Shown here piece by piece: positions 1 to 64,000 of a stretch of 64,000 bases of DNA (positions are counted from its first letter, which is position 1; each line of letters starts with the position of its first letter). Below the pieces are notes generated by a model. It was not told the DNA's origin, searched no databases, and worked only from the letters and a program-made list of their open reading frames with translations. Location: the NCBI GenBank assembly GCA_045837725.1, contig JBEWZL010000084.1, positions 62,001 through 126,000 of the forward strand, given 5' to 3'. Origin of the DNA: Vermamoeba vermiformis. Lineage: Eukaryota. Position numbers and translations under genes: made by a program.

Positions 1-1144
1 TCGTGAGAGCCGTAAGCTAGTGAGCTTTTAGTAATCGGCAGAAAACTCTCTGCAATAAGTCTAAAACCACGATAGTCGATCTAATTGCATAAATTAGAAG
101 TTGCTCGAGCTTGTGATTGAATGATGATGCGAACTTACAACACACATCAGTGGCACGTGCAAGTTCTCGCAGCCGTAGTATCTCATCAAACCTTTCAGCT
201 CGAGACCGCCCGCCTTCATAGCGTAAAAATCACCACCGTAAATGCCCATCCAGTCTGTTTGGAGTTTGAAGAGGATCCTGGAACACAGTTAGAAATCGCT
301 TCGATAACCTTATTTTCCACCGTACCCGTTGTACATATATTTCTTTCCTATAAAAGAAACTTGTTAGACGAGGTTCACTATTAATAAATACATATTTTGC
401 AGTTGATCGGATTAGATCCGATCTGACTGGTTAAGTGATGATAATAACATGATTAAGCGTACCTCCTGCTTGTCCGCCTATTTGCGTGGCTGGAATAGTA
501 AGCTGGTCATTTAAATAAGCTTCTGAGATGATGATCTTGCCCAGACGTTTAGCCATTGACACGAAACGACGACTGAGCGAACTAATCTTTAAATTCTTGC
601 GTAACTTCTCTTCTTTAGTGTTTTCTGGCAATTTTAATAGCTCCTATTAAATATCGGGGTCATTAACATCAGACAGAATTAAAATATTATGTCAATTCTT
701 AAACAGTCCATTTTTAAAAATCATTATTACCTGAAAATCTTTATTCCAATCGATAGAGTACCCACGTCGCGAATCTTGAACTTGATTAGAAATTGTGGAT
801 TGTTTATTTTGTTTTTGATCTCGATCCTTGGAGTCGTTATTTTCTTCAACAGCTCCGCCTGCAAATACTCATATTAGTGGTGAAAATATGACATGCACGC
901 GCATACCATAATAAACGTTGCCGTCCTTATACTCGAATTGTGGATTTGGGGCCTCTTGGTGACTAGGCAAATTTGATAAATCTTCAGCTCTATATCTGGG
1001 ATCTTCGTTTTCGATATCCTCTAGATTTGTATTACTATAGGGGTCAATTTGGCCGTAGCTGTCGGCTCGGGGTGAGATTGGGTTACTGTCACTGCCCTGC
1101 TGACCCTCCTCTGGTTGCTTATATTCATTTAAGTTTAACTCCAT
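1..1144 (-). CDS. Clu-domain protein, 5' part (runs off window start)
   Basis: Spliced exons give FVSMAKRLGKIIISE...IGGQAGG and IDYRGFRLIAESFLPI...LAYGS, motifs typical of the Clu domain; ATG at 1144. Confidence 0.75.
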
Positions 1145-1474
1145 GAATATATTTTAATTCGCAGCGACATTAATATCTGTGGTCGTATGCAAATTAACAA
1201 GCATCAAAAAAGATCCAAACTTTTCTGGCCACAAAATGTCCGTCCATGAGTTCTGAGAGAAAAAAGCAAGAATTAAAATGACAATTCTCAGCACTCCATG
1301 ACTGCCGAGCAATACCACAAGCACAGTCTAACCCCTGGACCTCTGTTGCGCTCACTCTAGGATCTGCACCTTTCGACGTCGAGACCAGTTTACATTAACA
1401 ATCGTTTATTTGTGGCTGAAAGTACGTCTGTAGCATAACTTTGGCATATTCATCAATATTGTGCGAGTGGCTCC

Positions 1475-2691
1475 TTATTTTTTCTCCACGTTGACAAGGC
1501 GCAAATAAGGCTTGACAGTTTGGTAGCCTTGAGGGAACAGCTTCTGGGCTTCTTCCTCCTTAACTGAGGGCAAGATGACGGCAGGATCTCCGACCTTCCA
1601 GTCAGCAGGAGTGGCCAACTATAACAAAATGTATTAGAGCACGGAAGAATACACGCGCAAGAAGAAATTGCAATTTCGTCAGGAGAAAACAGATTTACAA
1701 GTATGACTACCGAAGATTGAATTAGCATATTAAGTACTTACTTTTTGGTTATCAGTGGTCTGAAGAGAATCGACAACACGAAGAATCTCGTCGAAGTTAC
1801 GACCAGTGGAGGCAGGGTAGGTCAACGTCAAACGCAATTTCCTAGCAAATAATTGGGTCAGGCACTACACAATAAGATTATGTATGTCGTACTTGGCGGG
1901 GTCGATGACAAAGACAGATCGGACAGTCAACTTTCCAGCCAAAGTGTCAGGGGCATTAGGGGCGACCATGCCTACGAATGTTTCAATTAGTTCACTCAAA
2001 TATTTCTAACGCATTATTGTCAAAAAATGTGAGAATAGAACTTACCGTAAAGGTTGGAAATGTGGCGATCAGGATCAGCAAGAATAGGGTAGCTGATGGT
2101 GGTGTGTTGAGTCTCCTCGATATCCTTTACCCATCCGTGGTGATCATTAACACTGTCGACGCTCAAAGCGATGGGCTGTAATTAAAGATTTGGGTTAACA
2201 TCTGAAGAAATATCGGGATACTCAGAAGAAACAAATATGATAAGGTACCTTAACACCGCGCTTAGTGAATTCAGGAATCAATTTACCGACACGACCCAAC
2301 TCGGTGGTGCAAACCTATAAGGAAATATCAGAAATTGTGTAAACTTCTTCCTTAAGAAGAAAAAATATTGCGGAGAATATTATCACGTAGTATATATAAT
2401 AATATATTTTATGCAATGTGGTAAACAATGAAAACTTACAGGAGTGTAATCTGCGGGGTGGGAGAACAAAATCACCCAGCTATTGCCAGCCCACTCAAAG
2501 AACTTAATTCTGCCTTGAGTAGAATCAGCTTCGAAGTCAGGGACCTGTAAATAAATTATTTCAATATTTATTAACTTGGATGTGTAATTGGATGTCCAAA
2601 AGTTTTCATTATCGCCAAATTGAACTTAAAATCGCGGTATCAGCGAAATACATATACGTACGACGTCTCCAAGTCTAAGAATGTTAGCCAT
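1475..2691 (-). CDS. PRDX6: 1-Cys peroxiredoxin
   Basis: [19 protein letters not shown]...[18 protein letters not shown] (peroxidatic Cys)...[22 protein letters not shown]...[11 protein letters not shown]...KPYLRLV; multi-exon. Confidence 0.95.
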
Positions 2692-2943
2692 TGTTGTTGA
2701 TGTTGATTTTCGTGTCTTCAAATAATTCAAATTCGACAAGTCAGAAGAACTTCTTTCTGCCAGATTTTCAGACCTAAATACCGTCCACGTGCTTTTAATA
2801 CACGGTCCCATCCCTCCGCCACGCGTCGCGGGATCTAGCCGGCAGCCTGGCTGCAACGATGAATCGGAACGCGTATGCATACAAGAATAATACTACGCCG
2901 TAAAATACAACCCATACGCTTTATAACAAAAGGTTTGACGCGT

Positions 2944-5282
2944 TTACAATTTGCTTTGGCTCTTGATAACTTCGCCGAGTTTCATGGCCAATTTCATATC
3001 ACCCTTCATGCGCAACTTGCCTTGCATAAAAGCTTCTTGTGAATTGAGCTTGCCGGTCATCATGCTGACAAAGTCGCCGTCCTTCATGGTGATAGTAACA
3101 CCAGCGGGGTTGCTGCCCTTTCCAACAGCGACAGATCCGCTACCGTTCTAAAAAGTGACAGTGAGAACGTTGATCTTAACTTGTGGATTCGCCACTCCAA
3201 TACTTACCTTCAAGTCGACAGTCCAGACTTGCTTAGCACCGTTGGGACCCTCAGTGATTTCGAATTCGTAGATACCGCCAATCTTGCCAACCAAAGCAGC
3301 ACCGTCGCTCTTGACCTTTTGGCCGAGTTGAGTGAAGACAGCAGCGGCCTTGAAGCCAGAAACGTCAGCACCACCGCTAGAGGCGGCAGGAGCAGCAGCG
3401 ACAGGCTTGGCAGCGGTAGAGGGAGAACGAGCGTTGCTGCCCTTGTTGTCCAAGTTGCTGATGACAACAGTAGTAGAGTCAGAGACACTGAATATCGAAA
3501 CGACGTTAGTAAGTGCTGTCAATAACACTATACACATGCACATACGTGAAGGGGTAGCTAGGGTTAGTGTTGAAGTCACTGATCTTGGCCCAAGAGTCGC
3601 GGATGCTCTCGACACTGAGGTCACGGTCGATGGGGTAGAAAGCACCTTCAGTTCGTTGCCATCTCAACTTGCCAACCCAACCAGCACCAACTATAAGATG
3701 AAGCATAAGAATCCCAGGCTTACAACGGCATTCCAACAAGCAGATCTGCACGTCTACTTACCTTCGAAGATTTCACCAGAGTCCTTGCAGCTCTCGTGAA
3801 CCAAGTAGGCCATCAAGGGGCTGACAAACTCGGGCTTAAGAGCCTTGACGAGTTCTTCAGGCATGACAGTGGAGGTCATGCGTGAGCCAGCAATAGGAGC
3901 GATGATGTTGCAGGTGATGTTGCGGCTCTTGCCCTCAATGGCCAAGGCCTTGCCCATACCAACAAGAGCCAATCTAGAGTATTACTGTTAATATTGCTCG
4001 TGAACCAATGTTGGATTTGTAGTAGAAGCTCGCAGAAGGCTCGTACTTGAGATCCAAATTTCATTCCGTAAAAGGAAATTACTAGCCGTTGTAAATCTTA
4101 TCTCGCGAGAGGAAGTAAAAAATATGTCGTGCTATCCAGCACTACAACGTGCAGCAGAAGCAACAATGAGGCCCTTTGGCGTGCACTCGCACAAAGTATT
4201 CTCCAATAATTTTGTTGGATCGCATCGAGAAACTTACTTGGCAGCACTGTAGTTAGCTTGACCAACGTTACCATAGAGACCAGCAGCAGAGGCAGTCATG
4301 ATAATACGGCCGTAGTTCTGTTCGCGCATGTAGGGCCAAGCAGCCTTGGAGCACTTGTAAGCACCGCGCAAGTGAACCTTGTAAACGAGATCCCAATCGT
4401 TGTCGGTCATCTTCAAGAAGCTAACATCACGCAAGATACCGCTAATAATTGTACATTAATATTTGCTATTTTTGCTTGGACGAGAAAAAAATGTGTTACG
4501 TTGTGAGCAAGTGAATTTCAGGGTTGATCGAGCTGCGTGCGGATCTTCACTACTTACGCGTTGTTAATGAGAATATCGATGCGACCGAAGTTGTCGATGG
4601 CAGTCTTGATGATCTTATCACCATCTTCGACAGAGTCGTAGTTGGCGACGGCAGTACCACCAGCCTTGCGAATCTCCTCGACAACGGCGTCAGCGGCCTT
4701 CGAGGAGGTACCAGAACCTAATAATATTATTGTGAATATTTGAACGGCACCAAAATTTGGCTAGTTGATATGAAGATATTGCGCTCTGGTGACAGAGCTT
4801 TGGGATGACGCAACGTACCAGCGACACTTGTGCCCAGATCATTAACGACGACTTTAGCGCCACGAGAAGCCAAAAGGAGAGCATGAGCGCGGCCCTAATA
4901 TAATCATGTAAGCTATTTTATAATTTTTTAATTATTGGATGCGACTTTTCAAAATTTAAATATTCTCCACTATTAAGATGCTCAGAGTCGTAAATATTGT
5001 TACTTTATACATACCAAACCTCCACCGGCACCAGTGACGACGGCGACCTTGCCTTAAAAGAGATTCTGTTTAGTTGCGGATCTCTCGTTTTAATTGCCGC
5101 TTTTAGCGAATATTTATGGATAAATATCAACTAATTAATTATTTAAATTGTAATTTTGACTACAGGAGCTTGGGATTTTTAAATTTACTTCGTTTTCAAT
5201 GATCGCAAAATGATCACCGCAAACGGGCTTGCCACTGCGTTGGTTACATACCATCATAGCGTAAATTATCCTTGCCAGACAT
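2944..5282 (-). CDS. Peroxisomal 3-hydroxyacyl-CoA dehydrogenase SDR fused to SCP2 (HSD17B4/MfeA/DHS-28 type, no hydratase domain)
   Basis: [27 protein letters not shown] and YSAAK SDR motifs; C-terminal SCP2 domain (WTVDLK...[13 protein letters not shown]); ends in SKL (PTS1). Confidence 0.92.
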
Positions 5283-5741
5283 TGTTATTAGTTGTTTGCT
5301 TCGTGTAGCTTCGAGTGAATGAAATTGCAGGTTCGGTCAAAAATTTGTCTGTTGTTGGATCACGTGGCTGTCTACTTGCATCAATCTTTGTTCCCAGGTC
5401 ATTTTCAGTCTATCTTTGTACAACATAAGGAGCAAGTCTGTCCTATGGAACGAAAAAATACTGAGCTTGATCCAGGTATGACAACTCTGCGTGCTGACCA
5501 GCTCGCCGAGGCAACAGATTGGATGTTGATTGTTTTAAGCAGGTACTTCGGCTGCCGAAAAGAACGTAGCGCAAGCCAATGTACCGGCAAGTGCTCTTTG
5601 GAAAGAAAGGTACGTCAATCAAGCAGATTCAGAATTATTTCAAAAAATCAAAATAAAAAATTCAAACAAAATTTTTTTATTTTTACACACGATGATCGCT
5701 CTCAATTAAGTCTTACAGTAAAATATTATCAATCTCCAAAA

Positions 5742-7022
5742 ATGCTGACGTCTCCTTTGATCAGCGTCACGATCGCTGCCGTCATTGCTTTCTACTTTGT
5801 TATCTCACTGTCGATGGTATTCTTAAACAAATTGGTGCTCTCGAATTTAAACTTTGATTTCCCATTGTTTATGACTTGGTTTCAACTCGTGGTTGCTTTA
5901 GTCTGCATCTACATTGCTGGATACGCTGGTCAACAGTAAGATTTAGCAATTAGGCCTCGTGCAAATACTGACACGCATTGTAGATATCCTTCATTGTCGT
6001 TTTTGGTTCCATTCGAGTTTGATTGGGAGATCGCGAAGAAGATCGCTTCATTGACTGTTATTTATGTTGCTATGATCTGCTTCAACAACTTGTGCTTAGC
6101 TTACGTGCAAATTTCATTCTATCAAGTAAGAATACGCAAGAAAGATATTATCAAAGGCTTACTAACTACGAATTAGGTTGCTCGTTCACTAACCGTTATG
6201 TGGACTATGATTTTTACTTACACAGTCTTGGGTAAGACGATTTCGAAGATGTCTATCATTGCATGCACAGCTGTGTTTGTAGGGTACGTTTTAATAAGCA
6301 TAGTTCGAACAATGAGGATTGATTGAATTCTTCTAGTTTCGCGATCGGATCTTATGGTGAATCCAAGACTGTTCAAGATTTCAACTGGTGGGGCATTATT
6401 TTCGGCGTCATGTCGAGCGCTTTTGTCGCTTTATACGGCATTTACGTCAAGAAAGCCTTGGACTTTGTTGGCAACAACCAATGGTACGAAACAAATCAAA
6501 AACTACCGAGCATTGCAAGATTATTTATCGATATTAATGCGCAATATATTACAGGAGATTGCTGATCTATAATACTTTGATGGCTATTGTTATTTTGTTC
6601 CCGTTCGTCATTCTTTCAGGAGAAGTGTTTGCCGACGAGTTCTGGGCTCAGTTGTTTACTTCTAATGTCTTTTGGTCATTGTTCCTCAGTGGTTTGATGG
6701 GCTACTTGATCAACATTGCCATTTTCATGCAGATCCGCTACACGAGTGCTTTAACTAACGCTGTGTCTGGTACTGCAAAGGCGGTGGTCCAATCAGTTTT
6801 GGGATGGTTGTTGTTCGGCAACATTATTCAGTTCTGGGTATGTTTATATCGTGCCAATATGCTCTATTGTACTAATATCGATATTAGAACGGTGTTGGTA
6901 TTGTGATTGTCATTGTCGGATCTTTCTGGTACTCGCGCATTCAGTTCAACGAAATGAAGAAGGGTGATGCTGCAAAGCCTAAGGACCTTGAGGCCGGAAA
7001 TAGTAAGACCGAGTCTAAATAA
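5742..7022 (+). CDS. SLC35C1: GDP-fucose transporter (nucleotide-sugar transporter)
   Basis: YFVISLSMVFLNK, PLFMTWFQ, FNNLCLAYVQISFYQVARSLT and TSALTNAVSGTAKA motifs. Confidence 0.85.
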
Positions 7023-7176
7023 AATTTATCATTATTTGTGTAATCTAGTATCTCCAATGTGCTGGTCCTTGGACGATTTAAGCTGATCCGTAAAGATTAT
7101 TTATGGCTTTAAAAAGGTTTATTCTCGAGTAATTTTACAAGTTCAACAAAAATTAAATAAGTTAATGGCTCTCAGT

Positions 7177-8611
7177 TTAAGAGAACAACCTAAAATAAAG
7201 CACAGTCAGCAACGGATCAAAATCGAACAGATCCGGAAGAACTTACGAAGTGTTGCCAATTAAGACACTCAAAACTTTGTTGTATTCAGGACCAAAGCAT
7301 CTAGCCAAATTAGGAATGTCCATTTTGTTTTTATCAGAGTGCTAGTAACGAATTGCAATGAGAAAATGTTCCGATCCAAAGTGAACTTAGAAGCTTACCT
7401 GAGAAACCAAGTATAAATGTTGGCATAATAATCTTAGTGTTTCGAGATTGCAGGGAGGCAATCTACCAATTAAAGCTTTCAATTGGTTCAAATCATTTCG
7501 TTCTGTACAAAAAACAAGTCAACAACGCCAGTTTAGCAAACAATAATGATTATACGAATGAATATGATAGTGATGCGTACCAGAGGCAGCAACAAACTCA
7601 TTGTTCAAAGCAGCGGTGAATAACGGTTCAGGCAAATTGCCGATAAAATTAACAACAATACCAGCCGCATCCGAGCCACTTGATGGTTTAAATGCAAATT
7701 CACTGCCCCGACCTGCAAGAAAATTAATATTAAGCATTTTGGAAGTTTGGGCAAGGGACACCCGGATAATATTTCTAAAAAGGTAATATCGATTTTTTGT
7801 ACACCCGTAAGTCCCCTCCAATTTTATTGGTAATTTAACTATAAATTTGATAGATATTGTTTCTTATATCCGAATCATGATAGTGTATTTGAATTAAAAT
7901 ACCAACGGAAAATAATTATCGCTCGATCACGCTTGTAAGGTTTTGGACTCCCTTAGAACTCTTTTAGCTAATTTTAATATGAGCTTACCTGAATCAAACT
8001 CTTCTCTTATCCGCCTAATTTTGGATACAGCAGCTGACACTCTATAAATACCTTCTTCGTCCAAAGCTGTTCGTCCATAAAGTTAATTTAACGCTCAATA
8101 ATTAGCCAAATAGATGGTTTTAAATAATGTGATATTATTTAGTGCTGGATATGCGCTAATAAGCACGTGGAAAAGAACGAATCTTACCCTGATCGTTTAT
8201 GTAGAGAATAGATTTTTTGATTGGCAATGGTATTAGGCCATCGGGGTCACTACGTCTATTAATAATCGTTAGTAACAGCGAGGGATTATTAATTATTTAT
8301 AAAAAATGTCACAGAGGCTAGACGTATCTAGAACGTTCTATTGGACAGATTTGCTACTATTGTCATTATTAACGTTACTTACTTTGCAGCTTCGTCTAAT
8401 GAAATACCCCATAGTCTCGTAGTGCTATTATTACTCACTGGCTCTGAAATAAAAATATAGATCCAATTAATTTATTGATATTCCCTTCTCGTGCCAAATG
8501 ATTATTATAAATACCTTCATGTGAGATTTGGTGGTGTTTTGAAGGTGGTGTATAAGAATTATGTGTTGATGGTGCAGTATCAACGTCTGCTGAAGATTGA
8601 ATACATCCCAT
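7177..8611 (-). CDS. RhoGAP-domain protein with N-terminal MGC acylation motif
   Basis: EEGIYRVS arginine finger, LPEPLFT and NKMDIPNLARCFGP; starts MGCIQS. Confidence 0.8.
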
Positions 8612-9229
8612 GTCTGCGTAGGCAAAATACAATTTAGTGTGTATTAAGGTATTATAATATTAAGGTGATAATAACCTGTTGATTGTGCAGCTGTTGCTAG
8701 GATGACTCTAAACAAAAAAACGAACAAGGAACTAACCTGTCAAAAACGAACTTGTCACAATGATTTGACGTCCACCGAATTGTGTTTAAATATAGGCGAC
8801 AAATCTCAATATAATCCCTTTAAGTAAAGATTGTAAGTCCTGCAGCGGTTTCACAATTTTCGTAAAACAGATTTACTCACATCTCTCAACCACTTAACTC
8901 AACTGCTAATTGCTCGCTTAATTGTAAATACGGAATTAATCTAACGTGGCTCCTCTTATCTATCTCTTCCGGAAATCAAGAATACAGAGGAATCCAGATC
9001 CTCCGCAACTTGTTGATAAATGACATCGATAGCATTTACTTAGATGGCTCTGAAATAAAAGGCATTATTTTGATTGAGTGTTTCTAATAACGGCTGTTGT
9101 GTCGATTTTGGGCAGTTCAATAAAATGTTTATTGTTTTGTTTTCAAACTGCCTGAACAGCACGTTACACCTGATTTATGAATAGTAATGACGAGTAATAC
9201 AGTACCCACAACCAAATTTATTTACTAGT

Positions 9230-12200
9230 ATGGCTTCTCCGGTGACGGATTTTGAAAGTTCGAGCCAAAGTTGGTCCGAGGTGCTAGCCAATATATTTCG
9301 CGATATTAAAACAAGGTAAAAAAATATTGCATTTTATTATTTTAATTGATTTGTTTTATTAAAAATGACGCGTCTATTGTTGAGGTCACTAACCAATTAT
9401 TATTGAATATTCAGAAAGAAAGAAACGCGGGTTGATGGAGCTGCCAAGTTGCGACAATATGTAAGTATTTTAACATAATTGTTATTAGTACTGAAAATTA
9501 TTTTCTCGATCCCGCCATTGGCTTCACAATTTAATTATAACATTGCCGTATCTAAAATTTCTAATATTTTAAACAGGTCGCCGAACAAACCCACGAGATG
9601 AAGGGAGAGTTTTTTACTCATTTTATGCACGATATAAATGAATACATCAAAGATCTCACAAAAAGCTCAGCAGCGCAAGATGTGCTTGGCGGAATTATGG
9701 CCTTAGGTATTTATTTTCACAAAGTACAATAATTAAACGCCAATTGTCGCTCCGCCACGGAAATTTTGTTTATGGAGCTGATCGAGGTCACGACAGTTTG
9801 ACTATTTTTGGAAGTACCTTGCACGACTTCCTATTATTTTTAAAATAATATTTTATATATATACGTTGACAGACAGATAATTTCCTAACAATTACTTCGC
9901 TAGATAAACTGCTGGATGTGGAGTACGATTTGAACGACGGAATTTTTGTAACTCAATGGGCAGCGTATTTGCGAACAGCGCTACATCAGTCAGAAAATAT
10001 TCAAGTAGTCACCGAAGCATCAAGATGTTTAGGTATGGATTTATTAGCTCTAAAGTTGGAACCGGATCCGATCTGAGACATTAAGACCCGGAAATTTAAT
10101 CCGCAACTCGCTGTCATGACCGCTTAAATATGGCGCAGGTCACTGCCAATCATTTAACACTCAATATCCAGTGTCAAGCGGACTATGAATTGTTTACGGT
10201 TGGTCAGATCTTACCCGATTTTATGTTATAGGTCGACTAGCCCGTATATATCAACACACTATGCCGCGTGAATTTATAGATTTTGAGATCCGCCAAGCAT
10301 TGGAATGGCTATTATCAGGCCATCATTTCAGAGCCACAACAGCTGTCTGTGTACTGGCTGAATTATTGCAAAATGTACCCACTTTAATCAACGTAGAGGT
10401 AAGAGTCGGGCTACATATTAATAGCGCATGGCCATATGATACATCTGAAAGGCCTTAAAAATTACAAAAGATTTTCTGGCCTTATATTGCCGTTCAATAC
10501 TAATGCCGTTTCATTAGCACGTTGAAAGTTTTGTGGATTTAATGTGGCTGCCGTTAAGAGACAATGATATTACACTAAGAGAAGGCACAGTTGAAGTACT
10601 GCGGTGGAGTTTAAAAGTGGTCAAAGATCGGTCACGTGAACTACGATTGAATTTATACAAAAAAGTATACGCACTCGCTGAAAATGGATTTAAAGTATCG
10701 AAATTGCCCGATAGTATTCACGGCTCAATGCTCGTATTCGGTACGTAAATATTTTTTTTAATTTATTTTTATTTATTATTCAAGAAATCTAAACGACGAT
10801 CTCGATGCATTAATATTTATGCGTATAATAATGATTATTATAGGAGAGGTATTGGCAGATAATTGCGAGTACTTGAATGACAAATACGAAGAAGTTAGCA
10901 AAATGATATTAAGCATGCGCGATCACAAAAATCAATTGATTCGTCATACAGTCATTCAATTGATTCCACAGCTGGCTAAATTCAACCCACAGCATTTTGC
11001 AGATAAAAATTTAGCCACGTGCACTGAGCACTTACTCGCTTCGTTGAGCAATAAGAAAGAACGAGGAGCGGTATTATTAGCACTAGGTGAAATGGGCTTG
11101 GTAAGTACTACATTAATGGATAAGTACATTGGGTCTAATATTGTTACGTAGGTTCTGAAAGAACGAATCAATCCAGTGTTGGGCAGCATTATCAATATTA
11201 TCACACAAGCATTCACGGCAAGATTTGGCAAGAATTTGTTATGCCCTGAGTTGTTTAAATGCATTAGTATGTTAGCTATTGCTCTCGGCGGTGATTTGGC
11301 CATTCATATGAAGCCTATTCTACGTAAGTATTAGAGATCTTACAATTGTATAAGAGCACTTCTAACTGCTAATTTAGCGCAAATGTTTGCTACAGAATTC
11401 AGTCAGATTTTGATTGACACGCTCAGTGACATTGCGCACAACATTCCGTCATTGCGTGACACGATCCAAGAGAGATTGTTGAACGTTTTGTCAATGTACT
11501 TGACCACTAAAGACTCTGGCCGCGCATTACATAGACAGAGCATCATCACGCCCAACACATCCAATACTAGTAGCAGCTTGTCCTCTCCGCGCGATTCGTC
11601 AGTATTGAGCCATAGTCCCGCTACTCCAGGCCCGAACAACATGTTGAACTTGTTGCCAGCAGTACGTAGAACTGTTTCTCGTAAATTCTGACGTAACACT
11701 TTGTTATGTAGTCACTGGCAGGCGATCGTACACCAATGATCATCTTGTCGCTGCACACTTTGGCGACATTTGAATTTGATACTAGTGTGACACGCGACCT
11801 TGTCCACAAACTCGTTGTACATTACTTGGACGACGAGAATGCGTGAGTTTCTTTCAATTAATCCATGGTACTTTTACATCTTACTGACGCTTTAATAGTA
11901 CTATCCGTAAGAAAGCAGCAATTGCTTGCACCAAGTTGCTAATTAGCAAGAACGAGCGACCTTCGCTGCGCGGTCCTTCAGCGAGTATCATTGCCGATGT
12001 GTTGATGATGTTGCTGCGCGTAGTGTTGACTGACATGGGTAAGTTTGAATCATTTCTGTGTTTGTGATTGATCGTCTAACACTTGCGCTTAGATCCGTCC
12101 ATTCGTGAAAGCATTCTTGGTTCATTAGACGAGCGATACGACTTGATGCTCTCACAGCCTGAATTTATCAAAACTATATTCTTGTTCTTATACGACGAAG

Positions 12201-15200
12201 TATTTGAGGTAAATATTTCCACAATCCAAGTAAAAGTACGTGGGACTAACGAATTTCCCGTGCAGATCCGCGAACTCGCTGTGTTGCTGCTTGGTCGCTT
12301 AAGTGTGATCAATCCAGCATACATATTCCCGTCCTTGCGATCATACTTGGTCGATGTCGTCAAAGAAATTGAAGCCAGCGAAGACATTCACAAAAAAGAA
12401 AGTAGCGCGAAGCTGTTCGGCAAAGTCATCCGGTCTTTATCCAAATTAGTCAAACCCTACACTGACACGCTCGTGAAACAACTTCTCGGCGTGATTAGGC
12501 AAGAGCAGTCTTCACGCTTATCGGCGTATGGTTTGGCTGCACTCGGAGACCTTGCTGAAGTAGCTGGTGACACGATGTTACAGTACATGGACGAGCTCAT
12601 GCCACTCGTCATTGAGAACTTCCAAGAACAAAGTTCGTCGACCAAACGATACGTGGCACTGAAGACATTGGATTCATTGGTTGAGAACACTGGCTACGTC
12701 ATTGAACCGTTCTTGAAGTATCCTCGATTGTTGGACACGATTTTGAATAAGATCAAACGAGAGGACCAAGCTACAACACGGTCGCAGTTGATTCGATTGT
12801 TGGGAACCATGGGTGCCTTGGATCCGTACAAGTACAAGCAATTGCAACTCGAACAGCTTGAAGATAGTGAAGAGGCAGCCAATTCATCGATCGTTAAGCC
12901 ATCGACGTCAGGATCAAACGGCAATGGCAAAGAGAATGGTGCCGGTCAGCCACAAGGGCAACAGCAACAAGGTCCCGAGCTGAATGCTAGTGGTGATGCT
13001 TCTGACAGTGATTTGATGCGTGGTGTGTCATTGGCTAGCGAAGATTACTACCCTTCAATAGCTTTGACAATTCTGTTGCAATTTTTACGAAAACCTTATG
13101 GCGCCTTGGCCACAGTAAGTTGACTATTATCGGCATGTGCACGCCATACTAACTTGATTTAGTTGCAACCGATGGTGATTCAAGCTGTGATGACCATCTT
13201 CAAGAGTCAAGGACTCAAGTGCGTGCCTTACCTCAAACACTTTATGCCGTTGTTTATGCACGTCATGAAAGTGGTCGGAGAGTCCATGCCTGGCCTCAGA
13301 GAGTTGATGTTCCAACAACTCTGTATTTTAGTCTCGATCATCAAGCACTACACGCGTGATTTCCTTGACGAGTTCTTCGGAGTAAGCATTGATGACACTT
13401 TTATTGCCAAACCGTGTTCTAACGCGTGATTAGATGATTAAAGAGTACTGGGACAACCCGATTCTCAGCACTCAAATCATTCTGTTGATTGAAGAAATAG
13501 CTGATGCTTTGAATGATGAAATTGGCGACGCACTTGTTTGGATGATGCCCAAGATGTTGCGTGTCTTGGCAAACGACTCCAGTCCCAACAATCAAGCCAC
13601 TCTCCGTATCTTCCATGCTTTTGAGTCGTTCGGTACATTGCTAGATGATTACATGCACTTGATTATCCCTGCTATTGTAAGTTCATTTCATCATTTATAT
13701 ACCGATCTAATTCGTAAACAGATGCGCCTTATCGATAATCCTCAAAACCCTGGTGATGTGCGAAAGGCAGCTTTGTTCACCCTCGGCAAACTGTCTCAAA
13801 AGCATTCGTTGACAAAGTACGCTACGGCCATTATGTTACCTTTGGCACGTGTCTTGGATCAAGGCAGCCCGTCCATTCAAAATCAAGTTTTGGAAACACT
13901 GTATGATATAGTAATCAGCTTCGAACAGGAATACAAAGTCTTCATTCCGATGGTAAGTTATCGAGAGGTACCTCAAGTAGTACAAATTCTCACGTTGTCG
14001 TACAGATTCAAGCAGTTGTAAATAAGCGTCAGATCCACAACACGCGTTACAATAACGCCATCTACAAGTTAGTCAGCAACGAGCCCTTGCCACTGCCGGA
14101 GTTATACGCCAATCATAAACGGAAGAAATCGTCGAGCAGATTGGACGAAATGATCGAGAGCGGCAGCATCAACATCAATCCTAAGGCTGGCAATGTAAAT
14201 AGCCAAGTTCTAGCCCAAGCCTGGGACACGACCAAGTGCTTCACCAAGTCAGATTGGTTCGAATGGATTCGAAAACTCTCTATCACTTTGCTGGCCGAGT
14301 CTCCATCAGCTGCTCTTCGCTGTATGGCTCCATTGGCAATGTCACATCAACCTGTGGCTCGTCAGCTCTTCAATGCAGGCTTTGTCTCGTGCTGGGGTCA
14401 GTTGTCCGCAGAATTGCGAGATAACTTGGTCAAGTGCATCGAACAAGCGTTGTCTTCTGCGAACATTCCGCCAGAAATTTTGCAAATTTTGTTGGATTTG
14501 GCTGAGTTCATGGAACATAACGAAAAAGCCTTGCCTATTGACATCAAGATCCTCGCTTCATTGGCCGTCAAATGTCAAGCATATGCCAAGGCCTTGCACT
14601 ACAAGGAATCGGAGTTCAGGCAGAATCCACAAAGCACCATCGAACAGCTGATCTACATCAACAACGAATTACATCAGTTAGAGGCCGCACAAGGTCTATT
14701 GAAGTACGCCCGTGAACAGTTGCAAGTCCCGATCAAAACCACGTGGTACGAGAAGGTGCAACGATGGACAGCTGCCCTCGAACAGTACGACAAGCAACAG
14801 GTGGACTCTCCCGATGACTTGAACATTATGCTTGGTCGAATGCGGTGCATGGCTTCTTTGAGTGATTGGGAGGGCGTGTCTAACCTTGTTGACACAGCTT
14901 TGAAGCGCACAGATCTTACACCTGTTCAGCGCACAGAAGTTGCCACAATTTCACTCTCCTCGGCCTTGAACTTGATGCGATGGGAGAAAATGGATGAGTG
15001 CATAACATACTTGGACGAGAACTTGTTGGATGCGGCGTTCTATCGAGCAATTATTGCCGTACACCATGGCCAATACAACGAATCTCAGGGTCTGATTGAC
15101 AAAGCGCGTGAGCTTGCGGCTACAGAGCTCACAGCTTTGCTCGGTGAAAGTTACAACCGTGCCTACGACGTTGTAGTGAGAATTCAGCAGCTCACCGAGC

Positions 15201-18200
15201 TTGAAGAGGTCGTGACCTACAAGAAACTTTCAAATGACTTAGACAAGCGCGAGCTTCTCAGAAAGCTGTGGCGAAAGAGATTGGAAGGTGTTGAACGAAA
15301 CGTCGAAGTCTGGCAAGCTATTCTTGCTGTACGCAGCTTGGTCGTGCCTCCGACATCTGATCCTGAGACTTGGATCAAGTTCGCTAACTTGGTGCGAAAG
15401 AGCGCGAGACCTAGAAAGGCAAGAAAGATTTTGACTCAGCTTTTGGTTGGCACTGGCAAGGACTTGAAGTCAACTGACCCCATTCCTGATACCTCACCAA
15501 TGTAAGTATCTACAACCTTATTTTCTATTGAGGACAAGAAACTAACGAGCTATTACTTAGGGTGAAATACTCGTACTTGAAGGTCCTGTACGCTAATCCT
15601 GATGAAACCATCAAGAAGTCTGCTTACGAAGAAATGGAGCGATGGGCAGCGCGTTTTGAAGGCTTCTTCAAACAATATCAAGAAGTGAAAGCGCGTCAGA
15701 TCAACGATAACTTCTTGCAGTTCAAGACCCAGTCGATGCCTGTCATTCCTCGTGGTGAATTAGAAAGTTCCGTTGATGGGTTTGGTGATGACCCCGACCT
15801 TGATAGCAGCGGTGAATTCGAAAGCAACAGCAGAGAGCCGGCTTCATCAAGGGCTCCTTTGTCGCGCCAAGCATCGTTCTCAACTGCTGCCTACGCGAGT
15901 ATGGACGGAGGATTTGAGATGGAAGACGGACCTGTGAGGCCCGAGACTCCTCGCAAAGACAATGAGCAAACAGATGTCACTGATATTCTCATGTATCAAG
16001 CACGCTCATTGAGCAAACTCGCACAGTGGCAGCTTGCGGCCAACGAGAACAATCTTGACGAGGTATGTACTGGAGATCTACCAACAAGAAAGTACTAATG
16101 TGATCAAATAGGCGTTGCTGAATAGCGTTCTCGTGCGTTGCAAGGGTGCAATTGATCGAGACTCAGAGTGGTACAAAGGCTGGCACATGTGGGCCTTTGT
16201 GCATTACCGCGCTGTCAGTTACTTGGAAAAGCAGAACAAGAACCATCCCAAGCTAGACCAGCACTTGTTACCTGCTGTGACTGGCTTCATTAGATCAGTG
16301 GCACTCGCTCCTTACGACAACTTACAAGACACATTGCGGTTGCTCACATTATGGTTCAAGTACGGTGCTCGAAAGGACATAGAGAAAGCAGTCAATGACG
16401 GCTTTGACACGTTGAATGTTGACACGTGGCTCGGAGTTATTCCGCAGTTGATGGCTCGTATTCACATTCCCGTGCGCAGCGTTAGACACGGAATTCATAA
16501 ACTGCTCACAGCTCTCGGCAAGAAACATCCTCAAGCCCTCGTGTTCCCCTTGATTGTTGCTGCTAAGGTAAGGTCCCATCTCCAAAAATACACCTTATCT
16601 AATGTTTCTCCTAGTCTCCGTATCCTAATAGAGTGGCCGCAGCCCAAAGTATCATTGCCACATTGCGTCCTCACAGTCCTCGATTGATCGATCAAACTCT
16701 ATTGGTTGCCAATGAGTTGATTCGTGTAGCCATTTTATGGAAAGAAAAGTGGGCCAAGGGCATTGAAGAGGCTTACAGATATTACTTTGGCAACAAGAAC
16801 CCGGACAGCATGATGCAAGTCTTGCAGCCTCTGCACGCCATGCTCGAACAACCTCCCGAGACTCAACACGAAAAAGCCTTGGTCAAGACATTCGGCAAAG
16901 ACTTGGAGCGTGCCTGGAACAATTGCAAAGAGTTCATGCGCACCGGCAAAGTTGCGTGCATTAACACTGCGTGGGACTTGTACGGACACGTGCTTCGAAC
17001 CATCAAGAAGCAGCTCTCAACAGACTTTGACAAGTTGCACTTGCAAACTGTGTCGCCAAAACTACTTGAAGTGCATGACTTGGACTTGGCCGTGCCTGGA
17101 ACGTACAAGGTCAACAAGCCTATTATTCGCATCAAGTCATTCAATCCGATCTTCAAAGTCATTCCTTCAAAACAACAGCCGAGGAAACTTGTTATTGACG
17201 GCAGCAACGGCCAAATTTATCCGTACTTGCTGAAAGGTAGGTGGACTTTTGTGTTAACATTTGGAGCCTAACCCTTTGATATTTAGCCCACGAGGACTTG
17301 CGTCAAGACGAACGTGTGATGCAATTGTTCGGTCTCGTCAACACATTCTTGGCCCTGGATGATTTGACAGCCAAAAATCACTTAGACATTCGACAGTACT
17401 CAGTTATTCCGCTGTCTCACGACACAGGTTTGATTGAATGGGTGCCGCACAGCGACACCTTGCATGAGCTCTTGAAGGACTACAGAAAGACGCACAACTT
17501 GCCCATTGAAGCTGAGCACACGTACATGCAACGCTTCTGCACGACACCCGAGTACTACAAGTTGACTGTCTTCCAGAAACTTGAAGTCTTGCAGTACGCA
17601 TTGGAACGCACTCCGGGCAATGATCTCGAGCGTATTGTGTGGTTAGGCAGCCATAACTCTGAGGTACGACACTTGATACGTCCATTTATGTAAACTGCAA
17701 TACTCAAAAGATTTGTAGGAATGGTTGGACAAGCGCACGACGTACACACGATCATTGGCAGTCATGTCCATGGTCGGCTACATTCTCGGTCTCGGCGACA
17801 GACATCCGAACAACTTGATGATCAACAGAAACACGGGCAAAGTTGTGCACATTGACTTTGGCGATTGTTTTGAAGTCGCTATGCATCGCGACAAATTCGC
17901 CGAGAAAGTTCCGTTCAGACTCACGCGAATGTTAGTGAATGCTATGGAGGTCAGTGGAATCGAAGGAAATTTCAGAACCACGTGCGAGGCTGTGATGAAA
18001 GTCATGCGCGAGAACAAAGAGAGCATGATGGCCGTGTTGGAAGCATTCGTATATGACCCTCTGATTAACTGGCGTTTGATCACTAACCCCAGCTCTGGTC
18101 CATCAGGTACACGTGATATTTTAAATTATACGCAAATTAGCTCTAACAGACCTTGTAGAAATGGACGATAAAGATGACATGTCACCAATGTCCGATGAAG

Positions 18201-18533
18201 ATGATTCAGATATCTCGCCTGTAGCTCGACCAATCAACAGCTTGTCGCAGTCTTATGATCACGTGCAGCACTCTGAGACACCTGACATGCGCGATCAGCT
18301 CAATCAACGTGCACTGAACGTAATTGAACGAGTGTCGAATAAGCTTTCTGGACGTGAGTACTATTAATAATAGCCATAATAACAACCTGCATGGTGGTAA
18401 TGTTCTTCTGTTAGGTGACTTCCCGCGCAAAGGCACCTTGGATGTAGCTGAACAAGTGGATCTGCTCATCAAGCAAGCCACATCAACCGAGAATTTGTGT
18501 CAAGCATATCTCGGCTGGTGTCCTTACTGGTAG
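9230..18533 (+). CDS. TOR: Target of rapamycin kinase (HEAT-FAT-FRB-kinase-FATC)
   Basis: [34 protein letters not shown] domain, [31 protein letters not shown], and FATC end [13 protein letters not shown]. Start codon is tentative. Confidence 0.98.
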
Positions 18534-19052
18534 ATTGTAAGAACAATGTAAATATACTCCTTGATTAACAACAACCCAATTGCTTGTTGCTCAACTTTGC
18601 GCTTGTTCTCTTTCAAAACCGTCTCATAGTACAGGCTCTTTTCGGTAAGTCATCCAACTTAATCAACAATGTCTGACAGCACAGTAGAAGGTTTTCGTTA
18701 TGAGTACAAGAGTATGGAGCTCCTGCAGCACACAGTACGTAGCACAAAGTAATAGGTTATTGCTTGGACAGATGTATGAGGATTCACATGCCCGTATTTT
18801 GAAGCACAAACTGACAGGTAGATTCCACCAATAACTATAATGAATAGATATGCTTGGCTCTGATAGTTGATACGTTGTTTATAGGCTAAGCAAAGCGAAT
18901 TATAATACAACCGATCTTCATCGTCGTGAATCACAAAAACATTTGGTTTGACATGATGCAAGATTAGTAATGTTTTTAGCAACATTTATTTATTTAGATA
19001 CAACTATAGGCGTTTTTGAAGGTTCTTCCAGAAACGGAAACGGATCCTGAAA

Positions 19053-22000
19053 ATGGATGCGACTCGCGCACTTACAACTTTGCTCTTCGTAAGCAAGATT
19101 GCGTGTCTGTTCGCGGCTGGGCCTTCAGTAATATCCTCCTCATACACAAAAAAGGGGTTGGATCTGTTCGACGTCAGCTCAGATGTAGCGGTGATGACTT
19201 TCGACTTCGATCAAGACATCTACTACGAACTAACATGCCCACAACGAGCACAAGACCCTGTAGTGGAGCCTACAATTATTCTTCCCTGCTGCAATGTGAC
19301 ACTTACTTCTAACTGCACAAGTCCACTTTCATCCGCGGTATGCTTGGATGCCACTAAGGATCTCGATCTCGAATGGTCTTCCTGAACAAACATCTAATTT
19401 ATTGCGCTACATATTTAAAGTGGCGAATCCATCGACGTGCCATTCTGTAATGGTGGGCACTAAAATGACTTACGGTATGCCCGACGTAAACGCCTAAACG
19501 TTAACTAAATATTATTTTAGGTTACATATCATCCAAGCTGTTTATAGGTTACAATAACTTTAAAGCGAACTCCAATGAAGATTTTACATCCGCATACTTC
19601 GCGTCAACAGGATTATTTGTGTGTTGTTCGGCCATTCGTGCTCGAAAGAGTGATTGGGATGGAACTTTGTATGTAACATTGGAAGTGGTTGTCAGCTCTA
19701 AATGGAAGATTCAAATGTTAGGTAACTTCCGGTGGATTTGTTTTTGGATGTGATCTGATTCATTTAAATTGTAGGTTCTCCACTCGTTAGTGCTACGGAT
19801 TATTTTCACACAAGTAAGTGTCAGTTACGAAACGTACGAACTGACGGTCCTTATTAAGATAGAATTGAAGTGCACTGCGCGAATGGATACAACTTTACTC
19901 GCTGCATATCTTTAATGACGGGCGAATGTTATCCACTTCCTCCTACAGCAGACGATCCTGCTAGTAATTTTTTAGTAATGGGCTCGTAAGTGTTAATTTA
20001 CATTTTTGTTTTCTGACTTTTGTGATCCAGCGGACGTGTACCGGAGACCGATATCGTGTCAAAAAGATTGGCAATATCATTAGTATTTAGATCGACAAGC
20101 TTTTCCAGCGGAAGCGTATGTTTTTATTCGAGTAATCTTGTCTAACTCAATGCTAGAGCGCCACAACGGCGTTTATGGCAGACCCAGCAATCAATGTACC
20201 TTTACATTTCCAAACTTAGTGAATAGTGCAGGCGAGGTATTGAAAAGTTGGGCAATCGTCCCTTTCGTACTAACGACTAATTAGGCTGCCGTTGGCACAC
20301 CACTTCCAGAAGAACGACAAGTGAATTGCTCTCAGTCTGAGTTCTCATCTATCGTACAAGGTAAGTTGCAAAGAATCTCGTTAGTGTCTAAGCTTTGATC
20401 AGAGTTCATGACCGACGTTGACCAATTCTCAAATGACTACATCAATGCTACCATGCCTGAACAAGCCATCGAGAAATTATCTACGTAAGACAGTCCATTT
20501 CATTGAGGCTATATTAATGCTTGTTAAGGCTTTGTCATTGACTTGGCGCGAGGGCTGGACATCGTGTGTCTCGTTCATTCAAGATGAACTTCTTCAAACT
20601 GAGGTGGATTCAGAAACATTCACAAATTCGGTTTATTGTCCTTTCTTCGATCCCACTGACCCTCGCTATTTGAATGATCCGTGCTGCAATTCACGGCAGC
20701 AAGAGTATCAGTGCTGCAGAGCTCGAAACGTCACTGTTGACAAGTATCAAAACACAGCCGTGAACGCTGATGCCATTGCACGTCAATGTCGCAGCCCTCA
20801 ATGCATTACAGAGACGATCAATGACTATCTAGCCTTGCAACAATCAGCGACTAACCGTCTTTTCGGATGTACTGCACGGAGCTCGAATGTAAGTCAGCAA
20901 GTTATTACGGCATTCTTTTAACGCAAGATAGGCTTTGGTTTCAAAAGGAACCATTCGTGATGCCTTGCTGAGTTGCAGTGGGTCTCTTGTTGAGCGATTT
21001 TGTCTGACAGAGTAAGTGGTTGCGTTGCTCAATTGAGATAGTATTTGGTTACTAACGATTAAACAAGTTCCGAATGTCAAGACTTGACAGATCGCGACGA
21101 TTCCACGTGTTCTTCGTCAGGATATTGTGAAATTCCGTGCTCTAGCAATAGCGACTGTTTGTCAAATTATTGTAACGGCACCACAAACACGTGTCAGATG
21201 CTCAACTTGTTCGACACGCAAAACTTTCCCTACGATAGAATAGGACCTCAATATGTTCAGGTATGCTAATTTATGACGACCTATCCGATAGAATCCCTAT
21301 TAATTATTGTAGTGCCTGGCCAATTCTGTGGACGGAATTTTATTTTCGTACTTTAAACGCGGGTTTGGTGTGTCGCGTAAGTCATTATTATTAGCTTTCT
21401 AGGTGTCAAGGCTAACTTTGTAAAGCTTATGGCACTTTTGAAGACGTGTCAAATGCCATGCTGGAAGCTGTTGGCGTTGATCAATGTGTCGGTTTTGGAG
21501 GATCTCTGTTCTCGGAGCTAGGCATTGCTTCGAATTTTTCCACACAAGAGCAATGCGAGTCATCTAAGAGCTGCAATTGGGTGCCGTGTGATAGCCTTAC
21601 AAATCCTCGCTGCAATGCCACAGCGTGTGCAGACCCCAACCTTTCTGATAGCTTCTGCGGTTTTTGCATCTACGACCAGTGTTTTGAAGTTTCGACCTTT
21701 CCAGTCTGCAAATACCAAACGCTTCCAACGGAGCAGAATTGCACGGACTACGGTGGCAGCTACAATCCTCTCTTGAGTGGCTTGAAGTGTATCAGACCAA
21801 GCACTTCTGATGGATGTTTCCCGGCTGCCAATTGCCCGTCTAGCACAACACCTTGTGCTGCCTACTGTTATGTCCCGTCTCTATCTACAACTGCGCAAGA
21901 CTGCGAAGGCACGACTGTAGGTGGTCAGACAACAGTGTTTAAATGGTGGGCTAGAAATGGACAAACCTACAATTCGTGCCAAATTCCTTCAATTACGTCG

Positions 22001-25000
22001 CTAAACACGTGTATCAATCTTCAACCAGGTCAGACTGCTTGGTGGTAAGTGCCTAATGGTAGATGTTGCAATGCATTGACAGTTGTAGGCCCGGCACAAT
22101 GACCTCTTCAGAGCTGTTCAGTACAGAAGATTCGTGCAAATCTTTCGGAACGTGCAACCTGGACTTGAACAATCTTTCAGCATCGTCTTTGTCCAGCGTG
22201 GTCAATTCGATTACCTATGCAGGAGGGTGTGGCGGCTATTGTACAACTTGTCCTACTTGCAAAACACAGGAGAGTTGTGAGGCCAGTGGTATGTTTGATT
22301 GACACGAGATGACCGCTTTAAACGTGTTGTATACAACAGGTTATTGCTCAGATAAAGTAGGTTGTTACGCACCATACCGCGAAGATCGATCGATATCAGT
22401 GCCGTGTCCCCCGAACACGGAGTGGACTCCAAAAGGCTGCCTAATAGATCCCGTAGATGTCAACTCCGCTACTGATTGCTTGAGCCCTAAGTATGTACAC
22501 ATCATTCAAGTCTCAGGAAAATTGTTCTAACTTTATTTTCAGCGTCTGGCACGATTTCTCGCCGAATCAAACTGCGTGCCACGAGCTCGTGATGTGCCGT
22601 GAAAACTCAACAATCAGTGCCTTTTGTAAGATATTTCATACTCTGTTGTTATTATGCCACTTGTTAATACGTACAATTAGCTTTGACTGCACGAGATCCG
22701 GCAGTTAGATTAAGATCGTGGTCTTTCAAAGACGATGAAGAATGCACCAAATGCGGTGGAGAACGCCGTTCATACTTCACTTGGACACCAAATGTAAGTG
22801 AAATTACACAGCAAAACCACGCAACTCGTCTTATTATTGATGCTTAGGGTGAATGGGTGTCGCCAAAGTTCCGACCTTTTGAATGGCGCAAGCGTGAGAT
22901 GGTTACCCTGAACAAGTGGATTAAGCTGTTTGATTCGTCACAGCTAACTACGCAGATTACTAGCGTGGTTGCGAGAAGATACGTCGATGTACTTTCATCC
23001 GAATTGCTTTGCAGGCAAGTGTCACGCGAGTGTCAAAGTGTCACGTGTCTTACCAACGATCGCAGATTCGGTCAAACGCAGTCAGCGGCAGGGCAGATCG
23101 TTTGTTACTGCACTGGTGAAGACAGCTCAAATTGCAGTCCGTTCTCTAATGTCAGAGACGCTCCCATCGGAATCGTGCCGGTGTGCAGTCAAGTAGACGA
23201 GGTCACTTCATTTGATGACAGACAGATTTCAATTACGCCTCAAGTAAGTGATGATATAACTACCAATAGCCGTTCTGACCCTTATTCAGAATGTGCAAGT
23301 TGACGGCAGTGTCTGCGCTCCTGTCCGCGTTGGGGTTGTGCCAATCAGTCAGTTCAACTCGCGGCAAACGATCACGCTGTCAAGTGTTTCGTTGTCATCT
23401 TCACGTGATTTGGACAGTGGTCAAGAACGATTTTACTCTAATGAGAACAACATTGTCGTTGGTGAAGTGCTGGGTGATGGACTCAGCACGAATTATTCTG
23501 GGTATTCAGTTCATGGCATGCGCGCGTGTGTGCCTTTACCGGATGTAAGCTTACATCGTTTAAGTTAGTTTAAGCTATCAATTAACTTGGAGTTCAGGTA
23601 TCAACGGCTCGAATCGACGGCATCACCAAATTCACTATATTTTCTATTCCTCTTGGCACTAGGGACCTCAATATCACCGTGTCAGACATCTTTGACGCAT
23701 CACAAGAGTACGTAATACAATACTTAATTCCTACTAACAAGTGCATTAGCGTGCACTGTTTCGAATTAGAGACAATTGGACGTGCCTATTTCACTCTTGC
23801 CCTGGTTGATGACTGGCAGTCTGCGGAGTTTATTTCAACACTCACATCGGGAGAGCAAGCACTAGTCGCCATTGGCATCGTGCTCTACTTGATTGCATTA
23901 ATCGCTTCGGTCTATCACTTCGCCATATCACTCGTGACACGTGATCCTAAAAAGCCTCTCTTGACTCAATCCCGCATTGCCTTGGGTCTTCTAATAATTT
24001 TTTTGATAAGTAAGATTCATCTAATGTGTTATTAGCGCTAATTATGTTGATTTCAGTCCGTGTTCTGTACCTCGTTTTGTTCATCAGCGGGACTTTTAAG
24101 AAAGCGCAATCTGCTGATGTGATCTTCTCTGAACTTCCAGCCTTAGTGTTTTTGAATATTTACTGCATTATTGTGCTTCGATGGTAAGTGGCTTCAAGTC
24201 ACGTGTCCATCCTACGCGTTCTTGGTTTGACATCTTTTGACAGGGCTGCGCTGTATCACTTTGGTCTTCGAGATGCCAAAGAGTCTTTTAGAAAGCTGAA
24301 GCCTGTTTTATTTGTGTTTGACGGCATACTTGGCGCAGCATTCATTACATTGCTCATCGTGTACTTCTCTTTAAGCGATCAGCTCACCATCACTTGCGAG
24401 TCAGATATCGAGGCCAATTCAGTCGTCACCACGCCAAAGCAGATCGTTGCGATTGTTTACAAAGCATTCTTCGCGGTGGTCTGCATCATGTTGTCGATTG
24501 CATTTTTGGTCTACGGAAGTCGCATTATTCGGTCATCAACGTCATTCACTGTACTCTCACTTGACCGCGCAGAACGGCGTGCAATCAAAAAACGAAAAAA
24601 CGATATTGTTGCGGTACGTACTTTGAATTGCACGTGGCCATATTAATTTTTCGCAGAAAATCGTTATCACAGTTGTGTGCACGTTATGTTTGCTCGGTCA
24701 AGCAGCAAACTTGCTTAGAGCTTCAGCAACCAACGAACCAGGCATTTATATTCTGATCTTTGTGTATCCCATCGAACTTCTGCCGAGCATAATGTTCATT
24801 ATTATTCTGAAGTACCCTTCTTCTATCGAGCTGCAGGCTTGGGTGGTAAAAAAAGCGTTGAGGCCAAGCGTTCAACGCGTAACCCAGCATATGGCACAAA
24901 CTACGCTAGAATGGCGTTCCAGGACGTTTCTTCAGAGGAGACTGAAGCCGCTGTGCCTATGTCAGACACCTTCCACGATGAAACTAATATTGCATTTGCT

Positions 25001-26065
25001 GAAGTAAAAGTAGCCCAAGAGATCGGGGCAGGAAACTACGGCAAAGTCAATCTCGGAAGTAAGAGTTAAGGAATCAGTCATTTAATTCGAGTTACTAATA
25101 ATAATAATAACCATCAAGCGTGGAATGGGACTCAAGTCGCTTTGAAACGAAGCAAAGCTTTTGAAAGAACTGAATTCGTTCGAGAGGCCAAACTAGTCAT
25201 GTAAGTGTCAAAGTGTCACTCACCTAACGTGCGATGATTAATAATTATTGTATTCAGGAACTTGCCTCCTCATGAAAACGTCGTGCAAACATTTGGATTG
25301 ACCAATGACAGCTTCAATCTCATGCTCGTGATGGAATACTGCAACGGCGGCTCCCTCGATGTCAAGCTGTTTGATTTGCCCGAGCCAGTGAGTGACAAAG
25401 AAAAGCTGGCCATTCTCATTGGCATTGCACAAGGCATGCAACACTTGCATCGTAACAAGATCATTCATCGCGATCTCGCCGCGCGAAACATTCTGCTGAA
25501 CAGTGGCGTTCCTAAAGTGTCTGTAAGTAATGTACCAGAGGAGCTCTTATTGAGTCTATCATGATCTAATATGACTTTATAGGACTTTGGATTGTCTCGC
25601 AAAGTTGATGACGTGTTGAGAAATAGTACCACCCGCAATAATGTTGGGCCAATTCGATGGATGGTAAATTACCGAGGCCAAACGTCAAATTAAACAGTAT
25701 TTAACATATTATTTGCATAGGCGCCTGAAGCCTTAAGAGACGGCACTTACAGCGCCAAGACCGATGTTTGGTCCTTCGGCATCGTTATGTTTGAAGTAAT
25801 TGCACAATCAGAGCCGCACGTGGAAGAAGATCCCTTGTTCATTGGCATTAAAATTCGTGATGGAGCGTTTTTTCCGCGACTTCCACAGACAAGCGATGGC
25901 GTGCTTAAGAACTTGATGGAGCAATGCTGTCTAAAAGAACCGAACGACAGACCTGTAAGTTGTGGCTCTAACAATTGCTCGTAGCACTAACTGCTATTAT
26001 AGGACTTCAATAATATCTGTAATGTGCTTGTAAATCGATGGCGAGAGTTGTATGGGAATTATTAA
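19053..26065 (+). CDS. Large Cys-rich ectodomain + 7TM (THH1/TOM1/GPR137-like) + tyrosine-kinase-like domain receptor
   Basis: Signal-peptide-like N-terminus; Cys-rich exons at about 20.3-23.3 kb; several TM helices at 23.86-24.81 kb (RVLYLVLF, FSELPALVFL); kinase with IGAGNYG, VALK, HRDLAARN, DFG and GPIRWMAPE. There is a frame break near 24850. Confidence 0.8.
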
Positions 26066-26362
26066 ATTTCATGTATCAAATCCAAGAAGTTTTTAGGGAG
26101 TCTCAATTTAAGTTCATTTTTATTAATAACGCGTCTTGTCTTTGTACATCTTACATTTTAAACATATCTGCGGATTAATTAACCACATGCTTCACAAAAT
26201 GACGTCTGTTGCGTTTTTTAGCAATGACCAACAACACAGCAACCACTTATGCGCGTTGCTAACCATGTACAACTTCTTTATTATATCCATAATATATTGA
26301 AGTAATGCTAAAAAAAGAAAGCTGGATGATCTTTACTTATGCTCGTGTACAATGGTAGCGTC

Positions 26363-28314
26363 TCATAACGAAAGGCTGAATTTGTCATCATCGCTCCACT
26401 CGGCAGCTTCTTTCTCTTTTTCTTTGAGCTCATCCGCGTACTGCTGCATCGACCTCTTGAAGCCCATCAAAGTTGAAGTATGATAGTTAGAACGGCTCTT
26501 TTCGGGAGATGGTGCCGTGCCTACGAGTAACTCTTGTAACGACGTCTGCAATGTAATTAAACGAGTGATGTTATCGTGGATACTTTTTTCTGCAACGCCT
26601 GTTATTTGGAACTTCTCTAACGCTAACTTGGGCACATTAGCCACGTGATCGATGAAATGAGCTGCTGTCGCAGGTTGTGAGTGACAGTTAACACGGTAAG
26701 TCAGTGATCGTAATCGCGTCAGTTGTGACAAGGACGGGTATCCACAGATCTTCAGTTCGAGCACTTCGAGATTGGTCAGCGAGTCAATGCCACTGATTTT
26801 GTGGCACGGCAAGTGTTGCAGTCCGTGCAGGTGAGCGGAACAACTCGGACACTCGATAACTAGAGCCGTCAAATGTCGTAATGATGAGATATTCGGTGCT
26901 GATTGGGGTACCATCCATCCATATAGGGTCAAACTTTCCAAATTTGGCAAGGCGTTGCACAACTTATCAATAGGAAAGTATGCCGTAATGAATGATTTTA
27001 TGAGCAGTGCCTTCAGTTGAGTCAAGCTCCACAGCGATGATAAGTTGCTGGCTGGAGAAGGATTGATTAAATCAAGCTTTGTGAGGTGAATCAAAGGTGC
27101 TAACTTCGCGATCTGCTCGTTCGTCGAGATTTCTGGGTGCAATATGCATTCAAGATCTAGCAATTGAGTCATTTGATCAATTGACAGTGCTTTCAATGGG
27201 AATTTGATATTAGGCTTCAATTGCGTTAAATTTGCACATCGAGTGATCTCCAAAACTACATCACTTATCGTATTCTGAACTATCAAGCCTTCTAAATAAG
27301 GAAATAAAGATAGATCCAACCCTATAATAAAGGGGCATTCATAAAGATTCAACCGCCGCAAATTAGTCGACAAGGGAGGTAGTCCGCAGCGTGAATTTTT
27401 CAGCGTGAAGTCTTTGAGTCCAGTTAGCAATGATAAGCTCTCCAATGCACGGGAAGTTAGTGCATTTGTATCTAATGTCAATCTGGTCAAATGTCTTTGC
27501 GAAAATTGAACGCAAAAGTAAGAAAATATTTCGTCGGCGTAATATCCCGTGTCTTTCGTTGCCCAAGTCAAGTCCTCTAATGACTTCAAATGTTGTATCA
27601 TCTGCTTGAAATCTTCAAAGTTGCTAACTTGTGTATGCAGCGACGTCAGTCGATTTAACTGAAACTGACTCAACGCCATTAGCGCCACTATTGCATTTGA
27701 AAAAATATCAGAATTTGCACCAAAACGATATTTAACATTTCTTAAATGAGTAAAACTGCTACTTACGGTGAAATTGATAATAAGAACTACCATACAGTTG
27801 CGTCAGCGAAGAGATATTCCTGCACTTTGATAACACCCACGAAATGTCTCGTGCGTCATTGAGTTCATTGGGTTTAAAATGCAACACTTTTAAGCCGTTC
27901 ATTGTTTCTTGGTACCACATGCTTGATACGGCTCGCAAACTATGACGCACAAGAGAAGTGTCAGCCACTTTTCGTTATAATATAAATATTTATATTCTAT
28001 CTTAAGATAGAATTGCTATTAATTAAATCGAGCTTGAAAGATATGACGTAGAATTATTAATAATTAAAATAAAATAATAATAATAAATTATGAACTTGGT
28101 TTGTCCTTATTGCGACATTTAACTTGACTTACCGAACAGCGTCTTGCCAATTTAAATATGAGAAAATATTTTCTCGTAACTCTGCGGGTAAAACCAGAAG
28201 CGGATTCGAATCTAGCGAGCTGTCTTCGTCCTGCTTCTGTCTTTTTTGTTCTCTCTCATCTTGATCATTTTGAGCGATGTCATAGCTTCGCTTGCGTGGT
28301 GCTTCAACCGACAT
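26363..28314 (-). CDS. F-box/LRR protein
   Basis: F-box LLVLPAELRENIFSYLNWQDAVRSLRAVSSMW followed by many LxxLxxLxL repeats. Confidence 0.85.
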
Positions 28315-28490
28315 TGGATTACAACAACAAAACGCAAGGATTTTTCAAATCAAAGCGCAAACGTTTTTCAGAAAGAACTAAATTGAAAACTAGAAGTACA
28401 TTTTAAAAAAGAGATAGCATCACAATACAACTACAAGCGTGTAGTCCCGATGCAGTGGGTTTGTTTTGAAGTGCGGGTCAGATCTCACAC

Positions 28491-28870
28491 TTAGCGCAAC
28501 AACAGACCGAAAAGAGCAACAGCAGCAGCGTACACTTGAGCAACGGGAGAAGAAGAGGCAATGGGAGTCTTAGGTTCGTTAGGAAGAGTAGTAGCGGCGC
28601 AGATGGCAAAGTTTTGGATCTCGTGGCTGGAAGCTTGTTCACCGATCAAAGCTCGCTTCTTAGCAGGGAGATTGATCTTGGATTCAATCTAAATGTAGAA
28701 GATGCCGAACTTGAGCATAGCCAAAGGAGAAGCGCTGAAAGAAACGCCAGAGTTGACCGATGACAAATTGTTAATAGCGTCGTAGACAGCGGTGGCGAAA
28801 TGATCTTCGAGGACACCAGTAGTGATATGACCGTTGAGCACGAGGCGAGAAAGAGGACGTGTTGAAGCGT
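28491..28870 (-). pseudogene. 5'-truncated fragment of a GPI-anchored or surface protein gene with an internal stop
   Basis: Codon-biased frame STRPLSRLVLNGH...GIFYI*IESKINLPAKKRA...PIASSSPVAQVYAAAVALFGLLLR*; internal TAG at 28689-28691; no start codon found. Confidence 0.55.
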
Positions 28871-28902
28871 TATCTTACACATCTACAACGTTTATGAAAT
28901 GC

Positions 28903-28972
28903 ATCCGTAAAGTGGTTGTAAATCGATGGCGAGAGTTTGTATGGGGAGAATTAAATTTCATTTTATCGAATC
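28903..28972 (+). repeat. Degenerate direct copy of the kinase gene 3' end (26015-26082)
   Basis: ttgtaaatcgatggcgagagtt(t)gtatggg...attaaatttcat is present at both sites. Confidence 0.8.
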
Positions 28973-28982
28973 GAATTTAGTT

Positions 28983-31623
28983 CTACCAACTGAAATTAGG
29001 CAATTCTTTCTCGAGTACTTCCAACGCCTCTTTGACTCGTTCAATGATCAGCGATTCTTGTTTGATGATGTATTCGAGTTCGATCAAACCCAGTTCCAAG
29101 ATCATGCCAGTCAGTTTGCCAGCGAGCATTGGTTCTTTGCTGACACTTTTCAAGTACTTCTCGGCAGTGTAGTATATCACTGTGCCACATTTTTCCAATC
29201 GTTCACCATCGCTCAGCTTTTCCTCGGAGTTTGGCTCGTCTTCAACGACTTCATTTTTCTCACATTTGACTAGTTTGACAACCGTTCCATTGCTGTAGCC
29301 AGCAAACAGCGCACCACCGCTACGAGCCCATTCAATTGTGGTACACTTGGCTGTAGAATCAATGGGCAGTGACGAATGAGCGAACTGATACTTGCCACCA
29401 ACAGGGCACTAAAAAAAAGTTATGATTAATTACACTAAGATCAATATGTCAAAAATTTGTTGCGTACCAAAATGATGATATCAGTCTCGGTGGCAATAGC
29501 AATTAGAGGTTGTTTTGGATGCACGGACAGAGCAATGACAGGTGCACCGCAATCAAATTTTTCCGTGTGTTCGATTGACACGCTGCTTGAAAGTGTCACA
29601 AGACCGTCGCTGTCACCAAGCACAATCAGATCTGTTTCTCGGAAATAAGCACTTGCAGTAATAGTACCTGAAGGAATACATTAGATCACGTAAATTTAAG
29701 GTCCATAACTTACGCGATGTCTTCTGAACGTGTGCAATATCTACTACGGCTTCAAAATTTTCAAAGTTCCAAGTGAAAATGCCGTGCGGAACAACGCCAA
29801 CAGCGCACAGTTTATCGGCCTTAATGAATATTCTCATCACAGGCCCCTTGACAGTGTCTTCATCATCGGCAGCTTTGAGACTGACCGTGTATTTGTCTAT
29901 ACCGAGCGTGTTCAACAGTTTCATACTCGGCACAGTTGTGCCAACCAATACCATGCGTTGATTGTCCGTTAGCGCTACGCAAGTCAATGTGGCTGATACA
30001 GGCTCGCCATAATTGGAGAACTCCTCTATTGTACAATATTAGATTAATCCGGTCATGAACGAACAGGTGTCTTACCGTCGTCCACGTTGTAAGTAGCCAA
30101 TTGACCAAATTCATCACAAATCAAAACATAATCGTTGCTATTTGTTACCATCATGTGCATAACTTTAGCTTTGCAAATCGCCAAATCTTCTCTACCTGCG
30201 AACTTGTTAATAAACAATTGCAAGTATCGGAATATCGGATGTTATACCTTGGATCCAGATAGTTTTACCGACGGACGCGACGAAGATTGACTTGTCCGAG
30301 AAGGAGACTAAATTACTGATGGGTTTTTTATGCTCGCATTGGTAATGAGCAGCGTATTTGACGTATGGTTCTGAATTGTCTACTTCGCGATTGACGAATA
30401 TGTTATTGACGTACTGCAAATTGGGCATATCTCTTTGGAGTTTATCAATGACACCCGAAGTATTCTGATTGGCTGTTAGCAACTATATTATATACACATT
30501 GGTGTCACTTACTTTGGTAGATATAACTAAGTATCTCAAATTTGAAAGGTGTCGAAAGGATTTCAAGGCCTCGTCAGAGACTTCAAATTCGAGATTGAGA
30601 AAAGTAAGGTGCGGCAATCTCGTCACGGAGATTACGGCAGCATCAGTGAGCTTTTTTGCGTCAGGGTCACGTGGCGGCTTAAGGGCAAAGCGTGTCAGGC
30701 TAGTGCATTGCGATACCAATGATTCGACACTTTCATCGGAGAACCGTGCTTCAATTTGTTGCAGTCCTGGTGGTAGAACTGACGGAGTTGTGGCTGCAAA
30801 GTAGCCTTGAGGAATGATCAATCTGGTCATCATCTTCAATCGAGACAGCGCTGAAAGTGACTCCGAGCAAGTCGTAGCTACCAATTTCAGTTCTTCAAGT
30901 TTGGTCAGAGTTGAGCAAACGGCGCGGACAAAATTGTCGTCGAGTGGTGCGTTGTAGCATTCCAAAGTTAGCGCCGAAAGGTTCGTCAGTTTGGTCACGT
31001 GGTACAAATCAGCCGCCTCAATGTTGTTATTCTCAAGATATTCTATCGTTAGTTCAATGAGTTGAGGCAAGTGTTTGGCAATGGCTGGAAGTGCTTGACG
31101 AGGAGTGATCAGTGAGCGCGAGACACGAATGCTTTTCAACGATGTCAAACACGACACTGCACGCACGAATGCTGATGACGACAGTGATGGTGAGCTGTGA
31201 ATGTCGAGTGATGCCAAGTGAGTGATTCTGAACAGTGGTGACAAGTCCCAAATGAATGCTTCTGCTCCGAGTTTCACATGTTTGAAATGCACTGGTGACA
31301 GCTTTGAAACGATCTTTGCAAACACTTCTCCGTTTATTCTTGAGTCATTGATGGTCATTTTCTTCAACGATGAGAGCAGTTCGTTATTCCATTGCGTGCA
31401 CACTTGTTGTGAACTGAAAAAAATAAGAATAAATATTCATTTAATTTTATTTACACTTCTAATAGCATGAATATGCATAATATATCGTTTAAAAATATTT
31501 TTGTAATATTTCAAGAATATTTGAAATTAATTATCACCTTGCCAAGACCCGAAGTGGAAGCAGGTCAAAGATCAGCCGTTGAACGTCTTTTGGTAACGAC
31601 AATATATGTGTATCGAGCTCCAT
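28983..31623 (-). CDS. F-box + LRR + RACK1-like WD40 propeller + MLLE/PABC domain protein
   Basis: F-box ILSLPKDVQRLIFDLL; LRR exon 30.5-31.4 kb; WD40 blades with KLLNTLGIDKYTV and CTTIEWARSGGALFAGYSNG; C-terminal LAGKLTGMILELG...RVKEALEVL (MLLE). Confidence 0.8.
30745..31615 (-). repeat. Inverted duplication, copy A (F-box exon, intron, LRR exon); partner at 44385-45265
   Basis: Near-identical translation (CTQWNNELLSS...KHLPQLIEL) and a similar intron sequence. Confidence 0.9.
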
Positions 31624-31781
31624 TATAATCACTTTATGTCCACAATCGAGTTTTGGTGGTTGCCTGGTTTAAAAAAATAAAAGACTGACAGATTCTGTAA
31701 CTAATTTATTCATTCTATTATTACTACACTTGTGTTTTTGGTATTATCTAGTTTACACACTCTAGCGAGCTCATTTTACGT

Positions 31782-34700
31782 TCAAACAATCTCTTCGGCC
31801 TCTTCTTCAAACGGGTTCTTCACCGGCAGAGGTAGTGGCATATCATTTAACGCTCTGAATTTGCCAATGTTGTTGAGCTGTTCATTCTCTACTCGGAAAA
31901 TGTTCCACAAGCATCGTCGGTAGATCTCGATGGCGGCCAATAGCGTTGAGAACAGATCAGGGTGGAGCAAAGAATTGATTGCTTCCGGCGAAATTGTCAA
32001 AGTCCACAGCACTCGCATGATGAAGTTTGAGATCAACGCAAAGTAGTACTGAAATAAATGTTAGTTGCGGGTGGAAGAACAAATAAGACGATGTTTCTTA
32101 CATAGTACGTCGGATAGAGCAACTTAGAACGAAGTCCCCAATGTTTCACGCCTTTAGTTTCTCCGAGAGACCAATCCATTTTGACGTCCCAGTAGTAGCT
32201 GTAGAATGTGCCCACAATCACAAAGATAATCCACAACGCTGTAAACGCTGGTTGGTCCTTGAATTTTCCTCGTAGGAAGGAGAACGCGAGCACGAAGAAA
32301 GCGACGGAGTACTTTCCAGCATTGGCGAGCTGTCTTCGTTGTCCCGTATCGATGTATCTTCTAATGGACTGCATGAATCGCCACTGCCCGCAATGGTTAA
32401 TACTCGCACAAGGAACACGGAGACTTACGAATGGTGGCAAGAACGCAAGCATTGGCAGGATGTATCTATAATTAGAGTCGCATGAAGGTGCTATTATCCA
32501 AAAAGTTAGACGAACTCCTCAATTGAAGAATAACTTGTGTGACTTACGAAAGTTCTCGGACCAAGCATCGTTAATGAGGTAACAAATGAAGTACTCGATA
32601 TCGTACAATACGATCACTATTGAAACAAGTTGATCGGCAATGAAAAAGTGCGGGAAGTGAATGAACGTGAACGGACTGCCAAAAATATATGCAACGATTT
32701 TGACGAGCCACATTTTGCCTGTCAACAATAGCGTTAGGACGTGCTAAATAAGTATTTGATAAACAAAAGCCTACTTTTCACTTGGTACCAAATTGACGCT
32801 ATTAAAAATAGGCCGAAGACGAACAATGGATGCGCGATCATCGGAATCTTCTTGATCCATTGCAAGTACGACACTTGAATGTCAATGACTGACAGCAAGA
32901 ATAGCATTAGACTTCCAATAACTAGAACGGTCATTACAGATGCCGCCTACAATAGAATATTATTAGTACCATTCTTTTAAGAAGCCGTAATACGATTTCT
33001 GACCTCGAAAATGTTCGTGTATCGGTGATGTCGTCTTGGATCGAACTCGAAAATAAACACGTAGTTGACCCGATATTTCGCCCATATATACATATCTACA
33101 CCCCAGCCCCACACTAATAAACATATCATAGCCATCATTCTGTAGCACATTAATATCGGCCGTATTCGTATTCCCAAGTCAGGTCCAATGTTGAATGCTA
33201 ACAAACGTCAGATCCGGTTAAAAATAATGCTGATACCAAGCTTACCGGTATATATTATGGCTAGTGCGAACGTTAACGAAATTCCCAATAGCAAGCCGAA
33301 CCTGAATGCTGACGGCTCTTTTGCGTCGTCTTTGTCAGCCACGCGCAACTTTTTCATCGCGGCTGTTCGATGACCGCTCGTGAAGCACATTGCAAACACG
33401 TGCTTAAATGGGCGTTAGCTAAGGTAATAATACAATCAATATGGCTTACCTCGGTCTCGCGCATGAGCGTTGTCAAGCCAGTATGTTTGTAAAACAAACA
33501 GCGTGACAAATTGTTGGCGATGTAAATCTCTTTGTCACCCAGTTCAATGTTCTTGTCGTGTTTGGTCAAAATCTTTTCAATGCCTTCAGAGTTCAATGTA
33601 GCGTAGTTCATCAGCAAACTGATTCCTCGATAAAACTCCGCAAATGCACGCTGTAACTTCAAAATGGCACTGTGTCGATCAATTTTTCGCATTTCTTCGA
33701 GTTCTTTGGCCACGACGAACGAACTGCGCGTCATGTCTGTCGACTCCAAGTCTTCTTTAGTCAAGTTTCGTAGCTTTAAAATGGTGTAACTTCTCGACAT
33801 TGACTCATGTTGGCGTTGCAGACTATCTGCCGGTGCCTTTTTTAGATCGTCTTCTGAGGATTCTGCTTTTCGCGGGCTTTTCGCGCTTTGTTTCATTGAC
33901 GACATTTTAGACGATAAATTGTCAGTTAAGTGGCTTGTGCCGCGGCTCATTGTACTCTTTTCGCTCTGGACTTTGCTGCTTGTCGTATTAACCTTCGTTG
34001 GCTTGCTTTGCTTAGCTCGTTGAATGGCTGAGGTAATTCGACGAGGTGACGCTGGACCAATGGGAGCTACACCAGCGGCATCTGATTCATCTAAAGATAC
34101 GTCCGAATCATCTTCATCGTCGCTGCTAATATCATCGTCGTGAATATAGCCACTGTCTTCGATTCCTATAGTATTTTATGCCTCGTTAAAATGATGGTTA
34201 AAATGAGGTTTGTGGATCATTACCATAACCGTCACGAGGTGAAAGATCCAGTGACATTCTTCGTTGAGAAGTAGTCGTTCTCACACGTTTAATGACGTCG
34301 TTAATACTGGTCTTCTTTGATAAGGGAAACAGAGGATTTTCTTGCAGGAGTGGGATCTTGGCCTCATCTTTGCGAGTGTGCGTTGAAAGACCAATATCAA
34401 GGCCTAAATGCAATCTGTCCAGTTCTCGCTCTACTCTTGTACTCAGACCTCGTGTAAACGGATCGTATTGGTCGATCAGTTGCTGAAACAAATTTATGTT
34501 AAGGAATTTTCAGTAGAATGCCTAGTTTACGTACCAACTGAATCGCTTGAAGCGTTAAAATATGGAATTGCTCGGTGAAGTGATCGATTTGCTTATTGTA
34601 CCAATTTTCAACTCGTAAAACGTTTTCATCCAGCATGGTCCAAAATTTTCTTTCGGCTTCCATCTTCTCGAGCTGAATTTCTTTGCCCGCATCATCGCCA

Positions 34701-35026
34701 GTAATAACTATTGCAAATGAAAATTACTTTAATGAAATAATGTAAATTTAAAGAGTAAGAGTTTTATAAAACCCTCAAACAGGATCCAAATCATTTCAAA
34801 ATTGATGTAAAAATATTATTAATTAATACATTAATTATGAAGATAAAAAGAACACCTAATCATGCATAAAAGAGTTATTACCTTTAATGTTAGCGTACGC
34901 TTGGGCGAGCTCCAATACGGCTGCTTTTACTTGCTTTATTTGTTTATAGAGACTTTTATAATCAATATAATGATCGCGCCATTCCGTAATGACGGCGTAG
35001 AAAAAGCGTTTGGCGAAGTTCACCAT
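31782..35026 (-). CDS. XPR1: SPX-EXS phosphate exporter (XPR1/SYG1/PHO1 family)
   Basis: SPX start MVNFAK...EWRDHYIDYK and LNSEGIEKILTKHDK; EXS motifs VNYVFIFEFD, FFIADQLVS, LANAGKY, WDVKMDWSL and EIYRRCLWNIFRVENEQLNNIG. Confidence 0.93.
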
Positions 35027-35768
35027 CTCGCGTTGATCGACCTCTCTCGCGCAATTTTCTCGCTTGGCAACGAAAAATAAGTACTTAAAGAGCTAGGTAT
35101 GTGATCTCCTTATTATTTTGTGAATAAAAACCGGAGAACTAGAATTTTTAAAAATTACCCGTGGAATGTTTTGTACACCACAGATCACCACCACCGAAAT
35201 GCCGTCCAAGTTTGTTGATTACACAAGATAAAGCAAATCATAATGTTTACAACCTGGCTTATTCAGCCTGGCTTGGAACTTTCTAGGTACGTGACCACTT
35301 TTGCGTATTGCGTATTTGAGCTCGTAATTGTAATTTTTCTACCAGTTCTTAATTTTATTCGGTAATAACTACACTATAATGCCATTATATATTAGAGTTT
35401 TTTTGAATTTAATTTTCGTATCTGGGATGCCACAACCTGCAACATTCCTGTACGTCACTGTTATGCAAAACAACCTATTAAAAGTCTGAAATTGATCGCA
35501 AATGTGTCTTAGGAAACATAACTGCTGAACTTTATAATGTACGACTGAGCTCGGCACAGGCTCTACTTGGGTTAATTTATAATACCTGGCAAAGAGTTTA
35601 ATTCTATTCCGCGCTACATGCACGATATTAATAGCAATCAAATGAATCAAGGGGTAAACAAGATCTGATCCCGCTTTCAAGACAGTTCTGACAGCTCCAA
35701 CGGACACACAAGATTCTGTTTTAATTTTAAACCATATTAATCAATCACATTGCATTTAGCGACCACAA

Positions 35769-38700
35769 ATGCGCGGTAGACTCAGCTCTGTCGCGTCAAG
35801 TTTGGCGTTGTTTGCCTTGCTGTTAACAATCGTCAGCGCTGCTGATCGTGTGGACTTTGGTCCTTATAATTTAGACTCAAATACGGCTAAATTTGTGTCT
35901 ATCAAGCAAACGGTATGTACTACAAATTGTCTCGATTAGTTTTATAATTAATTTCAAAACTCCAAACGAAATCCGATACTTTTGACACTCGTGACCATGG
36001 CAATGCCATCAATAATTCCTCGTGTTGGGTACTAACGCTTACTTATTTATATAGACGAATATTATAATTCAAACAAGTGACAGCTTGAACAAACCCCAAG
36101 TCGTGATTACGGTTTACGGTCATAACTTGCCCGACGGATTGTCTGATCAGTTCATCAACTTAAACAATGGAGAGTTTAACATTGATACGGTAAGCAAAGT
36201 TTTAACCCGGAAATCAACCTCATTTGATTTGATCTGTGTACATCCAAAGTTTCGCTGTATTACTGACTAAATATCTTTTTAGGTTGATCCTACTGCTATT
36301 AAAGGTGTAAGCAAGTCATCTGTGTTGGCAACGAGCCTCTCTTTGTTTGCTTTGGTCGGATTTGTAGCTGCTTTTAACATCCGAAACAAAGCAGTTTTCA
36401 TGGCCGCATTAGGTAAAGGAATTATAGACTTATTAGTGCATTATATGAAACGATTTATTCGTATTAATCTTCCGTTTAGCCCTGTTAGGTTGCTTTGCTT
36501 TGATCCAAGCGCAAGACGAACTTCGCATTGAAATCACTCTGACAGTGCCCAGCAACACTCCTATGGAGTCTTTCAGCGCCCAATTAGCTCAAGGAGGCGT
36601 CACTGGAAGCGCAGCAAAGTTCAGTTACTTAACTCTAGACATGTGCTCGACGGAGCTCTCGGGCAGTTCTCAAGCTCAGCTCACTTCACTCGGCATTCGT
36701 CGTGGATTGAATGTGTGCGCTAAGGGTGCTGTTCAAGTGCCTAATTTGAAGGTCTTGACCACCGCAGCTGACATTGCCTTGACATCCCAAAATGACGATG
36801 TCACCACAAACTTCGTGGTAAGTACTAAGTTATTAAACCGTCTTATTAACGAGTAGCCTAATAATACCGTTTACCTCCTCAGGACGCATTTGCTGGCACT
36901 TACGCAGTTAATTCTCAAACTCGCAAGATTGACGGAGACTGCGTGAAAGATAACACTAGTGTGTCGACTTCGTTCGAGTCAGGTGTTTGTCGTCACGGCA
37001 AATACAGCACTTTCAAGGCTTCAGGTAAAAATTGTTGACAAAAGTAGCTCAGCGACTCCGAATCTTATTTGACGAGTGACACCAGTCCGTGTGTCTTGGC
37101 CTTTTATGAAAATTGCGAAAGATTCTCGCGATCTTAAATTTCAGACTCGCAGTATTACAGTTACTAACTAATATTTTTACAGCCAACGCGGTTACAGTTG
37201 ATTTTGCTACCGGCTGCCCTGAGGATCCCGAAGCAGTTGATTTTGTGCCAACTTCCCCTGCTGTTTCAACCCTCGTCCCAGTGGCTCCTACTACTTGGGT
37301 CGTCACATCTGGCTCCCGCGCAGCAGCTATTGCGTACAACAACGATACTGATGGAAGTCTCATTGTCAACGCAACACTCTCAGCCAACTACCCGACCGAA
37401 TTCTGGCTCGCGCAGACCAACGCTTTGTTGTTCGTTCGTAACGACACTGGCTTCAAGTACCGATTCTCATTCGAGATGAGTTCTAGCGCGCCTGAGCTCG
37501 TCATTGCTGAGGTTCGCTTTGCAATGTTCGTGCAAAAGTTAACCAACATTCCTACGTGGGCTGGTTCGAACAATACCTTCGTCTACGATTACCAACCTGC
37601 CACTTCACCTGCCTTCTCTGATTGGAACAACACTTGGGTCAAGTTTGAAGGAGAAGTCTCTTCGCCGTACTTGGGACCCTCTATCCAAATCGGAGCTTAC
37701 ATCCGAACTGCAGCGTCTTTGGCTAAAACAGTCAACGTGCTTTTCCGCAATCTTCACATTGACACGATTGTGCCCGAGGGTCAGCCAAGTCAACTCGTGC
37801 AAGCAGGTTACAGCGAGCTCGTGAACGTTCGCAGACCTCCTTCGGACTTCGACCCCAACCCACGTGACGACTGTCCTCACCTTCAAGCAGGCCTGTTGTT
37901 GTGGCACAAGCCCGAGACTTGGGGCGGAGCAGTTCCTTCACCGAGCTCTGTCATCACGCTGCCTGAAAACTCGAAGGTTCTCATCACTTCATGCTCACTT
38001 GAAGACGCCGTCTATGAGAAGATTGTTGTTCCTTCTAGCAGTGAACTGATCTTCAGCGACGCACCAATCACTTTGAACGTAAAAGCCATCAAAGTTGATG
38101 GTCACTTGCGCCTTGGCTCGCCTACTTGCCGCTTGTTCTCTGACATTACGATCACTTTGTACGGCCAAAAGACCACTGACAACACTATTGGAGACTTAAT
38201 GGGAAGCAAGGGCATCGGCGTTGATGGGACCATTGATCTGCACGGCAAACAGTACCATCAAACTTGGACTCGTTTGGCGACTACTGCCTACCCTGGCGAC
38301 AATCACATTTGGATCCAAGAAGACGTCAACTGGCACGTGGGTCAACAAGTCGTTGTGGTTACTACCAGACTAAGAGACGAGGAGACTAAAGAGAACGAAG
38401 TTATGACCATCAAGGCGATCAATGGTCATCAGATCCAGTTCGAAGAAGTGTTCAAGTTCGTTCACTACGGAGGTCCTGAATATCAAGCTGAAGTTGGATT
38501 GCTCTCTCGTCGCATTGTCGTGCAAGGCGCTGATGACTCTGAAGCTGAGTCATTCGGTGGTCACATCATGGTGCGAGGTGAAGGTCGTTTCAGCGGTGTT
38601 CGTGGCTACAGATTGGGTCAAACAAATCAACTTGCACGCTACCCCTTCCACTTCCACTTGCTCCAATCATCGCCTCAGTCATTCATTCGTGACTGCACCA

Positions 38701-40488
38701 TTCACCGTTCGTTCTATCGCTGCGTGTCAATCCACGACACTCACGAAATTAACGTGCTGCGTAACGTCGCATTTGACGTGACTGGCCACTGCTACTACTT
38801 GGAGGAAGGAGTCGAAGAGAACAACACGATTGCCTTCAACTTGGCTGCTTATGTGCACGTGATTTATCAAGCTGCTATCACTGGTCAACCGATGGTCAAC
38901 GTTTACAACGAGACTGACTTCCTTCGATTGCCCGCTGACGTCGCTGCCTCTGGTTTTTACATCACCAATGGTTACAATCATATCTACGGTAATGCCGCTA
39001 GTGGAGGCTGGGCAGGCTTTGCTTTCCCTAACTTGCCCAAGCCCATCGGCTTCAATCAACAAGCGCCAGTTGTTCCGCAACACAGACCTGTCATCGAGTT
39101 TGACAGCAACACTGCGCACTCCTCGGGCTTTTCGAATACTGGCGAAGGCATTCCCTGCATCTACATGGGAGGCAAACTTTGGAATGACTACGACAACTAC
39201 GGTGGCTTGCTACGCTACGACACTGGCCGTCAAGAGCGCAATCCCCCAGCGTTCAACTCTTTCACCAACACGAAGACTTTCTCGTGTCAATTGGGTGTGA
39301 TGTTCTGGGGTAGCAAACTTGAAGTGACCAAGTACGAGTCGTATGATTGCGTCAAAGCTGGTCGTCTCTTCAACAGTTACTTGGACTCAGCTCTAGTCTC
39401 TGCTATCACTCCGAACACGAGATGGTTGCCCGCTCGCAGATCACAAGGCTTCGAGTTCTACGACACTGGTATCAAGGCCATTATTACAAACGTTGAGTAT
39501 AGGTAATAAGTTACTAGTTGTTTATTTCGAAAGCACAAGCGCTAAATCTCGCCTCAGAAATTTCTTGCCTTCAGCAACTGCAGGTCTGGATCCGAACTCC
39601 GACAACATTATTTTCACTGCTTTGACTCACAGTGACGTCTACAAGCCTCAAGGCATTTCAGCCGTGAAGAACATCAAGTACACGAATGTTCCTGTGAGCC
39701 AACGAGTTCGCAACTACTACAGAGATACAGGCTCATCGCGCTACTTCAACATTATTGACTGGGACGGCACGACTGCAGGCAGACCTAACCAAGCCATCAT
39801 TGGTTCTTATGTTGGCTGGTGGAACTTCGACAACACCTGCGTCTACAATGACAACTGGAAAGCTCATGTGTGCGATCGTGGCACTCGTGAAATTGCCAGC
39901 TTAGCAGTCAATGTGCCTGGCTTGATTGACTTTGACGGTCAATACAGCATGTACGGCACTGAAGCCACGGCAAATATGCCGGCTGGTACATCAACGCTGT
40001 TCTACTTGGCACAAGGAGTGTCACGCGTCAACAAGACGTGTCTCATCACAAGAAATCCTCAAATTACTGGTGTGACTCAAGTCGGCTGGCACATCTCGCT
40101 TGACCCTGGTGCTCCTCTTAAGATGCGCGTTGGCACGTTCCAAATCCCGTTCGGCCAATGGGTATTATTCGCTTCAAACTACCCTGCTGGCACAACTTTC
40201 AACGTCACTGTCAGCCGTCGCAACCTCAGCAACATGCAGATACTGAGCAAGGCCGCCAGTCTCGATGAAGTGATGGCAGGCAGTGGTGACAAGTACTACT
40301 TCAGTGCTCCTCACTTGTACATCAAGATGATTGATCGTGGTCGCACTGGTGCAACTACCGAGTTCTGGGAATACAACAACGTGCGATTGTACAACGTGTA
40401 CACGGACAACTTTTACAACATCGATGCTACGTGCACTGACAGCGGTACTGGGTTCTGCACCGTTGTAAGTGCTGTGCCTAGTGTTTAG
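35769..40488 (+). CDS. Secreted G8-domain / TMEM2-CEMIP-like beta-helix protein (ComF-like)
   Basis: Signal peptide; G8 domain (WHKPETWGG...IKVDGHLRLGS); TWTRLATTA, AEVGLLSRRI, FGGHIM, LARYPFHFH, GHCYYLEEGVE and AASGFYITN motifs. Confidence 0.88.
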
Positions 40489-40589
40489 AATGCGATTCAT
40501 ATGAATTATTAGTCTTCTTGCAATATTTTCTGCAAATTTTTTTTGCGGTTTGTTGTTCTATTGTAACGTTTGTAGTGACCAGGAGACCA

Positions 40590-42577
40590 ATGAACTCGAA
40601 TTTTTTTAAAGTGTAAGTTCTATCAAACAGTTAATAATAATAATAACCGCTTTGGAGATCCGAATCTAATTTTACCGTTGCAAAAAAATTTGAAATCAGC
40701 AATTTTTCATTTGCAATTTAGTTTCCGAAATATTTAACCCTATAAAATCATTCTAAAATATTCGCTTTTTAATTTATTTGCAAGTAATTTATCCACAAAT
40801 TTTAGTGAAGAGCACTGCGCAATATGCTCCAAAGCACCAAATGGCGACGCGAGTACCTTTATAAAATATCTCAACAAGCCAGCTTCCGTTCTTGAAGCAG
40901 TCGAAATGTTTGGCAAACTGGTAGAGCGTTATGCACCTCATGTGGGAGCAATTCTTAGCAAAAACGGAAGGCATGTGGCTTCGTGTTATGCAGCTTCACC
41001 TCACGTATTATTTACAAGCTTTCATTGCACATTTTACTTATGCCCTGGTGATTTCAACCGCGAATGTCTTCATTGCTTGGCAAAACAACCAAAGACGCAA
41101 AAGACTGATACGGACCACAATTCAATGATGGGTCTACTGCTAAGCTATTAGATGTGCTAGCAAATGAACTTGAAAGACCCATTATTGTGTTTACAACAAA
41201 GAATGTTATACGGAAAATCTTCAATGGACAGATCAGAATGGAGACAGACACTTGGTAAGTTAAATATGTGGGGCTTTATTTTGATTAAACAAATCCAAAT
41301 AAATGACAAAAACTAATGCTTCTATTTTAGGAAAAAATATGTCTTGGACTGTGTTGATGAAGTACACTAAGATACTCAAACATCTAACAACTTTTTGGTA
41401 GTTGATTTTTTTGCCCTTAGAAAGATCTAAGTCCTTGGGTGCACCTCTGATGATCAACATTAAAAGCAAGAAAAGAAATTGTGCAGTGCTCTCACAATCC
41501 GGTATTGTACAGACTCAAAAGTTCCATTTCCTTGTTAACCCTTGCAGGTACTTGCCACAACTGGGCTGAAATAGTTGCTCAGTGTATAACTTTTCAACTT
41601 GGGTACACAACAGATGATATCTTAAACCATTATTTTGGTTGTCCCTATGAATTGATTTTTTCTGATATTCGAAAAGATTCTTTTCCTACAAAATTACCAT
41701 GGATCATTACAACAGAAAATACAATCAGACATAGCAACATCACTATTTTTGAGGCAAACTATTTGAGTACATTCTTCAATTCATACAACGAAAGAATTGC
41801 ACGTCTTGCCACTATTGACCCTAAGACTGGAGAAAAGAATCACCAAGATGGCCCATTGGATTCAATGGATTGTAAACTTTTAGATGTTGATACTTGATGG
41901 ATGGATCTTCCAATGAATTTTAAGTATTTGATTCCAGCTTTAGAGCACCAACGCTCCAAGCGTAATATTCTGTTAATTGGCTATGCTGGATTGGCACAAG
42001 GGGCAGACATCCTTGGAAGCTATGCTGGTCAATTTAAAGATCAGGAAGCAACTATCCATACTGTGTCTTTGTTCATGTGCCCAAATCAAAAAACTGTGGG
42101 ATATGGAATAGCAGAACTCTCTTCTATTATTAACGTCCATAATCCTCTTCCAATAATTGGCTTTCATTCAGTATCAGCAGTGAAGGGAATGTCAGGGTCC
42201 CTTATTATAGATAGAGATACTGGAGAGTGGTTGGGAACCCGTGAGTGTCCTTATTTTTTCTTCTTATATACTGACCCACTACTTTAGATGCAGGAGTAGC
42301 AACTCCAAGGGAAGGGCTTAACAGGAATTATTTTATCACCGTATGGAATCCACAAATTATAGCAGAATATGCCTCATTTGTGGTCCCTGCAATGCTGGAA
42401 GATGCTCAAATTTCCCTCAAAGAGCTGAAAACATTGAAACAATACTTTGAAATAATCAACTCCTACCCATCCCCTGCTTTATCAGACTTGAATCTGAAAG
42501 CTCTTGAGAAGAGAATTGAGCATAAAATAACAGCCCTACAAAAGGCTAGACAACAAGAACTTAACTCTATGTTGTAA
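40590..42577 (+). pseudogene. Trypsin-like (PA clan) serine protease gene with in-frame TGA stops
   Basis: Spliced frame contains LFTSFHC and TCHN (His motifs), DCKLL (Asp), GMSGS (Ser) and WLGTHAG. TGA at 41895-41897, and probably at 41106-41108 depending on the intron model. Confidence 0.65.
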
Positions 42578-42879
42578 ATCCAATTTTTCACAGCTTGGTC
42601 AAGCTGCTCCTGGATAATTCTGCTTTATAACCAAATATGTATATTTGTACTTATTCAATAAACAAAACAATTTCAAGCACATCTCTGTTTAACAGACCTG
42701 CACACCAGTGCCGAACTTGGAGGCTCTAATGAGCGAGAGTCAATGTAAGTGCAAGAACCATCATTTGAGGTGAAGAGTTGTGCAACACAAGATTTACAAC
42801 TCTGTGGACAAGCTGATTAGCAACTGTGGAAGACAGTTCATATCTTAACTGCATTAAGGTTTATTTTGACATCACATAA

Positions 42880-44272
42880 TTAATTAAATTGCTTTAAAAT
42901 TACTGACTTTTTCTTATCAGTATTTTTTGTTGTGGTATGTTTTTGAATAGATGAATTATATTGGATTATTCTTCTTCTATTGGATGCTTGGGGAATTATG
43001 TCGTCAAGTTTGTACCCATGGACTTGCAGGTATGCGCTAATGCTCTTGCAATTTCTCCTCAAAAAGTCTTTCGCATGTTTGTGGAGGTCAGGAATGATCG
43101 TCTCAACGTAGTACTGAACGAATCTTGGGTGATGCACACTCACGAAATAGTTGTAATCTACTCCTGGTTCACCTTTGAAATATTGATGTACGCCTGCAAC
43201 ATCTGAAGGACATTAATGATTTGCAGATAAGTAGGTTTAACTTACGAATGCCAATCAATTCACAGGGATATTGCATCGAGACAATTGCGCAACCTTCCAT
43301 TCCTGCCACTGCACCACATGTATGAAGGCCAACTATCGGAGGGTTGCTGGATTCAAGACCGTCTTCGAACAGTTTGAATTTCACTGTTCCGGGCTTGAGG
43401 ACCTTTCTATCGCCTGGAAATACTTGTTGGTACTCCTCTTCCGTGTCTTCAAGCGATGGATATGCAAAGATGAACGCCTCGCTGTTGTGCAAGTCCCATG
43501 TTTTGGATGTTGGCAAGAAAAAAGTTTGTGTGGATTTAATCAGGTTATTTCGGAATATGAGAAACGCGAGATCATTCTGCTGATTGTCGTCGCTCAAAGT
43601 GAGGTTGTGGACATCGCGGTCTTTGTACATCCAATTCTTGAGGTGCTCGTAATTGTAGTAGAAGTCATAATCAAACTGTCCAATGATTAGAATGGCAATT
43701 ATAATTCGTATATTACCTTTATTCGCGTTGTGGAATTATTGGTGCCTACAGCAAATTTCAATTAGATCAACTTAAAGAAGAAGTTTCGTACCTAAAGATG
43801 TTGCTGTTGCATATTGACGGGGCCAATTCTGTGCATTCAGCAACGCTAGAGTGGAAGTTAAGCTCATCACACCGTAGCTAGGTGATAACCTCAGCATTGT
43901 CGTTCGCGGTTCGGCGCGGATTTGCAGAACACTCGGCGCCAAGCGCTGCAATTCATCTGGAGAGACAATGTTCAATAAAAATGGTGGTACTGTCCCTTCT
44001 GTAAATGGGACAGCGCTTTGATCCAAGCTATTTTTGAAGTCACTCGAATATCTGAAAAAATAAATAAATTAAATAAATTCTTAGTAATTAGCATAAATTG
44101 GGTACCTAAATATTAACATCTCGTGAAACTTGGGTTCAAATTCCCTCTCAAATTCCTTTGGATCGAGGGGAAGTTGTTTGTGTATCGGGTTTGTCGGCTT
44201 TCCCATTTTACAAAAGGGAATGTGGGGCTTGAGATCAACATAATTAAGGTCAATCGTTGGTATGTCGGCCAT
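42880..44272 (-). CDS. Trypsin-like protease homologue lacking the catalytic Ser (pseudoprotease)
   Basis: NDLAFL, IFAYP, GLHTCGAVAGMEGCAIV, LIGIHVAG and NYFVSVHHPRFVQYY, collinear with the neighbouring protease. Confidence 0.65.
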
Positions 44273-44369
44273 TAGTAGTGTGGTCGTTCGTTCTACAATT
44301 TTTTAAAAATACTCGAAAGAGAATAACAACAACAGTATCGGCCCGTACAACGTGCACGTCTTATTGAAT

Positions 44370-46122
44370 ATGGAACACATCGCCGATACACATATATTAT
44401 CGTTACCAAAGGACGTTCAACGGCTGATCTTTGACCTGCTTCCTCTTCGAGTCTTAATAAGGTCAGTTTAATTTCAAATATTATTTAAATATTACAATAA
44501 TATTTTTAAACGATATATTATACATATACTATGCATATTTATGCTATTAGAAGCGCAAATAAAATTAAATGAAAATTTATTCTTATTTTTTTCAGTTCAC
44601 AACAAGTGTGCACGCAATGGAATAACGAACTGCTCTCATCGTTGAAGAAAATGACCATCAATGACTCAAGAATAAACGGAGAAGTGTTTGCAAAAATCGT
44701 TTCAAAACTGTCACCAGTGCATTTCAAACATGTGAAACTCGGAGCAGAAGCATTCATTTGGGACTTGTCACCACTGTTCAGAATCACTCACTTGGCATCA
44801 CTCGACATTCACAGCTCACCATCACTGTCGTCATCAGCATTCGTGCGTGCAGTGTCGTGTTTGACATCGTTGAAAAGCATTCGTGTCTCGCGCTCCCTGA
44901 TCACTCCTCGTCAAGCACTTCCTGCCATTGTCAAACACTTGCCTCAACTCATTGAACTCAAACTGTCGTACTTTGAAGATGACATTGACGCCGCTGACTT
45001 GCATCGCGTAACGAACTTGACAAATTTGGCAACTCTGTCGTTGGAATGCAAGCAACTTTCACTCGACGACAACTTTATGCTCGCAGTATGTTCGTCACTG
45101 ACAAAGCTCGAATCACTTCAACTCAACTACACGACTTGCTCGGAGTCACTTTCAGCGCTGTCTCGATTGAAGATGATGACCAGATTGATCATTCCTCAAG
45201 GCTACTTTGCAGCCACAACTCCGTCAGTTCTACCACCAGGACTGCAACACATTGAAGCAAAATTCTCCGATAAGAGTATACATGCGTTGGTATCGCATTG
45301 CAATCATTTAACGTACCTCGACATCGGTCCTTGTCCTCCACCAGCAAAACTCACGGATGCAGCCTTCATCGCTGTGATGAGCTTGCAAAATCTACAGTCA
45401 CTGAACCTTCAATTTGACGTTTCTGATGAATTATTGCGATCAAAACTGCAATGCCTTTCGACGGTCAAATATTTAGGATTGACTTATAATAACGCAGTAA
45501 GTAGCCGATCGGATCGGATAAAATCTGATCAGCTAAAAAGTCCGCATTTATATCAAGATTTAACTTCTTTTTATGCTAGGTATGTGTAGAAGTCTTCGAT
45601 TTGAGGAAAAACATGCCCAATATAATACATATTGGCTACACAACGGATGCAGAACCGAATCATCAAGGCGACATCCAAACCATTGGCGAGACATTGTTTC
45701 CGATCATTAAAGAACGAATAGAGAATATTGGATATGGCACTATCGATCAACTAGCGAATAAAGTTACAGGAATGCTATTGGATCTGGATCTGGCCGAGCT
45801 AAATGAATTAGCTACCAACCATGACGCGTTGTTTGGTCGAGTTAATGAAGCGTTGGGAGTACTTGGATATGATACCCAACAGAATATTATTAACGTGAAT
45901 AACGAGGATGAAGAAATTCAAAATTTAAAAGTGATTATTTTGAACGCTACAAATCAGTACTTAGAGGAAGAAAATGAAGACGTGGAATTCGCAGAAAAAA
46001 TCACCGATATTATATTGCAAACGACGCACGTAGTAAGTCTGAGATCCACAGTTAAAGTTGACTCAAGTCTGCGAGCACTCATCAAAGACACCTTGCAGAC
46101 TAAAATTCGTCAAAAACAGTAA
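44370..46122 (+). CDS. F-box + LRR + tandem MLLE/PABC domain protein
   Basis: F-box nearly identical to the 31623 gene; LRR exon; IGETLFPII...ANKVTGMLLDLDLAEL...RVNEALGVL, plus a degenerate second copy (FAEKITDIILQ). Confidence 0.85.
44385..45265 (+). repeat. Inverted duplication, copy B; partner at 30745-31615
   Basis: Same evidence as copy A; blocks of near-identity separated by a diverged block. Confidence 0.9.
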
Positions 46123-46242
46123 TAAACCTAAATGCCTTTGTATTTCAATATAAATTTCAATATTTTTCCGCGTGTCACGGTCAAGTCAAAATAATAAAGT
46201 GGCCTCGTTTAATCACCAAAACGCAAACAATCCAATAGCTAT

Positions 46243-49200
46243 TTACATAAAATCTTCACCGCTTTCATCATCGCTGTCAATTTGCTGCGGAATGTTAATA
46301 AATCGCAATTTAAAGCCTGATTTGGTCGGACTAGTCGAGGAAGACCCTTTGCTCGGTGAAGTCAGAATGCTGTTCGTGTTGTTATTGATAGCACTCGATG
46401 AGGGACTGCTGAACATGTTCTTGAATGTGTTGCTCATAATAGCCTTGGTCTCGAGTTCCATGGCTCGTTCAGCAATTTGTTTTTCAACTTCACTTTCACC
46501 AACAACGTCCTGAAAAGCATAAAAATTAATAAATTGTTCTTTCCTTATTTGGAAATATTTTACGCACGGTATTCAAATGGCTATACACAACACCGTTCTC
46601 ACGCAACACTTCTTCGATGTCTTTATGAGACCGAATCGATGAGCTAGGTGCTGTGCTTGGTGCTAAAAATAGCAGGTCAGATACACTTGCCATAAAAGCA
46701 AATTAAGTCACGAGCTTTGTACCTTGCAACTGTTTTCGTGTCTCTTCAATGCCTTCATCATCGTCAATGTCGTGCGATATGATAACGGATCCGAGTTCAT
46801 TCTCGTCATCTCCTTCAGCTTTGACTTGATTGTTGTGCTCGTCGTTAGTGTTGTTAGTCTTGGCTATTTTGTAGAACATTTCTTTGCGCTCCGTTCTCTC
46901 GATGATTTCTACCAGGAAAATATTAGCGACAAATTAAATTTTTAAAAAATTTTTCGGACGTACCATTGGTTAGCACGGATTCAGTGTGCAATTTGAACAA
47001 ATTTGCAAGGCCGAAAATTTCACCCTCTTGGCCTTTAACGCCAGCCACGCCCTTGAAATATCTTCGTTCGGTGTTGCCGTGAAGCCCGATGTTAGCCAAT
47101 TGTTGTTTGTAGATCTGTCTGTTGTACGTCATTTCTTCGATTGTGCCTGCAGTCACTAAGCGGTATATTTGCGTGAATTTCTTTTGACCAATCCTGTACG
47201 CTCGGTCTTGGGCCTGCAAATCCAACGTGACATTCCCTAGCACGTGACGAATTAGTATACCGTTCAGTGAAACGCGATGAGTGGTATACTTACAATTAGG
47301 ATCGAATATGACAACGATATTTGCAGCTGAATGAAAATGTTAAAAGGAGTGCACCCAAAGTGACAGGTGTCAACTTACATGTCAAATTGAGGCCTAGACC
47401 GCAAGCCTTTGTGCTGACCAGAAACACGAACTGTGTCCGACTCTTGCTGAAGATGTCTACCAATCTTTTTTAACCAAATTAGTATCTGCTGTAATGTCAT
47501 AAATGTTCATCGGACTAACCTTTGTCGTGCTGCCATTGGTGTATTTCCGTCAATGCGACTGAACTCGAAATTTTCACGACGAAGAAAACGCGCTAGAATA
47601 CTAAAGTTCATTTAGTTAGTAGTGCTTTCAGTGAACGAAAGATTCATGAACGAAGTACGTACTCCATCATCTTGGTCGAATAAGAAAACAACAGAACTTT
47701 GTGACCTTCTTCGCGCCAGATTGGCAGCAGTGATTTCAGCACGCGTAACTTGCCGCAAATTTCCGTGTCATTGCCATTCCTAAAAAGGAAATTAGTCTAC
47801 CATTTCTAACCTCTTGTATAACCGTACTTGATAGCTTCTTTGATCGTATTTACATCTTCGCCAAAAGCGAGTTTTGCGAATTTCAAATCGCCTTTTGTTT
47901 TGTTCTCGTCTTCGCTCTTTTTCTTGGGCACTAACAGTGACAAATGATTCGACATTTTCTGCAGTCTAGTAATAGCAGGGAGTACTATAACATATATTAG
48001 TATTATAAAGATGTATGATATGATGGGATAAGTACCTATTGATTTCCAGTTCTTGCCGTCGGTCAGATCCGATTTGTGACAACATTGTACGGCCAATTGT
48101 CCCGAGCCACATTCACACGGAGAACATTTGCGGCGGAGTAATTGATAGTCCGGACTTTCTATCACTCGTTTGTAGCATCGCAGCTGCACATCCGTCGGGG
48201 CACAAAACACGACGTTGTCTTCTTTTCCAGGTAACTAGAGCAATTCTATGTCAGGACAAAAAACTTCCTAATTAGGAAATAACATACCTCGTGTGCAATA
48301 ATAGCCTTCGTACGGCGCAAAATAATTCGTTTCAACCTGTGAAAGAATTGTAAAAACTTGTTTGACTTGCCATATTTGGTAATACGTACTTCTCAGCCAA
48401 GCTCTTCGAAGCGATTCTTCCACGTGCAATTTGACCGCCAGTGGCATCATGCACGTGACCATTCTTAATCGGGCCGATGTATTGTTTTCTGAAGTGGTCT
48501 AAACTGCCCAAGAAACCGGTACAATGAAAATCGATCAAAGTCCACAACTCTTCGAATGAATTCTGCATCACTGTGCCTGTCAGTCCAAATCTTCTACGAG
48601 TCCTTATTCTTTTGCATAGCTGCGTCAATTTTGACTGTTTGTTCTTGATTTTGTGAACCTAAGAAATTTCTGGTCAGATCCGCCTTAACAATTATCAACT
48701 GCGACCAAATTACCTCATCAAATATCATACAACACCAATCAATAACATTAATGTCGTTGAAATTTGTCCTGAAAGTCTCGTAGCTAGTCAACATGACATC
48801 TAACTTGTCTGATTTCACTAACGATAAGGCCACTAGAAACCAACAATAAGAACCACAATATATATGTTATATTATAATTAATGTGAACCGTACTTGATCT
48901 GTCTTTGCCGTGAAAAATCATCACTCGCAAGCGACACCACTTTGTGAACTCTTTGTTCCAGTTCTCGAGCACTGACGCGGGACAAATGATCAGCACTGGC
49001 TGCTTCGTGACACCTTTGTAATCTTTGTCGCTAATCGAGGTCTTGTTTGTGTTCGTCGCTTGAGTCACTGTTGGCTCGTTCTCTGAATCGTCAATAACAA
49101 TCGGATTATTTTCGGTGACTTCTTCGTTATTGAACAAATCACTCGATGGCTCGCGACTCGAATTCTCCTTATTTGAAGATTTGTTCTTTGGATTGAAAAA

Positions 49201-50468
49201 GAACGTTGATTGTGATTCTTTGGCGCCTTTCAGTGCTGAAATGAAGGCAATCGCTTGAATAGTTTTGCCAAGACCCATGTCTAGGATCCTTATTATTAAC
49301 GTTTGTTTATACAGTATTATTTTACACGTACCGTCTGCTAGAATGCCGCCTCTGTTCTCTTTGTATAATGTGTACAAAAACAAGGCCCCGATCCGCTGGT
49401 ACGGCCGAAGATTCTTGTTGATAAACGCTGGAATCTAATAGATGTTAAATGATGTAGCCTATATATACAATATGACTGTGCACTTACTTGTACGATAGGC
49501 TGTTCACCAGGATTCAACACAAAAGGTTGCGCGACCACATCGTCGGGCATAGTTGCATCGTCGTGTCCTTGGCTATTACTTTCAAGAATCATGCGCTGAT
49601 TGGTTGCAGTTGTTTGCCTTGCCAACTCCTCAAAGTCCTCAGATTGTACCTCACGAGCATCAATACTGAGTGTGGCTTTTGGGCTGACATTCGACGTTGG
49701 CACCAGATCTTCTTCGAACTCGTTGACTTCATCTGCGACAGAAAGCAAATGCGCGTTGTTTAGACGTGGACCTATTACATATTATATGACTATAGAGATC
49801 GATGAATAAGGTGAAGGGTACTGACCAACCGGATTTAAAGGATTCAGCAAAATTTCGTCGACCTGCCCGCCTTTCTTTGGCAACACAAAGGCTCTGTTTT
49901 TCGGATCTTCTTTTTCAACGACGAAATACTGATTAGGTTTTGCCTTGGCACTGCGACGAGTTTAGAAAGTTAGCTAGTGAGATCGCGCTTACCTGTTGTC
50001 GGATGTAAGCAATTTTGCTTGTTTTAATTTCTTTTGCTTAGGTTCTTCAATTTTATGGTCTAATTTCTGTCTTTTGTGCCTTCCACGAAGCAGATCGGCG
50101 TCTTCTAACGAAACCACGTTTCTCTTTCGTCCAATAATTTCAGGAATTTTTTTAGGCGCCGTATTTTCGTTGCTATCTTCATATTCATCTCTATTTTCCT
50201 CTTCTTCTAAATTTTGAATGGTTTGATTATTTTTAATTTCTGGAATTGGTTCTGCGGGTCTCGTTGACAAGCTTCGTAAGTGGGACAAATTTTGACGAAC
50301 TGTGCTGGAAAAATCCGATCGAAACATAGGCTTGGGATTATTATTTACAACGCTGACATCCTGCGTGTGGCGGATCATTTCGGGTTGGGATGGCGCCAAT
50401 TTTCGGAACGATATTTTCGTCCGCACCTTCGATTGCATAGGACTGTATTCTATAGAATCGTCATCCAT
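46243..50468 (-). CDS. ERCC6L2: SNF2-family ATPase, ERCC6L2-like
   Basis: GGILADDMGLGKTIQ, FDEVH, FGLTGTVMQNSFEELW, DLQAQDRAYRIGQ, and the C-terminal GVVYSHLN.DVVGESEVE motif resembling the ERCC6L2 VIGS region. Start codon is tentative. Confidence 0.85.
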
Positions 50469-50664
50469 GCCGAAGACTTGTGGTACTCTGCTTGATTTGT
50501 GTGACAAGATAAAAATTCCGAGAATTCAGTCGTGCTTACCCACGTGATCGTATTTACTGAACGGTTGCCAGGAAGGCCACGTTATGAAAGCAAGTTGTAA
50601 ATGTTAATTTAACTTGCGAAAAAATTGGCTATTGGTTTACTTCGTCGATGAAAATTGTTATTGA

Positions 50665-53146
50665 TTACAGTTGATTGTCCGTTTTTGCATACAAATAAAC
50701 ATTATTGCTAGAACCTACGGCAACGAGGTCCTCTTTAGGATGCCAGTTCACGTGCATTACCTAGAAAGCATGAAATCAGATCGGTTTTCAAACTTTAAAC
50801 GATCTGAAAAAAAAGTCCAAAACTCGCTTACCTTCTTAGTAAAATCGATACCACTCTCGTCGTAGGAATCATAGTCGTTTCGTCGAGACTTGCTTTTGGT
50901 ACCGATAGACGAAGCTCGTTTGCTTTTGTACAAAGTATTTCCATTGGGTCTGCTTGAAGGTTCGATTCTGTATAGGAAGTAATTTAGTATTGAATTAGTA
51001 GTACTGTTAGTATATATGGATAGTTACCTAGCGACTTCGATCTTAGTCGTCTTGTCGTACTGACAATCGATAACATTGAAGCTGTTGCTGTACGTGCCCG
51101 TGACCATGTATCTGCACGTGGTGTGAGGTTAGTAATTGTTGCAAACACACGCCACCTGTTTCCTAATATAGCAAGTGCCTACCTCGAAGAATGGCTAGCA
51201 GACGTCTCGAACTTGTCGAAAATGCAGTCGTTCTCGTACAGCTCGACTAGGCGGGTCTTCAAGTGATCGTGCACTTCGATCTTCTTGACAGGCTTAGCCT
51301 CCATATTGATGTCCCAGAGCTTCAAGGTCATGTAGTCACGTGATATCATGTAACGACCGTCCTTGCTGAACTTGACATCTGACACGGATGAAATGATCTC
51401 CGAGAAGAACGATCGAGACTTAAACTCGTCTGTGTCCATGAAGACCTTGGCACTGTTGTCGCACAATGCTTTTTGACGCATATCGGACAATTTCAAAAAG
51501 CCCTAAGTAAGATTCGGTCAGATACATCGAAACTTCCAAAAAAGGAAAATTCTATTTCTCGATTCGACGATTGTTTTCAATAATTACCTTGCTAGTACTA
51601 TACACAAATATATTACAATGTTGAGGATGACACTCCGAGCTCGTAATGACCTCGGTCAAGTCTTCCATATTCGCGGGTTTCATATCTACAAGAGCTGAGC
51701 ATTGGGTTAAGAAAAACGATCGATAAATATGCGGTAGACCCGTAGATGTATAATTAATACTATAAGGATACTAAACCCCTCGTTGGTGTTATTTAAGTTC
51801 CATAAAGTGACGCGCAAGTCGTCAGAAGAGACGAAGTTTTCAAGATCTGAGTTTAACGAGACAGAGTTGATGTGGAATGCGTGACCATTAGCATAAACGC
51901 GCTGAGGCTTGCATCTAATAGCAGGGTCTTTGCGAACGACTTTAGGAATTCGTAACTCGTCAGGCTGCCGAAAAACAAGTTAAAACTTTGTCGGCAACAG
52001 AAAAAGATCTGGATCTAACAGTACGAGCTTTGCTTAATTTTATGATATACCGGTCGTGCACAATAAGTAACGCCGTTTTATAATATTTGCTTACCGAGGA
52101 AGGGTTCGTCGATTCGTTATTTAAATTGGCTACAGTTTGCACTGTCGTCTCGCTAATGCGCCATAGCTTAATGGTTTTATCTAAATTTAGAAAATATTAT
52201 TTAGTACCGTTTGCCGTTTCTTAATTTTATAAAAATATCATCAGCAATCAACGATCGCGGATCACACACAGATTATTGGTAGTTCACAACGTAAAAGCTT
52301 TTAGTTTAATATGAATCTTATTTAAGATCGTTAATGAAGTGTTTTTAATGCATTATGATTGTTCAATTTACGTGCGATGAATAAAAAAGTGACTCGTGTC
52401 AAATTACGGATGTAAATGTCAACTCCAATTTGCGTTAATTTAGCTATTCGAATGCTGATTAAACTTACCGTTCGTGGACAATAAGAAGTTGCCTCGATAC
52501 TGCTTAGGAAGCCACCTGATCTTGTTGATTTTCTCTTCTATTTCGACACTTTTTAAATAGTCAAACTCAGCCTCATGGCTCTGAAATTCACACCACAAGC
52601 TGAACAAAGGCTTTCCGTGATCTCCCTATTAAATTAGGTATTTTAGTTATTTTCAAAAGATTTTTTTTGCTTGAATACGAGTTTCGATTGAATCTAATAT
52701 TTCAAGTTGATAATTGCGATGCTAGGCCAGCCAAAAGAGTTTAAATATGGTGTATATTAACTTATCGGTATTGAATGCGCTATCAGCTTTTGATATGTCA
52801 TTGAAAAAAATAGATTCAGAAGGAATATTGAAAATTGTTTTGAATTAATGGCGCCGCCATAGCATGGTGCCATGCGTAATTTTGTTAATACTCATCATTA
52901 CTTGTTGGTCTGTTTTTTTCAGCAAAACTATCCGTCCTCCTCTGTCACCAATAGCAAGCAGATCTCCTGTTTTATCGAACTCTATTGTTGAAATGGCATC
53001 GACTAATTGCATAAAATTATGAAATTAGTATTTAGCAAATTAAAATACGGTTAACAAGCCAGGTTATTACCATCTGGCGCTGCATCAAGATTTGATGGGC
53101 CACCAAATACTTGTGAAAACTTCCAGTCAGTGCCGCTATGGTCCAT
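50665..53146 (-). CDS. PPP2R2A: PP2A regulatory subunit B55
   Basis: [68 protein letters not shown]. Confidence 0.95.
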
Positions 53147-53321
53147 TAACGTCAAATTAAGCTCAAATTAACGTTAACTATGCATTCCAAGTTTAAATTT
53201 TGATTTTACAATCGTTTCACACCTGTAGATTTTCGCGCAACAAGTTTGGCCCACTTTTTTTCCCTCTGTAATTGTTCCACTTCTGTCAAATAACATAATT
53301 ATATACCACACTTAAGCGACA

Positions 53322-54973
53322 ATGAGTTATCCTCCTCAACAACCCGGCGGCTATCCTCCCCAACAAGGAGGTTATCCTCCACAAGGTGGACCAGCAAAGG
53401 GTAAGCGATTTTAGGCCGAAATAAAATTAAATATAATTTATGGCGCTAGATTACACGAGGACAAATCGAATTTACGGCATCTGACGTCAATAATTAATAA
53501 AAAATTAATAATTTTCAAAGGCGGCTATCCTCCTCAAAGCGGTGCACCCGGTGGTTACCCTCCTCAAGGTGGTTATCCTCCACAACAACCTGGCGGCTAT
53601 CCACCACAGCAAGGTGGCTATCCTCCGCAAGGTAAGTGCGATCACACCGCAGGAATTCCACTTTACTAAATATTTACGAAATTGCGTCATTTCCTTGTGA
53701 GCTATTTAGACAGCATTAATTTAATAATGGCGCATAATTTCTAAATTTCGTTGCTGACAACTATGCTAGGCGGTTTCCCACCACAACAAGGCGGCTATCC
53801 TCCTCAGGGCGGTGCTCCCGGAGCTTATCCTCCACAACAGGGCGGCGCACCTGGTGCCTACCCTCCTCAAGGTGGTGCTCCTGGTGGTTATCCTCCTCAA
53901 CAGAGCGGTGGTTACCCTCCTCAACAAGGCGGCTATCCTGCTCAAGGCGGTGCTCCCGGTGCTTACCCTCCACAACAGGGCGGCTACCCACCACAAGGAG
54001 GTGCCCCTGGCGCTTACCCTCCTCAAGGCGGCGCTCCTGGCGGCTATCCCCCTCAACAGGGCGGTTACCCTCCTCAACAAGGTGGTTATCCTCCTCAAGG
54101 CGGTGCTCCTGGCGCTCAAAGTTGGGTGCGTGATCCGATCGATACTAACGACGTGAGAGCTTCGTGATATTAATCGCTTGTACAGGCTACTAACCACTAC
54201 TACGGTCAAATGCAAAACCCGCAAATCAACGAATTGCAAGTCAAGTTTAATTCCTTGGATCGCGGTACGTGTATCACCCATGATTCGAAGTTGCACTAAC
54301 ACTACTAACGCTATTATGCAGATCGCAGTGGCCGCTTGAGCAGCCGTGAGCTCACCAGCATTTCTTTTGGCACTCACCGCTTCACTCTTGACACTGCTAA
54401 TATTTTACTTCGTGCTTTTGACACTGATTATTCTGGCCAGATTGGTAAGTAAATGGGTCCTATCACTCTTATTCGTTTCTAACTGTATCTCCTCTCCTAG
54501 AATTCCAAGAGTTCGCCGCTATGAACCAATTCGTTAACAAGATGAGCACTCAATTTATGGCTCACGATCGAGATCGCAGTGGAAAGTTGGACGTCAATGA
54601 GACTGCTGCTGTCTTGACTGCTGAAGGCTTGCAAATGCCTTCTCAAACAATCGAGAAGATTATTCGCAAATACGACCGCTCATGGAAGTAAGTACTTTAC
54701 GTTCATTTCAGCACATCCAGACTGTTTCTCGTTCAGCCGTTGGCCCGCGAGCACATTTTTATTTAAATCTATGTATACTAGAACAATTATTCTTACATTT
54801 TACTGACAAGTCGCAATCTCCCAAGCCGTGGCGGTTTAACTTTCGAGGCGTTCATCAAGGTCGCTGCCCATTTGCTCCACTTGAAGGCTGTCTTCCAACG
54901 TAGCGATCCTAGCAACACCGGTCGTATCACCATCACTCTTCAACAGTTGGTTGATATGACTGTCGAAGTCTAA
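53322..54973 (+). CDS. Penta-EF-hand protein with long Gly/Tyr/Pro/Gln N-terminus (peflin/ALG-2-like)
   Basis: GGYPPQQ repeats followed by EF loops [36 protein letters not shown] and DPSNTGRI. Confidence 0.88.
53325..54115 (+). repeat. Coding tandem repeat (GGYPPQQ / [10 protein letters not shown])
   Basis: Repeated ggc(t)tatcctcctcaa units across three exons. Confidence 0.9.
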
Positions 54974-55237
54974 GGCTGGACTAATTATAGCACAACCTGC
55001 CGAAAGGCTAGTTTGAAAAGTGTAAAAATATCTAACTGAATTAAATATCCTTCAAAACAGCCCCGAGAGTCACCAATTGAAGATTCAACAGTTCGCTGGG
55101 CCGCCGTGTACCTAGTAAGTAACCCCGAAAAAATACATTTTTTGCGGAGTTTGTAGCTCGCCACAATCTCGCACAAATTTTCATTCCAAACAAACCTCAC
55201 TAACCTAACAACACTACTCTTTCACTCAACACTTAAA

Positions 55238-56268
55238 ATGTCGTGGATGGACTTCAAGATGGCCAGTGCCAAGAGTACGTACTGAACCGAATCTAAAAAC
55301 AACTCCGAAGCGAGTCTTTTATTTTTAATTAATGTTAAATTAATAGCTAACGCTATTTCGTATCGTCCAATGAAGAGTATATAATTAACTTTGTTTTATA
55401 GAGGCACAAAAGATTGCCGAAGACTCCAAGAGAGTCCAAGTCGGCAAAGCCCAAAAGGGTACTGAAGCCAAGGCTACCTCCGTTGCCGATGACTTCCACA
55501 CCAAGCAAGCTTTGGGTAAGCTATATTGCAATTATAAATCCATTATTGGTTAATTATCGGTACACATCTTGCGGATTTTTCAATATTTTTATCGTGCACA
55601 ACGATCGTTAGCCTACATCAATTATATTAGTGTTACGTATAGTATAACCCGCGATTAATAGCTCTTTTAACATTCAGAGGCTCAAAAGAAGAACTCTTAC
55701 TCCAAGAGCAACCAATTGGCTCAACAAAAGGGTACTGGTGAGAAGGTTACCTCCGTCGCTGACGACTTCCACACCAAGCATGCTATTGGTACGTAGTGGC
55801 TATTTTTCTAATTTTTTATCAAATAATTGTACCAAATTTCTTGCTCACATCCGTATTTTTCAGATGCCCAAAAGAAGAACTCTTACTCCAAGAGCAACCA
55901 GTTGTCGCAACAAAAGGGTACTGGAGACAACTTGGCTCAACCCAAGGACATTGGCAAGTTCATTTCTCCCTCATCCACTCCTCGCAGCGGTGGCTACGAC
56001 TCTGCTCCTCAACACAACTACGAGTCCCACCATGAAGAGCCCGCTCAAGAGCAACACTACGAGCAAAGCCACGAGCAACACTACGAGGAGCAACCCGCTC
56101 AAGAGTACAGTAAGTTACACGCTACGACAGCCTTTACTTGATGGAAGATCGATAGCTAACGGTCTTTTAATAACAGCCGAGGAGTACCAAGAGGAGTACC
56201 AACAAGAGTACACCGAAGAGTACACCGAGGAGTACCAAGGTGGTGAATACTCCGAAGAGTACCAGTAA
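55238..56268 (+). CDS. Small protein with 37-aa nebulin-like repeats and an acidic Tyr-rich tail
   Basis: Repeats AQKKNSYSKSNQLAQQKGTGEKVTSVADDFHTKHAID, roughly one per exon; strong codon bias; tail EEYQEEYQQEYTEEY. Confidence 0.7.
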
Positions 56269-56435
56269 ACGATCCGTCACTACTTGGTGCACTTCAGCAG
56301 TCTATGCTTGTACCAATAACATTGGCTATCCGTACTCACGGACATAAATAAAGTCTATTAAGAACATCCGTCCTCTTCTTCAGGTTGAAAACGCAGTGCT
56401 TTTCCAATTTTGTCAGTTTTGTTTTTTTTTTCCAG

Positions 56436-57798
56436 ATGAAGGCAACGGATGTGCCAGAAATCCAAGAATCTGGTCAGCGAATCGCTGTTACTTGGCAAAA
56501 TGTTGTCAAGCTCCTCGCGATATTAGTGTTCCTTGGTGCCTCTTTGGGCTTGTTTTTCTGGCTGATAAAGAGTGGCAAGCTACAGATATTTTTACACTGG
56601 CTAAAAGATGTCGGATTTTGGGGCAACTTAATATTAATAGCGATATTGATTCCACTTTGTTTTCCGGCAACTTTCGGTAAGATGCTCAAAATTTCAAATA
56701 ATATTAATTAAATTATTAAATCTGATTAATCAACACTATCATTATATAATGTATGTAATAATCTCGTAAAATTAATCACTTATGAATTTAAGATTGCTCG
56801 ATCGAGCTCGTAATATTAAATTTTCCTTTTAGGCTACGTGATTATTTGCATGTCATGCGGATTTTTGTATGGAATATTGCTGGGGTGGCTCACGAGTAAG
56901 AACTGACTTATAGGCATTTTATTCATTGAATTCCAAGCCAATTTTCATATTCAATAATTTACTAAAAATCTTCCAGTTACAATCGGTACGACACTCGGAA
57001 CAGTATTAGCATTCGTCGTATTTAGAAAAGGCCTCAAAGCGCGTGTACAAAGCTACGTTGATTCCACTCAGTAAGTTTCATCTGCTTTACCGTAATTACG
57101 CGTAACGGTCGGAAAAATAACTGTGAATTTAACTAGCAAACTGAAAGTCTTGCTGCGTGCACTAGAGCATCACCAAGTTAAGTTTGGTATTATGCTGCGA
57201 TATACACCTTTGCCTGTAGGCATTCAAACGGCAATTTTCGCGGTAAGTCCCTTTTCACTAAACAAATAAATCAAGGACGCGTCTTTAATATCGTTATTTA
57301 GCTGTCGCACATGCCCTTCTGGAAGTTCTTCGTCATATCATTTATCGCATTATTACCCGAGGAATTTATGTGGGCTTTTGCAGGACAAAAGGCATCTGAC
57401 CTGTCCGCGATTATTAGAGGTACGTGTCGTAGCCATACTCACCAAATATGACATAATAATGGTATATTAACGCATTGTATCGGTTAGGCGATGAAAATCT
57501 TGGTCCATTGGGAATTGTCGTTTTTGTTGGTGAGATCTGTATTTTGGCTGCAATTATTACGACCGTTATTATTGTCGGTCGAAAAGCCTTGCGTGAGGCA
57601 GAAGAAGAAGCGGCGCAAGAAGATCGCGAGAGCGGTGTCATCGATAATGCTGCTGAGAACAATGTGCCTGTGGACTTTGGCATCGTGATCACCGAGGAGC
57701 CTGCGGACATTGACGCGAAGAGTGTTGAACTAGAGGAGACCAATAGCAGTCAATATTCAGAGCCTACCGAGAGGAGTAAGTATAAGCATACGATATAG
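56436..57798 (+). CDS. TVP38/TMEM64 (VTT/DedA family) membrane protein; 3' end uncertain
   Basis: CGFLYGILLGW, GTTLGTVLAF and MLRYTPLPVG motifs with multiple TM helices. Confidence 0.8.
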
Positions 57799-58059
57799 TA
57801 TTGGTGCTATATGTATCTATATGGCAAGTGAGCGAAGTGAATGGATCTAACCAGGATTTTATAGGCGAGCTCGTTCACTCTCAAGAGAAAAAACTGTAGA
57901 AAGAATCCTTATTTATTGAAGACTGTTAATACTGTAAATAACTGGAACTAAAATCCGCTTTTCACTGTGTGTAACGATCGGCCGACTGTTTTGATCTTTT
58001 TGTCAAGTTGTTTCTGTAGCTCTTGTTGCACCAAAACAACACAAATTAAATAATAGTAA

Positions 58060-60716
58060 ATGAGCAAGGATATTGAAGCTACGACAGAGAAGATCCGCGA
58101 GCTTGAAGCCGGGATCAAGCAAAGCGTCGATAATGTCAATAATATTGTTAGTTTATTAAAATATTGTCAGGTATGTGGATTATAATTAATTATAAAATAT
58201 TCGATTCTAACCTCAGGCATTTTTACAGGCAGATGAAGATCCGATCAAGTTCTACGCCATGAAGGCTTTGCACAGAGCGTTTGTAAAATTAGAAGACGAT
58301 GGAAAGTTTGATTACAAAAAGGGAGTTATCTCAAAAAAGAAGAGGAAGACAGAGTTGAGCGCAACTGAAGAAGTCAAATCTTGGATTCGACAAAAATTTG
58401 TTGATTATATTGATGTATTAATCAAATTCTTACACAATGCCGAGCCTGGTATTCAAGTGAGTGGAATATTATATTATTTTAATTTATTTAATTTTTTCGA
58501 TCGTGATCCAGAATCCGATCTAACGTTATTTCAGATCCCAGCCTTGAATATTTTAATGGACTTCGAAAAACAAATTTCAGAAGATAAGGAAGATAACACA
58601 AAGCAAGCTTTCCAAAATTTCTTGTTCCCTCGCGTCGTGGCCAATCTGATCATGAACACGAATCTGAACGCCAAGTTCCTTGAAGAATTCAAAGACAAAT
58701 TTTTAATTTATGACGATATTCGATTCCACTTTTTAAACAACTCTGCGTAAGTAACAATTCAAAGCGTGACACGCGATCTCAAACTAACTTCGTGCAGTAA
58801 ATTCATGGCTAACAAGGCTAATGCTAAGGGCAATTTCGAAGTGGAGAACGAATTATCAGTAAGTTAGCCGGTAATTAATCTTCGTATTCAATCGTCTAAT
58901 TGTTATTTAGAACTCAAAGCAACAAATGGACTCCATTACCAACGAGCTCATGGTGAACAATGCCTTCGATTTGTTATCGAGTGTTACAATGCCCAAGAAC
59001 CAAAAAGAAATCAAGCACTTCTTTGTGCCTCTTCCTGGTACGTGACTACAATTATTCCGGATGTGCTTCAGCAGTTAGTCCTATCGAGTAATCAGTTCCT
59101 AATGCGTTGTAGGTGTTAACTTTGAAGATGAAATGGAGAAGGATGGTGACGACGACGATGACTTGGATGAGTTTGATCTTGACGGCATTGATCTCTCTGA
59201 CGATGACACTAAACCAAGCAACAACAAGGCTAACGGCGCTAGCAATGGCAATAGCAAGAAGCGAAAGCGCGAAGAGAAAGAAAAAGAGAAAGCTGAAGAA
59301 AAAGAATTGGTGAATAAGAAGATCCAACCCTTGAAGTTCCATCGCCGAGCTTTCACTAGCTGCTGGCTCACATTTTTGCGCTTGAACTTGCCTGCAAAGA
59401 TCTACAAACAAGTACTGTTCATTTTGCACGAGCGCGTTATTCCTCACTTGACCAAGCCTGAAGTGTTAATGGACTTCTTGAAAGGTACCCGATCTAGACT
59501 CTCAGTATCATCTTCGTGGTATTAACTTAATATATTTAGCGTCATATGACGTCGGAGGCGCCGTCAGCTTGCTAGCTTTGAACAGTTTGTTCATTTTGAT
59601 CGCTAAGCACGGATTGTAAGTTCGAGCCAATTGGGCATAAATCGATTGAATATCGAATAACCGCTGTTATTATAGGGAGTACCCTGACTTCTTTAAGAAG
59701 TTATATTCTTTGTTCAACACTCAAAATATGACTACAAAGTACCGCGCTCGCTTCTTGACCCTCGCACAATCATTTTTGAACTCACCGTAAGTTTCGGATC
59801 CGTCACTTACAAAAGCTAATGTGACGTTATATTGCAACAACGACTGATAGTTTTTTACACACAGGCAACTCCCCACGACTCTGATCTGCTCGTTCATTAA
59901 GCGCATGGGTCGCTTGTCACTGGTGTGCCCCGCATCCGTTAACTTGTCGTTGCTGGCAATCACTTACAACTTGTTTGTTAAACACCCTGCAACCCAGGTG
60001 CTCATCCACCGCTCAAACGAAGGCAAAGGCAAGAACAAGAAGGCCGGCACCGAACCAATCTTCGCTGGTGGTTTGTTGTTAGGGGATGTGGCTTCGCAAG
60101 TCAAAGTGGATCCTTTTAATGACCTTGAAGAGGACCCTTTGAAGACTAACGCTATTAACAGTTCATTATGGGAAATCCAGGTATGTTACTCAGCTCTACA
60201 GTGAATGAGTGGTCGCGTGATCCCGATCTAAATCCGCTACGCTCTTGCTTGACTATCATCTAATACCATTACTATAGGCCCTTATGAACCATTATATTCC
60301 GAACGTTGCTTCATTGGCTCGTGTTTTCCAAACCAAGTTCACCAAACTTCGCTACGATGTTGAAGAGTTTGCTGCAGTCTCTTACCAAACTGTAAGTTAA
60401 TTAGCATAACTTATTCAATATTCATATGCTTTATATATATATCTATATCTAAGAAATATCCTACTGGCCGGCGAATTCGCGCGTTACACTAAAGAAATGC
60501 AGCTCTTTACTAACCGGGTTCGTTTATCAGTTGTTTGAATCAGAAATTAAGAAGAAGGTTAAGAAGGGTGTTCCATTAGCATATCAATTGCCTCGTACTT
60601 TGTTCAACAACGAGGACTTCACTTTTGAAGGCTGGAACATGTACAGCGAACAAGATGCGATCGAGCAAAAAGCTCTCAAGGAACAGAGACGAAAGGAAGA
60701 GCAAGAGCGAAGATAA
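58060..60716 (+). CDS. NOC4: Nucleolar complex protein 4 (CBF/Mak21 domain)
   Basis: YDDIRFH, AFTSCWL, LMDFL..SYDVGGAVSLLALNSLF, YPDFFKKLY, DPLKTNAINSSLWEI. Confidence 0.92.
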
Positions 60717-60874
60717 AATAGTAAATAAATCAATAAAATACAGTTTTAAGCCAGATCTGTGTCCCGCTAACGCCGCAAAACCAAAAAATTCATGACAAAT
60801 TTATGCCAGTTTTCCTTGGGCTGACCGGACAAATTATTTATCTTTTTATTTATTAAGTATTCACTACAGTAGAA

Positions 60875-62802
60875 ATGAGCTCATTTGGAGGCTCTGGGCC
60901 GAAGGTCGGCAAAGGCAAGTTCGATCGACGTCACATCCTCGTGAAACTTGATTAGATTTCTAAATTTAAAGTTAATATCGTAACTAATTTAATATTGCAG
61001 TCGATCAATTCGTTCTTGGCGGTCTTTCAGCTATGTTGGCGAGCTGTTTCACTCATCCAATTGATCTAATTAAAGTACGCATGCAATTGGCTGGAGAATT
61101 ATCTTCTGGAGGTGCTAGAACGGGTGCCATACGCACTATGATTGATGTATCGAAGAAAGACGGTATTTCTGGCTTGTATAAGGCAAGTTATCAATTTCAA
61201 AAAATATCCAAATAATTATTGAATTATTACCACTTAAATTTTATGAATACCGTAACATTAATATATGATACCGTAGCAACCAAAGAATTATTTTTTATTG
61301 TTGGAAGAATATTTAAAAAATATTTCGAATTTAAAAATCGCGTCGCGACGGAACTAACGGTTATGAATGTAGCTGTTATTCCTATACAATTAATATGTAA
61401 TATATCAATTTGGTTTACTATATTTTACCTTTTCAAGGTCGCAAAGTCCGTGTGAACTCGAATTTAAAAACAAAATACTGTGTGAATTCTAACGGTCACG
61501 CAACATATGTGGCGATACAAGCTTAACACGTATATTAATATTCGCTGTATTATAGGGCCTCTCAGCTTCATTATTACGCCAAGCTACTTACTCTTCAACG
61601 CGATTGGGTGCGTACGGACCTATCAAAGACATGTTGACACCGAAAGACAAGCCTAATGCACCCCTCTCATTGCCCAGAAAAGTACGTACTATCATATGAT
61701 ATATCAAACCCTATAATTAGAAGTATAAGAGAATATTCGACTAGCCTACGTAATATTTGACGTCCAGTCAATGCCTGCAGCTTTTTTTCGTTTCCTTATA
61801 TAGATCATTGGCCATCGTTTATTAAATTTACAGTCCACTCAGCGATGTAAATATATAGTGTATTAACGATGTCCTATTGTAGCTACTTGCTGGCATGTTA
61901 GCGGGTGGATGTGGAGCGCTCGTTGGAAGTCCGGCAGATTTGGTCATGGTGCGCATGCAAGCTGACGGAAGGTACGCTATTGCTTACTATAGCTATATAT
62001 ATGAACTCTAAGTCTTACTAATGTTGTGTTGTTAGATTGCCCCCTGAGCAACGAAGAAATTACGCAAATGTGTTTTCAGGCTTAGTACGCATTACGAAAG
62101 AAGAAAATGTCTTGGCTTTGTGGCGAGGCAGTGGTCCTAATATATTCAGGTACGCGATGAACGGTACTAGTAATAACTCGCCTTAAGAGTACCAGATCTG
62201 TTAATTTTCTTCATGATCCGATAACGTTTTAAAAATTAGAATAATTTCTTAGTATTAAAATAAATTAATATTTAGTTGTACATATAGCACTAATAATACG
62301 TATTTAGAGCCATGTTGATGTCAGCAGCGCAACTGAGTTCGTACGACCAAATGAAGCAGGTCATGTTGAAGACAAAGTACTTTAAGGACGACTTATTTAC
62401 GCACTTCATCGCTTCATTTATGGCCGGATTTATTGCTACTGTTGTTACGAGCCCTATTGACGTGGCTAAGACGAGAATTATGAATCAGAAGCCAGATCCC
62501 GTTACTGGACAGTTGCAGTACAAGGGCGTCGCTGATTGTTTAGTAAGAACGATGAAGTCTGAAGGAGTAGTTGGTCTATACAAGGTAAATTCAATTCCGT
62601 AAAAATGTACTGGCAGATCAAATCTAACAAAAAAGTAAAATTTCGTCGCGTCAAAGATCGATGTTAATATTATTTATTGTAGGGCTTTGTACCGAATTTC
62701 ATGCGTCTAGGTCCACAAACAGTGCTTATGTTCGTGTTTTTGGAACAACTTACTCGAGGTTGGGCTTCGATTAGAAAAAGCATAGGTATGGAAGTAAAGT
62801 AA
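60875..62802 (+). CDS. Mitochondrial carrier (dicarboxylate / 2-oxoglutarate-malate subfamily)
   Basis: Three Px[DE]xx[KR]-type signatures: HPIDLIKVRMQ, SPADLVMVRMQADG and SPIDVAKTRIM; also GLSASLLRQATYS. Confidence 0.92.
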
Positions 62803-62985
62803 AGAAAAAAGAAATAGTTATAAACACTCATGTAAATCATATGCATAATAAATTAATGTACTTCTTTTCATTATCCAATAAACAACCGACATAAAGTTTA
62901 TTGTACGAGATCGATGCATTTTCATCCGTACGATGAGACGAGCTTGAATAATGATGCAACAACTATTTTTTTATTGCTAACTTGA

Positions 62986-63120
62986 TCAAAAAACTGAATC
63001 AGATGCTACACAACGAACTTCCTTTGTGGTGAAGATAGTAGTGCGAGGAGGATCGTAAGCGTTCTTCTCGTCGGAAGGAGGCTTGACGTTGTCGGTGTAT
63101 TGATCGATGTTGAATTCCAT
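62986..63120 (-). CDS. Candidate 44-aa microprotein
   Basis: MEFNIDQYTDNVKPPSDEKNAYDPPRTTIFTTKEVRCVASDSVF*; ACAACAATG start context and C-ending codon bias. Confidence 0.4.
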   Translation of the reverse strand: MEFNIDQYTDNVKPPSDEKNAYDPPRTTIFTTKEVRCVASDSVF

Positions 63121-63467
63121 TGTTGTGTAGTGAAGAGTGGAGTACTTGAAATGATTAACAACAGCTTTGAGATGCCGGCATTACCTACGTTAACGACTAC
63201 CTACCACGTAGGTATTCTGGCTTATTGCACAGCAAACTCGCATTCTAGATTTCATTCGTTATTGCAATATCCTGTCTCATAATGCAGTAATACTACAAGG
63301 CGATGAAGGTCGATTTGAAGATGGTATTCGAAACTATCCAGCCACAACATCGCTTCCATGTTCGAAATTTCCAAGGTTACGTACTTTTGGCTGAACCGCG
63401 TGGAGGCGAGTGTTGTGAATTTTGTATTTATTTTTTGTTCTCTGCAACAGCCCTATTCTTGTTATTA

Positions 63468-64000
63468 TTACTTATGTTTGCGTCGTTTCGGGTTCTTTGT
63501 GTTGACCAGATCGTGCTGAGCAGTGTGAGACTTGTCCATTGTTGCTAAGAACTCAGGGTTCTTCGTATAGTATTTGCCAGACATGCCTAAGATAATAAAT
63601 AACATTAGAACAGCAGATAAGGCAAAAAAGCACATCCGTACAAAAAAAAATGGATGTAGTCTCGGGTATTGATGATTTCATTATATTCAATAGTAGCGAA
63701 TAATACACATAATCCTCATCGACTAACAACTAGTAATATGCATTCCATAAAAGGAAATAAAAGATTTCATATGATGGTACTTCCGCCAATTATTTTCTCG
63801 TAGCGCAGTCAGGCGTCAAAATAATATTATGGGACCAAAATGCCGGTCTTATACTCGATATAATAATACTTACCGATAGGCATGAGCGGTTTTTTCATTA
63901 ATTCTTGCAGTTCTAATTTCATTTTGAAAATTTCAGCTTCGTCTCTGGCAGCAGCCTTTTGTGACACAAAATCATCTTCATCTTCATCGGAGAAGCTAAT
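63468..64000 (-). CDS. 3' end of a probable DEAD-box helicase DDX24/Mak5
   Basis: KLELQELMKKPLMPIGMSGKYYT resembles the Mak5/DDX24 C-terminal motif; the helicase core is outside the window. Confidence 0.55.

What the first reader, a model, noticed from the sequence alone, without database searches (positions are those of the whole stretch)
16720..17015. TOR FRB domain predicts natural rapamycin resistance
Seen: [10 protein letters not shown] (Tyr codon at 16774-16776) and AWDLYGHVL, versus human GLEEASRLYF and AWDLYYHVF. These correspond to S2035Y, Y2105G and F2108L. Established: bulky residues at S2035 block FKBP12-rapamycin binding, F2108L is a known resistance mutation, and Y2105 contacts the drug. 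The kinase motifs are intact. Inference: an insensitive TOR, perhaps a diverged paralog or an adaptation to rapamycin-producing soil bacteria.
Basis: partly seen in the sequence, partly recalled or inferred. Interest (0 to 1): 0.72.

Follow-up and report, generated by a model that had tools for sequence, protein, structure and literature searches.

The report
Divergent TOR paralog with remodelled FRB
This likely amoebal genome has four TOR kinase genes; the one here is intact and belongs to an old side-branch whose rapamycin-binding surface is altered, so it is predicted to ignore rapamycin and likely docks different partners, while two standard copies keep the drug site.

Summary
The three substitutions are real: S2035Y, Y2105G and F2108L in human numbering. 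They lie in an intact, spliced 2,525-aa TOR gene (9230-18533, 24 exons). This FRB probably does not bind FKBP12-rapamycin (about 0.9, inferred), but organism-level resistance is not shown. The genome has four TOR genes; two keep S2035, Y2105 and F2108. The window gene sits in a strongly supported paralog clade (100/100 with FRB columns removed) shared with Arcella intermedia and unnamed protists. In that clade Y2105 is always small (14 of 14), while S2035 is kept in 9 of 14. So the surface changed first and the classic resistance residue came later, with at least three changes on the tree. The clade also has a basic FRB face, a hinge Glu and a rebuilt LST8-binding loop. The genome carries two LST8 genes only 49% identical. 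Best reading: a sub-functionalised TOR with a changed substrate or partner gate, insensitive to rapamycin as a by-product. Adaptation to rapamycin producers is unsupported. TOR expansions are known from trypanosomatids; I found no description of this clade.

The parts
9230..18533 (+). TOR kinase gene of a divergent paralog clade; 24 exons, 2,525 aa
   Evidence: Stop-free model with 23 GT-AG introns; 3 of the 23 introns seen spliced in reads or contigs; tree placement
16714..17013 (+). FRB domain (human 2015-2114), predicted four-helix bundle
   Evidence: Pfam PF08771 E 5e-35; AlphaFold2 mean pLDDT 87.8, four helices; rmsd 0.7-1.1 A to isolated FRB crystal structures
16774..16776 (+). Tyr at S2035; late change shared (as Phe) with the sister sequence P0199
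16984..16986 (+). Gly at Y2105; clade-wide change (G6, A5, S3 in 14 rows)
16993..16995 (+). Leu at F2108; only in the window gene and P0199 among 14 clade rows
16741..16758 (+). Basic FRB helix-1 face: K2024 and K2029 (clade K11 and K13 of 14; canonical H16 and E19 of 20)
17436..17441 (+). Hinge G2238E next to the retained W2239 (Glu in 12 of 14 clade rows, Gly in 20 of 20 canonical rows)
17496..17618 (+). LST8-binding element (human 2258-2296), remodelled, with a 2-residue insertion
   Evidence: alignments; limits from PMC10793652
17797..17862 (+). Catalytic loop (D, H, N kept; S2342N clade-wide) and DFG motif
18415..18533 (+). FATC exon ending in Trp, then stop

Best explanation
This is an intact TOR gene of an old, separate paralog clade, one of four TORs in the genome, whose FRB docking patch and LST8-binding loop have been rebuilt, so it likely selects other substrates or partners and is predicted to be rapamycin-insensitive as a by-product. 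Shown: gene integrity, splicing at three introns, clade membership, the residue pattern, two paralogs with an unchanged site, and two LST8 genes. Inferred order: duplication before the split from Arcella; loss of the Y2105 ring, charge reversal on helix 1 and rebuilding of the LBE in the new copy; then bulky aromatics at 2035 tolerated several times, and F2108L in the window lineage. [quoted passage not shown] Growth control would stay with the canonical copies on C145 and C78.
For: Four TOR loci with FRB matches over the Pfam cut-off. C78 and C145 keep S2035, F2039, W2101, Y2105, F2108. The window gene lies in a 14-row clade at 100/100 among 33 rows with FRB columns dropped, and an 18-row clade at SH 100 among 69 rows; both include two Arcella intermedia proteins. 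Clade versus canonical, 14 and 20 chosen rows: 2105 small in 14 of 14 versus aromatic in 20 of 20; 2035 S9 Y4 F1 versus S20; 2029 K13 R1 versus E19; W2101 kept in all; 2342 N14 versus S20. Three changes of the aromatic-2035 state within the clade. FRB-to-kinase distance ratio is 1.38 in the clade and 1.61 in canonical rows, so the FRB is not decaying, and it models as a normal bundle. FRB is the second substrate-docking site for S6K and PRAS40 and is touched by Rictor (PMC7464330). Y2038, F2039, Y2105 and F2108 form its lipophilic patch (PMC8439657). L2031, F2039 and Y2105 bind phosphatidic acid (PMC2997006). Two intact LST8 genes at 49% identity.
Against: No function, substrate or partner was tested. 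Only one RAPTOR type and one RICTOR were found, so no dedicated scaffold is in evidence. The LST8 duplication could not be dated: no named amoebozoan LST8 was among the 49 rows, and the two copies are sisters at SH 94, which fits a later duplication as well. Human S2035 mutants phosphorylate S6K and 4E-BP1 normally (PMC4226703), so that change alone need not alter substrates. N-terminal identity to Dictyostelium TOR (39-46%) is like that of C78 (39-52%) and Chlamydomonas (33-46%), so it does not mark a special complex. The link between aromatic 2035 and non-aromatic 2105 (11 of 14 versus 47 of 284) fails the tree-aware test: 3 pairs, p 1. The clade rows were chosen by me from search hits, and no outgroup fixes the root.
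Confidence: 0.62

Rival explanations
1. The paralog enters ordinary TORC1 with RAPTOR and acts as a dominant rapamycin-resistant TOR, so the whole cell grows on rapamycin, whatever first drove the changes.
For: FRB mutants give dominant resistance in yeast (PMC6023025). S2035 mutants keep S6K and 4E-BP1 activity (PMC4226703). The gene is spliced in three runs. One RAPTOR type serves four TORs.
Against: Kinase-domain identity to C145 and C78 is only 67% and the LBE is rebuilt. Expression looks low in X21: 77 reads laid from about 13.0 million records, 35 of them under 90% alike, some from paralogs. No growth data.
Confidence: 0.2
2. The paralog is a dedicated TORC2 kinase. Its FRB is covered by RICTOR, so the TORC1 docking patch drifted or adapted to RICTOR.
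For: Rictor's C-terminus covers the FRB, and duplicated TORs often specialise by complex (PMC7464330, PMC3236823, PMC9282017). One RICTOR is present.
Against: Fungal TORC2-type TORs keep S2035, Y2105 and F2108 (PMC2997006). The FRB shows no extra relaxation. This reading overlaps with the best explanation and differs only in naming the partner.
Confidence: 0.2
3. The substitutions were selected by exposure to rapamycin from bacteria.
For: Two sites match laboratory or clinical resistance positions. Aromatic 2035 arose more than once.
Against: The canonical TORs of the same genome are unchanged. Nine of 14 clade rows keep Ser. Changes extend to the hinge, catalytic loop and LBE, far from the drug site. 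No ecological evidence was found.
Confidence: 0.06
4. Aromatic swap: the Tyr ring moved from helix 4 (2105) to helix 1 (2035), restoring a similar hydrophobic patch, so canonical docking and perhaps weak drug binding remain.
For: 11 of 14 rows with aromatic 2035 have non-aromatic 2105, against 47 of 284 rows with Ser or Ala. The backbone is unchanged in the model.
Against: The rows are related and the tree-aware test has no power. Most clade members lack both rings.
Confidence: 0.1

Closest known systems
Trypanosomatid TOR expansion (TOR1-TOR4; TORC4)
   Same: Four TOR genes in one protist genome, with extra copies that diverge at the FRB; TOR3 and TOR4 have their own roles (PMC3160303, PMC10933368 passages).
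   Different: TOR4 lacks the FRB, whereas this paralog keeps a full FRB fold. The lineage differs, orthology was not tested (no named trypanosomatid row in the trees), and no complex is shown here.
Rapamycin-resistant mTOR and yeast TOR alleles (S2035F/I/T, F2108L, TOR1-1 S1972R)
   Same: Same positions; Leu at 2108 is identical, and Tyr at 2035 is close to Phe.
   Different: Those are single changes in an otherwise normal TOR. Here they sit in an FRB about 50% identical to human, on top of an older loss of Y2105.
Entamoeba histolytica EhFRAP and EhTOR2
   Same: Amoebozoan TOR pair with Y2105 replaced (Ser, Phe) and F2108 replaced by Tyr (PMC8391992).
   Different: Both keep the Ser and were predicted to bind rapamycin. 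Their relation to this clade was not tested.
Yeast Tor1/Tor2 complex specialisation
   Same: Duplicated TORs that divide work between complexes (PMC3236823, PMC6023025).
   Different: The yeast copies keep all FRB residues and share one LST8; this genome has two LST8 genes.

Membership tests
TOR kinase (PIKK) | HEAT-FAT-FRB-kinase-FATC order in one reading frame | tested here: met
   2,525-aa model collinear with full-length TORs; FRB Pfam match
TOR kinase (PIKK) | ATP lysine, catalytic D-H-N, DFG, FATC end | tested here: met
TOR kinase (PIKK) | FRB four-helix bundle | tested here: met
   Predicted model, pLDDT 87.8; rmsd 0.7-1.1 A to isolated FRB crystal structures
TOR kinase (PIKK) | Protein kinase activity | not testable with these tools
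   Needs an assay
Rapamycin-sensitive (canonical) TOR | S2035, W2101, Y2105, F2108 conserved | tested here: not met
   Only W2101 is kept
Rapamycin-sensitive (canonical) TOR | Groups with canonical TORs in a tree | tested here: not met
   Separate clade, 100/100 without FRB columns
Rapamycin-resistant TOR | Fails to form the FKBP12-rapamycin-FRB complex | not testable with these tools
   Inferred from S2035F and F2108L; rapamycin is not among the ligands offered
Naturally rapamycin-resistant organism | No sensitive TOR, or no FKBP able to present the drug | tested here: not met
   C78 and C145 keep the site; FKBP-domain genes are present, 11 matches. Dominant resistance remains open
Dedicated non-canonical TOR complex (TORC4-like) | Own set of subunits | tested here: inconclusive
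   Two LST8 genes but one RAPTOR type and one RICTOR; pairing untested
Pseudogene or assembly artefact | Stops, frameshifts, or absence from reads | tested here: not met

The most novel reading that the evidence does not exclude
An old amoebozoan TOR subfamily forms a third kind of TOR complex with its own LST8 paralog, a rebuilt substrate gate (basic FRB without the Y2105 ring, extended LBE loop) and built-in rapamycin insensitivity, running a separate output beside rapamycin-sensitive TORC1.
Probability: 0.22. Interest if true: 0.72.

Novelty: new variant of a known kind. Interest (0 to 1): 0.46.

Why it matters
If right, free-living amoebae hold a natural experiment on the TOR substrate gate. 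One genome carries sensitive and predicted-insensitive TORs, so rapamycin versus an ATP-site inhibitor would separate their outputs without genetics. The clade gives a graded series (Y2105 small, then aromatic 2035, then L2108) for testing what the FRB patch does besides binding a drug. A co-specialised LST8 would be an exception to the report that LST8 was not duplicated in 64 surveyed species (PMC3236823). It also warns that rapamycin experiments in such amoebae may miss part of TOR signalling. If the paralog only drifted, it is one more divergent protist TOR: 15 of 150 representatives have another residue at 2035.

Tried and rejected
Assembly error or pseudogene: rejected. Single resistant TOR: rejected, there are four genes. 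Recent duplicate of C145: rejected by both trees. FRB decay: not seen. The SIN1/CRIM search found nothing, but its controls were also blank: uninformative. A site-mixture tree of 69 rows did not finish; FastTree and LG+G4 were used instead. The tree-aware covariation test had no power. The LST8 homolog search returned no named amoebozoan sequence. In one search only the first five segments are valid; the later cuts were mis-set and not used. Runs X9 and X10 do not cover the Tyr codon, and 112 difference rows were hidden. No complex prediction was run, because a TOR-LST8 pair would pass by likeness to solved structures and could not choose between the two LST8s. Two look-ups in earlier findings returned nothing. 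The paper search on Vermamoeba (0 papers) used a genus name I guessed from recall; the organism was not identified.

Full report
OBSERVATION. It aligns to human mTOR chains without gaps across the FRB, with query residue 8 at human 1989. The codons are TAC 16774-16776 (2035, Tyr), GGA 16984-16986 (2105, Gly) and CTT 16993-16995 (2108, Leu). Among 150 database representatives, 134 have Ser at 2035, 15 another residue and 1 is not covered; 94 have Tyr at 2105 and 125 have Phe at 2108. The changes are unusual but not unique.

THE GENE. Joining exons at 23 GT-AG introns gives a stop-free 2,525-aa protein from 9230 to 18533 with HEAT, FAT, FRB, kinase and FATC regions and the catalytic residues. 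Three introns were within the laid stretch, and all were seen spliced: 16568-16614 in X10 and X21, 17237-17286 and 17664-17718 in X9, X10 and X21. X21 is raw RNA, with one read per junction; X9 and X10 are only guessed to be RNA. Run X1, which may be the source, holds all 312 sampled words. An X5 contig from another study spans the FRB with 2 differences in 620 bases; one is synonymous at 16908 and the other was not displayed. The FRB models as a four-helix bundle (pLDDT 87.8, 57 sequences) with rmsd 0.7-1.1 A to isolated FRB crystal structures.

PARALOGS. The genome (43.3 Mb, 309 contigs) has four TOR loci: C84 (window), C78, C145 and C152. A fifth weak match on C163 looks like SMG1, by my reading of its motifs. 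C145 and C78 keep S2035, F2039, W2101, Y2105 and F2108; C152 is more altered than the window gene. FKBP domains gave 11 matches, including an FKBP52-like gene and a small FKBP12-like gene with an N-terminal zinc finger (labels are my reading). RAPTOR occurs as two copies 96% identical in DNA, probably haplotypes; RICTOR occurs once. Two intact LST8 genes are 49% identical; one also has a 97.6% identical second copy.

THE CLADE. The best homologs are an unnamed JGI protein (61%), an Arcella intermedia protein (57%) and an unnamed Logan protein (58%). A search seeded with clade member P0043 added full-length members, a second Arcella protein, and one protein filed under a locust assembly, which I take (from recall) as a likely amoebal contaminant. 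I chose 69 of 305 rows for FastTree and 33 of these for IQ-TREE LG+G4 with FRB columns dropped. The window gene falls in a clade of 18 rows (SH 100) and 14 rows (100/100). Its sister is P0199 (79% identical; Phe 2035, Ser 2105, Leu 2108). C145 and C152 are sisters (99/97) outside the clade, and C78 is outside too. The trees are unrooted. That the organism is a tubulinean amoeba is inferred from Arcella being the nearest named relative.

WHAT CHANGED. In 14 clade rows against 20 canonical rows: 2105 is G6 A5 S3 against Y19 F1; 2035 is S9 Y4 F1 against S20; 2108 is F7 Y5 L2 against F20; 2029 is K13 R1 against E19; 2024 is K11 against H16; hinge 2238 is E12 against G20; 2342 is N14 against S20; W2101 is invariant. 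The LST8-binding element (2258-2296; PMC10793652) is rebuilt with 2 to 5 extra residues. The aromatic state at 2035 needs at least 3 changes within the clade and 6 on the whole tree. Across 302 of 305 rows, 11 of 14 with aromatic 2035 have a non-aromatic 2105, against 47 of 284 with Ser or Ala, but the tree-aware test has 3 pairs and p 1. The FRB-to-kinase distance ratio is 1.38 in the clade and 1.61 in canonical rows: no sign of decay.

MECHANISM. The FRB is the drug site and also the second substrate-docking site (S6K and PRAS40 helices), and Rictor covers it in TORC2 (PMC7464330). Its patch is Y2038, F2039, Y2105 and F2108 (PMC8439657), and it binds phosphatidic acid through L2031, F2039 and Y2105 (PMC2997006). 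FRB and LBE bound the catalytic cleft (PMC10793652). I infer that an old duplicate rebuilt both walls of this entrance while keeping catalysis, and that loss of rapamycin binding followed as a by-product (0.62). Loss of binding itself is likely (about 0.9): S2035F appeared in resistant cells, D, T, Q and I abolish binding (PMC4226703), and F2108L disrupts the interaction (PMC5118441). That first paper notes the Phe case was not tested for complex formation, and that S2035 mutants phosphorylate S6K normally, which counts against a substrate effect of this site alone. Rivals are dominant resistance through TORC1 (0.2; FRB alleles are dominant in yeast, PMC6023025), a dedicated TORC2 kinase (0.2, overlapping with the best reading), an aromatic swap (0.1) and selection by rapamycin (0.06).

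COMPARISON AND NOVELTY. TOR duplications are known in yeasts, chytrids, oomycetes and trypanosomatids, and LST8 was reported unduplicated in 64 species (PMC3236823). Trypanosomatids have four TORs, one without FRB. Entamoeba has two that keep the Ser. A 2025 survey of over 800 genomes, in the passages read, covered Archaeplastida, SAR, Discoba and Metamonada and could not count copies (PMC12467227). Searches listed no paper describing this clade; the library holds only open papers and I saw only the top 10-20 listings of each. For all 15 papers opened I read term-matched passages only, no full text and no supplements; the TOR tree in the supplement of PMC3236823 could bear on novelty. PMC5745459, PMC12184488 and PMC9282017 gave background only.

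VERDICT. The protein is a TOR and not a canonical rapamycin-sensitive one. It is a new variant of a known kind: a divergent TOR subfamily with a remodelled FRB and LBE. Interest 0.46; the most novel reading (own complex with its own LST8) has probability 0.22 and interest 0.72.

Noticed in passing
L039:1900-4075 (G000 C80, minus strand) and L041:1440-3320 (G000 C260, minus strand): Two intact LST8 genes, 333 and 401 aa, 49% identical; the C260 copy has a Pro/Gln-rich tail and a 95% identical database relative (P0315).
   Followed up: partly
L027 (G000 C152:518500-528300): A fourth TOR, sister to the canonical C145 gene, with a long branch and a more altered FRB (His 2035, Lys 2105, Tyr 2108; 32% identical to the window FRB) but intact kinase motifs.
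   Followed up: partly
L025:2192-9145 (G000 C78): TOR in one uninterrupted 2,318-codon frame with a shortened N-terminus, against 23 introns in the window gene; possibly a retrocopy or intron loss.
   Followed up: no
L022:1061-2068 (G000 C12): Small FKBP12-like gene fused to an N-terminal MYND-type zinc finger, by my reading of the exons.
   Followed up: no
L042 and L043; L039 and L040: RAPTOR (96%) and LST8 (97.6%) loci each occur twice on different contigs, suggesting uncollapsed haplotypes in the assembly.
   Followed up: partly
window 15700-15990: Acidic, Ser-rich insertion of about 100 residues in the FAT domain of the window TOR.
   Followed up: no
window 9316-10843: The first six introns are 99-199 bases long, while the other 17 are 45-61 bases.
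   Followed up: no
window 32036-34175 (-), 37110-39503 (+), 45580-46119 (+), 48787-49434 (-), 30486-31436 (-): Neighbours by Pfam: SPX-EXS protein, G8 plus CEMIP beta-helix protein, MLLE domain, SNF2 domain and leucine-rich repeats; none is linked to TOR.
   Followed up: no
P0044: A clade member is filed under Schistocerca gregaria; it groups with unnamed protist TORs at 100/99 and is probably from a contaminating amoeba.
   Followed up: no
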